Shown: positions 1 through 64,000 of the stretch, piece after piece
How the letters are laid out: the number at the start of each line of letters is the position of its first letter
Position numbering within the stretch: position 1 is the stretch's first letter
NCBI GenBank assembly: GCA_964035545.1
Contig: OZ037772.1
Span: 7,486,889-7,550,888 of the forward strand
Direction of reading: 5' to 3'
DNA length: 64,000 bases
Origin: Bugula neritina
Taxonomy: Eukaryota; Animalia; Bryozoa
Notes under the pieces: generated by a model
Databases searched by the model: none
What the model saw: the letters and a program-made list of their open reading frames with translations, nothing else
What the model was told of the DNA's origin: nothing
Made by a program: the position numbers and the translations under genes

Positions 1-3000
1 GGGGTGGAGAGTCGGGTCGGTCACATTGGCTACCGAACAGTGATAACCTGCCAATAACAAGAACCACAGACTATATACAACACTAGAGACTACTCAATGA
101 AAAAGTCGTCTGCAAACTCTGCCTCATATTTTAGCAGCATTTGCTGTGAAACAATTAAATTTGGCAGCAGCGGGACACACATTAATAGCTCAACATCACC
201 TAACATAAAAGAAAAAGTACAACTGCACGGCAAGGCACAGTTTAGCATTTAAAAACAATAAATTTCATTCAAATAAGGGTAGTTATCATAGCAATGACCT
301 TGAACTGACCTGAAGGGCAAATGATGCACTCAGACTTGTCCTCAGCCTGGGTGTACGGGTTGTAAGTGCCTGTCTTACAGGGCCAGAACTTCAGACCGTC
401 ACACCAGCCGCCCGGAGGGCAGATTCCTTCTGGCGGTGTTGGGGACGTGCTGCCGACAGAGCAAACGAATCCTCTTTCACAGGGAAAACAGGAAGTGGAT
501 CTGCCGTTAGAGTAATGGCCGGCAGGACACTCGGCTCTCGAGTTGTCTGGTAAATGTAAAGAATGGGTCAGCTGGTCTTTTCATTCACAAATTCGAACAA
601 ACCAAAAACTTACTCATTCATACTTAAACTAACAAAAAAACTACTACTCTAAGTTATGATATCTGTTGATCAAAACGTAAGTAGAAATTGGCATAACGAC
701 AGTTTACAATTTCAACCTCTTATGTTCATGATTCACATGCTAGTCTACTTTGCATCAGATTGCTAAACTTTGTATTATATTATTATGAGTTACACCAACT
801 ATTATACTCTTTATTATTACCATTAATAACAATCAGACTATGATTGAGTCTGCACGCTCCACTCATACTGTGAATCACAGAATTGTTCTATTTTAATGAT
901 GAGTCATATTCACAGTGATAACTACTAAACACTAAGAATATTAATGATATTCACAGTGAGTGTCTCTACACTTAATGACTCATAATCACAGTGACTGTGT
1001 CTACACTCAATGACTCATTCTCGCAGTGAGTGTCTCTGCACTCAATGAATCACACTCACATTGAGTGCGATTTCATTCAATGACTCATACTCACAGTGAG
1101 TGTCTCTACAGAAGAATCCCGGTTCACAGCTCGTGCAGTTTACACTCTCTGCTGCTGAATACTCGCCAGGCTCACATCTGATTGGTCCTTGGTCAGCACG
1201 CGGACAGTAAGAACCGGCCGGACAACTTGTGCAAGCGTCTTGTGACCCGTAGGAGAAGAATCCAGGAAGACATGGTGTACTGTAACATTGTATTCACATT
1301 GATAACTAAAGTTGAAGACAAAGTGTGTACTGTAACAGTGCATCCGCACTCATGACTGGTTTTAAAGAAGCCATTTGTATCATGGTTAGTGGTTGCTTCA
1401 ACAAAATATTTGATACAGATATAACCATATCAAATCCATCAGCAAGATAAATAGATAATCAAAGATATAAATACTAAATGAAACTGAAATTGGGAGAAGT
1501 CATTGTGTAGCGGCTAGAGCGCTGGCCTAGTAAACCCAAGTTCAGCGCTTTGAGTGCCAGCAAAGGTGTTTGGAAGAACATCCAGTCATAATAACTCTTT
1601 TGTCACATATGAATAAGCCTAGGTCAATTCTAAAAACTTTTTTATCAGGGGTTCTCACAGGGATAGTGACTAATAATTTGCGGCAGATTTTTCGTTATGA
1701 AACTGAAAAACAGCTCAGTAATAAGTAAGATGATGTTCTAAGTCTATATTATATATTTATAACTCTTAGATTTACACATAGCCTCAGTTCCAAGCTCACC
1801 TGGAATCTTGATCAACATCTGGACACTCGTAGCCCACCGGGCAGGTGGTGCATTCAGTCTGATTAGCTTCGGCATATGTACCAGTATTACAGGGTATCTC
1901 TATAGCCAGGTTAGTTACTGGACAGGCGTGTCCGGCGGGACAGGAAGTACACTCCGTCTGTAGTCCTACGCTGTATGTACCAGGGTCACAGGCTATGGCT
2001 GTGGAAGAGTTGACCTCAGGACATGCGTACCTAAAGTTGCAAAACATAACTTTATATGAATGTAAAAATAAAATATACTATAGCAAATGATAGGCTGAAA
2101 AACTAAATATGAATTTATATAACCATTTAATCTTCTATTTAGATTACATTGTAAAATAAATAGTTTTAATATACAATAAAATACGAAAAAAAATAAAATA
2201 TACTAGACATTGAAAAGCTAAAAACAAAATTCTAAAATACGAGTATGATGTATGTAACCAGAAATCAGTTATTCTTTCATTTAGAATACATACGAAAAAA
2301 TACTATAAATTATAAAATATTTGTCCTTGAGCGGATTTTTTGAGATATAGATACATAAACAATAAACAAATAAATAACTAGATGTGCAAACAATAACCAA
2401 ACAACTGTTCATCATTGAAATAGTTACCCTGCAGGGCAATCAGTGCAAGCAGTCTGGCCCGAGAGCGAGTAGGTGCCAGGTAAACAGTCCTCTATGTCAG
2501 TGCCATCAACATTGGGGCAGATTTTACCTGCGGGACACTTAGTGCAGGAAGAGGCCATACCTGTTGAGTAGTAGCCTGAGAGACAGGCTATCTGCAGATC
2601 AGTTCTGTAATTATATACAGGGGAGATAACTCTGAGAAATCAAACTATTTTAGGTGTTGACTCAAGATTAATTCAAGGCACAATGCTTAAAATAATAACA
2701 GTATTTTAGCACCCAGGGTTTCATGTCATAAATCCATTGTGAATACAAATCACATTGTAACTAATGTTTCAAAGTAAATTGTATTAGTTTCATTGTCTAT
2801 AAAAGTGTTATTGGAATGTTGCTAGAAGCAGCACAGAGTTCGGGGTGACTGAGTGCGATATTTTCATACACATAGTTGTTCAAACTCCGAACCCTCAACT
2901 CAACTATTGAGGCAGCGTATCAGGGTTACTCACTCTTTATCCGGACAGTAGCTGCCGGCCAGACAGGATGTACAAGAAGCTGAGCCGAGCGTAGAGTAAG

Positions 3001-6000
3001 TCCCGTCAGCACAGGGAGTATTGGCTGTCGGGTCAGCAGAGTCAGGACATTCGTAGCCTGCTGGGCATGACGTGCAGTTGGTGGCGCCAGCAGTGCTCAC
3101 CTCTCCTGTAAACAGAGCACACAGAACATAGGCTATGGTTTATATCAACTCAATGAAAGTATATCATTACAGACTAGTGTTAAACTTTATAGGCTGTCCA
3201 CCTATTAGTATTGTAAAACTCTATAGCATTTCAACAGTGTGAAATTTCTTTAACCTATCAGTATTGTTTTGTAATGTAAGTTATATATTAAAATGCACTT
3301 TCTTGAAAATTAAAATCAAAGCTGAATGGAGACTGAGTAAGTACTATCATCAAAATCAGTCAGCATGGCTTCAGCTTTGCGGCTGATTTGAAGCTCCAAA
3401 AACAAAATTATAAACTACTAAACACGCACATGACTTATACCCTTAAAACAACCAATGCTACTAAAACCTCAGCCTCCAATATAAATCATAATCATTCTGC
3501 TAAAACTAGGATTGAGAGAACGGGCTATGCCCTACCTGGTCCACAGGCTACTGGGCCTGAGTCTGTGTATGGGCAAAAGAACCCAGCATCACACACTGTA
3601 CAGGAAGTGCTGGTTGGGTCAAGGTTGTATGTGCCACGAGGACACAACTCCGGTGACGAGTTTGTAGTGAGACACAAGTAGCCTAAAACAATAGAGTAAT
3701 AAGAACATAGCCAGAGTGAACTGATGCTATACTATATGATGTGGGGTGGCATCTGTGGGCTCCCTAACCTATACTCTCAGCTAATCAGTATGATCATCAA
3801 GCAGAAAATGTTTTAAAAAATCATTGAGCTCTAACGATTTTGACTAAATGTTACTTATTAAAAAAGAGTGCATGTTAACATAACTTTTCCAGAATCTCGG
3901 AAATGAAATACATTGACACCAGTAATACATGCTGGAACTCTGCCAGATGCTTTAGCTTCATAATAAGATGAAAGAGCGTTTTACAACGACCTGGCTACAG
4001 ATACAACTGTGCTCTACACACATAACTATACACTACACACAACTGTACACTACACACACAACTGTACACTACACACACAACTGTACACTACACATAACTA
4101 TACACTACACACACAACTGTACACTACACACAACTATACACTACACACACAACTGTACACTACACACACAACTGTACACTACACACACAACTACACACTA
4201 CACACAACTGTACACTACACACACAACTGTACTCTACACACAACTTTACACACAGTTATCACTAAGTAGATTGAGCTGTTGTAGCAGTTGGCACGTATGA
4301 AGCAGACGTTGTGCACAGCATAAAGTAACCAACCTGTAGGGCACTGAGTGCACGTCTGAGATAGCCCGAGAGAGTATGTGCCAGAGAGACAAGATTCGAC
4401 GTCTGCAGCTAAGGTACTCGGGCACTGTTTACCTGCAGGACACGCTATACAGGAAACAGCTTGTGTGTCGCTATAGTAACCAGCCGTACACGCAGTCTCT
4501 TCACCTGCACCCGTAGGACAGGCGTTACCAGCCGTGCACTCCAGACATGTCAACTCTACAGACAGGAAACAGAATATTACCTAAGAACTCATAGCAAATG
4601 ATGGGGGTGGAGTGAACGCCTACAACACTAAACTGTTCTTCAAAGAGGGAAACGGAGGCTTTCATATAATATATAACTTCTATTAGTTGAAGGCAGCCAT
4701 TACTAAACACTATATTGCGATGAAGTAGATCATATTGGCAAAATGCCACAGTTGGAGATTATATAAGAGAACATATATATCTATCTATATATTTTTATCA
4801 ATGCTTAAAGCATCAGCAAACAAACAGAGTATACCTCTTTATCTCAAAATTATTACTTGTGCATTGAGAACACCACATACTTGAAAATCAAATTTATCAT
4901 TCTTGGAATTTTAGAGTGAAAAACAATTTAGTTTTAGTGACAGCAACTATTTCAAAGGATGGGTGTAGTATACGATATTGGTGGACAGAACGAGCCTCCT
5001 GTTAAATATGAATAATAAAGCCTGAGGTCTAACAGATGAAACTCACCTCCAGCAGGAGAGTAATAGCCTGGCCCACAGCTTTGAGGGGCGGTGTTTGAGC
5101 CATCGCAATACTGGCCAACAGGACATGGCGTGCAAGATGTAGATGAGGCTAAGCTATACTTTCCTGTTGAAATATAAATTTAGGTTTGAAATGACACCTG
5201 TCGTTTTTTACCAATAGCCAATAGGATACAAGCAGTGACAGAAATGACTCAGTGACACTTCCTTACAGGTACTTACAATGGCTGTCATACAGCGAGTAAC
5301 TCAGTGACACTTTTAAAAGCAAGTACTGGCAGATGCTGGTCATATAAAGTAAATAACTTTTCAACCACTGACAAGCACTGACTCAAAATGACACTACTGA
5401 CCTAAACTAAATTTATATGTAGTAGAAAAAGAGTATGAGCAGTCATTAGTAATTAAAGTCATAATCAAAACCAAAACGAATTACAAAATGCTGTAAAATG
5501 TATACTGAAGCTTTTATAAAAATGAAAATGGCTTTATTATAGCCAACTGTGATCACTGTAGTAAAGCATATAAATGAACATTGCAAACTGTAATCTGCAG
5601 AAGACAGGCTGGGTCTAACCTGTGTCACACACAATCTCCTGTATGCCATCGGGACAGTAATAACCGGCAGTACAAGGAGAACATGTGTGATTTCCTAGGG
5701 CTGAGGAGGTTCCAGCAAAACACTTGACAGGATCATCCCTAAAAGAAAAAAATTATGTCACTTCACAGAACTCCTGGAGAGACAAGTTTTTCATATTTCT
5801 ATTCTCTTATACAATTGTTTACCATTTAATAAACACTTGTTATGGATAAAAAAGTAAACACAATTTATGTATTTATACCACTATATTACATATCTGAGGT
5901 TTAAACATTTCACAAAATTAAACTTGATCGATTTCAAAATGGCTGAGAGATACATGTTTCTAATTGCTCTTAACAACAGAAAAGGTCAAATAAAGCACGT

Positions 6001-9000
6001 AGCAATAACACTTTGAAATGGAGTTGATTGTGAGAGTTCCTAAAAGAATGTTTGTATGAAATGGAAATCAAAGTAGACCCAAATACCTGCCTATAGATGT
6101 ATTCAAGTCTACTGTTTGTCTAATAAAGTGAGCTCAAAAGAAATAATCAATAATTCTGGGCAATTTTCAATACTGTTATATATGAACAGCTCATTGAGCC
6201 TATAATCGCGAGGATTACGTCAAAATCTTAGCCTAATTTCTAAAACAAACAAGTGCTAACTTATTTTTAGCTTCTGGTGAGCCCAAATATATTTTAAACT
6301 CAATTTTCACATTAGTATAATGGAATTTCATAAGAAAAATGGATATTGGTGATATTAAAGAGCAAATGTCCTATAAAAACAGTATGTACTGTAGGTTCAA
6401 TTATTATTCTTTTTACTTCACTTCAACTAGAAAAAAACTTTAGTTCAAATCAACAATTTCCCAACTTTCAACGAAGAATTACCACTTAAGATCCAAAAAT
6501 CTAATTAATGACATCTACATGTTGAATCCCATTCAAATCAGAATGGCTAGATGCAGCACAAATGTCCAAGTCATTGAGTGTAGTCTTTTTTGTCTGAACT
6601 CCAAGCCTTAGCTCAAAACTTGAAGTTCACCCCAAAAACACAACAGTGACTACAAACTTTGTGCTAATTCTACATCAGCTCCGAGTTAGGATTGACTAAG
6701 TGCAGTAGCTGACAATTCTCGAGTTTGGAGTTAGGGGTTTAAATTCCCAACTCCAACTCCAAACTCGAGAACCTCCAACAACTACCATCAGCCACCCTCG
6801 ACTCGGAGTTGCTTGGAAAATTTCTAACAAAAGTGTGAAAATTCGCTAAGTTACGAGTGAGATACTCACGCAGGGTCCCCACAAGAGTACCCAGCTGGAC
6901 ATGGATCACATCTATCTTGAGCTAGATTGGGCACAGTGCCAGTTTCGCATTGAGTGCAGCTTTTAGTACCCTCTTCTGCATAGTATCCATCAGGGCACCT
7001 GACAGCACTGTCATAACTGACACAGTCATGACCAGCAGGGCATGGGCTGCAGGTGCTTGACCCTGAATACCAAATCATCTACACTTATACACTTATACAA
7101 CTAACATGCCAGCAAACAATTTCTTAAAAGACCATCACTGCAACAAGCAGATAAAAAGCTTTCTAGAAACTTCTCTAACCTGCTGAGTCTGTATATTCTC
7201 CATCAGGGCACCTGCTACAGTTTGCCTGCTGCAGAGCACTATAGTAGCCCGGTTGACATTGGGTGACAAGTGATGGTGGAAGACAGCTGGAGCCGGCCGG
7301 GCAATCGTCACAAGATGTCTGCCCTTCCTGGGTGGCGTATTGCCCGTCTGCGCAGACGACGGGCTCTGTGTCGGTAGAAGGACAGTACATGCCGGCGGGA
7401 CAGGAAGTACAGTTATTAGCACCTTGGAGAGAGTACTGACCGGAGCCGCACGCCACCGGTACAGATGTACCGGCAACGTCTGCACAGCTGTATCCTGCCG
7501 GGCACGGGTCACATCCTATGGAACCAGCGGAGCTACTGTATGTACCTTGAGCACACACCTGCCAAATGTAGACATCAGAGACTTAACAGTACATCAAACG
7601 TAGAAATCATTTAATTGTGAATATGAAGTCATAAAGTAGTAGTTTAATAGAGAGACATTTTAGGACACATAGCATCGAGAGTAAAGGTTATTACTAATCA
7701 GCATAGCAAGTGGAAACAACTGCAGACACTATTGGAGTGAGTGGAGAGAAAAGTCAATAGTCACACTCATCACTAGAATAGCAGTTGAGAATTCACTTAC
7801 TAGCTAGGAGTTAAGAGTGGAGAATAATTGTCACGAAAAAAGTTGAGCAAAAACTCATGGTTACTAGTTGAGAGTCACTTTAGTTGAGAGTCACAACACA
7901 CAGTTATTGGAGAGTTACTAATAAAGTGAAGAGTTACAAAAGTTGATTTTCAGTTGAGTCCGGCTGCCAGCTACAAACCTGGCAAGCAGAAGAGCTACTC
8001 TCTCCATTTCCTGAGCCATACTGACCAGCTGGACACGGGTTGGGGGCTGCCGCTCCTCCCTCACAACTACAAGAATCCCATAAAATCAAGGGCTAAATAT
8101 TGTATTCTAAGAGAACTCAGCTAGAGTTAGATAAAATCCAGAATAACATCCCTCTATTTTATGTGAGTTTTCAAACTATAAAAAATAAAGTTGGAATTCA
8201 TGAAAAATATACAGTAATTCCAAGTTAACACCTGTAAGCTAAGAGTAAACATGATAAACAAAGTGTTTAATCAAGTTATGCTAATGCAAACAAGGAACCA
8301 TAGAGAGTAAATCTACAAGTGATTGCATTAAGAGAATAGGCCAATTCTACTCCTCATAGAAATTGATCACAAGCAACAATACCCTGTATTTATCTATTGC
8401 TTGGATACACTGTAAACTATGAATATATAATCTGTAGAGTGCAGCTACACCTAGAATATAGTCATAGTGTAACAGTGAGTATGTTTAACAGACTTGGTTT
8501 CAAGTGAGGAAACTTTTAGATTCCTACAAATTCATCAGTTAACAAATATTTGCTTGAATTGATATATCTTCAGCAGTTTGTGTTTGCCTGTTTTATGCAT
8601 CAACAAAATACGCAGAAAAAAACAATATAAATGCAAAGGAAGTGAGCTATAGCCTATAGAGAGACATCTAGTTGCACCCTATTTTTCACATTGAATTTAT
8701 GCCTATTGGTTTAAGACAAGTGTGATATTTTTGTGGGTTGAATAGAACTAGTGCCTGAACATAATCTTTGTTAGAGAGAACAAGATGTGTTGTACAGTTG
8801 AAGCAATCTTTATTGAGTAGAATAATATAATATTAAAGGTCCTCTGCCAGTGAGCTCCAGTAGTAGACTGAACTACACTGGAGCTCGCTGGCTTTTATAT
8901 ACAGCAAGAGATAGGGTTTTTCCTTTGTTGCCGAGATCGGAGGTCCGAAACGCCGACCTTCGGCATTTTGGAAGTCCGAAACGCCGAATTTCAGCACTTC

Positions 9001-10647
9001 GGCATTTCGGCAGTCCGAAACACCGACCTTCGGCATCTCGGGGCTTTCGGCAGCCCGAAATGCCAACTATCGGTATTTCGGCATATCGGAAAGCCGAAAT
9101 GCCGATCTCGGGCAACAGGAAACAAGCGCATGCAAAAATCCACACTACAAGGAAGGGGGGCTGAATATTTTCAGTACAGAAGCCCCTAATGTGTGTTAGA
9201 ATACTTAAGCCACCTAATTGCACATAACTCTAACATATATGGGTGTCTTTCAACAAGCCAACAATTTGCCATCATAAATCTGGTTTCCCTCAGTTTGGCA
9301 ATATGAGAAGTTGGTTATACAAAATGTAACATAATTTTAGTTCAATTTGAGGCCAGCAACTCAAAACTCCACTTAAATACTTTATGTATGTTAGCAGTTT
9401 TTTGCAGTAAGTTGCCATGTTAATTGAGTGATAAAAAAACCAAACAAGACTAGTCACAAGGTAGCCTAAGGCCCTAGGGTGTGATTATACTTACTAGAAT
9501 CCAGGTTCACAAGTTATGCATGATGAGCTGTTAAAGTAGGAGCCAGCAGGACAGCTGGTTATACAGTCAGTTGAGCAATCACAAGCTAGAAGGAAAAATC
9601 ATATCACTTTGATAAATAACCATAAGCAATAGTTACTGAAATTAAACACAGGTTTTGTGATTGCATAACCTTTGTTCATTACTAAGTGGAGGATGGACTA
9701 CACCATCATGGTTTTTACGTTTTTTTCTACCATACAGAGGCTATGTTTTATAGAAAATAAGCATTATTACATAACTTTCTCAATTTAAACAGTGATAAAG
9801 CATAAACAGCCTATGCAAAGTATCCTATAGATATCTAAAAATATGACTTGAAATTCAACTGTGCACAAATTTTTTAGGTAAATGGATATATTGCATTTAC
9901 ATATTTTGATGTAGGATAAATATTGGTAAAAGTAAAAACTGCTCTTGTTTGCAAACATGGCCAAAAACCTCTAGTAAAACAAAAATTGCCAATTACAAAT
10001 CTGTTTTGACTGTTGTTTTAACTGCTAAAATATCAATTTTGCAATGAAGGTAAACAGTACACAATAAAACTAGCTAATAGTTGACTGAATTTATGGGGTA
10101 AATAATTGCACAATGGTGGTATAGTTTCAACTCTAACGTCTTGATCTCCGTAAGCATGGCCTAGAGGACAAGCCCATGATATTTGCAATCCTAAGTTAAC
10201 TGTTAATCAGTATTAAAAACATTGATATTAAATGCGATTATTTGATAACAAAATATTAGCTTTGTGTATAACCAAAAACGCTTTAAATTAAAAGTTAACA
10301 TATTTACTTCCATCACATTTAAATTTAGTATAAAAACAAAAAATAGTCAAAATGAAAAATATAGCTCAGTATGAGTATGACTATTAGTGCTAGTAGTAGT
10401 AGTAGTACTACTACTAGGAACATTAATTTCTACGTTGGAATCACCTATAAAACGAATACTATCAGTGTGTAAATAAGATAATTGAATCTGCTTCTAAAAC
10501 AAATACTATTGCAAGTAATAATATAATATGAAATGACAATCTCAATCTGTCTCACTCACAGACTCAGACTGAGTCTGACTCACCTTGCAATGAAAACTCA
10601 ACACATGCCGAGAATGAAATTATTAAAAACAAAGCGGCGTACTTCAT
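1..10647 (-). CDS. Secreted Cys-rich repeat protein (GCC2/GCC3, Ephrin_rec_like or TNFR-like repeats); 3' end lies beyond the window. Exons: 10647-10584, 9585-9495, 8066-7979, 7558-7180, 7062-6870, 5738-5620, 5163-5047, 4555-4334, 3682-3536, 3105-2934, 2604-2428, 2030-1800, 1279-1095, 546-310, 47-<1
   Basis: All 15 exons have GT-AG boundaries with matching phases and give one open frame. It starts with a signal-peptide-like MKYAALFLIISFSACVEFSLQ, followed by repeated CxxGxYS...CxxCPAGxxC units (e.g. CDPGTYSVGLQTECTSCPAGHAC). Confidence 0.88.
900..1110. repeat. Degenerate ~35-40 bp tandem repeat overlapping the splice donor of exon 1279-1095
   Basis: The unit cacagtgagtgtctctacactcaatgactcatact recurs about 5 times. 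Confidence 0.7.
1500..1697 (+). mobile_element. Degenerate SINE-like dispersed repeat (other copies ~40170-40368 and ~49300-49440)
   Basis: Shared blocks ggaaga(a/g)catccagtcata, ggggttctca and ggatag(c/t)gacta...ttgcg occur at up to three loci. The 5' part is loosely tRNA-like. Confidence 0.45.
4003..4253. repeat. Intronic minisatellite (ACACTACACACACAACTGT)n
   Basis: About 13-14 copies of a 17-19 bp unit. Explains the spurious H/T/Y-rich ORFs here. Confidence 0.92.
8721..9149 (-). mobile_element. Solo LTR (Gypsy-type) in intron 2 of the Cys-rich gene
   Basis: On the minus strand it reads TGTAGTGTGG...CCGA/TCGG array...TATATAAAAG...AATAAA...AACCCACAAAAATATCACA, the same layout as the LTRs at 14367 and 16704. 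No clean TSD. Confidence 0.7.
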
Positions 10648-11334
10648 TACAGAAAGTAGCTTTTTACATATTTTTTGTTAAATTTAGAACTAATTTATTG
10701 TTGTTGCAACTAATCTAACCGATGGCATATCTTATTTTAAGTATGAGCGCTGAAATGGAATGACAAGTTTTGATCACAGCGCAGCCATGTTTGTAGCCAG
10801 CAAGTGCTTCGGTGATTCTAGGCAACGCGTAAATAACAATCTGTGTGTGTAGTTGTCTTCTTTATAAAAAGCCTCTCTTATTGCTCGCTAAAACTATTGC
10901 GTTTGGATCGTATAATATTTATAACCATATTGAAACCTGTATTTAGGCAATCATTCCTAACTTGAATTTAATACTTTTACTTAGTTTGTTGGTCTAAAAA
11001 ATTCATAACATCGTAAATTCTTTGTTGGTTGAAAAGTTCAACGCGTAATTGTAATAAGTAATAATATAATTTATAATAATAATTACATTACTACTATTTT
11101 GTAAATGTTCTAGTAGTAACTCGTTGAAATCTAGGCGAGGTTTCTTAAGCTTACTATTGCTACGCGAGTGCCTTGTTAAGCCCTCCCAATATCTGTTTCA
11201 TTAGTTACAGTACTGAAAGATCGCAGCAGCGCTTGGCATTGCTACCTGTTCTTCGCTGAATTATCATTATAACGTTGTAGTTTTGTTGTATTTTGCTAAT
11301 ATAAATATAATAGGTTTTCTACATTTAAAACCTA
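10648..11334. promoter_or_regulatory. Probable bidirectional promoter and 5' UTR region between divergent genes
   Basis: Only ~690 bp separate the two divergent ATGs, and the region is locally enriched in CpG. Confidence 0.55.
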
Positions 11335-13117
11335 ATGGAGAAGTTCAAAGAACAATTGCTGCTTGATAAAGAGCCTGCTGGAGATGACAACGCACTTTTA
11401 GAGGAATTCATGAGACTTTATGGTGGCTCTAGCTCAGCCCCAGAAGCCGAAAGTCAAAATCAAAATGAAAATCTAAAATTTAAAGTTGTCGAGCCGCATG
11501 CTGGGTTTTGTATAAAAACTAAATCTCAAGATGGAAATGGAAGTACAAGTAAAGTGTTTTTAAACATTTGCACCGCAGATCACATTCCATCACCTCAAGA
11601 AATCACTGATGAAGAACTAGCTGATATCCTGAGTTGCGAAGATCCCTCTAAATTCCGCGTTCCCATGAGTTTAGGAGAGCCTCACGCCGAAGTAGATAAG
11701 TCAGGCAATGGATGCATAGTATATGACATTGTTATTAGTCAAAAGTTTTTCAACAAAATCTCATCCAACAACTTATTCATGGGCTTTTTCATGTCCGTAG
11801 TATTTGAAGGTTTAGACAACAAGTATGATGTTAAGCTAAGTTCAGATTGGATCAAGTTGAAAAACAAAAAGCAAATGGGGAAAATTATGACTCAGCATAT
11901 TCGTACAGAGAGCAAGCCATGGATCGTAGAAATGGATGCAAACTCATCACCCAGTGCTCAATCAGTGGGGTAAGCATCACATCTTTCAGTTTTCTTTTGG
12001 TTAGATTATGACATACGATTTTTCATCATCCTTTAATACTAATAGCCTATATTATGTTGCACTCTGTTCTAAAACAAATTTGCTCTCATATTAGACAGCA
12101 TTTTTATACAAAACCATTTAATGTCACTCTTGGTTATGATTTTTTATCATGCATATCACATAGTATTTTGTTTACATTATTAACTCAAGGTTGCTATATT
12201 TGCAGGCCATTAATCTCGGAGGTGAAAGATACTGTCAAAGCTAAATCAGTTGAGCCCAAGTATAAGATTGTTCAGGAGCCAACTACTGGACACCCTGACT
12301 ATTTGATTGCCGAGGTGACAAATGTTCTCGTGTTGTTATTGGTTGAAGGTTGTAGGATGTATTTATGGTTGTTGTGTGATATTGTAATGGGTTATGCAGT
12401 CTAATAATATGAAATTACTCTCTCTCCCTTGTGGGGAATACTAATAGACACTAAATGTTATCCAATGAGAAGAACAGGAAGGCGAGCTTCCTGTCCAGTG
12501 ACAATTCCCGGGTTAATTAGCAATTATCACGTTGTTGTGAGCGAGGACTCGTAGTGTAAACACGTATTAGTAGGTGACTAATGTCAGCAGTAAATTGATG
12601 TAATGTTTGTATTGTGTTTTATTGTGGATAATAAAAGTTATTACTCGACAGCTACCCTAGTAATTACTAGTTAACGCCAGCACTGAATACCTCAGATAAA
12701 TCCACGCATAACTATTGTGTAACCCACAACAATATTATATAACCAAAATCTAAGGTAACTAGATTTTTGAATCAAAAATTAAATAAATCAGTATGTTATA
12801 TCTTAATTACTCTAATAAATCACAGTGGTTAATATGTAGGAGGTCTCTTCAGGCTCTTTGTGTTGTTCAGTCACTGGCTCTCAGTCTATATAATTATGTG
12901 TTTACAGATAGATCTGCCTGAGATAAGGAGTAGTAAAGCCATCACATTGGACATAGGAGAGGACTGTATTGTACTAAACACCAGGTCTCTGCTCTACTCA
13001 CTACATATCTACCTTCCTTACAGCTTTGTTCAGACAGAGTGTGGTGCACAGTTTGATAAACAGTCTAAGAAACTCTCCATAACTTTACCTGTTGTCCCTC
13101 AGCAGGCAGTATCATGA
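11335..13117 (+). CDS. PIH1D1: PIH1 domain-containing protein 1-like (R2TP co-chaperone subunit), ~317 aa. Exons 11335-11969, 12206-12314, 12908-13117
   Basis: PIH1 motifs PHAGFCIKT, KVFLNIC and FRVPMSLGEPHAEVDKSGNGCIVYDIVI, plus a C-terminal CS-like domain (AQFDKQSKKLSITLPV). GT-AG introns in phase 2 and phase 0. Confidence 0.88.
12383..12731 (+). mobile_element. Probable solo LTR in intron 2 of PIH1D1
   Basis: Imperfect terminal inverted repeat TGTAATGGGTTA...TAACCCACAACA, flanked by ATAT on both sides, with an internal AATAAA. Confidence 0.6.
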
Positions 13118-14129
13118 CATGCTATCAGTGACACTTCAAGCACCTGTTGGCAACTGCCTACGTGACTCAGCTGGATGACATGGCATCGTAGTTGGTATGG
13201 TGTGATGTAAGTCAGTGATCAAAGTCGAGTAATTGCATGCTATCAACTTGTGAAAATCAGAGATAAAATTATGTTGTTTGCATATTATCCATTATCTTTA
13301 AATTGGAATTGCGTATACCAGCCTGGGAGCTTAGCCTTGTTGTTTTACTGAAATATATATAAATAAATGAGTTTTTAAACTTTTTAATGATGCCACTTGT
13401 GGTAATACAGTACCTGCTTGGCTTCTGCTGTTACTTTTCTCATCTCACATGTACGTATGGTAAATTAAACTATTTATGCAATAATGCATAAATATATAAT
13501 ATTATAATATACTGTAAGATGGTTAAAACAACAATCAATGTTTAAGTTTCAAGTCCAAATTATAACTTATAACATAATTTCAAGCACTGCTCGACTCAAA
13601 ATGAATACTATTCTACTACTAAATCTCCATTGACCTAATGTTATACAAAACTGATAGGTTTCATTGTTGCTTAAGTAGTTGAAATATTATAGAATTAGCA
13701 GCATAGTGAAATTCTATATAAAATTTCACTTGTTTTGCCAGAAATAGCTGTCTGTATCCATGGTGAGCTAGCTCAAAAGTCTACCTTAATATTTTATAAA
13801 CAGTAATGTTGTTGGTGACTGTCATGTAGCACCTTGTATACTCCACTAAACAAAAGTAATGCCCCCCCCCCCCTGTTAAACATCTTTGCTGGTGTTTTAC
13901 CACAATGCTGACAGAGCCATGAATGTAGACATTAACTGATAACTTATGGTATGCAAGGTTTTAAATAATGTTCTGCAATTCTGTTTACATCCTGTGTAGC
14001 TAGTACATAACAGTTGACAGGCAGTAAGAAATTGTCAAGAAGGAAATAAAGCTGTGAGTGATTTTAGGCAGCTGGCAGTGTAACAGTAAGCAACGTAATA
14101 GCTGCTGGTAACGAACTGTCATTAAGAGG

Positions 14130-14290
14130 TTACTGACAGGAATATTGGTAGGCAACTGACAGTAACAGTAAGCAACTGATATTGATAAATGGCAACTGAC
14201 AGTAATAGTAAGCAACTGATATTGATAGATGGCAACTGACAGTAACAGTAAGCAATTGATATTTAAAGTTGGCTATACTGACAGTAATAG
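14130..14290. repeat. Short ~40-bp tandem repeat
   Basis: ggcaactgacagtaacagtaagcaactgatattgata occurs about 3-4 times. Confidence 0.75.
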
Positions 14291-14366
14291 TCCAGTGTTT
14301 TAGAATGGCCCTCTGAATACAGTTGCTGAAAAGGGAGAGTTCAATTATCTTCCTACTGTTGAACAG

Positions 14367-14923
14367 TGTGGTAAATATTAGGAATTATCCCCCTTGACAT
14401 ATTACTTATGGCTGTTTTTCTAAATACTGTAGTTATAGCTAAGTCTGTAGCATAACTTCCTAATACCTTAAAATACTATGGCTATTGTTAAGCCTTTAGC
14501 ATAGTAAACAGTTAATCCCCTTTTCCCAATTATAAGTTACAATACGCATACACTTGGTTGGGTTCATTTTTTCTGATTCATGTAAACCGACAGTTGGACC
14601 GATTTCGGCAGGTGGATGCCGACAAACCGAATGTCGGTTGCCGACATGATCAGTGTCAGTTACCGACATGACGAATGTCGCCATTCCCTGCCGAACATCG
14701 GCCCGCTGTCGGTAGAAGGTTCTAGAAGTCCTTTGTTCCACTGGTATAAAAGGACACGCATTTTAGAGCTTCAGTCACTTGCGGACTGGAGCTCACACTG
14801 GATACTTCTCTCTACTACAATAAAGTACTGCAAGCACACGGCAACCTCTCCCTCTTGTCTCTTCTATAACAAGGAGTTATGTTCTCTGCCTGATTTCATT
14901 CTATAACCCACAAAACTACTACA
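14367..14923 (+). mobile_element. Solo LTR (Gypsy-type) with 4-bp TSD ACAG
   Basis: ACAG|TGTGGTAAAT...TATAAAA...AATAAA...AACCCACAAAACTACTACA|ACAG. The 3' end closely matches the LTR end at 22108. Confidence 0.85.
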
Positions 14924-15571
14924 ACAGTCTACTATGTGCAATAAGTTAAAGTTATATAATCACTCTATAGCCTATTACATACACATTATGTCTCCTTCTG
15001 ACAACTTGTTTATTTATTACTATCACTTAGATATCTATTCTAGCTACAAATTAAAACCTGATAAACATTATATCACTTCACTCTGAATGAACTTAGGGCA
15101 TTTGATACAGTCAAATTTACATAATGTTACTTTTTAGCCATGAGGAAGTATGCAGGCAACTAAGTTATAATGCACCTGCAAGTGTTGTGTGTTTACCTGC
15201 TGTAGAATTAACGTGAGCCTCACCTTGTTTATGCCAGTCTCCTTATCAGTAGGTGAGCAAATAGAAGAGAACTGGTTCCTTATCAGTTGGTTGTTAAAAT
15301 TTCTAATGTTTGGTCAAACACTTATGATTCAGTTGCTTTAGAAGGCAAGTCTCAGCTTCACTGCACGTAGGACGTTACACGTACACACCGTTTGTTTCTT
15401 TTAAACCTCATAAGAGAGCAGACATGCAATTAGTAACAGAAAAACATCTGAACTGATTGGTAATTATTTATATGTTACATATTATTTTATAGTAGTTTAT
15501 ACTATGGTATATTCTACTATATAGTAGTTAAAAGTATCTAATACTACTATATATTATATTATAGTAGTTAT

Positions 15572-15765
<194 letters not shown>

Positions 15766-17129
15766 TTATAGATATTTATTACTTGGTAACATGTATTTTA
15801 AATAACTATACCTAAACGAATTAATTCACTACTCGGTTATAGTGTTAGGATGAGGATATTAAATGTAAAGAAATAGCTGTTTTACAATACTTCTATCTAG
15901 TATCTATCTAGCCAGAGAATACACCATGTAAAACTCAGCCAATCGGGGGTGTGTACCAACTCTAAAATCTCACCAGAATAACTTTTTTAAACTCCTACAA
16001 GTTAAAGCACCGAAATGCATGCTTTCAAAAACTAACTGTGAAAGTATTATTGCCTTTCGTTATTTCATTTTTTTTCATTTTATTTTATTTCATGTCTCAA
16101 GCTTTCGTGTCTTGAGTTCATTTTTCATAGTGTTTAAATCAAGTGTTGATAATGCAATCAAAAATTACATGTCTACAAAAGTGCCCTGGTACAGTTTTAC
16201 CACAGCTTCAGCGTGCTAGTATTTTAGAGCAGTAGAAAGAGCATAGCGCAGCTATTGAGCTGTAATGACAGTGGCACACTGTATTCAGTAGTAGTATGTT
16301 AGTCATATACATTACATGATAGCATTAGCCTTGTGGTCCTTTGTATGTAGAGCTACCACACTTACGACACAGTCACCCTTCTTCTTTCTACCAAGCATAA
16401 TAGTTGCAGTGATAAAAGCTTTTTCATGATTTAGTTTTAAATCAGCAGGTACTGCTGAGTACATTTTCCTAGTCTGAATATTTTATGTGCTTGCTTTAAT
16501 AAGATAACTTAAAAAATTGTTTTACACACAACTGCAAATGCATTAACCTATATTGCTTAGCATAAAGTAGTTGATTTATGTACCAACCATTATTTTATCC
16601 TAATTTTTTACTATAGCAGTGTTTTAAAACTTTGGTATATTTGTTTGTAGTGCACGGTGTGTGAATCCATATCTTTAGTTGGTATCATCAAAATAGTACC
16701 ATGTGTAGTGGAAATATATTTATTACATTAGAGTAATCTTTTTATGTATTGTATTTTATTTTTATTTTGAAATTTAATGTAATGTGATTATGTTTTTCGA
16801 TCCTGTCCGATTGTCGGTACAAGTGCTGATTGTCGGGCTCTGACATCGGACCACGGTACTGATGCCGGAGTCCGATTGTCGGAAGTTGCTGATTGTCGGG
16901 CTCCGACAATCAGACAGGATGAGAACAAAAAACTTTTCTTGTATAAAATGAGGTAAGCTCGCAGTGTAGAGTCAGTCTACTACTAGAGCTCGCTGGATCA
17001 AGACTACTTTTACCAGGTATAAATAATACAATAAAGGTTCATCTACTCAAGCTTGTTACCACTTCTTGTTCTTTATACTGGAGCTATGTTTCCCACTTAG
17101 ACTGCATTCTACCCACAAAACTACTAAAT

Positions 17130-17144
17130 TGGTGGCAGCGGTGG
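17130..17144 (+). promoter_or_regulatory. Primer-binding site complementary to the tRNA-Leu 3' end
   Basis: TGGTGGCAGCGGTGG just after the 5' LTR is the complement of ...CCACCGCTGCCA-CCA. Confidence 0.8.
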
Positions 17145-17189
17145 AATCCAGAATAGTTAAGTGGCCTACTGAAAGGATAGAAGATCAAG

Positions 17190-20100
17190 ATGGCCAAAGG
17201 GGAGAGAGAGGACCAGTCGCTGAAGTGCCAACAAGACCAGCCCTTACATTGGAGGCTCTGGTGGCGGCCCTCCGAGAGGTCCAAGGGGCTGGACAGGCGC
17301 TACCTGTTGAAAGTGCCGCCTCAAGCCCCCGACCTTCTGATCAGACAGCGATATGGAGCAATTTATCTGGAAGTTTAAGTATGTGGCCACCATTGCTGAA
17401 TGGCCAGCACTAGTGCGCGTCCTGTAACTTTGAGCCCGATGAAGCCCACATAATACGAGCTCTCCGAAACTCGTTTTGGTTTGACAACCCAAGAAGCCAG
17501 GGACAAGCTGCAAGGGCTAAGAAAAAATTGGAGGATGTTCTTACAAGACCATGGCAACTGGATTAAGAGGCTGGCCTAAACTGCTTTCAGTCAGGCCAAC
17601 GAAGACAAGAAGAGACGCCTGATATATAATGCGTCTTTTAGAACTATTAAAAACTCAGGACTACAACGCTACTGATTGGCGGCCTAGTTAAGTACTATTA
17701 AGGAGGCCCTGAAGAAGAGCAAGGCCCATTATCAGGTTGATGGACCCCATGGGCCTGACTTTGCCGCCCACCAGGTAGCCAAAGAAAAAAAGGAGACCAT
17801 CCCACTCCCTACTCTGATCATAGCGGCAGCTACCACAAAGTCGCCAGAGCATACACAGCTCACCATGTTGATGGACATGGTGAAGGACCTGCAGGCTACG
17901 GTGACAGAGCTGCAACGCAACCAAGCCAACAGGCGGGCTCCACAATTGCGGGATGATCCTGTCCGCCCTCCACACCTAACCTGCTAAACATGTGGTGCGT
18001 ACGGACATGTGAAAAGGCAATGCCCTAGGGGAAGATGAGTGCCTTTAAACAGCTGAGGCTCACGGTAACTTCCACCCTGAGCGCCTGAGCCCCAAGCCAG
18101 TCCCATTTGGGGAAGGCTTAGAGGACACGCAGGAGGACCTCTAAAGAGCCTGCTGATGCTGAGTGGCAGGCACATCAAAGACCTCTGACACCGCAAGGTC
18201 TGCCCGATCATCCGGCCTGGCCGCTCTGTAACCGATTCGCAGGGTTGCCCGAAGAGGTTGTGAAAGAAGATTCAGCTTACTCGCAAGAGTATCTCAAGCT
18301 ATTTTCTCAACTTCAGAAAACCCCTGGTGTCTGCAAAACAAAGAGGAGGCCTGTTGTGCAGACCCAAGTAGTGTCTCCCCCAGAGACTAACTGCTCCAGG
18401 AGCACCCAGCCGTACGGAAGCAGCTATTTCCTGCACAGAAAAATTTTGATTAGAGCTGCCACATTCTGACTGAACACTGGGTGCACCACCAACCCGCTGA
18501 GTCAGCGTCTTTTCGACACTCTTGGTTACCGTTAGCGTGCGAGCCTCGCGCCGTTTGAAGGTGCACATAGTACGTTGGTGGACAAATCATGTATTTTTTT
18601 GCTACGGCATCGTCACACTACTTGGATGTGTCCGTGATCAGGTGATTCACAAAATGCTCATAGTCAACCAGCTAAAGGAGGTCGTCATCTTAGGGGTGTA
18701 ATTTCTGAAGAAACACCAGTGTCACATGAATTACCAGAAGTCGACGGTGGTGATGGCTGGGAACGAACTTGTCTGTGTTGACAAGTTTGGCAGGCCCTTG
18801 GTGGACAAAGTCCAGGCAGTGCGGGACTGCACGGTTCCTGGGAGATTCCATACAACTCTCCGCTGCAGGGTCAACTGCAAGGAGATTGCAGGTCTAAAGT
18901 GGTGGAAGGAGCGCACAAAGTAATTCGACTGGCAAACAGCCTAAATCGGCTAGACTGTCAGAGAGAGCTTCTCGTGCAGGGTATCAACCCCTTCACCGAA
19001 CCAGTCTGATTATTAGCTGGGGCGCTGGTGGAGAAGTACCACTCCATCTAGGAAGCGGATGTGGGGCAGGCGCTAGAAACAGTAGCCAACATCCAGTGAA
19101 ACTCTCCTTGTACCAGTCGAGAAGCAGTCCCGGAGCACTTGGCTGACCTCTATGGTAGAACTTTTGACAACTGTACAAATAGTACTGAACGCCAAGTACT
19201 GGCTCAACTACTCATAGAGTACAGTGATGTCTTCAGTTGCGGAGATGGAGACATGGAGCTGATTAAGGTTATCTCCCATGAGATACCCTTGGCAGCCAGC
19301 ACAGCCCCTATCAGGTAGCCAACCCGATGTTTAGGCCCGGAGAAGGAGGTGAGCCGACAAGTACAGAATCTTCTCGTCTGGGACCTGATTGAGCCTGCCT
19401 ACGGTGCGTGGAGCTCTCCAGTAGTCCAAGTCGAGAAAAAGGATAGTAGCTGGAGGTTCTGTGTGGACTACCGCCAACTCAACAGTGTTACCATCCAGGA
19501 TGCCCGCCCTTTCCCACAGACAGATTAGTCGCCGGATGCCCTTGCGAGCAGTAAGTACTTTTGTACATTGGATCTGCTTAGCAGGTATTGGCAAGTGCCC
19601 CTTAGTCCTGATGCCCAAGACAGAGCAGAATTCATCACCGGTGATGGGCTCTGAAAATGGAAAGTGCTGTCATTCAGTCTTACATCCGCCCCGGCAACTT
19701 TCCAGCAACTCATGAAACATGTCCTCAATGGATTACACTTGAAGACCCTGGCAATCTAACTGGATGATGTCATTGGTATCTCCCTGACTTTACGATTCAT
19801 GTCAGTCGTCTGCGAGAGGTCTTTGAGCGCCCCCGGGCAGCTGAACTGAAGTTTAAGCTTTCCAAGTGTGCACTCCTGCAGCTGGAAGTCATTGACCTGG
19901 GCCATGAAGTTGCTCGTGATAGAGTTGCTACCAACACGGAGAAGGTGCAAGCTGTGAATGAGTGGACTGTTCCCCAAGACCTTCCTGAGTTGCGGGCATT
20001 GGTGAGCCTGGTAAAGCACTATCGGCAGTACATGCCTGGGTTTGCAAGGGTGGCTCAGCCTTTGAATCAGCTAACTGCCAAGGGAGTCCGGTGGCAATGG

Positions 20101-20300
20101 ATACAGGAGGAGTAGCAGACATTTGAGTTTTTCAAGCAACAGCTAATGGAGGCGTCAATCCTGTCGTATCCTGATCCATCCAGAGAGTGCATCCTGGACA
20201 TCGACGCCAGCAACCATAGCGTGAGAGCTGTTTTGTCCCAATTCCAGGGTGGAAGTGAGGTGGTTGTAGCTTACTACAGCAAGAACCTCGCGACCGCCGG
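17190..20300 (+). pseudogene. Disrupted Gypsy gag-pol
   Basis: CCHC knuckle C*TCGAYGHVKRQC (~17980-18025), protease-like LNTGCTT (~18470), RT motifs WRFCVDYRQLN and I*LDDVI (19754-19774), RNase H start ILDIDASNHSVRAVLSQ...YYSK. Confidence 0.88.
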
Positions 20301-20732
20301 TCAGTCAGTCAGGTATTTGTTTAGGGCTAGATCCTCTAGTATCGGAGTCTAGCCCAACTTTTACTAGTTGGCCTGCACTAGACTCACCCGAAACTGCCCT
20401 GTTTGAGACTATCAATATGGATTTCGGAGAAGATTCACTCCACGATTACCTGTTAGATCAGGACGTGAGGTCAGTTTTTCTCTAGAATTATTGCAATTCC
20501 CAGTCTCTAGCAGGGTACCCAACAAACAGGTACCGAATTTCGGCAACAGTGAGACAGGCCAGTCACGGCCTCTACTGTTGTAGGGACTGATGTGGAGAGG
20601 AAGGATGCTGGGACGAGTTGTATCAACTCCTTTCCTGTCCAGGCCCTTTGTTCGGCTCTTAGCAGTCTGAAGGGTGCCACTCAAATATCTGAGGTGCTAC
20701 CCACCACCGCTAGTATACCTGTCTCCTAGCCC

Positions 20733-21500
20733 ATGGAGCTCCATCTATCCGCGGGGGACCAGCAGGTGATCCTGCACCTTGAGCGTTTTGAAGAATACTC
20801 ATCAGGTGTGTTGGCTCTACCTCAGGCCCTGTTCGCCCGCCAACACTGGACCACCAAAGAAACTAATCTCCAGATACGCGGAGCTTGCAGCGAGATGGGC
20901 AACCGTGCATGTCATCAGTGCCGGAAGAAGTTCTCTTCCACACGTCAGCTGCGTGTACACACCCCGCAGCACTTGGTAAGCGTATTCTGTTCATGTGACA
21001 AATGCTCTTATTAGCGCGACTGTGTGCTGTGCCATCAGCACATAGCTCGCTGCCACATAGGTCATACGTTCGTGGTCGATGAGACCATGTTTCCGAAGTT
21101 CAGGGACTTGATTCTGCCACACCTCAAGGACCCCCATAAATGACAGCTTTTGCTTTTGGTTTCCTGGCGCATTGGCCCTTGAGAGAGGAGGACCTTGAAC
21201 CGGCCGCTGCATCCCAACCACCAGCTACCCAGCCTTTTTGGGTCCTGCTGGCACGGGTCGCCAAAGTCCACTGCTATAGGCCTGGACCCTCGACCCGCAG
21301 CGGCGAATAAGAAGAAGAGGGACCAGCATACTCGTGTAGCCTGAATCTCTCAGTCTACCCAGGACCACCGACCGATCTGCCCACTGGAAGATGAGGTTCG
21401 GCACCTGTGCCACCATATGCGGCGATATGAAGAAGAGATGCGGCCTTCTGAAAGCAGCTTAGCCGTCTAGAGCACCCTGATGGAGGCCGCCGACACTTAT
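20733..21500 (+). pseudogene. Decayed accessory ORF of the Gypsy element encoding a C2H2 zinc finger
   Basis: CHQCRKKFSSTRQLRVHTPQH is a C-x2-C-x12-H-x3-H finger. A second finger-like segment continues through a stop (FCSCDKCSY*RDCVLCHQHIARCH). Confidence 0.65.
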
Positions 21501-22496
21501 CAGAATTATTTTACAGATATGGTGGTGGGTGTGTGTGGTGTGCTTAAATTCTCCCATTTCATTTTCTTGTGTGTGCATATACATTTTTTTTTACATATAT
21601 AGCTGTTTATCATCTTGTTCATGCAAATAGTATTTTGGGGTTTCGCCTTGTTTTTGTTATCGGAATCCGGCTTTCTGATGGGAGGTGTGTTTAGTGAAAA
21701 TATATACATATATATATATTGCATTAGAGTTGTCTTTTCATGCATCGGTTTTTTTCTAACTTCATTGTAAGGCGATTATGCAATTTGATCCTGTCCGATT
21801 GTCGGTACAAGTGCCAATTGTTGGGCTCCAACAATGGACCAAAGTACCGATTGTCGGAAGGTGTCAATTGTCAGGCACCGATAATCAAACAGGATGACAA
21901 CAAAGAATGTTTCTTGTATAAAATGAGGTAAGCTCGCAGTGTAGAGTCAGTCTACTACTAGAGCTCGCCGGATCAGGACTATTTTTACCAGTTATATATA
22001 CTAAAATAAAAATTCATCATAGATTCAAGCTTGTTACCTCACCTTGTTCTTTCTATTCTGGAGTTATGCTCCCCAGTTGAAGTGGATTCTACCTACAAAA
22101 CTACTACACATGTTGATGTTTTGCATAAGCAAAACATTTTCTTATAAAGAAAATTTACTTACTGACTATCCTGCAAATGTAATGGCATCAGCCATAAGAC
22201 AATATTGTTTGCTTTGCCACACTTTGTGAGTGATATTCAAGTTGAATATTTCTGCCTCAATTACTTGCTAGCTGAAACATCTGCACTTACCTCTTAAGCC
22301 ACTGTGACCTTGTCAGCAATGTTACAAATAATTTATAATGAAGCAGGTAGATCACAGGTAAAAGTAGCTGTAAGGTTCCTGCTTTTAAATTCCATGGATA
22401 TCAAAACACGACTTTTTTATTTTGTTTTGTATTACAACTACAGTGCTCCTTCTGTTCATCAATAAGCAGCGGAAGCAAATTTATAGTTAACACTCA

Positions 22497-22840
22497 GCCT
22501 AGGGCCACACGGTGCGTATTTTCGCATGCGAAAATTGAAACCACAAGTAGCAAAGGCGTCCACTGTAGCGTCAGTGATGCGTGAGAAATAAAGCTTTCAT
22601 TTTTAAATCGCACTCGCTTTCAATAAAACGCAATTTACTGGAATTTAGCACTAAAATAAAGAAATTGGGCTCGCTGAATAACTACCAGCCAATTAGGTGA
22701 CGACGACAGAGACGATTCGCACTTGCATTGAAAATGCAGAGCGACAAGTGCGAACGTTTTCTCAACGCGCACAGTGGACACCTTTGCTACTTGTGATTTC
22801 AATTTTCGCATGCGAAAATACGCGCCGTGTGGCCCTAGGC
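22497..22840. mobile_element. MITE family A (PIF/Harbinger-like), copy 1
   Basis: Long TIR GCCTAGGGCCACACGGTGCGTATTTTCGCATGCGAAAATTGAAA with TNA flanks; three copies in the window. Confidence 0.85.
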
Positions 22841-23904
22841 TAAGTCAATCTCAATATATAAGTTACAAAACCTCCAAATGTCTGTTGCTTATTGAATTAA
22901 TTAGGCAGATGTCGGCAAATCTTAGAGAGCACTTTATGTTATTAAACATCTGTTTTCTATTAATAACATTTAGTATTCAAGATCTTGGTGCATGTTACAA
23001 ATTCCTTTCTAGTATATAGACAAGTTCATTAAAAAATAATTCTTGTAATATTGTTATAATTTCCACGAATTATAATGTTTAGTGTGGGTTCAAGCTGCAA
23101 CTGTTTTACTCAACTTATATGCCCAAACACTGAACAGGTAGTAGTAGATGAAGTTTATATTTAACACAATATATACAGACGATATCAAAATACACTTACA
23201 TTATGACACATAAAATATATCTAAAAACTACTCTCTTGTTTCACATGCTACTCAGAACTGATCCAACTCTAATAATATAATTGTCAGAAAGCATTGTGCT
23301 TCGCCGTGGGGGGGTAATCACATGCCTAACAATGATTGGCTTAATTACACGTGATGTTACCACATTTCACTGGCTACTACAATATAAAAAAGACAAAACT
23401 TTTTGCATGACTCCGTTTCTTCATGATTTAATATTGTAGTATTTTCTTTTTCTATATTGAAGAAATTCCTTGCACAATGCACTAAAATTTTGTTGATCAG
23501 GTTAGCCTTCTAATAACACTGAAATATTTAACTAACGAATTCGTTAATGTCAGTCATTTTGTTCCTATACACACAAATATTAGCCACAGAACACAGATCC
23601 AAAGTGTTCCCATGAACTATGAAATTTGGTGAAAAAAATCTGTGAGATATGGTAGAAGCGCTGTACATAAGTCTCAACACCTGGCGTATTTTAGGTGGTG
23701 TATATTTCATAGAGGTCAAACAGAATGAGTGTTATTTAGTTGATCAGGAAATCACTATTTAATTTTAAAAATCTGGAATAAATGTTTTAATAACATGAAA
23801 AAGTTTTCATTTCAGAGGTAAATACTTTTAAGGAATTTGAGAATGATATGTTATGTTACAATAGCTTACCATTTTTCAATTAAAAGGTAGTGATAAAAGC
23901 TCTC

Positions 23905-26900
23905 ATGAAGAAAATCAAAATGGATTACAATGCAAAAACTCTACACAAGGCTGAAAGCAGAGAAGAAGCTAAACTGCTGCTTGAATCAGTGCCACCAGAA
24001 AAAAGGAGAGACTTATTACTATCTGTCGATGACAAGCAATGTACAGCTCTACATGTCCAAACCAGTAATGGTAAAGCAGATGTAGTTGAATATTTATGTC
24101 ATTCATTCAATACCAATAATGAACTCTTGCTAGCAAAAGATTTAAATGGAAAAATAGCTCTACATTATGCAAAAACCAAAAAAATAGCTGAACTACTTGT
24201 AAAAGCAGTCCCTCTGAAAAAACATAGGGATTTTATATTATCTGCTGATACAAATCAGTGTACAGCATTACATGTAGCTGCCGTCAATGGCGAAAGAGAC
24301 GTTGTGGACTATCTCTGTAGTTTACCAATAACAGAGGAACTAGTGTTTGCAAAATGTAACAAAGGCAAGACAGCCCTTCATTATTCTTCTAACCACAAAA
24401 TTGCACAAACACTTGTAGAGTCAATCACACCTGACAAAAAAAGGGATTTTATATTATCAGTTACTAATAATCAGAGCACAGCATTACATTATGCTGCCAT
24501 TGAGGGTAAAACAGATGTAGTAGAATATCTCTGTAGTTTACCGGAGAAAGATGAGCTAGTGTTAGCAAGAAATGACAAAGGCTGGACGGCCCTTCATTAT
24601 TCTCCAAACCACAAAATTGCTCAAACACTTGTAGAGTCAATCACACTCGACAAAAGAAAGGATTTTATATTATCAGTTGCTGATCATCAGCTTACAGCAT
24701 TACATGTAGCTGCTAGCAATGGTAGAACAGATGTAGTAGAGTATCTCTGCGGTTTACCAGAAAAAGATGAGCTAGTGTTAGCAAAAAGCATTGAAGGCTG
24801 GACAGCCCTTCATTATTCTTCAAACCACAAAATTGCTCAAACACTTGTAGAGTCAATCACACTCGACAAAAGAAGGGATTTTATATTAACAGTTTCTGTT
24901 AATCAGCTTACAGCATTACATGTAGCTGCTAGCAGTGGTAGAACAGATGTTGTAGAATATCTCTGCGGTTTACCAGAAAATGATGAGCTGGTGTTAGCAA
25001 GAGATGACAAAGGCAAGACAGCCCTTCATTATTCTTTCAACCACAAAATTGCTCAAACACTTATAGAGTCAGTCACCCCTGAGAAAAAAAAGGATTTTAT
25101 ATTATCAGTTTCTGTTAATCAGCTTACAGCATTACATGTAGCTGCCAACAACCGTAAAATAGACGTTGTGGAATATCTGTGTAGTTTACCAATAACAGAG
25201 GAACTGGTTTTTGCAAGAACTAACGAAGGCTGGACAGCCCTTCATTATTCTTCCAACCACGAAATTGCTCAAACACTTATAGAGTCAATCACACTTGACA
25301 AAAGAAGGGATTTTACATTATCAGTTACTGATGATCAGTTCACAGCATTACATGTAGCTGCTGGCAATGGTAGAACAGATGTAGTAGAATATCTCTGCGG
25401 TTTACCAGAAAATGATGAGCTGGTGTTAGCAAGAGATGACATAGGCTGGACAGCCCTTCATTGTTCTTCAAACCACAAAATTGCTCAAACACTTGTACAG
25501 TCAGTCGCAGCTGACAAAAGAAGGGATTTTATATTATCAGTTACTGATGATCAGCTCACAGCATTACATGTAGCTGCTGGCAATGGTAGAACAGATGTAG
25601 TAGAATATCTTTGTAGTTTACCAGAAAAAGATGAGCTAGTGTTAGCAAAAAACATTGAAGGCTGCACAGCCCTTCATTATTCTTCAAACCACAAAATTGC
25701 TCAAACACTTGTAGAGTCAGCCACAGCTGACAAAAAAAAGGATTTTATATTAACAGTTACTGAGAATCAGTGCACAGCATTACATTATGCTGCTGACAAA
25801 AGCAAAACAGATGTAGTAGAATATCTCTGTAGTTTACCAGAGAAAGATGAGCTGGTGTTAGCAAAGAGTAACAAAGGCAGGACAGCCCTTCATTATTCTT
25901 CAAATCAGAAAATTGCTCAAACACTTGTAGAGTCAATCACACTCGACAAAAGAAAGGATCTTATATTATCAGTTAGTGATTATCAGCTCACAGCATTACA
26001 TGTAGCTGCCATCGATGGTAAAATAGACGTTGTGGAATATCTCTGTAGTTTACCAGAAAAAGATGAGCTAGTGTTAGCAAAAAATAGCAAAGGCTGCACT
26101 GCCCTTCATTGTTCGTCAAATAAGAAGATTGCTCACAAACTTGTAGAGTCAGTCACACTTGATGACAAAAGAAGGGATTTTATATTATCAGTTACTGAGA
26201 ATCAGTTCACAGCATTACATGTAGCTGCTGACAAAGGCAAAACAGATGTAGTAGAATATCTCTGTAGTTTACCAGAGAAAGATGAGCTGGTGTTAGCAAG
26301 AGATGACATAGGCAGGACAGCCCTTCATCTTTCTTCAAACCACAAAACTGCTCAAACACTTATTGAGTCAATCACATTTGACAAAAGAAGGGATTTTATA
26401 TTATCAGTTACTGATGATCAGTGTACAGCATTACATATAGCTGCTAGCAATGGTAGAACAGATGTTGTGGATTATCTCTGTAGTTTACCAGAAAAAGATG
26501 AGCTGATGTTAGCAAGAAATGACAAAGGCAGGACAGCCCTTCATTATTCTTCAAATCAGAAAATAGCCCAATTGCTTGTAGAGTCCTTAAAAACAGAAAA
26601 ACAGAGATACTTTGTATACATGGTAAACAATTATAAATCTACTGCTTTGCATGTAGCTGCTGAGGAGGGTAAAGTTGATGTAGTAGAATATCTCTGTAGT
26701 CTATATCCAAACAACAATGAACTGATACTAAAAAAAGATGCTGATGGTAATACTGCATTGCATGTTTCTAAAAATCGAGAAATCGCTAGAATACTTTTAG
26801 AATCTGTCACAAAAGTTCAGCAAGCTCGCTTTCTTTTGACTAGTAATAGATATCAGCAGACAGCATTACATGAAGCCGCACGCTCACGTAGAAATGACGT

Positions 26901-29900
26901 AGTAGAATATCTTTGTGAGTTATGCCCAACTGATGAGTTATTTCTCAATAAAGACAGCTCTGGCAAAACTGCTTTATGCTACATTGAAGACAGGAATACA
27001 GCTGAACTGCTAATTAGATCAGCAACAGAAGATGGAAGGGCTAAACTGCTATCAGCTGTTGACAGAAATGAACAAACATTGTTGCACCAGGCTGCTAAAT
27101 TCGGTAGAACTAATGTAATTGAGTATATTTATAGCTTATTAGGTAATGTGGAGCTGTTCTTGAAGAAAGACATTTTTGGCAGAACAGCACTACACTATTC
27201 TAAAAATAAACATGTAGCCAAAGCTCTGTTAGAAAAAGTCCCTTCAAAACATCAAAAAGAGTTTATTTTATCAGTTGACAATAGTGGGCGGACAGCACTG
27301 CATGCAGCAGCAGTCACTGATAAAGCTTTTGAAGTACTCGAATACTTTTGCGAATTACACATAGCAGACGACAAAATGCTAATACAAAAAGACAGAAATG
27401 GCGAAACTGTTTTACACTACGCGGCCAACAAACAAATTGCCAAGTTGCTCATAGATTCAGTTTCACCAGAGAGAAAAGCGGAATTTCTATTCTCTATGAA
27501 TGCTGATCAAGGCACAGTGTTGCATAAGGCTGCTTCATCTTTCCGAACTGATGTTGTCATGTTCCTTTGCAGTTTACCATTACTTGACAATGAATTTATA
27601 TTTCTGGCAAACAAATTTGGTCATACCGCTTTGCATTATACTAAAAATAAAGAATCAGCGAAAGCGATTGTGGATTCGGTTACACCACCAGCAAGACAGA
27701 GAGACCTACTTCTTTTACAAGATAAAAACAAATCTACAGTATTGCATCACGCAGCTACAGACTGGTATGAACAAGATCTAGTGGAATATTTTTGCAGCAT
27801 ATCATTGGCAAAAGACGAGCTGATATGTGCTCAAAATTCTAATGGCCAAACGGCATTGCATTTTGTGTATGACTCACAGATGGTCAAATCTATTGTTTTT
27901 CATCTACACCCTGAAAAGTTACCGTTACTGCTAATGAGTGAAGATAACACAGGAAACACACCTATTCTCTCATTAGCATTCTCAGGAAATGTTAATGCTT
28001 TGAAAGTTCTTCTTAAGCATATTGATGATCAGTGTGAGCCAGAAATAATGTCACTATGCTTACAAAAACACAACAAACTGAAACAGAACATTTTACACCT
28101 TGCAGCTTTGTCACCATATCTTGACCAGCTCTATGATGTTTTGATAGAATATTTATACTGTGTAGATATAAGCAGCATGATGTATCCTGATGTTTATGGT
28201 AATACCCCATTGCACTATATTGCTGCCAAGTATAGCACCAAAATATTTGCTGACTTTATGTTGCACCTTCCTTTGACATTGAGAAAGAATGTCCTGACTT
28301 GTCCAAACAAGCAGAAAACTACATGTCACTCAATCATTGCTAGATCTCGTTTTGATACTAGATACTATGTTGATAAGGTTCTAGGAGGTGATGCAGCAAG
28401 TTTAGCAGAAACAGGCAATGCTACATCTTTATTCGGCATATTTGCAGCTATATCAAAACGCCTCGTTTGCCCTGTCCCATACGCATATAATGAGGATATT
28501 TTCAAAGTATTGCAGCATACTCTAAATCAATACCTACTGCCATGCATCTCTGTAAATGATGAAACAGCTAAACTGTTACCTGCAGCTGCTACTGCAAGAA
28601 TTAAACCAGAAAGATGCCTTCAAAAACAAGGAAAAGTAAGTTATCTGAAACATTTTCAACAATTTTCTCACCAATTATTTTTTGACCGTCACTGATTAAA
28701 CTTATAGTTTGCATAGTTACCATACAGTTTTAAAAACAACTTCAACAGCTGCTGTTGATATCAAACGACAATCGTGTAGATAGTTATGTGAAACTATGTT
28801 ATACAAACTCCAGCTTATATTTTTAGCATCTGTTCAACCTACAACATATGTTTTTTTCAGTAAACATTTTTCAAAAGCTTCTTGAAAAACTAAACTCGCA
28901 CTAAATATTGTCCAATTGTGTTTACATCTCTTTATTTAAGTGCTGAGAGTATATAATTTCTTCAAATAGACTTTTCTAATCAAGGATTTTTGCTATAGTT
29001 GGTAAAATACAATTTTGAACAGTTGTGCTAATTAAAATTGTTTGAAAATTACTTTTCAACCTGATTTTGTGATATGTTAAGTTATCAAAAACAATTGTGA
29101 TATAGAAAAACTGTAGGATGTCAAAAACTAGCCAGTTTTAATTATATTGCTGAAAAGTTTTAAACTTCTTACATTAGACTTTGAAATTGTGTTCTATATT
29201 TATCATCACCATCATGAAACATTCATTAAAACTATAAATTATACTGGACTCTGATAGAAATCAAGTGATGCACAAGACTACTCGTTGATAGTGGTAAGCT
29301 CAACTGATGTGGAAGGGCCAAAACAAGATGTGGTACAGCATAGACTCAGTGACATGGATTACTCTGAATACCATGGCAAACCTAAGGTATCATGTCTATT
29401 TGTCCAACCAAAGGATATATAAATGTATCTTTCAATTTCAATGTATTTGTATTGGTTATCTTACCCAGTATGCAGTTAACACTATAACTTACAAGTTTGC
29501 TTTGATGCAAATTGGAATTACATGGTAAATTTTGTAATGTAAAGAGCTAAAGATTGGGTGATTTTTGTTTTTTATACATAGATAGCAGTTATACAAAGTT
29601 CTGCAATGGAACCAAATCTGAACTTGATACCACCAGGTCCTGATTATCTGATACTCTCAGTGAAATATAACACAGCTGAATACACAAGGTAATGCTATAA
29701 ACTATTAATTAACCCATAAAGTGATTGACTGGATGTGTTTTAACTTTAGTTTACATGTTTTTTTATACAACAAACTTTCAAGAACTTTTTTGCTCAGGAA
29801 TCCGGTACAAGATGTCGAAAAACACAACTCTATTCAATCATTTATTTCTGAGCTCAGCTGTTGTCCTGATGTACAGAAAGTGAATGTAAACTCAACTCTG

Positions 29901-31731
29901 AACAAGATATACATCAGAGGAAAAAATAAGTGTCTTGCAGATGGTTGTAAAGTGGGTTATAAACCAATTGATGATCCAATGCAAGCTGAATCTAATGAGA
30001 AAAAGTCCAAAGCATTGATAATTTGCAATCAATTTAAAATCAGAGATGGAATGACTCCAGAAAACCTACAAACAACAAAGTCTCGCAAGACTACCTTAAA
30101 AATGGCCCAGACAGTATTTGAAGATTATTGGGACTTTGAGGTAATGACCTTCTAATGACATATGTTATTTATCATAATCAAAGCATGCATAATTGAAAAT
30201 ATGTTAATCTAAATTGTACTTATTAGTAATAATCCAAATACGAATGCTGATCAAAATTTCAACTTTCCATAATTCTCAGATAATGCTATAACTATGGAGC
30301 TCAAACAAGTTAACACATAACTATCTTTGTACATAAAGGCTAATTGTGGTATATGAGTGCAAGTTACAATTATTAAATCAGTTACCAGATAATGTTGTTA
30401 GTGAACCATATTATTCTTTAAACTTCTTTAAATTAGGTAGAAGTCAAGTATGATCTCTCTGCAGAAGAAATACTCAGTTCTATATCTGAGTTCTCCAGAT
30501 CAGAAGGACATGGTTCAATGGCTGCTTTGACTATCCTCTCCCATGGATATCAAAGAAACATAATGGGAGCTGATAACCAATCAGTGTGTTCTGTACAGGA
30601 AGTAGTCGACTCATTCAACACAGGAAATGTTGAGAATATAAAAAAGGTTTGAGAAAACTCATTTTAATTACACAGCAGTTGCGTATATTGGCGTCAAATA
30701 TTGATTATATTTCCATCATGCCGTCAAAAATAAATTTCTCAATGAAATAATATTTTTCTGATACACTTTCACTCTTTATATTGTAGTTACTATTTCTGTC
30801 TTACTGCCGAGGAGGTATTCCCACTCAGTTTAATCGTGCTCAACACAGCTTTGAGTCTGGTTCTGGTTTTCCATGGCCAGAGCGAGGGCCTTCAGAGCCA
30901 AATTATCAACCACTCAAAAAGTTTCTAGATGAGTCGTTTAGAAAGCAGGAATGGTACAGTCTACCAACTTTCCCACCATTGGAAGTTCCTGTAGACTGTT
31001 ACATTATGTTCTCCACTCTACCAGACAGCAAGTATGTAGCATCAGAACTGATTTTCAGTATTGAATTGATCTAAATTTGCGTCAAAAGAAATTCAAATTG
31101 CTTCGGCCCTGCACATAATATGCTATAGCAAATTTTCAGCAAAGTGCCTTACTTTACTTTTCGTAACCCATAAACAGCTCACAAGACTGTTTATAGATGT
31201 CTTCAAACAAAATCACAGCTATAGATTCAATTGTTTTGATTAGAAAAGGTACTCTTTTCTTCCCATAAAAAACCCAGTATTTGAAAATAAATAAACTTTT
31301 ACAATAGTTTTTCATGTGAATCAAAATATATTGTTGTGGGCATAGTAATTAATAATTAGTTAAACTGGGTACCCGATGTTTCATAGTCCCACTGCCTGTA
31401 ACATATTCCATCGTGATTTTACAGGTCAAAGCCAGGACTGATGTTCAAGTGTTTGTCAGAACATCTGAGAGATCTGACCAGTGATTACAGAAGTAAACTA
31501 TTGACACCTGCTACCAGCTCTTCTGATGACATCACAGAACAAGCAGACAGAAAACCGTCAAAAGAAAAGCCAGTAATGAGAGTAAACCTACTTGATTTAC
31601 TCACAGATGTAGCTGGAATAATGAGAGATACGTCCAGATCTACACAATATGCTAACTTATGTTATACTGTTGATAGAAACAGTCAACAGATCTTTATTGA
31701 CATCTTTAAGCCCAGCTCTGAGTCAAAATAA
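23905..31731 (+). CDS. Ankyrin-repeat / pseudo-caspase / caspase (peptidase C14-like) protein, paralogue 1, ~2020 aa. Exons 23905 (or 23920)-28635, 29258-29386, 29582-29688, 29798-30140, 30437-30646, 30787-31031, 31425-31731
   Basis: GT-AG splicing in phases 0,0,2,0,0,2 gives an uninterrupted frame. 18 double-ANK units, then caspase motifs KALIICNQF, LTILSHG (His 30542-30544), LFLSYCRG (Cys 30805-30807), DCYIMFSTLP and LLDLLTDV. Confidence 0.88.
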
Positions 31732-33538
31732 AATATGAGTCACACCCACTGATTCATAGGAGTGTATTTATGTTATATAAATAGTGATAGCATTCATATA
31801 ATAGTGGTCCTGCTTAGCTGATAGTGACAGTACTTTACAAGTGATAGTGATATTCTTATATAAGAAAGATTAAATTTCTGTTATAGATTGTCACTGTAGC
31901 CGTTTTAGTTTACTGTTTAAATATGAGTGTTTTCATCAAGTAATTATGACACTCTTCTAGCCGGTCACACTGACCTGTATACTTGGAATCATAGAGACAA
32001 TTTTTATTATCAAAAACAGATTCTAATTTACACAACTATACTGTTGCTGCTGGGTAATCCAACTCATTGCAGAACTTTTATAGCCTATGCCAGTGATTTT
32101 TATATACCATGTGGCCCCTATGGCTATTATATGTTATTGTAATATATAATATTATATTATTATATATCTTATGCTATATTTATACACTGCCAATTTTGTT
32201 CTTGTTATATTGTACATGTAAATATAGTATCGTCAGTTATTCACAATTTTGCTACATGCATGGTGTTCATACAAATTAATACATAATTATACATACATGT
32301 ATACTATTTCACCAATATCTTTTATTTGTGATGATTTTCCATTTACTAACGCAATGTATTATAGGCCTATCATAGTGGTGCAGCATCGCTATCTTTTAGT
32401 TACAAAGCCGTTTTCCTATGCTATATTTTTAATGAAGGCATATTTTCCATGGACTATTATTTACATTCTGTACAGCTACTAGGCCAGATATTTTTTAAAA
32501 TAATACTTTTTTCCCTAACTATTATATATGGTATCTTTTTCACTTTTTTGTATCAAGTGTTTTAGATTGCCTACTTTTGCTTGCTTTGTCATACATAATT
32601 TATACATAAGAACTTCATATTCTGCTTATTTCTTATCCTTTAACATGCTAATAAACTCTCCTGAAAATAAACATAAATGTATTTGTTTTGCTGTATAGTT
32701 GTGTGTTTCTGTTAACCATATTCAGGTTATGATTTAAAGCCACAGTTTAAACAATCAAACTCAAACCATAAGATCATGAAACATAAATATACTTTAAAAG
32801 TAAAAGTATTATTACCTCAGTTTTGTTCTCTTGGAAAAGTAAATTTAGTGTAGACAACTCCAAACTGCAAGAAAATTAGGTAATCTAATTTCTAATAGTA
32901 TTCCATATTTTAAAGTTTGGTGGAGACAACTCATAGCTAAAAGGAGCTTGTTTATACAGATTGCACCACGTTACATTATATTTCAAAAACAGGTTAAATA
33001 GATAGAACAGTGTGACCCTTTAAACCCCAAACCTCTTTTATTCTTACATTATCTATGTAGTATGATGTGCATTTCATTGTGTGAAGTCTATGAAGTCGAA
33101 TTATTCTTTAACTTAGTGTTTTGATGCAATTCTCTTATTTAAGCTCAAGTTGCAGAATGAATAACTTATTGAGGAGTAACGCTTGCTCAACAAGCATGCT
33201 TTATATCCTGTATAAAAACTGAGTCACAGCATCAACATGGAAGTATAAGGAAGTAGCATTTGCACTGCAGAGAGTAACTCATCAACTCAAGAAGAAGTGA
33301 ATAAACTGTGTAACATCTGCTATACCATCTTGACTACACAGTGGATATACTCATATACTGTCCTCGACTAAAACGCATGTATTATAACATACCCATAGAT
33401 AACTGAGACACACTGAATGCTGGCACTGTTATTGTAATAAGGCACAAAACAGTTTTAGGAGTTGGCACAGCAGTCCTAGTATTGACAGCAGGCAGCCTTA
33501 GAATTATGATATATTACGTAACTAAACTAGCACAGTAA

Positions 33539-33923
33539 AGTTGCGTTTATACCTCTGCTGAAAAAAGTACCGAGTTTAAGTTAATAACGCTTTTCCGGGT
33601 ACCCCTTTATAGTCAAACTGAAACTCGTTGAAATCATATTGATGCGGTTGCTCACTTTCTGAAATTGAAATTTGACTCGCATAATAGCTATTTGATGCCC
33701 TTTGTAAACGTCATAAATTAGTGAAGCGGAAAGCATAAAAGCGATAATTGAGAACGCGTAGGCTATATAATTATAACCGTATAAGTACGTTGTCTAATCG
33801 TCAAAGTAATAACTAAAAAACGATGTTTACAAGGAGTTATTACTCCTATTCTAAAATTGGCCGATATTTCAACCCGACCAAATTGAAATTTTGACCGAAA
33901 ATCGTGAAGGTATAAACGCAACT
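33539..33923. mobile_element. MITE family B (Harbinger-like), copy 1
   Basis: TIR AGTTGCGTTTATACCT...AGGTATAAACGCAACT; an inverted copy lies at 36434-36847. Confidence 0.85.
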
Positions 33924-33926
33924 TTA

Positions 33927-34269
33927 GCCTAGGGCTATACTGTGCGTATTTTCGCATGCGAAACTTGAAATCACAAGTAGCAAAGGTGTCCACTGTACGC
34001 CTTGAGAAAACATTCGCACTTGTCGCTCAGCATTCTCAACGCAAGTGCGAATCGTCTGTGTCGTCGTCACCTAATTGGCTGGTAGTTATTCAGCGAGCCC
34101 AATTTCTTTATTTTAGTGCTGCATTCCAGGAAATTGCGTTTTATTGAAAGCGAGTGCGATTTAAAAAAGAAAGCTCTATTTATCACGCATCACTGACGCT
34201 ACAGTGGACACCTTTGCTACCTAGGTTTCAATTTTCGCATGCGAAAATACGCACAGTGTGGCCCTAGGT
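33927..34269. mobile_element. MITE family A, copy 2 (opposite orientation to copy 1)
   Basis: Same TIRs; the interior is the reverse complement of 22497-22840. Confidence 0.85.
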
Positions 34270-35840
34270 TAACTGTAAACCAGCCCTAATGTTTGTATCT
34301 CCTGTCAGCTGAAACACTGAATGCTGGCACTGTTATTGTAATAAGGAACAAAACAGTTTCAAAAGAGGGACCAGCAGGCAGCCTTAGGATTCTGAGATAT
34401 TACGTAAATGGACTAGGACAGCAACTGCAGCAAACCAAGCTTAATGTTTGTATCTCCTGTCAGCTGAAACTCATCCTCAGTGTAGAAGTGTGCTAGTATC
34501 GTAAAATTTAACAGCGCCTAGAAAAGCATATTGGTGATGAAAGAGATTTTTGGATAACTCAAGAAATTTGTGCATTAGGATCTTATTGATAACACAATAA
34601 TTGAAATACTGACAATGTTCAGTTTTGGGTATGAATTACTCAGATTGGTGCGCAGCCTGTAACTGGCCTTGTAAGAATACACCAGGATTTCTAGATGCAG
34701 AAGTTTGCTTGCTGTTAAATTTGCTGAAAAAAATTGAATAAACTAAAGCAAAAGTTATATAATTGATTGCTGCATAAGTGTGGTTAAAAATATCAAGGTA
34801 TTGCTCACAAAAGCCATAAAAACATTTATTATAAAATAATAATTCAGACCATATAATAACATGATTAAAAGTAAGTAACCTCTTGGGTCCTTCATACAAT
34901 ACGCAGTAAATAATATTGTTAAAATAGTAGATTAGAATAGTAACAGTTTTGTTATAACTGCTGCCAACTGGTTGTACTAATTTTGTCAAGAGTTTATATA
35001 CTCTGGTTGTTGTTACTGTACCAGGAAAAACTTTGTTGCATAAACAATAATTTTCTCTAAAATACCACAATGATTGTGTCCCAAAGCATAGCAAACACTC
35101 ACTGGGTAGCCTCAGAGTATCAACCTAGCCTGGCAGAAGTAGGGCGAAAATGACAGGCACCCAACCACAACACCTTGACTACAGATCTAATAGTCAGCAC
35201 AAGGCAGATGAGTAATGTGTGCTGATATATGTCACCCAAACATGAATAAAAGTTATTGAGGTCAATAATGATTTATATAGTGGGCAACACACAATCAGTT
35301 ACACAACCCTTTATATATTATACTTTCCTGTGTGAAGTAAAGTTCGCCTCAAGCTTTCATATGTCAAAGATAAGCATGTATATTGTATACATTCTTTGGA
35401 TGTGATTTCATAGGTAATATGATAGAACACTCAACTCTATTGAATAGTGTCACGCAACACTAAATTAGTAACACTGAGTAAGTGTCTACAATCATTAACA
35501 GGCAAGAGGCTAGTGCTATAACCAGTGTATTATTTTCATGTAGAGACGTCTTCAGGGTGAAAGGTGAAGGACATCTCCATATGAGTGACTAAGAAAGACT
35601 AATTTGCATTTGATTTGGTGAGTTCATACTGGGTAGATTATCTGAATTCTTTTATATGTGTACAGTTAAGAAACAGTTTTGTACTAATTTTACTGTATCT
35701 CTTCAGTCATCTCATGCTCCTACACTTATAGTGCACTAATTAGTCATGTTATTCCACACTGTGTTGCATAATTACTGCTGAGAGAGGCTCTTGTTACATG
35801 ATTCATCATAACTGTTGTGGTATAGCTAGTGTTTTTCTTA

Positions 35841-36063
35841 CTCACACACACACACACGCACACACACACGCACACGAACACACACGCACACACACGCACA
35901 CACACGCACACACACGCACACTCACACAAACACACGCAAACACACACGCCCACGAACACACACGCACACACACGCACACACACGCACACACACGCACACT
36001 CACACAAACACACGCAAACACACACGCCCACGAATACACACGCACACACACGCACACGCACAC

Positions 36064-36102
<39 letters not shown>

Positions 36103-36180
36103 CACACGCACACACACACACATACTCACACACACACACACGCGCACACATACGCGCACACACACACGAACGCACACGAC
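35841..36180. repeat. Complex (CA)n/(CACG)n microsatellite
   Basis: Direct inspection; source of the spurious HT/CV ORFs. Confidence 0.97.
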
Positions 36181-36433
36181 AAACCCTAGCTTTTACACTG
36201 ACCGTCCATGTCTATTGTTTAATGGACACATATGAGAAAAGTGATTTCCTGTTAGTAGAAAGTACCTTGCAAATTGAAGTAATTCTTCGCTTACAACACA
36301 AAGAATAACATATAGGTTTTGAGATCTCAAAAATTCTTCACTAATAAAACAATATTACCCTCTGTAATTATTGTCTCGAGGTTTAAAAATCATGAAGAAG
36401 TGTAATTGAAATTTTGTTTCACTGCAGGTGTGA

Positions 36434-36847
36434 AGTTGCCTTTATACCTTCACGATTTTCGGTCAAAATTTCAATTTGACCGGGTTAAAATTTCTCCGAG
36501 TTGCATTGCATTGTAAAAGCCACTCGTTGAAATTTTTGTACTGTGATAACTTAATCGGCCAATTTTAGAATAGGAGTAATAACCCCTTGTAAACATCGTA
36601 CTTATACGGTTATAATTATATAGCCTATGCCTTCTCAATTATCGCTTTTATGCTTTCTGCTTCACTAATTCACTGCGTTTACAAAGGGCATCAAATAGCT
36701 ATTATGCGAGTCAAATTTCAATTTCAGAAAGTGAGCAACCGCATCAATATAATTTCAACGAGTTTCAGTTTGACTATAAAGGGGTACCCAGGCAAGCATT
36801 ACTAACTTAAACTCTGTACTTTTTTCAGCAGAGGTATAAATGCAACT
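36434..36847. mobile_element. MITE family B, copy 2, TSD TGA
   Basis: TGA|AGTTGCCTTTATACC...GGTATAAATGCAACT|TGA. Confidence 0.87.
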
Positions 36848-39800
36848 TGAAAGATGCCTTTTTTTACTGCAATTGCAGAGATTCAAATTCTTTTGAAAAA
36901 CTCATATGCTGACTTTAATTGCTTGGATTTAACAGCAAAAGAAAGGACATGATTTCTGTCACTATAACAGTCATGTTATAGCAGGTTATTTTGACCAACT
37001 GGTTAACTAAACCAGTTCCTCCCAACAGTTTACTAATTGCATGATTATTTCTTTTAAAATGTTGATGAGCTGCTTTTATTTAGAATATCACTATATGGTT
37101 ACCACAAGATAACCAGTTAGCCTATAGCAAAATAGGTCTGTTAATGGTTGTGTGTCTTACTCTTCCACCCGTAATTTTTTATTTCCTGCATGTTTGTTTT
37201 CTTACGTCTATATATACCGGTAGGTGTTTAGATGTTTGTGATGTGAAAGTTTGCTGAAAATTGCATTGATAGTATTGGAATTGCTATTTGTATTGTTGGT
37301 TGTGCATTTGTCACAGATTTTATAGTTCAAAGTAGTAATCTTGTCATTTGTGTATAACTTACCATGACAGTCACATTTACCTGATATTTGTTCAACAGGC
37401 AAACACCATTGTGTAGCCCTCAGTAATGACCATGCATCACTAGCTGCGCATAAAGTATTTTTGTTGTAATGTAATATCATTATTTAGTGGTGTCAGATAT
37501 GTAATATAAATGAAATAGAAACGCGCGTTATGTAAGATTATTACATTTTGTATGTCGCTTGCTTATCATTTATAGCAACTATCAAACCTGCAATGAATAA
37601 TCTTCTTCTCTTTTGAATAAACAAAAACTTTGTGCATTGATTTCTCTGCATATCTTTTCTTTGTCTTTTTTATTAAACTCATCAACTGAACTTATTGTAG
37701 CATATTGCCTTGCAAATAGTTTGATAAAGTAATAAGCTATTTTATAATATAAATTTGAAATTAAAAGTGCCCGTAACAATTTAGTTTGCTTGTAGTATTA
37801 ATAACTAGGAAAAACATCATGTGAGGAAACCAACTTTAACTATGATATATTGGTACTTAGCTCTTAATACTTAAGCACCCGACAAAGTTATATTGTATTT
37901 CTGTGAATATAAGTACCTTAATCACAAAAAATCGCAATCTTATATGTTGGTGGATTTTTACAGTTTTGTACTCTCAACCCAAAATTCATAAATCTACCAG
38001 CCATAAACGTACTCAGTGCTAGCATGATGTAAACATTTTTGGCTGATATTGTCTCAGCTGAAGTTAATCCTCCCCAGTATTTTCATGTCACTGACTTTGC
38101 CTCAGGTTTTGCTATATTCATGCATTTTGTGTGAAGGTAAAGCTTCGACTTGCACACACTTTGAAAAAACTATAAAAAGCAATAGAAAAATTAATTGCAT
38201 AAAAATCACTTTTGCTTAAAAATAACTTTCAAAATGAAATAGTGGACCAATATTTTGAAGATATAGCATACCAGCCCCTTGTTGTAATTTCTAGGAGATG
38301 CTTAAAATGACTGTATACATTTTGTATTTGCTTTTTAAATTTTTTTCTGTTAATAAAGTATTAATGTTCTTTCTAATTAAAAACTATTATTCTGATAATG
38401 GAAGTTTTGAAAATGTAAAAAACTATAATAACTTTACATATGATTAATTCTTGCAGTGCTTATAATAATCATTAAACATATTGTTCAGGTACAAAAACTG
38501 ATTTTAAGTTGACCTAAATTTGTGTAGAGTCAATCAAATCTGATAGGGAAAACCTTTACACATGATCAAAGGACAGATGACGCATTTTTTTAAGTTTCTA
38601 CTGTTTAAAGCCATGCATCTTATTTCAAAGAAATCAAATTTATTTAAGTTCACTCAACAATTAACAGGGTGGCTGAACAATTTAATTCTACAAAGCAACA
38701 TCTTCTGTGCTATATCATATTTCATGTTTGTAGAGCTGAAGAAAAACAATGACGTGAAGCAGAGTTCATTGTGTTGGTGTGGAGACTTTCACTTGTGCTG
38801 CTGAATAGCATTTATCTAAGAATCTGAAAATTGTAACAAAGGAACCTATTACACCATCAAGTAAGTTAATTTTAATCATCAGTAAAATTCCTTCTAGTCA
38901 ACATTTAGATTTAGTTGAAAACAAAATAATATTTTGATCCCCAAAGAGTTTACTAGAGTCTGAACATCCTGGTAACAGTTTTCTCAACAGAGTGTAGTTG
39001 TCTTTCCTATAATCAACAGAACATATATAAGAAATAGACATCGGTCACATTGTGGAAGCTGTTTTGTTTTTTATTATTACAGCTGCAAAAGTGTGCTGCA
39101 TATCAAATAATATAGAACTTATATTACAAGCAGCAGGATTAGAAAACAACATACAAGTATTAAAAGCTTGTGCAAACTTTTGACCCAATTTTCTGATTGG
39201 TAGATGCAAGTGAACTATTGGACAAATTCAAAGTCTAATATACAATCTAGCTTGACATAAAGTAATCTGGTCTAATCTACATGAAACGGCAAATCCGTAA
39301 CAAACTACGTACTAGATCAAATTCTTACCATTTAGTAAAACCCTTCTTTATCTCTCTTTATTGATGATGTTCTTAGCTGTAGGTGGTATAGGTGCTAAAA
39401 GAACATAAATTCTGTCCAGCGATTTTGTTTTGGATTTTTAGGCTACAGTCTACTGTGCAATTTTATTTTTTATTGTTTCAGCACAGGAAATGCTTAGTCA
39501 CATGCTCCAAAAACTAATTAATCCCATACTACAACATTTTTGTAAACAAATACAAATATATTATAATTTAAATGTATTAAGTAAGTGTGTTAGTGTGAAG
39601 TTTACAGTGTAACTTTTCATTTAATTCTTTTGACTTGCAATTGATTGGAGTTTTCAATTTTGAATTAATGCACCCAACTGTCAAGACTAAAAGTGTAACA
39701 TGTCTAGTTGGCAAAAATAATATTATGCAATACTACTTGTGTATAGGACATATAGCACAAAGCTTAAAACAAGTATTGATAAAAACACGATGTAAATAAA

Positions 39801-40412
39801 TACAGCTATTATAGAAAAGTAAACAGCTATTTTGTTATACTTGAGTTATTTACTTATTACACATATTTTTGTCAATTGACTGTAACTGAGGGCAAAGTCT
39901 GTGCTGTAGGCACAGCTTGTTTATAAAATGCAAACATGATATCTCTTCAACCTACAGCTTTGCATGTTTCACTATATATAACATATATAAATCTTTTTTA
40001 AAATACACAGGTTGTTGTGACTCTAAAACTAGTTATACTGTTATAGCTCTACTGTATTTTTTTAATATAGCAACTATTGCAATACTGCTATATTGCAATA
40101 GCAAAACTAATTATTGCAATGCTAATAGCAACTATAATGTAAAGCATTTTAACTATAATAACTACTTAATGCAGCTTTGGCTTGGGAATTAAAGCTTTGC
40201 TTCATGAGTTTGAGGCCCGACAAAGGTCTTTGGTGATGTTAGGAAGAGCATCCAGTCATAATTGCTCCTATGCCTAATTTAAATAAGTCTTTAGCCTGCT
40301 TTAACAAAAACCCTTTTCATTGGGGTTCTCAGAGGCATAGCGACTATAAACTTGCGTGAGTTTTTTACTTAATGCAGCTTTGCAAACAAAAAAGACATGC
40401 AAAAACAGTAAT

Positions 40413-42302
<1,890 letters not shown>

Positions 42303-45300
42303 TCACAGTCGCTTGTACAATCCGTTGCATCTGAAAAACAGAAAATATTTCTGTTGTCAGTTAGTATGCTAAAGTCTACATCGTTACACATGGCAGCTTG
42401 CAAGGGTAGAACAGATGTAGTAGAATATCTCTGTAGTTTACCAGTGAAAGAGGAGTTGGTATTAGCAAAAAGTGACACAGGCCGCACAGCCCTTCATTAT
42501 TCTCCAAATCAGAAAATTGCTCAACTACTACTAGAGTCAATTTCACTTGACAAAAGAAGAGATTTTATATTATCAGTTGCTGATAGTCAACTCACAGCAT
42601 TACATGTAGCTGCTAGCAACGGTAGAACAGAAGTGGTGGAATATTTTTGTAGTTTACCAGCAGAAGATGAACTCCTGTTAGCAATAGATCAGGATGGCTG
42701 CACAGCCCTTCATTATTCCTCAAATCAGAAAATAGCCCAACTGCTTGTAGAGTCGCTGAAATCGGAAAAACAGAGATACTTTGTATATATGGTAAACAAT
42801 AATAAATCTACTGCTCTGCATGTAGCTGCTACCGAGGGTAAGGCTGATGTAGTAGAGTATCTCTGTAGTTTATATCCAAACAATGATGAGTGGATACTAA
42901 AGAAAGATAATAATGGTAATACTGCATTGCATGTTTCTGCAAATAGAGAAATTGTAAAAACACTTTTGGGATCTGTCAAAAAAGAGCTGAAATCAAGTCT
43001 GTTTTTGGCTAGAAACAACTTCCAACAAACAGCACTGCACACCGCTTCAATTTCCAACAAAACTGATGTACTAGAATGTCTTTGTAAATTTGAAAATATT
43101 GGTGAGTTACTTCTCATAAAAGATTGGACTAGCAGAACTGCCTTATACTACATTTACAGCAGATATGCAGCTGAAATTTTGGTTAATTCAGCAACAGAAG
43201 ACGTAAGGTCTAAGTTATTATCAGCTGTTGACAGAGATGGACAAACAGTATTGCACAGAGCTGCTAAATTCAGTCGAACTGATGTAATAGAATATTTCTG
43301 CAGTTTATTTAGTGACGATGAGGTGATGCTCAAAAAAGACATGTTTGGTAAAACAGCTTTACACTATGCAAAGAATAAGCAAGTTGCTAAAAATCTTCTC
43401 ACATGTGTCACTTCAATAAACCAGAAAGACTTTATATTGTCTTCTGACAAATTAGGATCAACAGCATTGCATACAGCTGTAGCCACTAGTCAAACCTCTG
43501 ATCTGGTGAAATACTTTTGTCAATTAAGCTTGGCTGATGATCAATTGTTTCTGCATAAAGACATACACGGAAAATCAGTTTTGCATTGTGCTATTAATAG
43601 CAACGTTGCAAAAATGCTCATAGAGTCAGTTGCACCGAAGAAGCAAAAGAGCTTCCTTTTTTCTCTTGATATAAATCAGCGCACAGCATTGCACTATGCT
43701 GCTATATGGTTTCGAACAGATGTTGTCAAGTTCTTCTGCAGTTTACCCTTGGTTGATGATGAATTTATATTTTTTAAAGACAAAATTGGGCAAACAGCTT
43801 TACATTATGCTCAAAACAAAGAGTCAGCAGAAGCTATTGTAGAATCAGTTACATCATCAAGACAGAGATATCTTCTCTTTTCACAAAATGGAAACAAATG
43901 GACAGCATTGCATTCTGCAGCCTTAAATCCATTTGGAGCAGATGTAACAGAGTATCTTTGCAAAATATCAGTAGGAAATTATGAGCTGATATCCGCTCAA
44001 AATTCGTATGGTCAAACAGCATTGCATATTGCTTGGAGCGCAAATGCAGTGAGATCCATTCTCTTTTCTCTACAAACTGAACAGTTACCTTTTCTGCTCA
44101 TGAGTGAGGATAATGCAGGAAACACACCTCTTCTTTCATTAACACTTTTAGGAAATTATAATCCCTTAGAACAAATCCTGGAGCATATTGAAGATCAGTG
44201 TGGATCAGAAGTAATGCCATCATGCTTACAGAAACAAAACAAACTCAAACAAAACATTTTACATCTTGCAGCTTTGTCGCCACGCCTTGACAAAATATAT
44301 GATGTTTTGATGAAATATTTACACAATGAGGATATAGTGAGCATGATGTATCCTGATGTACGTGGTAACACACCAATTCATTATGTTGCTGCCAAATACA
44401 ACATCAGAGTGTTTGCTGACTTTATGCTACACCTTACTTTGCCAATGAGACATTTTGTGGTAAATCATTCAAATAAGCTGCAAACAACATGCTTGTCAAT
44501 AATTGCTAGATCATCTTTTGATACAAAATATTATGTTGACAACATTCTTGGGCCACCTACAAGCAAAACAGCATTATCAGCTCCTGAGATAGCACCATTG
44601 GTTTTTGCTTCATCAATTTCTAGCATTTTGTACAGAATGTTTCCATATTCATACAATCAAAATGTGTTCAAAGTATTAAGCCATGCTCTTAATCAATACC
44701 CAATATCAGACAGTTGTTTGATTACATCGCTTGATCTGAACAATGAAACAGGAAAAAGTTTGCTGGAAAAAGAAAAAGTATGTGATTTCCTTTGGTTTTT
44801 CTTTCAGTTTCATTTAATACCACCATGACTAAATTGTTTTGTGAAAACAACTCTCACGTTTTGTTTTATTCCTATCTTCAAACTAAACTGGAATGCTTGA
44901 AATTTTACGTGATGTATTCAAAATTTTAAAGTTGAAAGTTGAGCAAAACACTATTACTTTACATTGCCTTTTTTATTTATAAATGTTAGAGATCTAAAAT
45001 AATTATACTGTATTTGTATTAGGAATCGAATAAAGGTCAGGACTACTTGTTAATGATCGTTAACACAGTTGATGCTGAAGGGCCAATACAAGATACTGTG
45101 CAGAACAAACTCAATGGTATGGACACCCTTGAGTATCATGGCAAACCAAAGGTATAACCACTTTGTTATATGTGACTGCAAAAAGATAATACATTTTTGT
45201 TGTTTAATTTGATAGTATAAAACTGAAATGTACAACTGACTGATCGAATTTATGTTAAGTTGTCATTGTGATCAAATTAAAAGTTGCAAAACTCCTTTTT

Positions 45301-48300
45301 AAGGATCTGCACCGTATTTTTATAAATAGTTCACCATAGTAAACTGACTGGTCAAAAACTTAAGAGTGTGCAGTGAAAAAACGCTAAACTTCAGAGCAAA
45401 CTGACTTTTAGTTAACTTCACTTTCAACTTTAAGTTTACAATAAAAACATTTTTATTTCCATCAAAATACTTTATTACTCATCATCACCACAGAATAAAT
45501 GTTCATTGAAGTATAACACCATTTTTGTATTATAATTATTTACATATATTAGTGGTTTTATGGATGAATGAGTCCTAAATCTGAGTTAGGCCCACTATAC
45601 ATTTCAGCTACAATGCAATTGCTTTGCTGCAAACATTGTATTTGTATTTGAAGGATGCATATTGTTGTAAATTGCAAAGGTGCTGTTGAAGCTAAATTCT
45701 AGAAGATTTTGTTCAGCTGGCACTGTTTCATTTATAGATAGCAGTGATACAGAGTTCTGTACCAGAACCAGATCTGAATCTAATACCACCAGATCCTGAC
45801 TACCTGATCCTCACTGTGAAGTATCATACAGACAGTTATGAGAGGTAAGTTTATAAATATAACATTCCGATTTTTTTGTTTTGAGTATACATTTATATTA
45901 TTTATACAAAGTAGTTTATATTATGTGATTTCTTTGTATGTATCTTTCACAAACACCTAACAGAAATCCAGCAATAGACATGTCAAAATACAAAGAGACT
46001 AGCCATCTGATTACCGAGCTGAGCTGCGGTCCTGATGTACAGAGAGTGAGTGTAAACTCAACTCTGAACAAGAGATACACCAGAGATGATGAGGAGAGAG
46101 AAACAGATGATGACGAAGACAATTATGACTCAATAGAAAATGGAAAGAAAGTTGAGCTTAAAGAAAAAAAGTCTAAAGTACTAATTATTTGCAATCAATT
46201 TGAAATCAAATATGGAATGAATCAGCAAAACTTACAGACAACCAAGTTTCGAAGAAACACATTAAAGAAAGCACACGCAGTATTCAAAGAATTTTGGAAT
46301 TTCGAGGTAATTACTTTTTAATGATATTATTAATGTATGGTGTAATATTTGTAGATTATTCACGTTACATTAGCATCATGTGAATACTTTTGCTAATTTA
46401 TGTACATACATTAAAACTTAAACTCTCAAATTCAATATTTTACGGCTTAAATGTATTATTTTAGTGCATAGAGTGGTTACTTTTGACCTAAATATAGAGT
46501 CAAGTTACAACTTTTATTTGTCAATGGTAAATATTATAGATCCTGCGAGTGATTTTGTTTAATCATGTACCTAATTAACACACAAACTATCTGGTAAAAA
46601 GATGTTTCTGAACAAACTAACTTGGTTTTATCAGGTAGAAGTCAAGTATGATCTCTCTGCAGAAGAAATGCTAAGTTCTATATCTGAGTTCTCCAGATCA
46701 GAAGGACATGGTTCAATGGCTGCTTTGACTATCCTATCTCATGGATATCAGAGAAACATAATGGGAGCTGATAACCAATCACTGTGTTCTGTACAGGAAG
46801 TAGTTGATTCATTCAACACAGGAAATGTTCAGAATATAAAAAAGGTTTATACATTGTGGTATTACCTAAACAGTGAATTGTGGCATCAAAGCATTTTAAA
46901 CGCATGAGTTGCTTTATTTTTGGTATCTAATAATGAATTTTGTTTAAGACTAAATCACAATTTATATTAGACTTATAATTTTTGTTTTTAAACTTGTCTA
47001 AGTAATATCCAAATGTTTATGTTACACTTTTATTGCTTATATTGTAGCTATTATTTCTGTCTTACTGCCGCGGAAGTATTCTCCCTCAGTACAACAGAAC
47101 TCCACACAGCTTTGAATCAAGTTCTGATTTCCCATGGCCAGAAAATGAGGTGTCAGTAATGTATCAACCTGTAAGGAAGGGTTTTAATGAGACTTTAAGA
47201 AGGCAGGAATGGAGCAGACAACCAACATTCCAACCATTAGATGTTCCTGTAGATTGCTATATTTTGTTTTCTACTTTACCAGACAGCAAGTATGTATAAT
47301 TTGAACTGGGCACGAGTATCAACTAATCATATTGAATTTCAATATTTTAGTTATACCGTAGAGCTTCTAGACATGTAACTAGAGCAATGCTTCAGCAAAG
47401 CTATTCAATTCACCATTCTGAACCTAAAATTTCAAGTGACTTCAAACAAAGTGCTCAACATAACATTGAGTGCACGGTGTCTTTCATTTAGGTTTCTTAA
47501 AATTCACAAAAAAAACGTCAATTTAAGTAAATAAAATATCGCAGATCATTGCCCATATAGTATTCCTATAGTAGGCTTTATAGCAAAGGTTACATAAATT
47601 CTCAGTAACATTTCTGTAATGCACTCTGCACAAATCTTCCATGCAGGTCGAAGCCAGGACTGATGTTCAAATGTCTGTCAGAACATCTGAGAGATCTGAC
47701 CAGTGATTACAGAAGTAAACTATTGACACCTGCTACCAGCTCTTCTGATGACATCACAAAACAAACAGACAGACAGATGTTAACAGATGATTCTGTGTTA
47801 TCAGACGAAAGAAAAGACAAGCCGGTAATGAGAGTAAACCTACTTGACTTACTCACAGATGTAGCTGGAATAATGAGAGATACGTCCAGATCTACACAAT
47901 ATGCTAACTTATGTTATACTGTTGATAGAAACAGTCAACAGATTTTTATTGACATATTTAAGCCCAACTCTGAGTCTGAATAGCATTCTTACACAAGTCA
48001 AACTTACATATTCTGTCTCCTAGTAACACTTTTTTGAGATATATGAAAGTGATAGTATATATGTGATAGTGACGCTGATTAACTGATAGTGGTACCCATA
48101 TATAAGTTGGAGTGATACTCTAACAATCAACTAATAGTAATGGTTCTTTCTATATATTAACACTCTCTGTGTTAATATAGTGACAGTCTTTGAGTCCCAG
48201 AGACACATTCATTACAGGACTTTAATATCGTGCGTCATTGATATGCATACAATATAACCTATAGTAAAACTAGTTTAGAATATATATTACTATGTTATAT

Positions 48301-49489
48301 TATTACCATACTTAGCTTTACATAAGTTCTTTGCTGAATTATTATGTAATAAATGTCCAGATTTTTTTTAATTTGCTGCAGTGCTTATAATTTTCTACCA
48401 TTCTCCTCTAAATACGTTTGTACTTTTTCATATGCGATGTTCTTATATATATCATATGAAATTATTAAAACAGTATTACTCTATCATTTATAGTCACCTC
48501 ATTATGCCTCCTCTTTATTAAAACTAATATTTTCTAAGAACAACTCCCGATACCCTGTACAGCTACTGAATATATATACCGACAGAGGCTTTTCTTAGTT
48601 AATTATATATGTTTATGTACCTTATACGTTTATTCATCTTTTTTATTTTCAAAATGTGTTTATAAATTTCATAATGACTTGGCTTGCTAATTACCATGAT
48701 TATCTTATTGAAATCCATGACTTTGTGCTTACTATAGGCAACCCCTAGACCACGGCGCTCCTTATAGTAAGAAAATATAAACATAACTAATAATAACATT
48801 CAAATGTTTCCTTAGTTTCATGCCCTTGCATTATAGGGTTCAGTGTAGACAACTCTCAACTGTAATATACTAGTTTATGATAATATCTCCACATAAATTC
48901 TGTCATTTAATGCCTTGTGAAGGCAACTCCAAGCTAGAAGAAACCAGGTCTACTATTTTGCATCTCTTATTGTAAAACAGTAAAAGTGACAGCGTAAGTC
49001 ACAGTATAACTTTTCATACGTACACATCTGTATCCAGTATGTGCAGCTGGGTTTTTTTGAGTGAAGTTTATAAAGTCTACAGTTATTCATTAAATTAAGT
49101 AATTAGATTTGATATTTTCTAAGTAAGCATAATAGAAGAGGAAGAAACGATGTTGGTCAACAACCCTCATACTGAAGTTGATCTTAGGTAGCTCAGAATA
49201 TGATTTTTATCGTACGGTGTGAGCTGCAACAATGTTTTACATCATAAAGTATATAATCTCATCTCATCTAGCGTTACAACAGATTCGACTAGTAAACATG
49301 AAGTCAGGGTTTGAGCTGAACAAAGACCGTTGGTGATGCTAAAAAAATTTAAAATACGTCTTTAGTAGGCTTTAACAAAAACACTTTCCATTGGGGATTT
49401 CTTACAGGGATAGCGACTATAAACTTGCGTGAGTTTTTTCATTTTATTCAAATAGCTATAGTCATAGATCTACATACATTTATGCATGT

Positions 49490-50995
49490 AACAAATCATG
49501 TTTACCTTCCATTTATTCATAGCAAATGCTTTGTTGTGGCTCATTTATTACTGTGCATGTTGATTATTTCAAACATTTAAACCAAGCTTCTTATACTGTG
49601 TGAAGCAAGTTTTAAGTCAACAGAGGAATTAATTCAGCTAATGGAATCAATATATTTTATCTGATTCCACACAGCATAAGTAAACCGAGGACTTTATTTA
49701 ACCACTGAATTCAAATTAAACCTTTAGCTGGTTTATTGTTGTGTGAAAGCAGATAATGTAGACAAGCAATACACTTTTTACATGTGATTTAAAAGATAAG
49801 CTGAATGAATATGTATTGATTACCAACACTGTGTTTAGTCACCTTAAACTTAATCAATGTTATTAATACAATGCAAACAATCATCAACAAAACCAATGAT
49901 GGTGTTGAGTTTTACATTTCATAGATAGTTATTTAACCAGAATATTCAGTATTAGTGTGAAGACGGCCATGCATGGCTGAAAGGTAGAGGACATCTCCAT
50001 ATCCATATAGTTAACTCTGCAGAGTTAGGGGCACTATATATGGTAAGTACAGGAGTGTGTAGGTTGTCTATGTTTGCATGTGTATAAATGTATACAATAT
50101 ATAAAAAGTAATTTAATGCATAATTTGTTTTGGGTTACTGTAAACTGTAGTCCGGCTGTCAACTCGCCTAAAGTTCTGTATTTATTAAATATTATTAATA
50201 CGTCTTCCCCTTTGATCTCACCCTCATTTTAAGGAATTGTATTTGATATCTCACCTAATTTATCTGTTTCTCTACATATTTTCTGTTAGTGAGTAATATA
50301 AATATGATGGAATTAAATAGACAAACCAACTTACACAAACACAGACAAACAGCAAACCTCAAAAGTGTTGTACGTTCAATACCATGGGTGACACGGCCAA
50401 TGCTTCATAAACACGATCATTATAACTCCTTTCAGTGGGCTACTATTTGTTACACACATTATACTCAACTATAAGAATATTCAATATTATTAGGAAATAT
50501 ATATTGCTAATAATCTTTTTTGTGATATTTAATGCTGCCCTGTTCTCCCTTCTAGTTTGTAGCAATGAGTAACCAACTCAGATACTGTATATGTGCTGAG
50601 TTGTAGTATGCCGTATCTATTTTGATACACTGACTTGAAGCTAAACCGTATTTATATTCTATTAACAAAAATATCTTTCGTTTTTAAAAATTGCTTAGTG
50701 TTGAGTTTATAACCAGTGACTCCTGTACTGTAATGGTAGCGCACCTGTTTGCAAATTAGAGGTGTTAGATTTGCATCTCAGTGGAGCCAAAAGTTATGTA
50801 TATTTATCTAGTTTCAAGCCATCACTTTTTCTTCTGACCATAGTTTTTATTTGATTGGTCCAAATTCTTGGCAGTGCTTAGCAACATGTAAATAATTTTG
50901 TTGTGCAATGCAAAATGAAAAATTGCAAAATAAAAACACCGATGTTAAACAAATTCTATTGTTTCACTGCTATAGTAACTAGAAAGTAAACAAAG
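49490..50995 (+). repeat. Older intergenic duplication (partner ~52360-55710, interrupted by a LINE and microsatellites)
   Basis: Colinear diverged blocks, e.g. catgtttaccttccatt at ~49497 and ~52364, and aaaaacaccgatgttaaacaaattcta at ~50932 and ~55649. Confidence 0.75.
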
Positions 50996-51021
50996 GTACC
51001 AAAATAAAAGCATAACAGTAA

Positions 51022-51365
51022 ACCTAGGGCCACACTGTGCGTATTTTCGCATGCGAAAATTGAAACCACAGCTAGCAAAGGTGTCAACTGTAGCGTCAGT
51101 GATGCGTGATAAATAGAGCTTTCATTTTTAAATCGCACTCGTGTTTAATAAATCGCAATTTACTAGAATATAGCACTAAAATAAAAGAATTGGGCTTGCT
51201 AAATAACTACCAGCCAATTAGGTGATGACCACAGAGACGATTCGCACTTGCGTTGAGAATGCTGAGCGACAAGTGCGAATGTTTTCTCAACGCATACAGT
51301 GGACAGCTTTGCTACTCGTGGTTTAAATATTTGCATGCAAAAATACGCACCCTGTGGCCTTAGGC
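51022..51365. mobile_element. MITE family A, copy 3
   Basis: Same TIRs and interior as 22497-22840. Confidence 0.85.
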
Positions 51366-52654
51366 TTATTCAGATTAAAGATTTTCATTTTAATGCTGCA
51401 TGAATCTTTTGAATTACAATTGCAGCATTGAATGTAATTGTATATATCCAGGTTTCAACTTTACATCAATTAGCTTCACATCAATAGATATATTTTTGCA
51501 GCTGAAAAATGACATTGCAGGTCCCATTTAATCTTGGCTGATATTTTATTCAGTATATGCCCATTGAATAATAAAGCCAATTTTTTTAAAAAGTTTTTGG
51601 GCTGTTCAAATTGAAAAATTCATCAAAACAAGTGTCTCAACTATTGAATTATATTTGAAACTATGCAAATATTGAACTGGTATATTACAATAAGAAAGCA
51701 GAGTATGTAGACACATCCAACATGTTTTAATAAATATGGCATGGATCTAAAATTATCATGGAGATCAAACTATGGACCTTGTGTTTACTAAGTGTGTGCT
51801 CTAACCACTATGCCATGGATGCTTCCAACATTCAACATTCAAAATACCCTACTTTTTATTTGTACAATGCCTCCCTTACATGTAATCTCATATAGGTAGC
51901 ATGATATATCACTTGTCTAGATTTATACTGAACTATTTACATCCCATGAAGTACCCACATTGATAATACACAGAGTCCAGGATCCTTGGTAGGTGTATGT
52001 CTTGTGCTGCCACAGCTTGTTATTTTATCATATAAGGACATTTACAGCTCATACCTGTTGAGTAGGTAAATTAGGGTGGTTTATATACATGTATGTAAAT
52101 ATTGTTATAAATAAGGGAATGAGCACTAGTTTGTGATCAATGTGGTAGGTAAGTAGGCATAGTAGAAAAAGTGAAGGAACAGTGTCTGCTCCATAAACAA
52201 CCGATATATTGAATTTGATCTTAGGTAGGTCAGAATATGGGTTTTGCTGTAATAATATGCTGTGTGTGTGTTGCAACAATGCACTGCAGCATAATGTATA
52301 TATATATATATATATATATATGATATTTTAAGGTGATGGTATTTGTATACAGTTAATAACTCTCATGTTTACCTTCCATTCATTTCTAGCCAGTGCTTTG
52401 TTGTGGCTCATTTATTACTGTGGGTGTTGTGATTATTTCAAACATTTAAATCAAGTTTCTATTGTGTGAGACAAGTAGCCCAGCAACAGAATTTATACAG
52501 CTATTGGTATCAATACGTTTTATATTATTACACATGCTTAAGTAAACAGAAGAATGTATATATTATATAACTACTGGATTCAATCAGACCTTTGAGCTAG
52601 TTTATTGTTCTGCAAAAGCAGAGCATGTAGACCGGTAAACATACAAAAAACACA

Positions 52655-53750
52655 TTGCTAGGTCCCACCTTGTTCCTAATATATATCAACGATCTTTGCG
52701 AAACCTTAAAATATGTAACACCAATTTTATATGCGGACGATACTAACTTATTTCTAAAATCAAAAAATTTAAACAATGAATATGATAAAATCTCTTCTGA
52801 TCTTAAAAGACTGTGTGAATGGTGCCAGATAAATAAGCTAACAATTAATTATGAAAAAACATCTTACATTATTTTTAAGAATTATCAAAATAAGTTCCAA
52901 TTTAATTTAAAATTAACAATAAACGACAAACCAATAACAGCAGTTGACGAAGTAAAATTTTTAGGTGTGATAATTGATAGAAATTTAAACTGGTCATCCC
53001 ACATTCAGAAAATATTATTAAATCTTCGACCGATTTCGGGACTTTTTTATCGTTTAAATGCATTCGCTCCTAAAAAAATTTTGATCATGTTATACTATTC
53101 ACTTATACATTCCAGGCTGTGCTACTCTATAGAATCCTGGGGAAATGCATCCAGGGTCCATCTTGATAAAGTGATAAAATTTCAAAAGAAAATTGTCCGA
53201 ATAATTCACCGCAAGCCTTTTGGATACCATTCTAAAGACCTGTTTAGGAAATCAGACATTTTACCAGTTGACAAGTTGTACAAGTACAAACTGCTGATTA
53301 AAGCTCATAAAATCTTCTATTCAGAAAGCTTTTTGACACACTCTCACTATACTACTCGTCATCAGTTGCAATCTCTTCCTGTTCCATTTTATTCCTCATT
53401 TGCTGGTCAACGCACCTCAAATTTTGTAATATCTGCACTGTGGAATAAGTTGCCTAAATCTTTAAAGATTACACAGCCACTTGGTAAATTTAAAGTGGAA
53501 TTGAGGCATCACCTCCACTCTATTGAGTGATCTGTGGTGCCTTGTATGGTAATGCCAACATTGGGCCCGCGTACCACTAGCCATGCTATTTCGCACTGGG
53601 CCTCATCATCATTTCCGACAGCTTATTTTGATATACTGTTATTTGTTACTATGTTTCTTTTCTAATTGCTTGTTCTGCTCTTGTAAATTATCCTAGTTGT
53701 AAAACACTATGTTATGATGAAAATAAAACACACACACACACACACACACA
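52655..53750 (+). mobile_element. 5'-truncated LINE (CR1/L2-like): RT C-terminal half, 3' UTR and (CA)n tail
   Basis: Open frame 52655-53530 with LGPTLFLIYINDL, LYADDT and KFLGVIID; ends in AATAAA plus (CA)n. Absent from the paralogous block near 49770. Confidence 0.9.
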
Positions 53751-54965
53751 ATATACTTGTTAAATATTATTTTGAGTATAAGCTGAAAGAATAAATGAAT
53801 ATACATTAGTTACCTATAGTCACTTTACACTTCATAATATATTACTAATGCAGTGCAAACAATCATCAACAAATCCAGTGGTGCTGCTCATTTTTTTCAT
53901 TTTCTAGAATGTTATTAAAACAGAATGTTCAGTATTAGTGTGAAGACTGCCATGCATGGTTGAAAAGTAGAGGATATCTCCATATATATAGCCTATAGTT
54001 AAATTTTTGTTATGTTACTAATACAGTGTAAAGAATTATCAACAAATCTAATAACAATGTTATTTTTTTGCATTTTACAGAGAGCTATTTAAACAGAATA
54101 TTCAGTGTTAGTGTGAAGACGGTCATGTATGTATGAAAGGTAGAGGACATCTTCATATGCATATAGCTAAATCTGCACTTTATGTGGTAAGTATAGGAGT
54201 GTATTGTTTGTCTATGTTTGTGTATAAATGTATACAGCATATAAATTAGTTATATAATATATGTATAAACTGCTTTAAGTTACTGTAGACTGTAAACTGT
54301 CTAGTCTGACTGTCAACTCACTTAAAGTTATGTATTTATTAAATAATAATCACAGCTCTTCTTACTAGATTCCACCCTTATTTGAGGGAACTATTTTTTC
54401 ACTTCCTAATTAGTTCATATGCATCCCTTCATCTTCTATCTACTAGTTCCCAAGATAAATATGATGGAATCTAATAGACACACATAGTTTACATACACAA
54501 ACAAACAGAAACGTCCAACCTTACAAGATTTTTACATTCAATGCCATGGGTGACATGTCCAATGCTTCATAAACACACTAATAATAACTCCTTTCAGAGA
54601 GCTACTACTTGTAACACACATTATACTAAACTTTTATACAATTATCAAATATCATTAGAAAATATATTGCTGGTACACCTGTCACCTGCTTGTGATCTTT
54701 ATTGCTGCGCTTCTGTGTCTTCCAGTTTGTAGCAACCAGTAAACAACTCAAATACTATATACATGTGTTGAGTTGTAGCGTAGCCATATACTCATGCAAG
54801 ACAATTTTTAATGAAATATCACATTTATATTCTATCAACAAAAATATCTTTAGTTGTTAAAACTTCCTTAGTTTTGAGTTTACCCACTGTTCCCTGTAGT
54901 GTAATGGCAGTGTACCTGCTTGAAAGTTGGAGTTCTTTGGTTTAAATCTCAGTGAGGGGCAAAAG

Positions 54966-54966
<1 letters not shown>

Positions 54967-55034
<68 letters not shown>
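54967..55034. repeat. (TA)n microsatellite
   Basis: Direct inspection. Confidence 0.95.
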
Positions 55035-55037
<3 letters not shown>

Positions 55038-55877
55038 CAATCTGTGGACAGCAGCTGTTTCGGGGTTTGTTTCCTCATCAGCGCAGAACAGAGTACCATG
55101 ACCCACACCTTTGCAATAGTAGAAACTATATATATATATATATATACATATATATTCAGATTTCAACTTTTTATCGACAAACCTTCCATGCGTAGGTATA
55201 TTTTGCAGCTGAAAAGTGACATTGTAGCTTTTATTTAATTTTGGCCACTATTTTATTCTGTATATGTGCATTGAATAACAAAAGAATTTGTTTAACTAAT
55301 GGAATCAATAAATTTTATTTTATTCCACAGGCATAAGTAAACAGAGGAGTTTATTTACCTACTGAACTCAATGCGTATATAGTTTTGGGTTGCTGTAAAC
55401 TGTATAGTCCGGCTGTCAACTTAAATTAAAGTTAAGTATTCAGTAAAAATCAATCCTATACTTCTCACTAGATTTCATCTAGTCTTGGATTTGAACCTCA
55501 GTGGAGGCAAAAATTATATATATCTAGTTTAAACTTATCACTTTTTATTCTAACCATAGTTCTAATTCGATTGCTAAAAGTTATTGGCAGTGCTTATAGC
55601 CACATGTAAATAATTTTGTTGTGCAATGCAAAATGGAAAATGAAAAGTAAAAACACCGATGTTAAACAAATTCTAATGTATCACTGCTATAGTGTGTAGA
55701 AAGTGAACAAAGATGCCCTGGGAAAAGCATTTTAGTTTTAGTAACTCAGAGTAAATCTCTTCATTTCAATGCCGGATCTTTCAAATTACAATTGAAGTAT
55801 TGAATGTACATGTATATATTCAGGTTTCAACTTCAGATCAATGAGCTTCAGATACATGTATAGGTATATTTTTGCAG

Positions 55878-55935
<58 letters not shown>

Positions 55936-56101
55936 TGGCAAAACTGTGTGTTTATTAAAAGCTAGCTTGGCATGAATAGTTGAAAACAAAATTTTTTACT
56001 ACCCAGTATTTTGACATAAACTAACAAAAAGCATAAAATAAACCTTCTCACTTTATCACTTTTTCAAGATTATGGAATGTGCATGTTTGCTAGTATCATA
56101 T

Positions 56102-56782
56102 ACTTTTTTTGTTTTTTTTGTTTGTTTTTATTTTGTCATAGTCGAAAAAAAATTAATTGAGAAAAAAATAAACAAAATGACAGGGCCTATGGTGCAATAG
56201 CGCTGTAGCTAGTCGAGGCACCGAGCCATGAATGGTTGACAGTTATATAAAATTTTTGTTTAGGTTTTTGGAAGTTTTAGCAACTTAAAAGGTATTATTT
56301 TCTTATCTGGAAACTTGCCATTAGATGGTCTCTCAGGGCAAGTTTGAAACCAGCCTCCCTCCCCACAGCACGAATAGAACTAGGCAATTTATTCCATAGC
56401 GACGAACATTGGAATTCTACTCTTCGTGACCTGCAGCAGTTGATGATGGAGGAGTTTGTAGGCTGAACTCTGAAAAACTTGTAGGATAGTTATGTGTGAG
56501 ATGTTTTAGTTGAGAATAGTAAAGTTTATGTGAGAGCAGTATTAGTTTGAATTTGTGTAGAGTGTGAATAGGCATGATTGAAGAACTAAGAAACAGTGGT
56601 TTAGATCGGGAAAGGTGATGCTTTTTATATATAATTCTCAGTATTTTCTTTTGCAGTAAATGTAGTGGTTCAAGATAAATGTTTGCTGCATTACCCCACG
56701 ATTCTAGGCAATATGTTAATTTAGAATTTACAAAAGAGTTTTATATTTGTATTATCAAAATCATATGAGTTTTCAAGTTGAA
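56102..56782 (-). mobile_element. Duplicate of the LINE fragment at 40720-41400
   Basis: Near-identical sequence inside the 55933-57684 duplication. Confidence 0.8.
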
Positions 56783-57207
56783 ACAATAATTTGTGGAACC
56801 ACATTACATCTGGAATAGACAAACTTTGACATTATAGCGCAGGGCACTTGTTTATTACTTCTTTCAAGAAATATGCACCATGCATTCAATCTAGTGTTAT
56901 ATTTTTTTCAAACTTTACGAGTTTTAAATTCATAAAGCAAAATGTTAAACTGCACTACATATATTGAGAAACAGAATTTTGCATAAAGATGGAAATTTGT
57001 TATGAAAAATGCATTTCCTAATAATATGCATACATGTAGTAACCTACACCTGTTTTTGTTGCAAATTGCTAGTATCATACTATAATTTTTATTTTTAATA
57101 CCTATACAAGCAAGATAATCTATCAACTTAAAAATAATTGTTCTCAAGTCTTTCAAATACCACAGCAGTTACTTTTACAGGGAAATGTGGAAGTAATAAG
57201 GTAGGAA

Positions 57208-64000
<6,793 letters not shown>

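Follow-up and report, generated by a model that had tools for sequence, protein, structure and literature searches.

The question raised by this locus is whether the residues that differ among the tandem ankyrin units of a single bryozoan gene have been diversified by selection on a recognition surface, or vary only because the units are young and loosely constrained. The gene, here called gene A, lies in a window of 64,000 nucleotides from Bugula neritina (contig OZ037772.1 of assembly GCA_964035545.1, positions 7,486,889 to 7,550,888 of the forward strand). Its parts, in window positions, are as follows.

23920-28635, plus strand: intronless ankyrin exon of gene A, 4.7 kb, its start set at the methionine that aligns with the starts of genes B, C and D
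24259-26637, plus strand: array of 11 young double-ankyrin units, A02-A12, of 216 bp each, A10 having 219 bp
26638-27954, plus strand: older, diverged double-ankyrin units from A13 onwards, with a spacing of 36-38 residues
27955-28635, plus strand: C-terminal portion of the ankyrin exon, common to the whole gene family
29264-29398, 29582-29683 and 29805-29954, plus strand: three short exons leading from the ankyrin exon to the caspase domain, located by tblastn
30437-30649, 30805-31041 and 31423-31704, plus strand: caspase exons, located by Pfam, translations and tblastn

The ankyrin exon belongs to an open frame of 1601 codons (23890-28692) that runs uninterrupted through DNA of 35% GC; another in-frame methionine is present at 23905, upstream of the chosen start. 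Against Pfam, the exon matches Ank_2 (E 1.2e-152, 21 stretches) and Ank (E 7.7e-123). A splice donor, GTAAGT, stands at 28636, the equivalent site being GTATGT in gene B and GTAAGT in gene C. The product of 27955-28635 shares 44% identity with P0011, a Bugula neritina protein, over residues 11-206 of the latter, and the three short exons match residues 244-373 of the same protein at 40-74% identity in tblastn. The caspase exon at 30437-30649 carries the histidine motif SHG and scores 31.0 bits against Peptidase_C14 (cut-off 21.4), while the exon at 30805-31041 encodes the cysteine motif SYCRG in translation, both catalytic motifs of Peptidase_C14 being present in gene A. In this gene a very long ankyrin-repeat array and a caspase are predicted to form one polypeptide.

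The window contains three ankyrin-caspase genes, and a fourth (gene D, with 23 units) is found 16 kb outside it. Genome-wide the family numbers about 20, as counted from roughly 20 genomic matches to the C-terminal portion of the gene A ankyrin exon (27955-28635), which served as family tag. The other two genes in the window carry units of the same 216-bp family.

42159-42806, plus strand: three 216-bp-family units of gene B, in the exon 41826-44777
57541-59916, plus strand: eleven 216-bp-family units of gene C, in the exon 57208-61449 (Tandem Repeats Finder, 10.9 copies, 82% matches)

SHG and SYCRG caspase exons are found downstream of A, B, C, D and most family members; the exons of A, B and C within reach of the window are collinear with the P0011 gene model, and D has matches to the caspase exons downstream. 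The ankyrin array that precedes the caspase reaches up to about 2,100 residues in the family. A distant paralogue, E (L028), has an array of 3025 residues with no young units and so gives no test as an independent replicate. The three ankyrin exons yield only ankyrin families above the curated Pfam cut-offs, neither NACHT nor NB-ARC being among them. The P0011 gene model yields only Peptidase_C14 plus a sub-threshold Ank_3; the central NTPase that defines NOD-like receptors (STAND) is found neither in the ankyrin exons nor in P0011. No description of this family or architecture was found in the literature searched, which is not proof of absence.

Among metagenome contigs, an orthologue of gene B (L025, from a sibling taxon) was recovered at 90.9% nucleotide identity, collinear across the entire 3-kb exon and with identical repeat spacing. 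A scan of these contigs with the C-terminal region found no orthologue of gene A. A candidate orthologue of gene C (P0002/L027) was only about 80% identical, with a flank matching DNA upstream of gene A, and was left out of the dN/dS comparisons because its orthology is unclear.

The periodicity of the gene A array is far beyond chance: Tandem Repeats Finder reports, at 24214-26585, a period of 216 bp with 11.0 copies, 84% matches, 0% indels and a score of 3066. Units were cut from the 1601-codon frame at TxLH motifs, which gives a strict spacing of 36+36 residues in the young units. Ten units have 72 residues and A10 has 73 because of an extra D codon, the only indel in the array being this one whole codon. 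The count of 11 units with one of 73 residues had been made in a preliminary description of the sequence and is borne out, the true span (24259-26637) being the one given there (24262-26640) shifted by one codon. The residue pairs it listed after LHxAA (VN, IE, SN, SS, NN, GN, GN, DK, ID, DK and SN) are all exact, and all the hairpin tips it quoted are present, as is the Y/C/L residue that follows the second TALH. Its phrase "highly similar" suits the in-frame repeats less well, as units of gene A share on average only 72% of amino acids (range 54-86%) and 83% of nucleotides; the best pairs reach 86% amino acid identity in gene A, 93% in gene C and 100% in gene D. Likewise, variation is present at the sites it named, but these sites, which make up 17% of positions, account for only 43% of the amino acid differences; unit positions 55-61 (the loop after helix 2 of repeat 2), 11 and 24 are variable too. 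A second variable patch, and with it positions 55-61, is putatively located off the canonical binding face. Units group mostly by gene, and an array-terminal type is common to several genes; identical or near-identical units occur in D, and nearest neighbours in A are offset by blocks.

The AlphaFold2 model of units A03-A06 (pLDDT 95.8, pTM 0.90) is a continuous ankyrin solenoid, and a Foldseek search with it retrieves EHMT1, ankyrin-1, Espin and an extended DARPin at TM 0.70-0.74. Each 36-residue half aligns one to one with repeats of AnkR and AnkB, TALH falling on TPLH, and the array combines the Pfam motif repeats and the modelled continuous solenoid by which the ankyrin repeat superfamily is recognized. 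The second repeat, earlier called shortened, has a reduced inner helix in the model (4 residues versus 7); both halves nevertheless span 36 residues, a longer loop with an extra helix making up the length.

DARPin design randomises positions 2, 3, 5, 13, 14 and 33 of the ankyrin repeat, and the same positions of repeat 1 (ANK 5, 13, 14, 33, 2 and 3) formed the class defined a priori, with the binding face and concave side assigned by sequence register, not coordinates. Codon models were our own implementation, not PAML or HyPhy, with FEL-type site rates on a grid and partition likelihood-ratio tests (LRTs) in which the clock was fixed from the 60 non-class codons. Omega for the class is 2.30 in A, 1.84 in C and 1.79 in D, with p between 2e-4 and 3e-3. 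The remainder of the unit has an omega of 0.33-0.48, and in each gene 10-14 codons show negative selection, which marks the scaffold as subject to purifying selection. Tree-free comparison of sister pairs gives a class pN/pS of 1.26-1.79 (p 0.015-0.08). The class excess is due to positions 13 and 5, to which position 5 of repeat 2 adds only in gene A.

24283-24285, plus strand: ANK position 13 (unit position 8), the residue that closes the repeat-1 inner helix, in its first copy; further copies recur every 216 bp, plus 3 bp past A10
24259-24261, plus strand: ANK position 5 of repeat 1 (unit position 0), which directly precedes TALH, in its first copy; it recurs with the unit period
24367-24369, plus strand: ANK position 5 of repeat 2 (unit position 36), in its first copy, with a signal in gene A only

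Position 13 is the best-supported positively selected codon, a result that is robust: its omega lies between 4 and 10 in each of A, C and D and with all units taken together, and with a site-specific dS its LRT values are 5.7, 8.9 and 6.6 (A, C and D) and 19.7 (all units). At position 5 of repeat 1, omega with a shared dS is 3.6-11.3 in A, C and D (LRT 7.0-40.8), but the synonymous rate is raised there too, 4- to 6-fold, which weakens the support for selection; exchange breakpoints where one unit meets the next might explain this synonymous rise. Unit position 36 holds K, W, C or R in gene A, and W in 10 of 11 C units and 18 of 23 D units; in gene A its omega is 10.8-14 and its LRT (21.8-25.2) is higher than at any of 720 neutral simulated sites. 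For the hot codons, CpG hypermutability was rejected on the basis of the codon lists and the neighbouring codons.

That constraint has only been relaxed, with exposed positions of a young amplification drifting and omega lifted above 1 by gene conversion, tree error and the choice of the most variable sites, is possible but rather unlikely. Four of the six a-priori positions have an omega of about 1 (0.75-1.33, not distinguishable from neutral), and most exposed hairpin and turn positions do drift about neutrally. Between gene B and its orthologue, pN/pS over the whole class is 0.96, which indicates relaxed constraint with no excess of change. In simulations with recombination, 7-12% of neutral sites pass the nominal 5% threshold, and synonymous-rate outliers on the same trees (LRT up to 12.9) show that single-tree site tests are inflated. 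Recently duplicated repeats in general are also reported to evolve under relaxed or positive selection (PMC5120217). Against relaxation stand the class values of A and D, which were reached by none of 60 simulations each with a neutral class and inter-unit recombination, and position 13, which is significant in three genes independently even when allowed its own synonymous rate. At this position the third base remains C in 35 of 48 units while the first and second vary, which argues against a mutational hotspot or neutral drift. The diversifying selection on a recognition surface put forward in the preliminary description is partly supported: it is seen at class level in A, C and D, but narrowed to two or three residues, the other positions named as hypervariable evolving about neutrally; the per-codon dN/dS check suggested there places positions 13 and 5 above 1, with the four neutral-like class positions and the B orthologue pair close to 1.

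The reading that we consider probable, if only moderately so, is that of a young in-frame array in which two or three groove-flanking residues per unit are under diversifying selection and serve recognition at a caspase. It is proposed that 216-bp double-ankyrin units were amplified recently, in frame, inside the giant first exon of a bugulid bryozoan ankyrin-caspase gene. To judge from the pattern, unequal exchange may have enlarged the array, together with duplication of blocks one to several units long; these processes would yield 3, 11, 11 and 23 young units in the neighbouring paralogues B, A, C and D, most units being closest to others of their own gene. Within the limits of the method, purifying selection keeps the helix-packing scaffold, and the residues flanking the inner helix (ANK position 13, position 5 and, in gene A, position 5 of repeat 2) change faster than synonymous sites. 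These residues may line the groove by which ankyrin solenoids hold their partners. In that case the array would work as a recognition surface undergoing diversification; it might bring a ligand or substrate to the C-terminal caspase or be activated by a ligand, and it would occupy the place of the CARD or DED prodomain of other caspases.

The closest precedent is the internally conserved ankyrin repeats of fungal NLRs, a class with more than 85% amino acid identity between repeats over at least 100 residues (Dyrka et al. 2014, PMC4986451). In the fungal case (e.g., Podospora anserina Pa_3_8560), five codons per repeat are positively selected, on concave-face inner helices and the hairpin (PMC4986451). 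Both groups share tandem, mutually similar repeats, variable repeat number and signs of concerted evolution, the variation in number and the exchange being judged here between paralogues. In both, positive selection falls on a small number of codons of the concave face, which in the bryozoan genes (face assigned by register) are position 13 in A, C and D and, more weakly, position 5. Unlike the fungal repeats of 33-34 residues, the bryozoan unit is a 72-residue double repeat (36+36); its array is N-terminal and accompanied by neither NACHT nor NB-ARC, the predicted effector is a caspase encoded by the same gene, and the organism is an animal. The mean identity in gene A (72%) lies below 85%, a level reached only by parts of C and D. 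A further parallel is offered by the WD40 NLRs HET-E and HET-D of Podospora (PMC4986451, PMC12222747), in which repeats are reshuffled within and between members, a few residues of the interaction surface are under diversifying selection, and a role linked to cell death and non-self recognition has been shown genetically. In contrast to the bryozoan genes, whose function would be of this kind only by inference, HET-E and HET-D have a WD40 beta-propeller, a STAND NTPase and a HET effector.

Similarity to DARPins lies in the fixed consensus scaffold, the variation at the six randomised positions and the fold match (6mol, TM 0.70). DARPins, however, are synthetic, with 33-residue repeats and capping repeats, whereas the bryozoan repeats have 36 residues and an extra short helix, and only positions 13 and 5 exceed neutral expectation. 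The term library, used in the preliminary description, is a metaphor only, since the variants compared are paralogous units of single genes and of one protein, not alternative molecules. The predicted proteins resemble CARD and DED caspases in their C-terminal Peptidase_C14 domain, His and Cys dyad and preceding interaction module, although the module is an ankyrin array rather than a death-fold domain.

In ankyrins, partners bind the inner groove. The membrane-binding domain of ankyrin-R/B and NOMPC likewise form long continuous solenoids; their repeats, by contrast, are old, diverged and fixed in number (24 and 29), with no caspase and no recent amplification. A structural role of this kind, in which the solenoid is an arm, ruler or elastic caspase tether whose copy number matters and which reads no ligand, is improbable. 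It would fit the finding that NOMPC, followed by AnkR/AnkB, is the best sequence match among solved structures, the range of 3 to 23 units between paralogues, and the long array of the distant paralogue. A pure spacer does not predict variation concentrated at positions flanking the inner helix, nor the excess of pN on the face over the scaffold that is seen even between gene B and its orthologue (odds ratio 2.8, p 1.7e-6).

Fungal non-self receptors typically carry near-identical repeats in which a few residues on the surface change rapidly, and the array of gene A presents the same evolutionary mode in an animal, with no NOD domain, in a lineage-specific family and with a predicted direct coupling to a caspase. 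Bryozoans are named among the colonial animals that show allo-incompatibility (PMC8195603). If the array is a recognition surface, the family would be a concrete candidate for linking recognition to cell death in bryozoans. The broader suggestion, that the approximately 20 genes encode sensor-proteases of a single chain, restricted to bryozoans and NLR-like but lacking a NOD, in which the array diversifies at groove residues and a ligand bound to it switches on the caspase in allorecognition between colonies or in the control of microbes or symbionts, is speculative and, as a whole, doubtful. In addition, the natural 36+36 double repeat, as modelled, may offer a stable alternative ankyrin scaffold with known tolerant positions.

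A mis-assembled array or a decaying pseudogene is hardly credible, for although short-read contigs from the public runs (87% of words in one run, the others being short Logan contigs) collapse and mis-join within the array, the frame is intact, indels are confined to one whole codon, the scaffold is conserved, the architecture recurs in four paralogues as well as in the B orthologue, which comes independently from a metagenome, and contigs of run X1 are identical to the left edge of the array (24200-24465) and to the region downstream. The heterozygous differences in run X1 are located downstream of the array.

The array of gene A, one of three predicted ankyrin-caspase paralogues (A, B and C) in the window, is an ankyrin (ANK) solenoid of recent, in-frame 216-bp units with a caspase encoded downstream. 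Its scaffold is under purifying selection, most of its exposed positions drift in a neutral-like manner, and amino-acid change is in excess at ANK position 13, a like excess at positions 5 being less certain. The window's DNA is AT-rich and eukaryotic; it contains microsatellites, and long open frames are scarce. It occupies C8:7486889-7550888 of a 216-Mb assembly that was searched for family members. Public runs having a small share of the window's sampled words are labelled as symbiont metagenomes. The frames of A, B and C are all made of ankyrin repeats (Pfam), and a fourth frame, gene D, lies outside the window:

23890-28692: gene A, very long intronless frame, 1601 codons
30437-30649: caspase exon with SHG, Pfam-significant at 31.0 bits
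41826-44825: gene B, very long intronless frame, 1000 codons
57208-61455: gene C, very long intronless frame, 1416 codons
L024:509-7864: gene D, fourth frame, 2452 aa, 16 kb past the window

A conserved donor closes each ankyrin exon (GTAAGT at 28636 in A, GTATGT at 44778 in B and GTAAGT at 61450 in C), so that in each frame the final ~20 codons belong to an intron. The exons downstream match, in order, P0011, a Bugula neritina caspase-p20 protein that is the sole named relative of the window's proteins and whose best copy in this genome is 91% identical; the exon following the SHG exon carries SYCRG. Together with the symbiont-metagenome labels, this kinship points to a bugulid bryozoan that is near to, though distinct from, the sequenced B. 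neritina. This ankyrin-to-caspase order is repeated at most of the ~20 family members. In one distant member (L028; G000:C6:3072300-3082299, minus strand; 3025 codons), ~2,700 residues of double-ankyrin repeats, old and diverged, precede the shared C-terminal tag; this array, which contains no young repeats, is to our knowledge one of the longest ANK arrays in a single exon. Pfam detected no NACHT or NB-ARC domain in the ankyrin exons of A, B and C or in the related P0011. Upstream of gene A, a GC-rich island (17000-21500; 49-51% GC against ~34% around it) has no Rfam match, and its open frames are short on both strands; it may be the remnant of a mobile element.

The 11-unit array of the preliminary description was recovered at 24259-26637, where units A02-A12 fill the interval with one additional codon in A10, and its residue lists agree exactly with the unit table. 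TRF reports a 216-bp period at 24214-26585 (11.0 copies, 84% matches, no indels), and the same unit recurs in ~3 copies in B, 10.9 in C and 22.6 in D. A TxLH motif occurs every 36 residues across the entire array of each gene, which makes the repeat a 36+36 double unit. Central units are young and C-terminal units diverged. Mean identity among the A units is 72% at the amino-acid and 83% at the nucleotide level, and the closest of them differ by a synonymous distance of 0.155, against 0.144 for the orthologue pair of gene B described below; the A array is thus not of very recent origin. Among the 23 young units of D, D12 and D14 are identical and D08/D10, D16-D19 and D20-D22 form near-identical blocks, indicating very recent unit duplication. 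Paralogues differ in copy number, with blocks duplicated both between and within them, and the array would grow by unequal exchange. Unit C02 (57541-57756), the first young unit of C, has a second half of the YF[IV]YMV type, which in A, B and D belongs to the last young unit; this is apparently the mark of an insertion or duplication by which the C array was rebuilt.

The AlphaFold2 model of units A03-A06 (pLDDT 95.8, pTM 0.90) builds each half-unit from inner and outer helices plus a third, short one located in the lengthened loop; in the second half-unit the inner helix spans just four residues. Foldseek groups the model with continuous ANK solenoids (EHMT1, ankyrin-1, Espin and an extended DARPin; TM 0.70-0.74). 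In phmmer alignments, each 36-aa half matches one 33-aa AnkR/AnkB repeat with TALH over TPLH, which fixes the ANK register of the unit positions (numbered from 0):

Unit position 0: ANK position 5
Unit positions 8 and 9: ANK positions 13 and 14
Unit positions 31, 33 and 34: ANK positions 33, 2 and 3
Unit position 36: position 5 of the second repeat

These are the positions that DARPin designs randomise. They were set as test classes before any rate was inspected: a first-repeat class (ANK positions 5, 13, 14, 33, 2 and 3) and a second-repeat class of their equivalents, with the binding face assigned by sequence register rather than by model coordinates.

The codon alignment comprised 48 young units, to which A and C contributed 11 each, B three and D 23. 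By Nei-Gojobori counting, dN/dS in gene A is 0.57 over all codons and 0.43 over those outside the classes, and dN in the first-repeat class is 1.76 times the pooled dS. Independent sister pairs, which require no tree, give this class a pN/pS of 1.26-1.79 (p 0.015-0.08) and the rest 0.40-0.50. In our own GY94 likelihood implementation on IQ-TREE trees, with kappa and the synonymous clock taken from 60 non-class codons, first-repeat omega is 2.30 in A, 1.84 in C, 1.79 in D and 2.09 across all units, the rest lying at 0.33-0.48. Without unit positions 0 and 8 it falls to 0.75-1.33, not different from 1. Second-repeat omega is 0.6-1.0 except in gene A, where position 36 raises it to 1.64. Under a site-specific synonymous rate, position 8 is positive (LRT 5.7 in A, 8.9 in C, 6.6 in D and 19.7 in all units), as is position 36 in A (LRT 4.3); position 0, with a synonymous rate raised 4- to 6-fold, keeps little of its support. 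The codon at position 8 ends in C in 35 of the 48 units and varies in its first two bases, a pattern that favours selection on the amino acid over a mutational hotspot.

On these trees some synonymous-rate outliers have an LRT as high as 12.9, so single-tree site tests are somewhat inflated, probably through exchange between units. For each of the A and D trees, 60 simulated data sets held all 12 class sites neutral and the rest constrained; conversion was mimicked by relabelling 40% of tips in two of three segments, after which trees were re-inferred and tests rerun. Across the simulations, class omega peaked at 2.13 in A (median 1.10) and at 1.41 in D (median 0.98). The largest simulated class LRTs, 10.6 (A) and 5.0 (D), compare with observed values of 14.0 and 11.1, which none of the 60 data sets reached for either gene. 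LRT 15 (A) or 18 (D) was surpassed by 0.3-0.4% of neutral sites; observed site values are 15.6-19.4 (A) and 18.3 (D) at position 8, 21.8-25.2 at position 36 in A and 40.8 at position 0 in D.

In gene A the variable sites of the preliminary description make up 17% of positions and carry 43% of amino-acid differences; unit positions 55-61, 11 and 24 also vary. The proposal of diversifying selection on a recognition surface was right in kind and overstated in extent: it applies to two or three codons in each unit and not to every variable one, and the term "library" is so far unsupported. The groove may act as such a surface, and recognition could be coupled to caspase action. Fungal NLR proteins have internally conserved ANK repeats that are polymorphic in number, evolve in concert and carry a small number of positively selected sites on the concave face, and just 0.8% of metazoan repeats are highly internally conserved (PMC4986451). 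Unlike the fungal repeats, the bryozoan array has an animal host, a 72-aa double unit and a probable caspase partner, in a gene without a NOD domain. The literature searched contained no description of an ankyrin-caspase family.

Between orthologues, the face of the small paralogue B evolves neutrally, not above neutral. Its orthologue on metagenome contig L025 is collinear, with 90.9% nucleotide identity across the whole 3-kb exon and equal repeat spacing; over all 20 repeats, pN/pS is 0.96 at the six DARPin positions against 0.38 at the remaining ANK codons (odds ratio 2.8, p 1.7e-6). A second metagenome contig, L027, carries a gene nearest paralogue C (~80% nucleotide identity), and its upstream flank (L027:3282-3992) is an 86% match to 15756-16457 of the window, which lies upstream of gene A. 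Either the sibling taxon has the cluster in another arrangement or this flank belongs to a dispersed repeat. In the public sequencing run X1, 28118-28757 is also represented by a second sequence form, at roughly half the depth and differing every 30-50 bp, which points to high heterozygosity in the individual or to a closely related paralogue.

Follow-up and report, generated by a model that had tools for sequence, protein, structure and literature searches.

Between the ankyrin arm and the catalytic domain of an ankyrin-caspase gene (gene A) in the window, a 64-kb stretch of Bugula neritina DNA, lie exons that raise a question: does the gene carry a second, dead caspase copy, and could that copy act as a built-in partner of the active one? 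The predicted model of gene A comprises seven exons with GT-AG introns throughout, giving a single open frame of 2018 aa, and the window also holds two paralogues, B and C.

Gene A
23920-28635, + strand: exon 1, ankyrin solenoid of 1572 aa with a conserved helix at its end; phase-0 GT donor
28492-28533, + strand: final helix of exon 1, with the family pattern I.KVLKY.LNEYS and conserved to Watersipora; a helix in the AlphaFold model
29258-29386, + strand: exon 2, encoding the β3-like strand, the α3-like helix and GKPK of the module, without His
29582-29688, + strand: exon 3, β4-like strand in which Ser replaces Cys, then a 16-residue linker, IPPGPD and a β5-like strand
29798-29920, + strand: start of exon 4, a single helix followed by the β6-like strand (V.V.STL.K.Y), STL invariant in the alignment
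29921-30140, + strand: remainder of exon 4, a tether of variable length followed by the active-caspase elements β1 and α1
30437-30646, + strand: exon 5, active caspase with the catalytic His (SHG at 30539-30547), Pfam PF00656 E 2.9e-7
30787-31031, + strand: exon 6, catalytic Cys (SYCRG at 30799-30813), long conserved intersubunit linker and β5; placed by splice sites
31425-31731, + strand: exon 7, active-caspase elements α4, α5 and β6 with the stop codon; in the comparison with the caspase profile, the α5 and β6 blocks come first
Paralogue B
41826-47983, + strand: whole gene, exon 1 at 41826-44777; all introns GT-AG, phases as in gene A
45023-46096, + strand: module exons (45023-45151, 45738-45844 and from 45964); the caspase exons reach 47983
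Paralogue C
57208-64000, + strand: gene with exon 1 at 57208-61449; the caspase exons run past the window and continue in locus L011
62619-63794, + strand: module exons (62619-62747, 63455-63561 and from 63662)

The downstream domain is an active-type caspase

Exon 1 of gene A matches ankyrin only in Pfam (Ank_2, E 4e-153, 25 stretches). Its conserved last helix may be either an ankyrin cap or the α2 helix of the module; the latter assignment gained no support from the block scan and no significant match to caspase α2. The active caspase starts within exon 4, where KALIICN occupies 30009-30029. Peptidase_C14 (PF00656) is matched by Watersipora XP_067930803.1 (E 6e-10, profile 51-212) and by exons 4 and 5 of locus L025 (E 1.9e-8, profile 1-111), and the catalytic dyad is retained throughout the alignment, with the His of SHG and the CRG motif each found in 20/20 sequences. 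A single-sequence AlphaFold model of the sequence P0022, made to test this domain for the caspase fold, had a pLDDT of 37.

The Asp-specific S1 pocket (Arg179, Gln283, Arg341) was not recovered in this domain: the Gln column holds Ser in nearly all sequences, at the Arg341-like codon 13/15 have Arg or Lys, and Arg179 is not firmly placed. Substrate specificity may differ, perhaps with a preference for Glu. Dronc of Drosophila carries a CARD and differs from the bryozoan proteins in having no dead copy. Its active site offers a parallel, the Gln of QACRG being replaced in both (PFCRG there, S[YCF]CRG here; PMC2180229).

The upstream module resembles half a caspase

The module spans about 115 residues encoded by exons 2 and 3 and the start of exon 4. 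Its motifs in gene A lie where the earlier note had placed them (DYSLIVVSS at 29276-29302, GKPK at 29375-29386, IAVIQ at 29582-29596, a 12-residue segment at 29627-29662 and the NSTL strand at 29871-29915), and the three window genes indeed show QSSA, QSSV and QRYE at the lost Cys site and an Arg 15 residues past the Asp. The consensus drawn from them is looser than was stated, paralogue B reading DYLLMIV, PPDPD and HLITEL and paralogue C reading SLISEF and KKVSV, and the reported retention of Gln and Arg holds for the local subfamily but not for distant paralogues and Watersipora, which have L, V, I or R there.

Judged from its sequence, the module appears to retain β3 to β6 and to have lost the catalytic face, β1/α1/β2 and one small-subunit helix. 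This agrees with the earlier description of a shortened module that keeps its C-terminal strand; a single helix separates β5 from β6, and whether it is α4 or α5 that has gone is ambiguous. The tail of exon 1 matched none of the large-subunit elements β1, α1, β2 and α2 in the block scan or the chain test. His is found at the His column in 0/21 sequences and Cys at the Cys column in 2/22 only, both of them without His. From the Gln column to the Asp the module has a fixed spacing of 16 residues; over that stretch the active domain has 65 in gene A. Best conserved are the PP.P.D and STL segments, which in caspases are elements of the dimer face; STL, in the β6-like strand, is the most invariant part of exon 4. 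Against a role as partner in cis it can be said that the module is half a caspase, that the missing helix could belong to the dimer face and that the conserved residues could be mere folding core.

The module is coding sequence beyond chance. It precedes the caspase in 20/20 family genes of the Bugula neritina genome, strictly 1:1 at the same loci, with conserved splice phases, and a dN/dS of 0.31 (0.19 for the active exons) indicates purifying selection. The combination also occurs in two other bryozoans, Watersipora and a third, and a genome scan covering the 20 loci found no module without an active domain. Exons 3-4 are duplicated once more in some paralogues, and paralogues are mosaic between their module and active parts. 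No database protein containing the spliced module was found; the Watersipora RefSeq gene model begins downstream of it, so that automatic annotation misses the module. Traced relatives of the family are bryozoan or have no assigned taxon, and the other long-frame caspases that were checked are not tandem (4/4).

Introns and profiles point to a caspase origin

A caspase origin of the module is likely, although not proven. The central proposal of the earlier note, a dead module derived from a caspase by internal duplication, is supported by an ordered motif match, two common introns and the strict 1:1 occurrence of module and active domain. Of the introns, the phase-0 one that follows GKPK, already noticed then, matches the one after IKK/IPK of the active domain. 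A second common intron had been missed: it is in phase 2 and falls in an Arg/Lys codon, exon 3 of gene A ending inside an Arg codon and active-caspase exon 6 within a Lys/Arg codon. Both introns keep their phases in Watersipora, and both positions are absent from eight other caspase genes, a control drawn from the hundreds present. As both lie at proto-splice sites, the probability of chance coincidence rises to 1.5-4%.

Profile comparisons point in the same direction. Exon 2 aligns to active exon 5 (P 6.6e-4), both ending at the same splice site, and scores z 2.5 against canonical caspases. The module exon profiles are collinear on the caspase profile, where the end of exon 2 falls on column 115 and the start of exon 3 on column 116, and their combined z at the expected places is about 3. 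Among about 235 offsets the first five module blocks rank 1, 3, 1, 1 and 1, the sixth is unplaced and the seventh, the exon 4 strand block, ranks fourth of 234 at caspase β6. In the chain test, the frequency among shuffles was 1/1000 with hand-drawn blocks and 5-14/500 with blind blocks, and the ankyrin-tail control was null; permutation of block order with blind blocks was weak (P 0.025-0.17). Taken as sequence comparison, the similarity to caspases is moderately supported as exceeding chance (P about 0.001-0.03). AlphaFold modelling of the ankyrin tail with exon 2 was confident in the ankyrin part only, an α3-like helix being seen and the strand region having low confidence.

An unrelated small α/β domain, whose motifs and introns coincide with those of a caspase by chance, would explain why module exons searched one by one against Pfam, PDB sequences and the Atlas returned nothing caspase-like, why exon-level z values reach just 1.2-2.5 and why both common introns fall at proto-splice sites. 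With hhalign, likewise, neither exon 3 nor exon 4 gave a significant match to the active exons or to a caspase alignment. However, the genuine active exons 6 and 7 also lack a Pfam match when searched alone, are not significant in hhalign either, and score below the module on the caspase profile (z 0.8 and 0.3), showing that the exon-profile test lacks power. Chance would moreover have to supply the order, the abutting ends and two intron matches together, and we regard such a coincidence as improbable.

A candidate partner in the same chain

We propose that an ancestral bryozoan ankyrin-caspase gene duplicated its own caspase exons in tandem, a step that is well supported if short of proof. 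By its sequence, the upstream copy has lost its catalytic face (His and Cys, β1/α1/β2, the His hairpin, one small-subunit helix and the cleavable linker), and a four-strand core, β3-β4-β5-β6, is predicted to remain. The β6 strand of the module and its IPP segment, the putative equivalent of L2', would dock on the dimer face of the caspase in the same chain, and the outcome would be a single-chain pseudo-dimer with one active site, like modelled caspase-16 and the cFLIP-L/caspase-8 pair. More speculatively, the ankyrin arm would act as a gate on activity or choose the substrates. With a fused partner, adaptor-driven dimerisation would be unnecessary, which fits the absence of CARD and DED. We give a caspase-16-like or cFLIP-like partner, docked in cis on the active dimer face, an even chance of being correct. 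The more specific proposal of monomeric, pre-dimerised caspases, in which a 115-residue half-caspase is the activating partner, the ankyrin arm replaces adaptors and cleavage is at Glu, is doubtful.

A caspase-derived module docked in cis could instead be inhibitory, capping the dimer face and preventing homodimerisation until cleavage of the tether or a movement of the ankyrin arm sets the caspase free. This is unlikely: a truncated module may fail to order the active-site loops, cFLIP inhibits as well as activates (PMC7586951) and the tether between module and active domain is often acidic and exposed, but along its 20 to 144 aa no conserved cleavage site is evident, and the β6 strand of the active domain departs from the canonical pattern, which would be expected if it served a dedicated heterologous partner. 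We think somewhat less of pairing in trans, whereby a module would engage the active domain of a different chain in head-to-tail dimers or chains, possibly between paralogues. Sevenfold variation in tether length leaves the geometry unconstrained, the mosaic make-up of the paralogues would suit such exchange, and an intermolecular version has been raised for caspase-16 as well; yet the shortest tethers (20-25 aa) should permit pairing in cis, which local concentration would favour.

In Watersipora and two paralogues, one exon holds the last ankyrin-side helix and the module behind it, and half of the fold is lost, as might be expected of a caspase copy repurposed as a structural adaptor, one that would cap the ankyrin solenoid and hold the protease in position while the dimer face stays unused. 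The spacer between helix and module nevertheless varies from about 3 to 45 residues, and the invariance of the STL strand speaks against an idle dimer face, so that we judge an adaptor very unlikely. A reverse, circularly permuted caspase, in which the small-subunit half of the module completes the downstream large subunit, is scarcely credible: the module does retain Arg at D+15 and STL.K, canonical motifs of the small subunit that have diverged in the active domain, but the active small subunit retains both helices and a hydrophobic C-terminus, and the fixed 16-residue β4-β5 linker ties the β5 of the module to its own β4.

Comparison with known systems

Mammalian caspase-16 has a dead caspase-like prodomain that arose by exon duplication, and FLIP-like intramolecular pairing has been proposed for it from prediction (PMC12198278). 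According to a 2025 review it is the only caspase known with a caspase-like prodomain, and the same review asks whether pairing within the chain would be enough for activity in the absence of dimerisation (PMC12292325). The bryozoan family shares with it a dead N-terminal copy followed by an active caspase in one chain, the loss of His and Cys (PMC12198278, PMC12292325), an exon-duplication origin with conserved splice phases, and an intersubunit linker that is long in the active copy but missing or short in the dead one. Whereas the caspase-16 prodomain has about 204 aa and is modelled as a caspase fold, the bryozoan module is truncated to about 115 aa, stands behind a large ankyrin arm and belongs to a 20-gene family in another phylum. 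Orthology was rejected, given traced relatives that are bryozoan or unassigned and a module of about 115 aa as against a mammalian caspase-14-like clade with a prodomain of about 200 aa; the tandem origin is apparently independent.

The cFLIP-L/caspase-8 heterodimer likewise pairs a caspase with a pseudo-caspase in a dimer with one active site, but cFLIP-L is a separate gene with tandem DEDs, full-length pseudo-catalytic subunits and a cleavable linker (PMC7586951), whereas the bryozoan partner would be fused, fixed at 1:1, truncated and without DED. The module was not taken for a cFLIP, exon 1 being ankyrin only in Pfam and the module not having been found alone. In ANK-caspases of parasitic flatworms and Alitta virens an ankyrin prodomain replaces CARD/DED, as here, and the parts of that account available to us report no second caspase-like module and do not mention bryozoans (bioRxiv 10.1101/2023.12.11.571055). 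Separase and the TPR-CHAT protease Csx29 also run from a helical solenoid through a pseudo-protease to an active clan CD protease (PMC10003635; bioRxiv 10.1101/2022.08.17.504292), and the pseudo domain of Csx29, at about 128 aa, is close in size to the module. Since they combine TPR/HEAT with CHAT/separase rather than ankyrin with Peptidase_C14, the likeness is an architectural analogy; membership was rejected, Pfam yielding Peptidase_C14 and ankyrin only.

Implications

The concept of a built-in pseudo-caspase partner thus has precedent in caspase-16 (PMC12198278), separase and Csx29. New here are the apparently independent origin, the truncation, the ankyrin arm and the size of the family, which appears to be a second, independent case of the caspase-16 signature: a dead front copy with a shortened linker and an active copy with a long one. 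If the pre-dimerised reading is true, these proteins would unite sensor and protease in one chain, an animal case of convergence on the layout of separase and Csx29, and the module would be, to our knowledge, the smallest activating caspase partner. The 20 paralogues, tethers of 20-144 residues and bryozoan relatives provide natural variants for the question of activity without dimerisation, and the family would also reveal which of the two caspase halves has to be present in a dimer partner.

Gene architecture and the active caspase

The window is AT-rich animal DNA carrying three tandem genes (A, B and C), each of which starts with a very long ankyrin exon. Splicing was predicted from DNA throughout, the sole sequencing run being DNA. 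The exons of gene A, joined from the window sequence, served to verify the frame and to find paralogous exons in other loci. Gene A comprises seven exons with GT-AG junctions throughout and a single predicted frame of 2018 aa, and genes B and C share this exon layout and its phases. Downstream of the module, exon 5 of gene A matches PF00656 (E 2.9e-7), the spliced protein from the bryozoan Watersipora subatra, the one named relative found, matches it over both subunits (E 6e-10), and the SHG and CRG motifs are invariant in 20 sequences; judged by sequence, this domain is a caspase. In A5, the alignment of active exon 6 (window 30787-31031 and paralogues), Ser replaces the Gln of QACRG in nearly all sequences, and conservation is unusually high along the 65-residue intersubunit linker, which carries a near-constant [FW]E[STC]. 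By analogy with Dronc (PMC2180229), the protein may cleave itself after Glu.

The 216 Mb genome contains at least 181 Peptidase_C14 matches. One locus (L033:2980-4014, minus strand) carries a caspase-3-like gene that has neither introns nor the catalytic Cys (DAS[FS]G), a type conserved in Watersipora and on other contigs as a free-standing pseudo-caspase family. Four further loci (L029-L032) have caspase exons downstream of long COR-like frames, with a CSG motif in some. Inspection of the ORF list by eye yielded other candidates in the window:
1796-7558, minus strand, cysteine-rich repeat gene
11335-13117, plus strand, PIH1-like gene
17000-21000, GC-richer, decayed retroelement-like stretch
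40951-41394, minus strand, reverse-transcriptase-like remnant
52655-53530, plus strand, reverse-transcriptase-like remnant

Conservation of the module as coding sequence

The module (exons 2 and 3 and the start of exon 4; 29258-29920, plus strand, in gene A) has been maintained as coding sequence. Profiles made from exon 3, the exon 4 start and active exon 6 each hit exactly 20 genomic places, in the same 20 genes, and genome-wide exon profile searches found neither a module without an active caspase nor the family's caspase without a module. Upstream of its RefSeq model, the Watersipora locus has a module whose two introns are in the same phases, and exons 3 and 4 of the module also occur on a contig from another sample. 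Between paralogues, the module has a median dN/dS of 0.31 and the active exons one of 0.19.

The Watersipora RefSeq protein XP_067930803.1 (263 aa) lacks the ankyrin exon, the module and caspase β1/α1, all of which are intact upstream (L041:6506-9306). In one paralogue (L017:2900-3640) no exon 2 turned up in the stretch examined, and exons 3-7 are intact. Module and active dS are 0.12 and 0.36 between gene A and L012, and 1.06 and 0.27 between genes B and C, a mosaic that suggests gene conversion or exon exchange.

A shortened, probably caspase-derived module without the catalytic pair

Judged by sequence, the module keeps β3, α3, GKPK, β4, IPP, β5, one helix and β6. It has lost β1/α1/β2, the His hairpin and one helix of the small subunit. 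The catalytic His is missing from all 21 modules compared and the catalytic Cys from 20 of 22; the modules of L021 and L027 have Cys at the catalytic column and no His. A position check in gene A found the motifs claimed for exons 2-4 in the earlier note where they had been placed. Their consensus was drawn slightly tighter than the sequences permit, and the retention of Gln and Arg holds in the local subfamily and not beyond it. Between the Gln column and Asp lie 16 residues in most modules, that of Watersipora included, and 65 in the active domain of gene A; the module's spacing would fit a short, uncleaved crossover joining neighbouring parallel strands. The tether to active β1 is unconserved and spans 20-144 residues. 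Exon 1 closes with a conserved helix, which a predicted structure model also shows as helical; a block scan against the caspase profile found no match between it and caspase α2.

Sequence and intron evidence for a caspase origin

Single-exon library searches, in which the spliced model was queried exon by exon, gave no match for the module exons, so we compared profiles instead, of the exons on one side and of caspases on the other, all built from sequences retrieved in this analysis. Every module exon fell where a caspase copy should place it: exon 2 ends at GKPK, column 115 of the caspase profile, exon 3 starts at column 116, and the exon 4 alignment ends on the last caspase strand. Exons 2, 3 and 4 scored z values of 2.5, 1.6 and 1.2 (sum 3.0); true active exons 6 and 7 scored lower (0.8 and 0.3), which means that the test has little power even on genuine caspase pieces. 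In ungapped scans over about 235 offsets, hand-drawn blocks for β3, α3, GKPK, β4, β5 and β6 ranked 1, 3, 1, 1, 1 and 4, and the helix preceding β6 was ambiguous between α4 and α5. A collinear chain test, for which the three active exon profiles were set end to end as one target, gave 1/1000 shuffles with hand-drawn blocks and 5-14/500 with blind blocks, and was null for an ankyrin-tail control; block-order permutation was weaker (28/5040 hand-drawn; 0.025-0.17 blind). With hhalign, exon 2 aligned to exon 5 (P 6.6e-4) up to the corresponding splice site in both.

Two introns interrupt the module: one of phase 0 follows PK, and one of phase 2 splits the Arg codon 15 residues past the small-subunit Asp. 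In the active domain, a phase-0 intron follows PK/KK and a phase-2 intron splits an Arg/Lys codon after STLPDS; for the phase-2 pair to match, the active domain must have lost three residues. In eight other caspase genes PK is not followed by an intron, and the Arg codon is uninterrupted wherever that exon was covered. The chance of both matches is about 1e-4 for uniformly distributed sites and 1.5-4% when insertion is restricted to proto-splice sites. Exons 3-4 were duplicated once more at three loci, with phases unchanged, so such duplication does happen in the family. The second duplicates of exon 3 and the exon 4 start lie at:
L013:3100-4100, minus strand
L015:4450-4950
L039:8030-8520
Each is a more decayed copy resembling the small subunit; it shares the phase-2 junction and lies directly before active β1. 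The exon 1/exon 2 intron is missing in two distant paralogues and Watersipora (L024, L027, L041) and was probably gained later.

Combining sequence and introns, the module very probably derives from a caspase. The observation in the earlier note is confirmed, and its interpretation has partial support. A module of other ancestry, with which the blank single-exon searches would agree, is improbable.

Comparison with known systems

In mammalian caspase-16 the prodomain is a dead, caspase-like domain that arose when exons were duplicated; splice phases are conserved, and the intersubunit linker is absent. The protein has been modelled like a caspase-14 dimer, and a FLIP-like idea has already been proposed for it (PMC12198278, PMC12292325). 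A review knows such a prodomain in no other caspase (PMC12292325). The bryozoan family is alike in layout but is not caspase-16 itself, nor is it cFLIP or a CHAT protein. Ankyrin prodomains are known in caspases of parasitic flatworms, from a study that leaves bryozoans unmentioned (bioRxiv 10.1101/2023.12.11.571055). Separase and Csx29 combine a solenoid, a pseudo-protease and an active protease on one chain (PMC10003635; bioRxiv 10.1101/2022.08.17.504292). Within the literature searched, of which coverage was incomplete, we found no description of a bryozoan ankyrin-module-caspase family.

A possible built-in partner

The caspase dimer face is formed by β6 and the L2' segment. The most invariant module residues lie in β6 and the L2'-equivalent segments, which makes docking on the active domain in cis the likeliest reading. 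Caspases are activated by dimerisation of their catalytic domains, and cFLIP-L with caspase-8 forms an active heterodimer with one site (PMC7586951, PMC12198278). We give about an even chance to the module docking in cis onto the active domain as a built-in partner. That it instead serves as an inhibitory cap is unlikely, and pairing in trans slightly more so; a plain adaptor is less likely still, and a reverse caspase is very improbable. The role of the ankyrin arm is speculation. At the level of sequence, what the family has is a dead, truncated and selected copy fused 1:1 ahead of an intact caspase.
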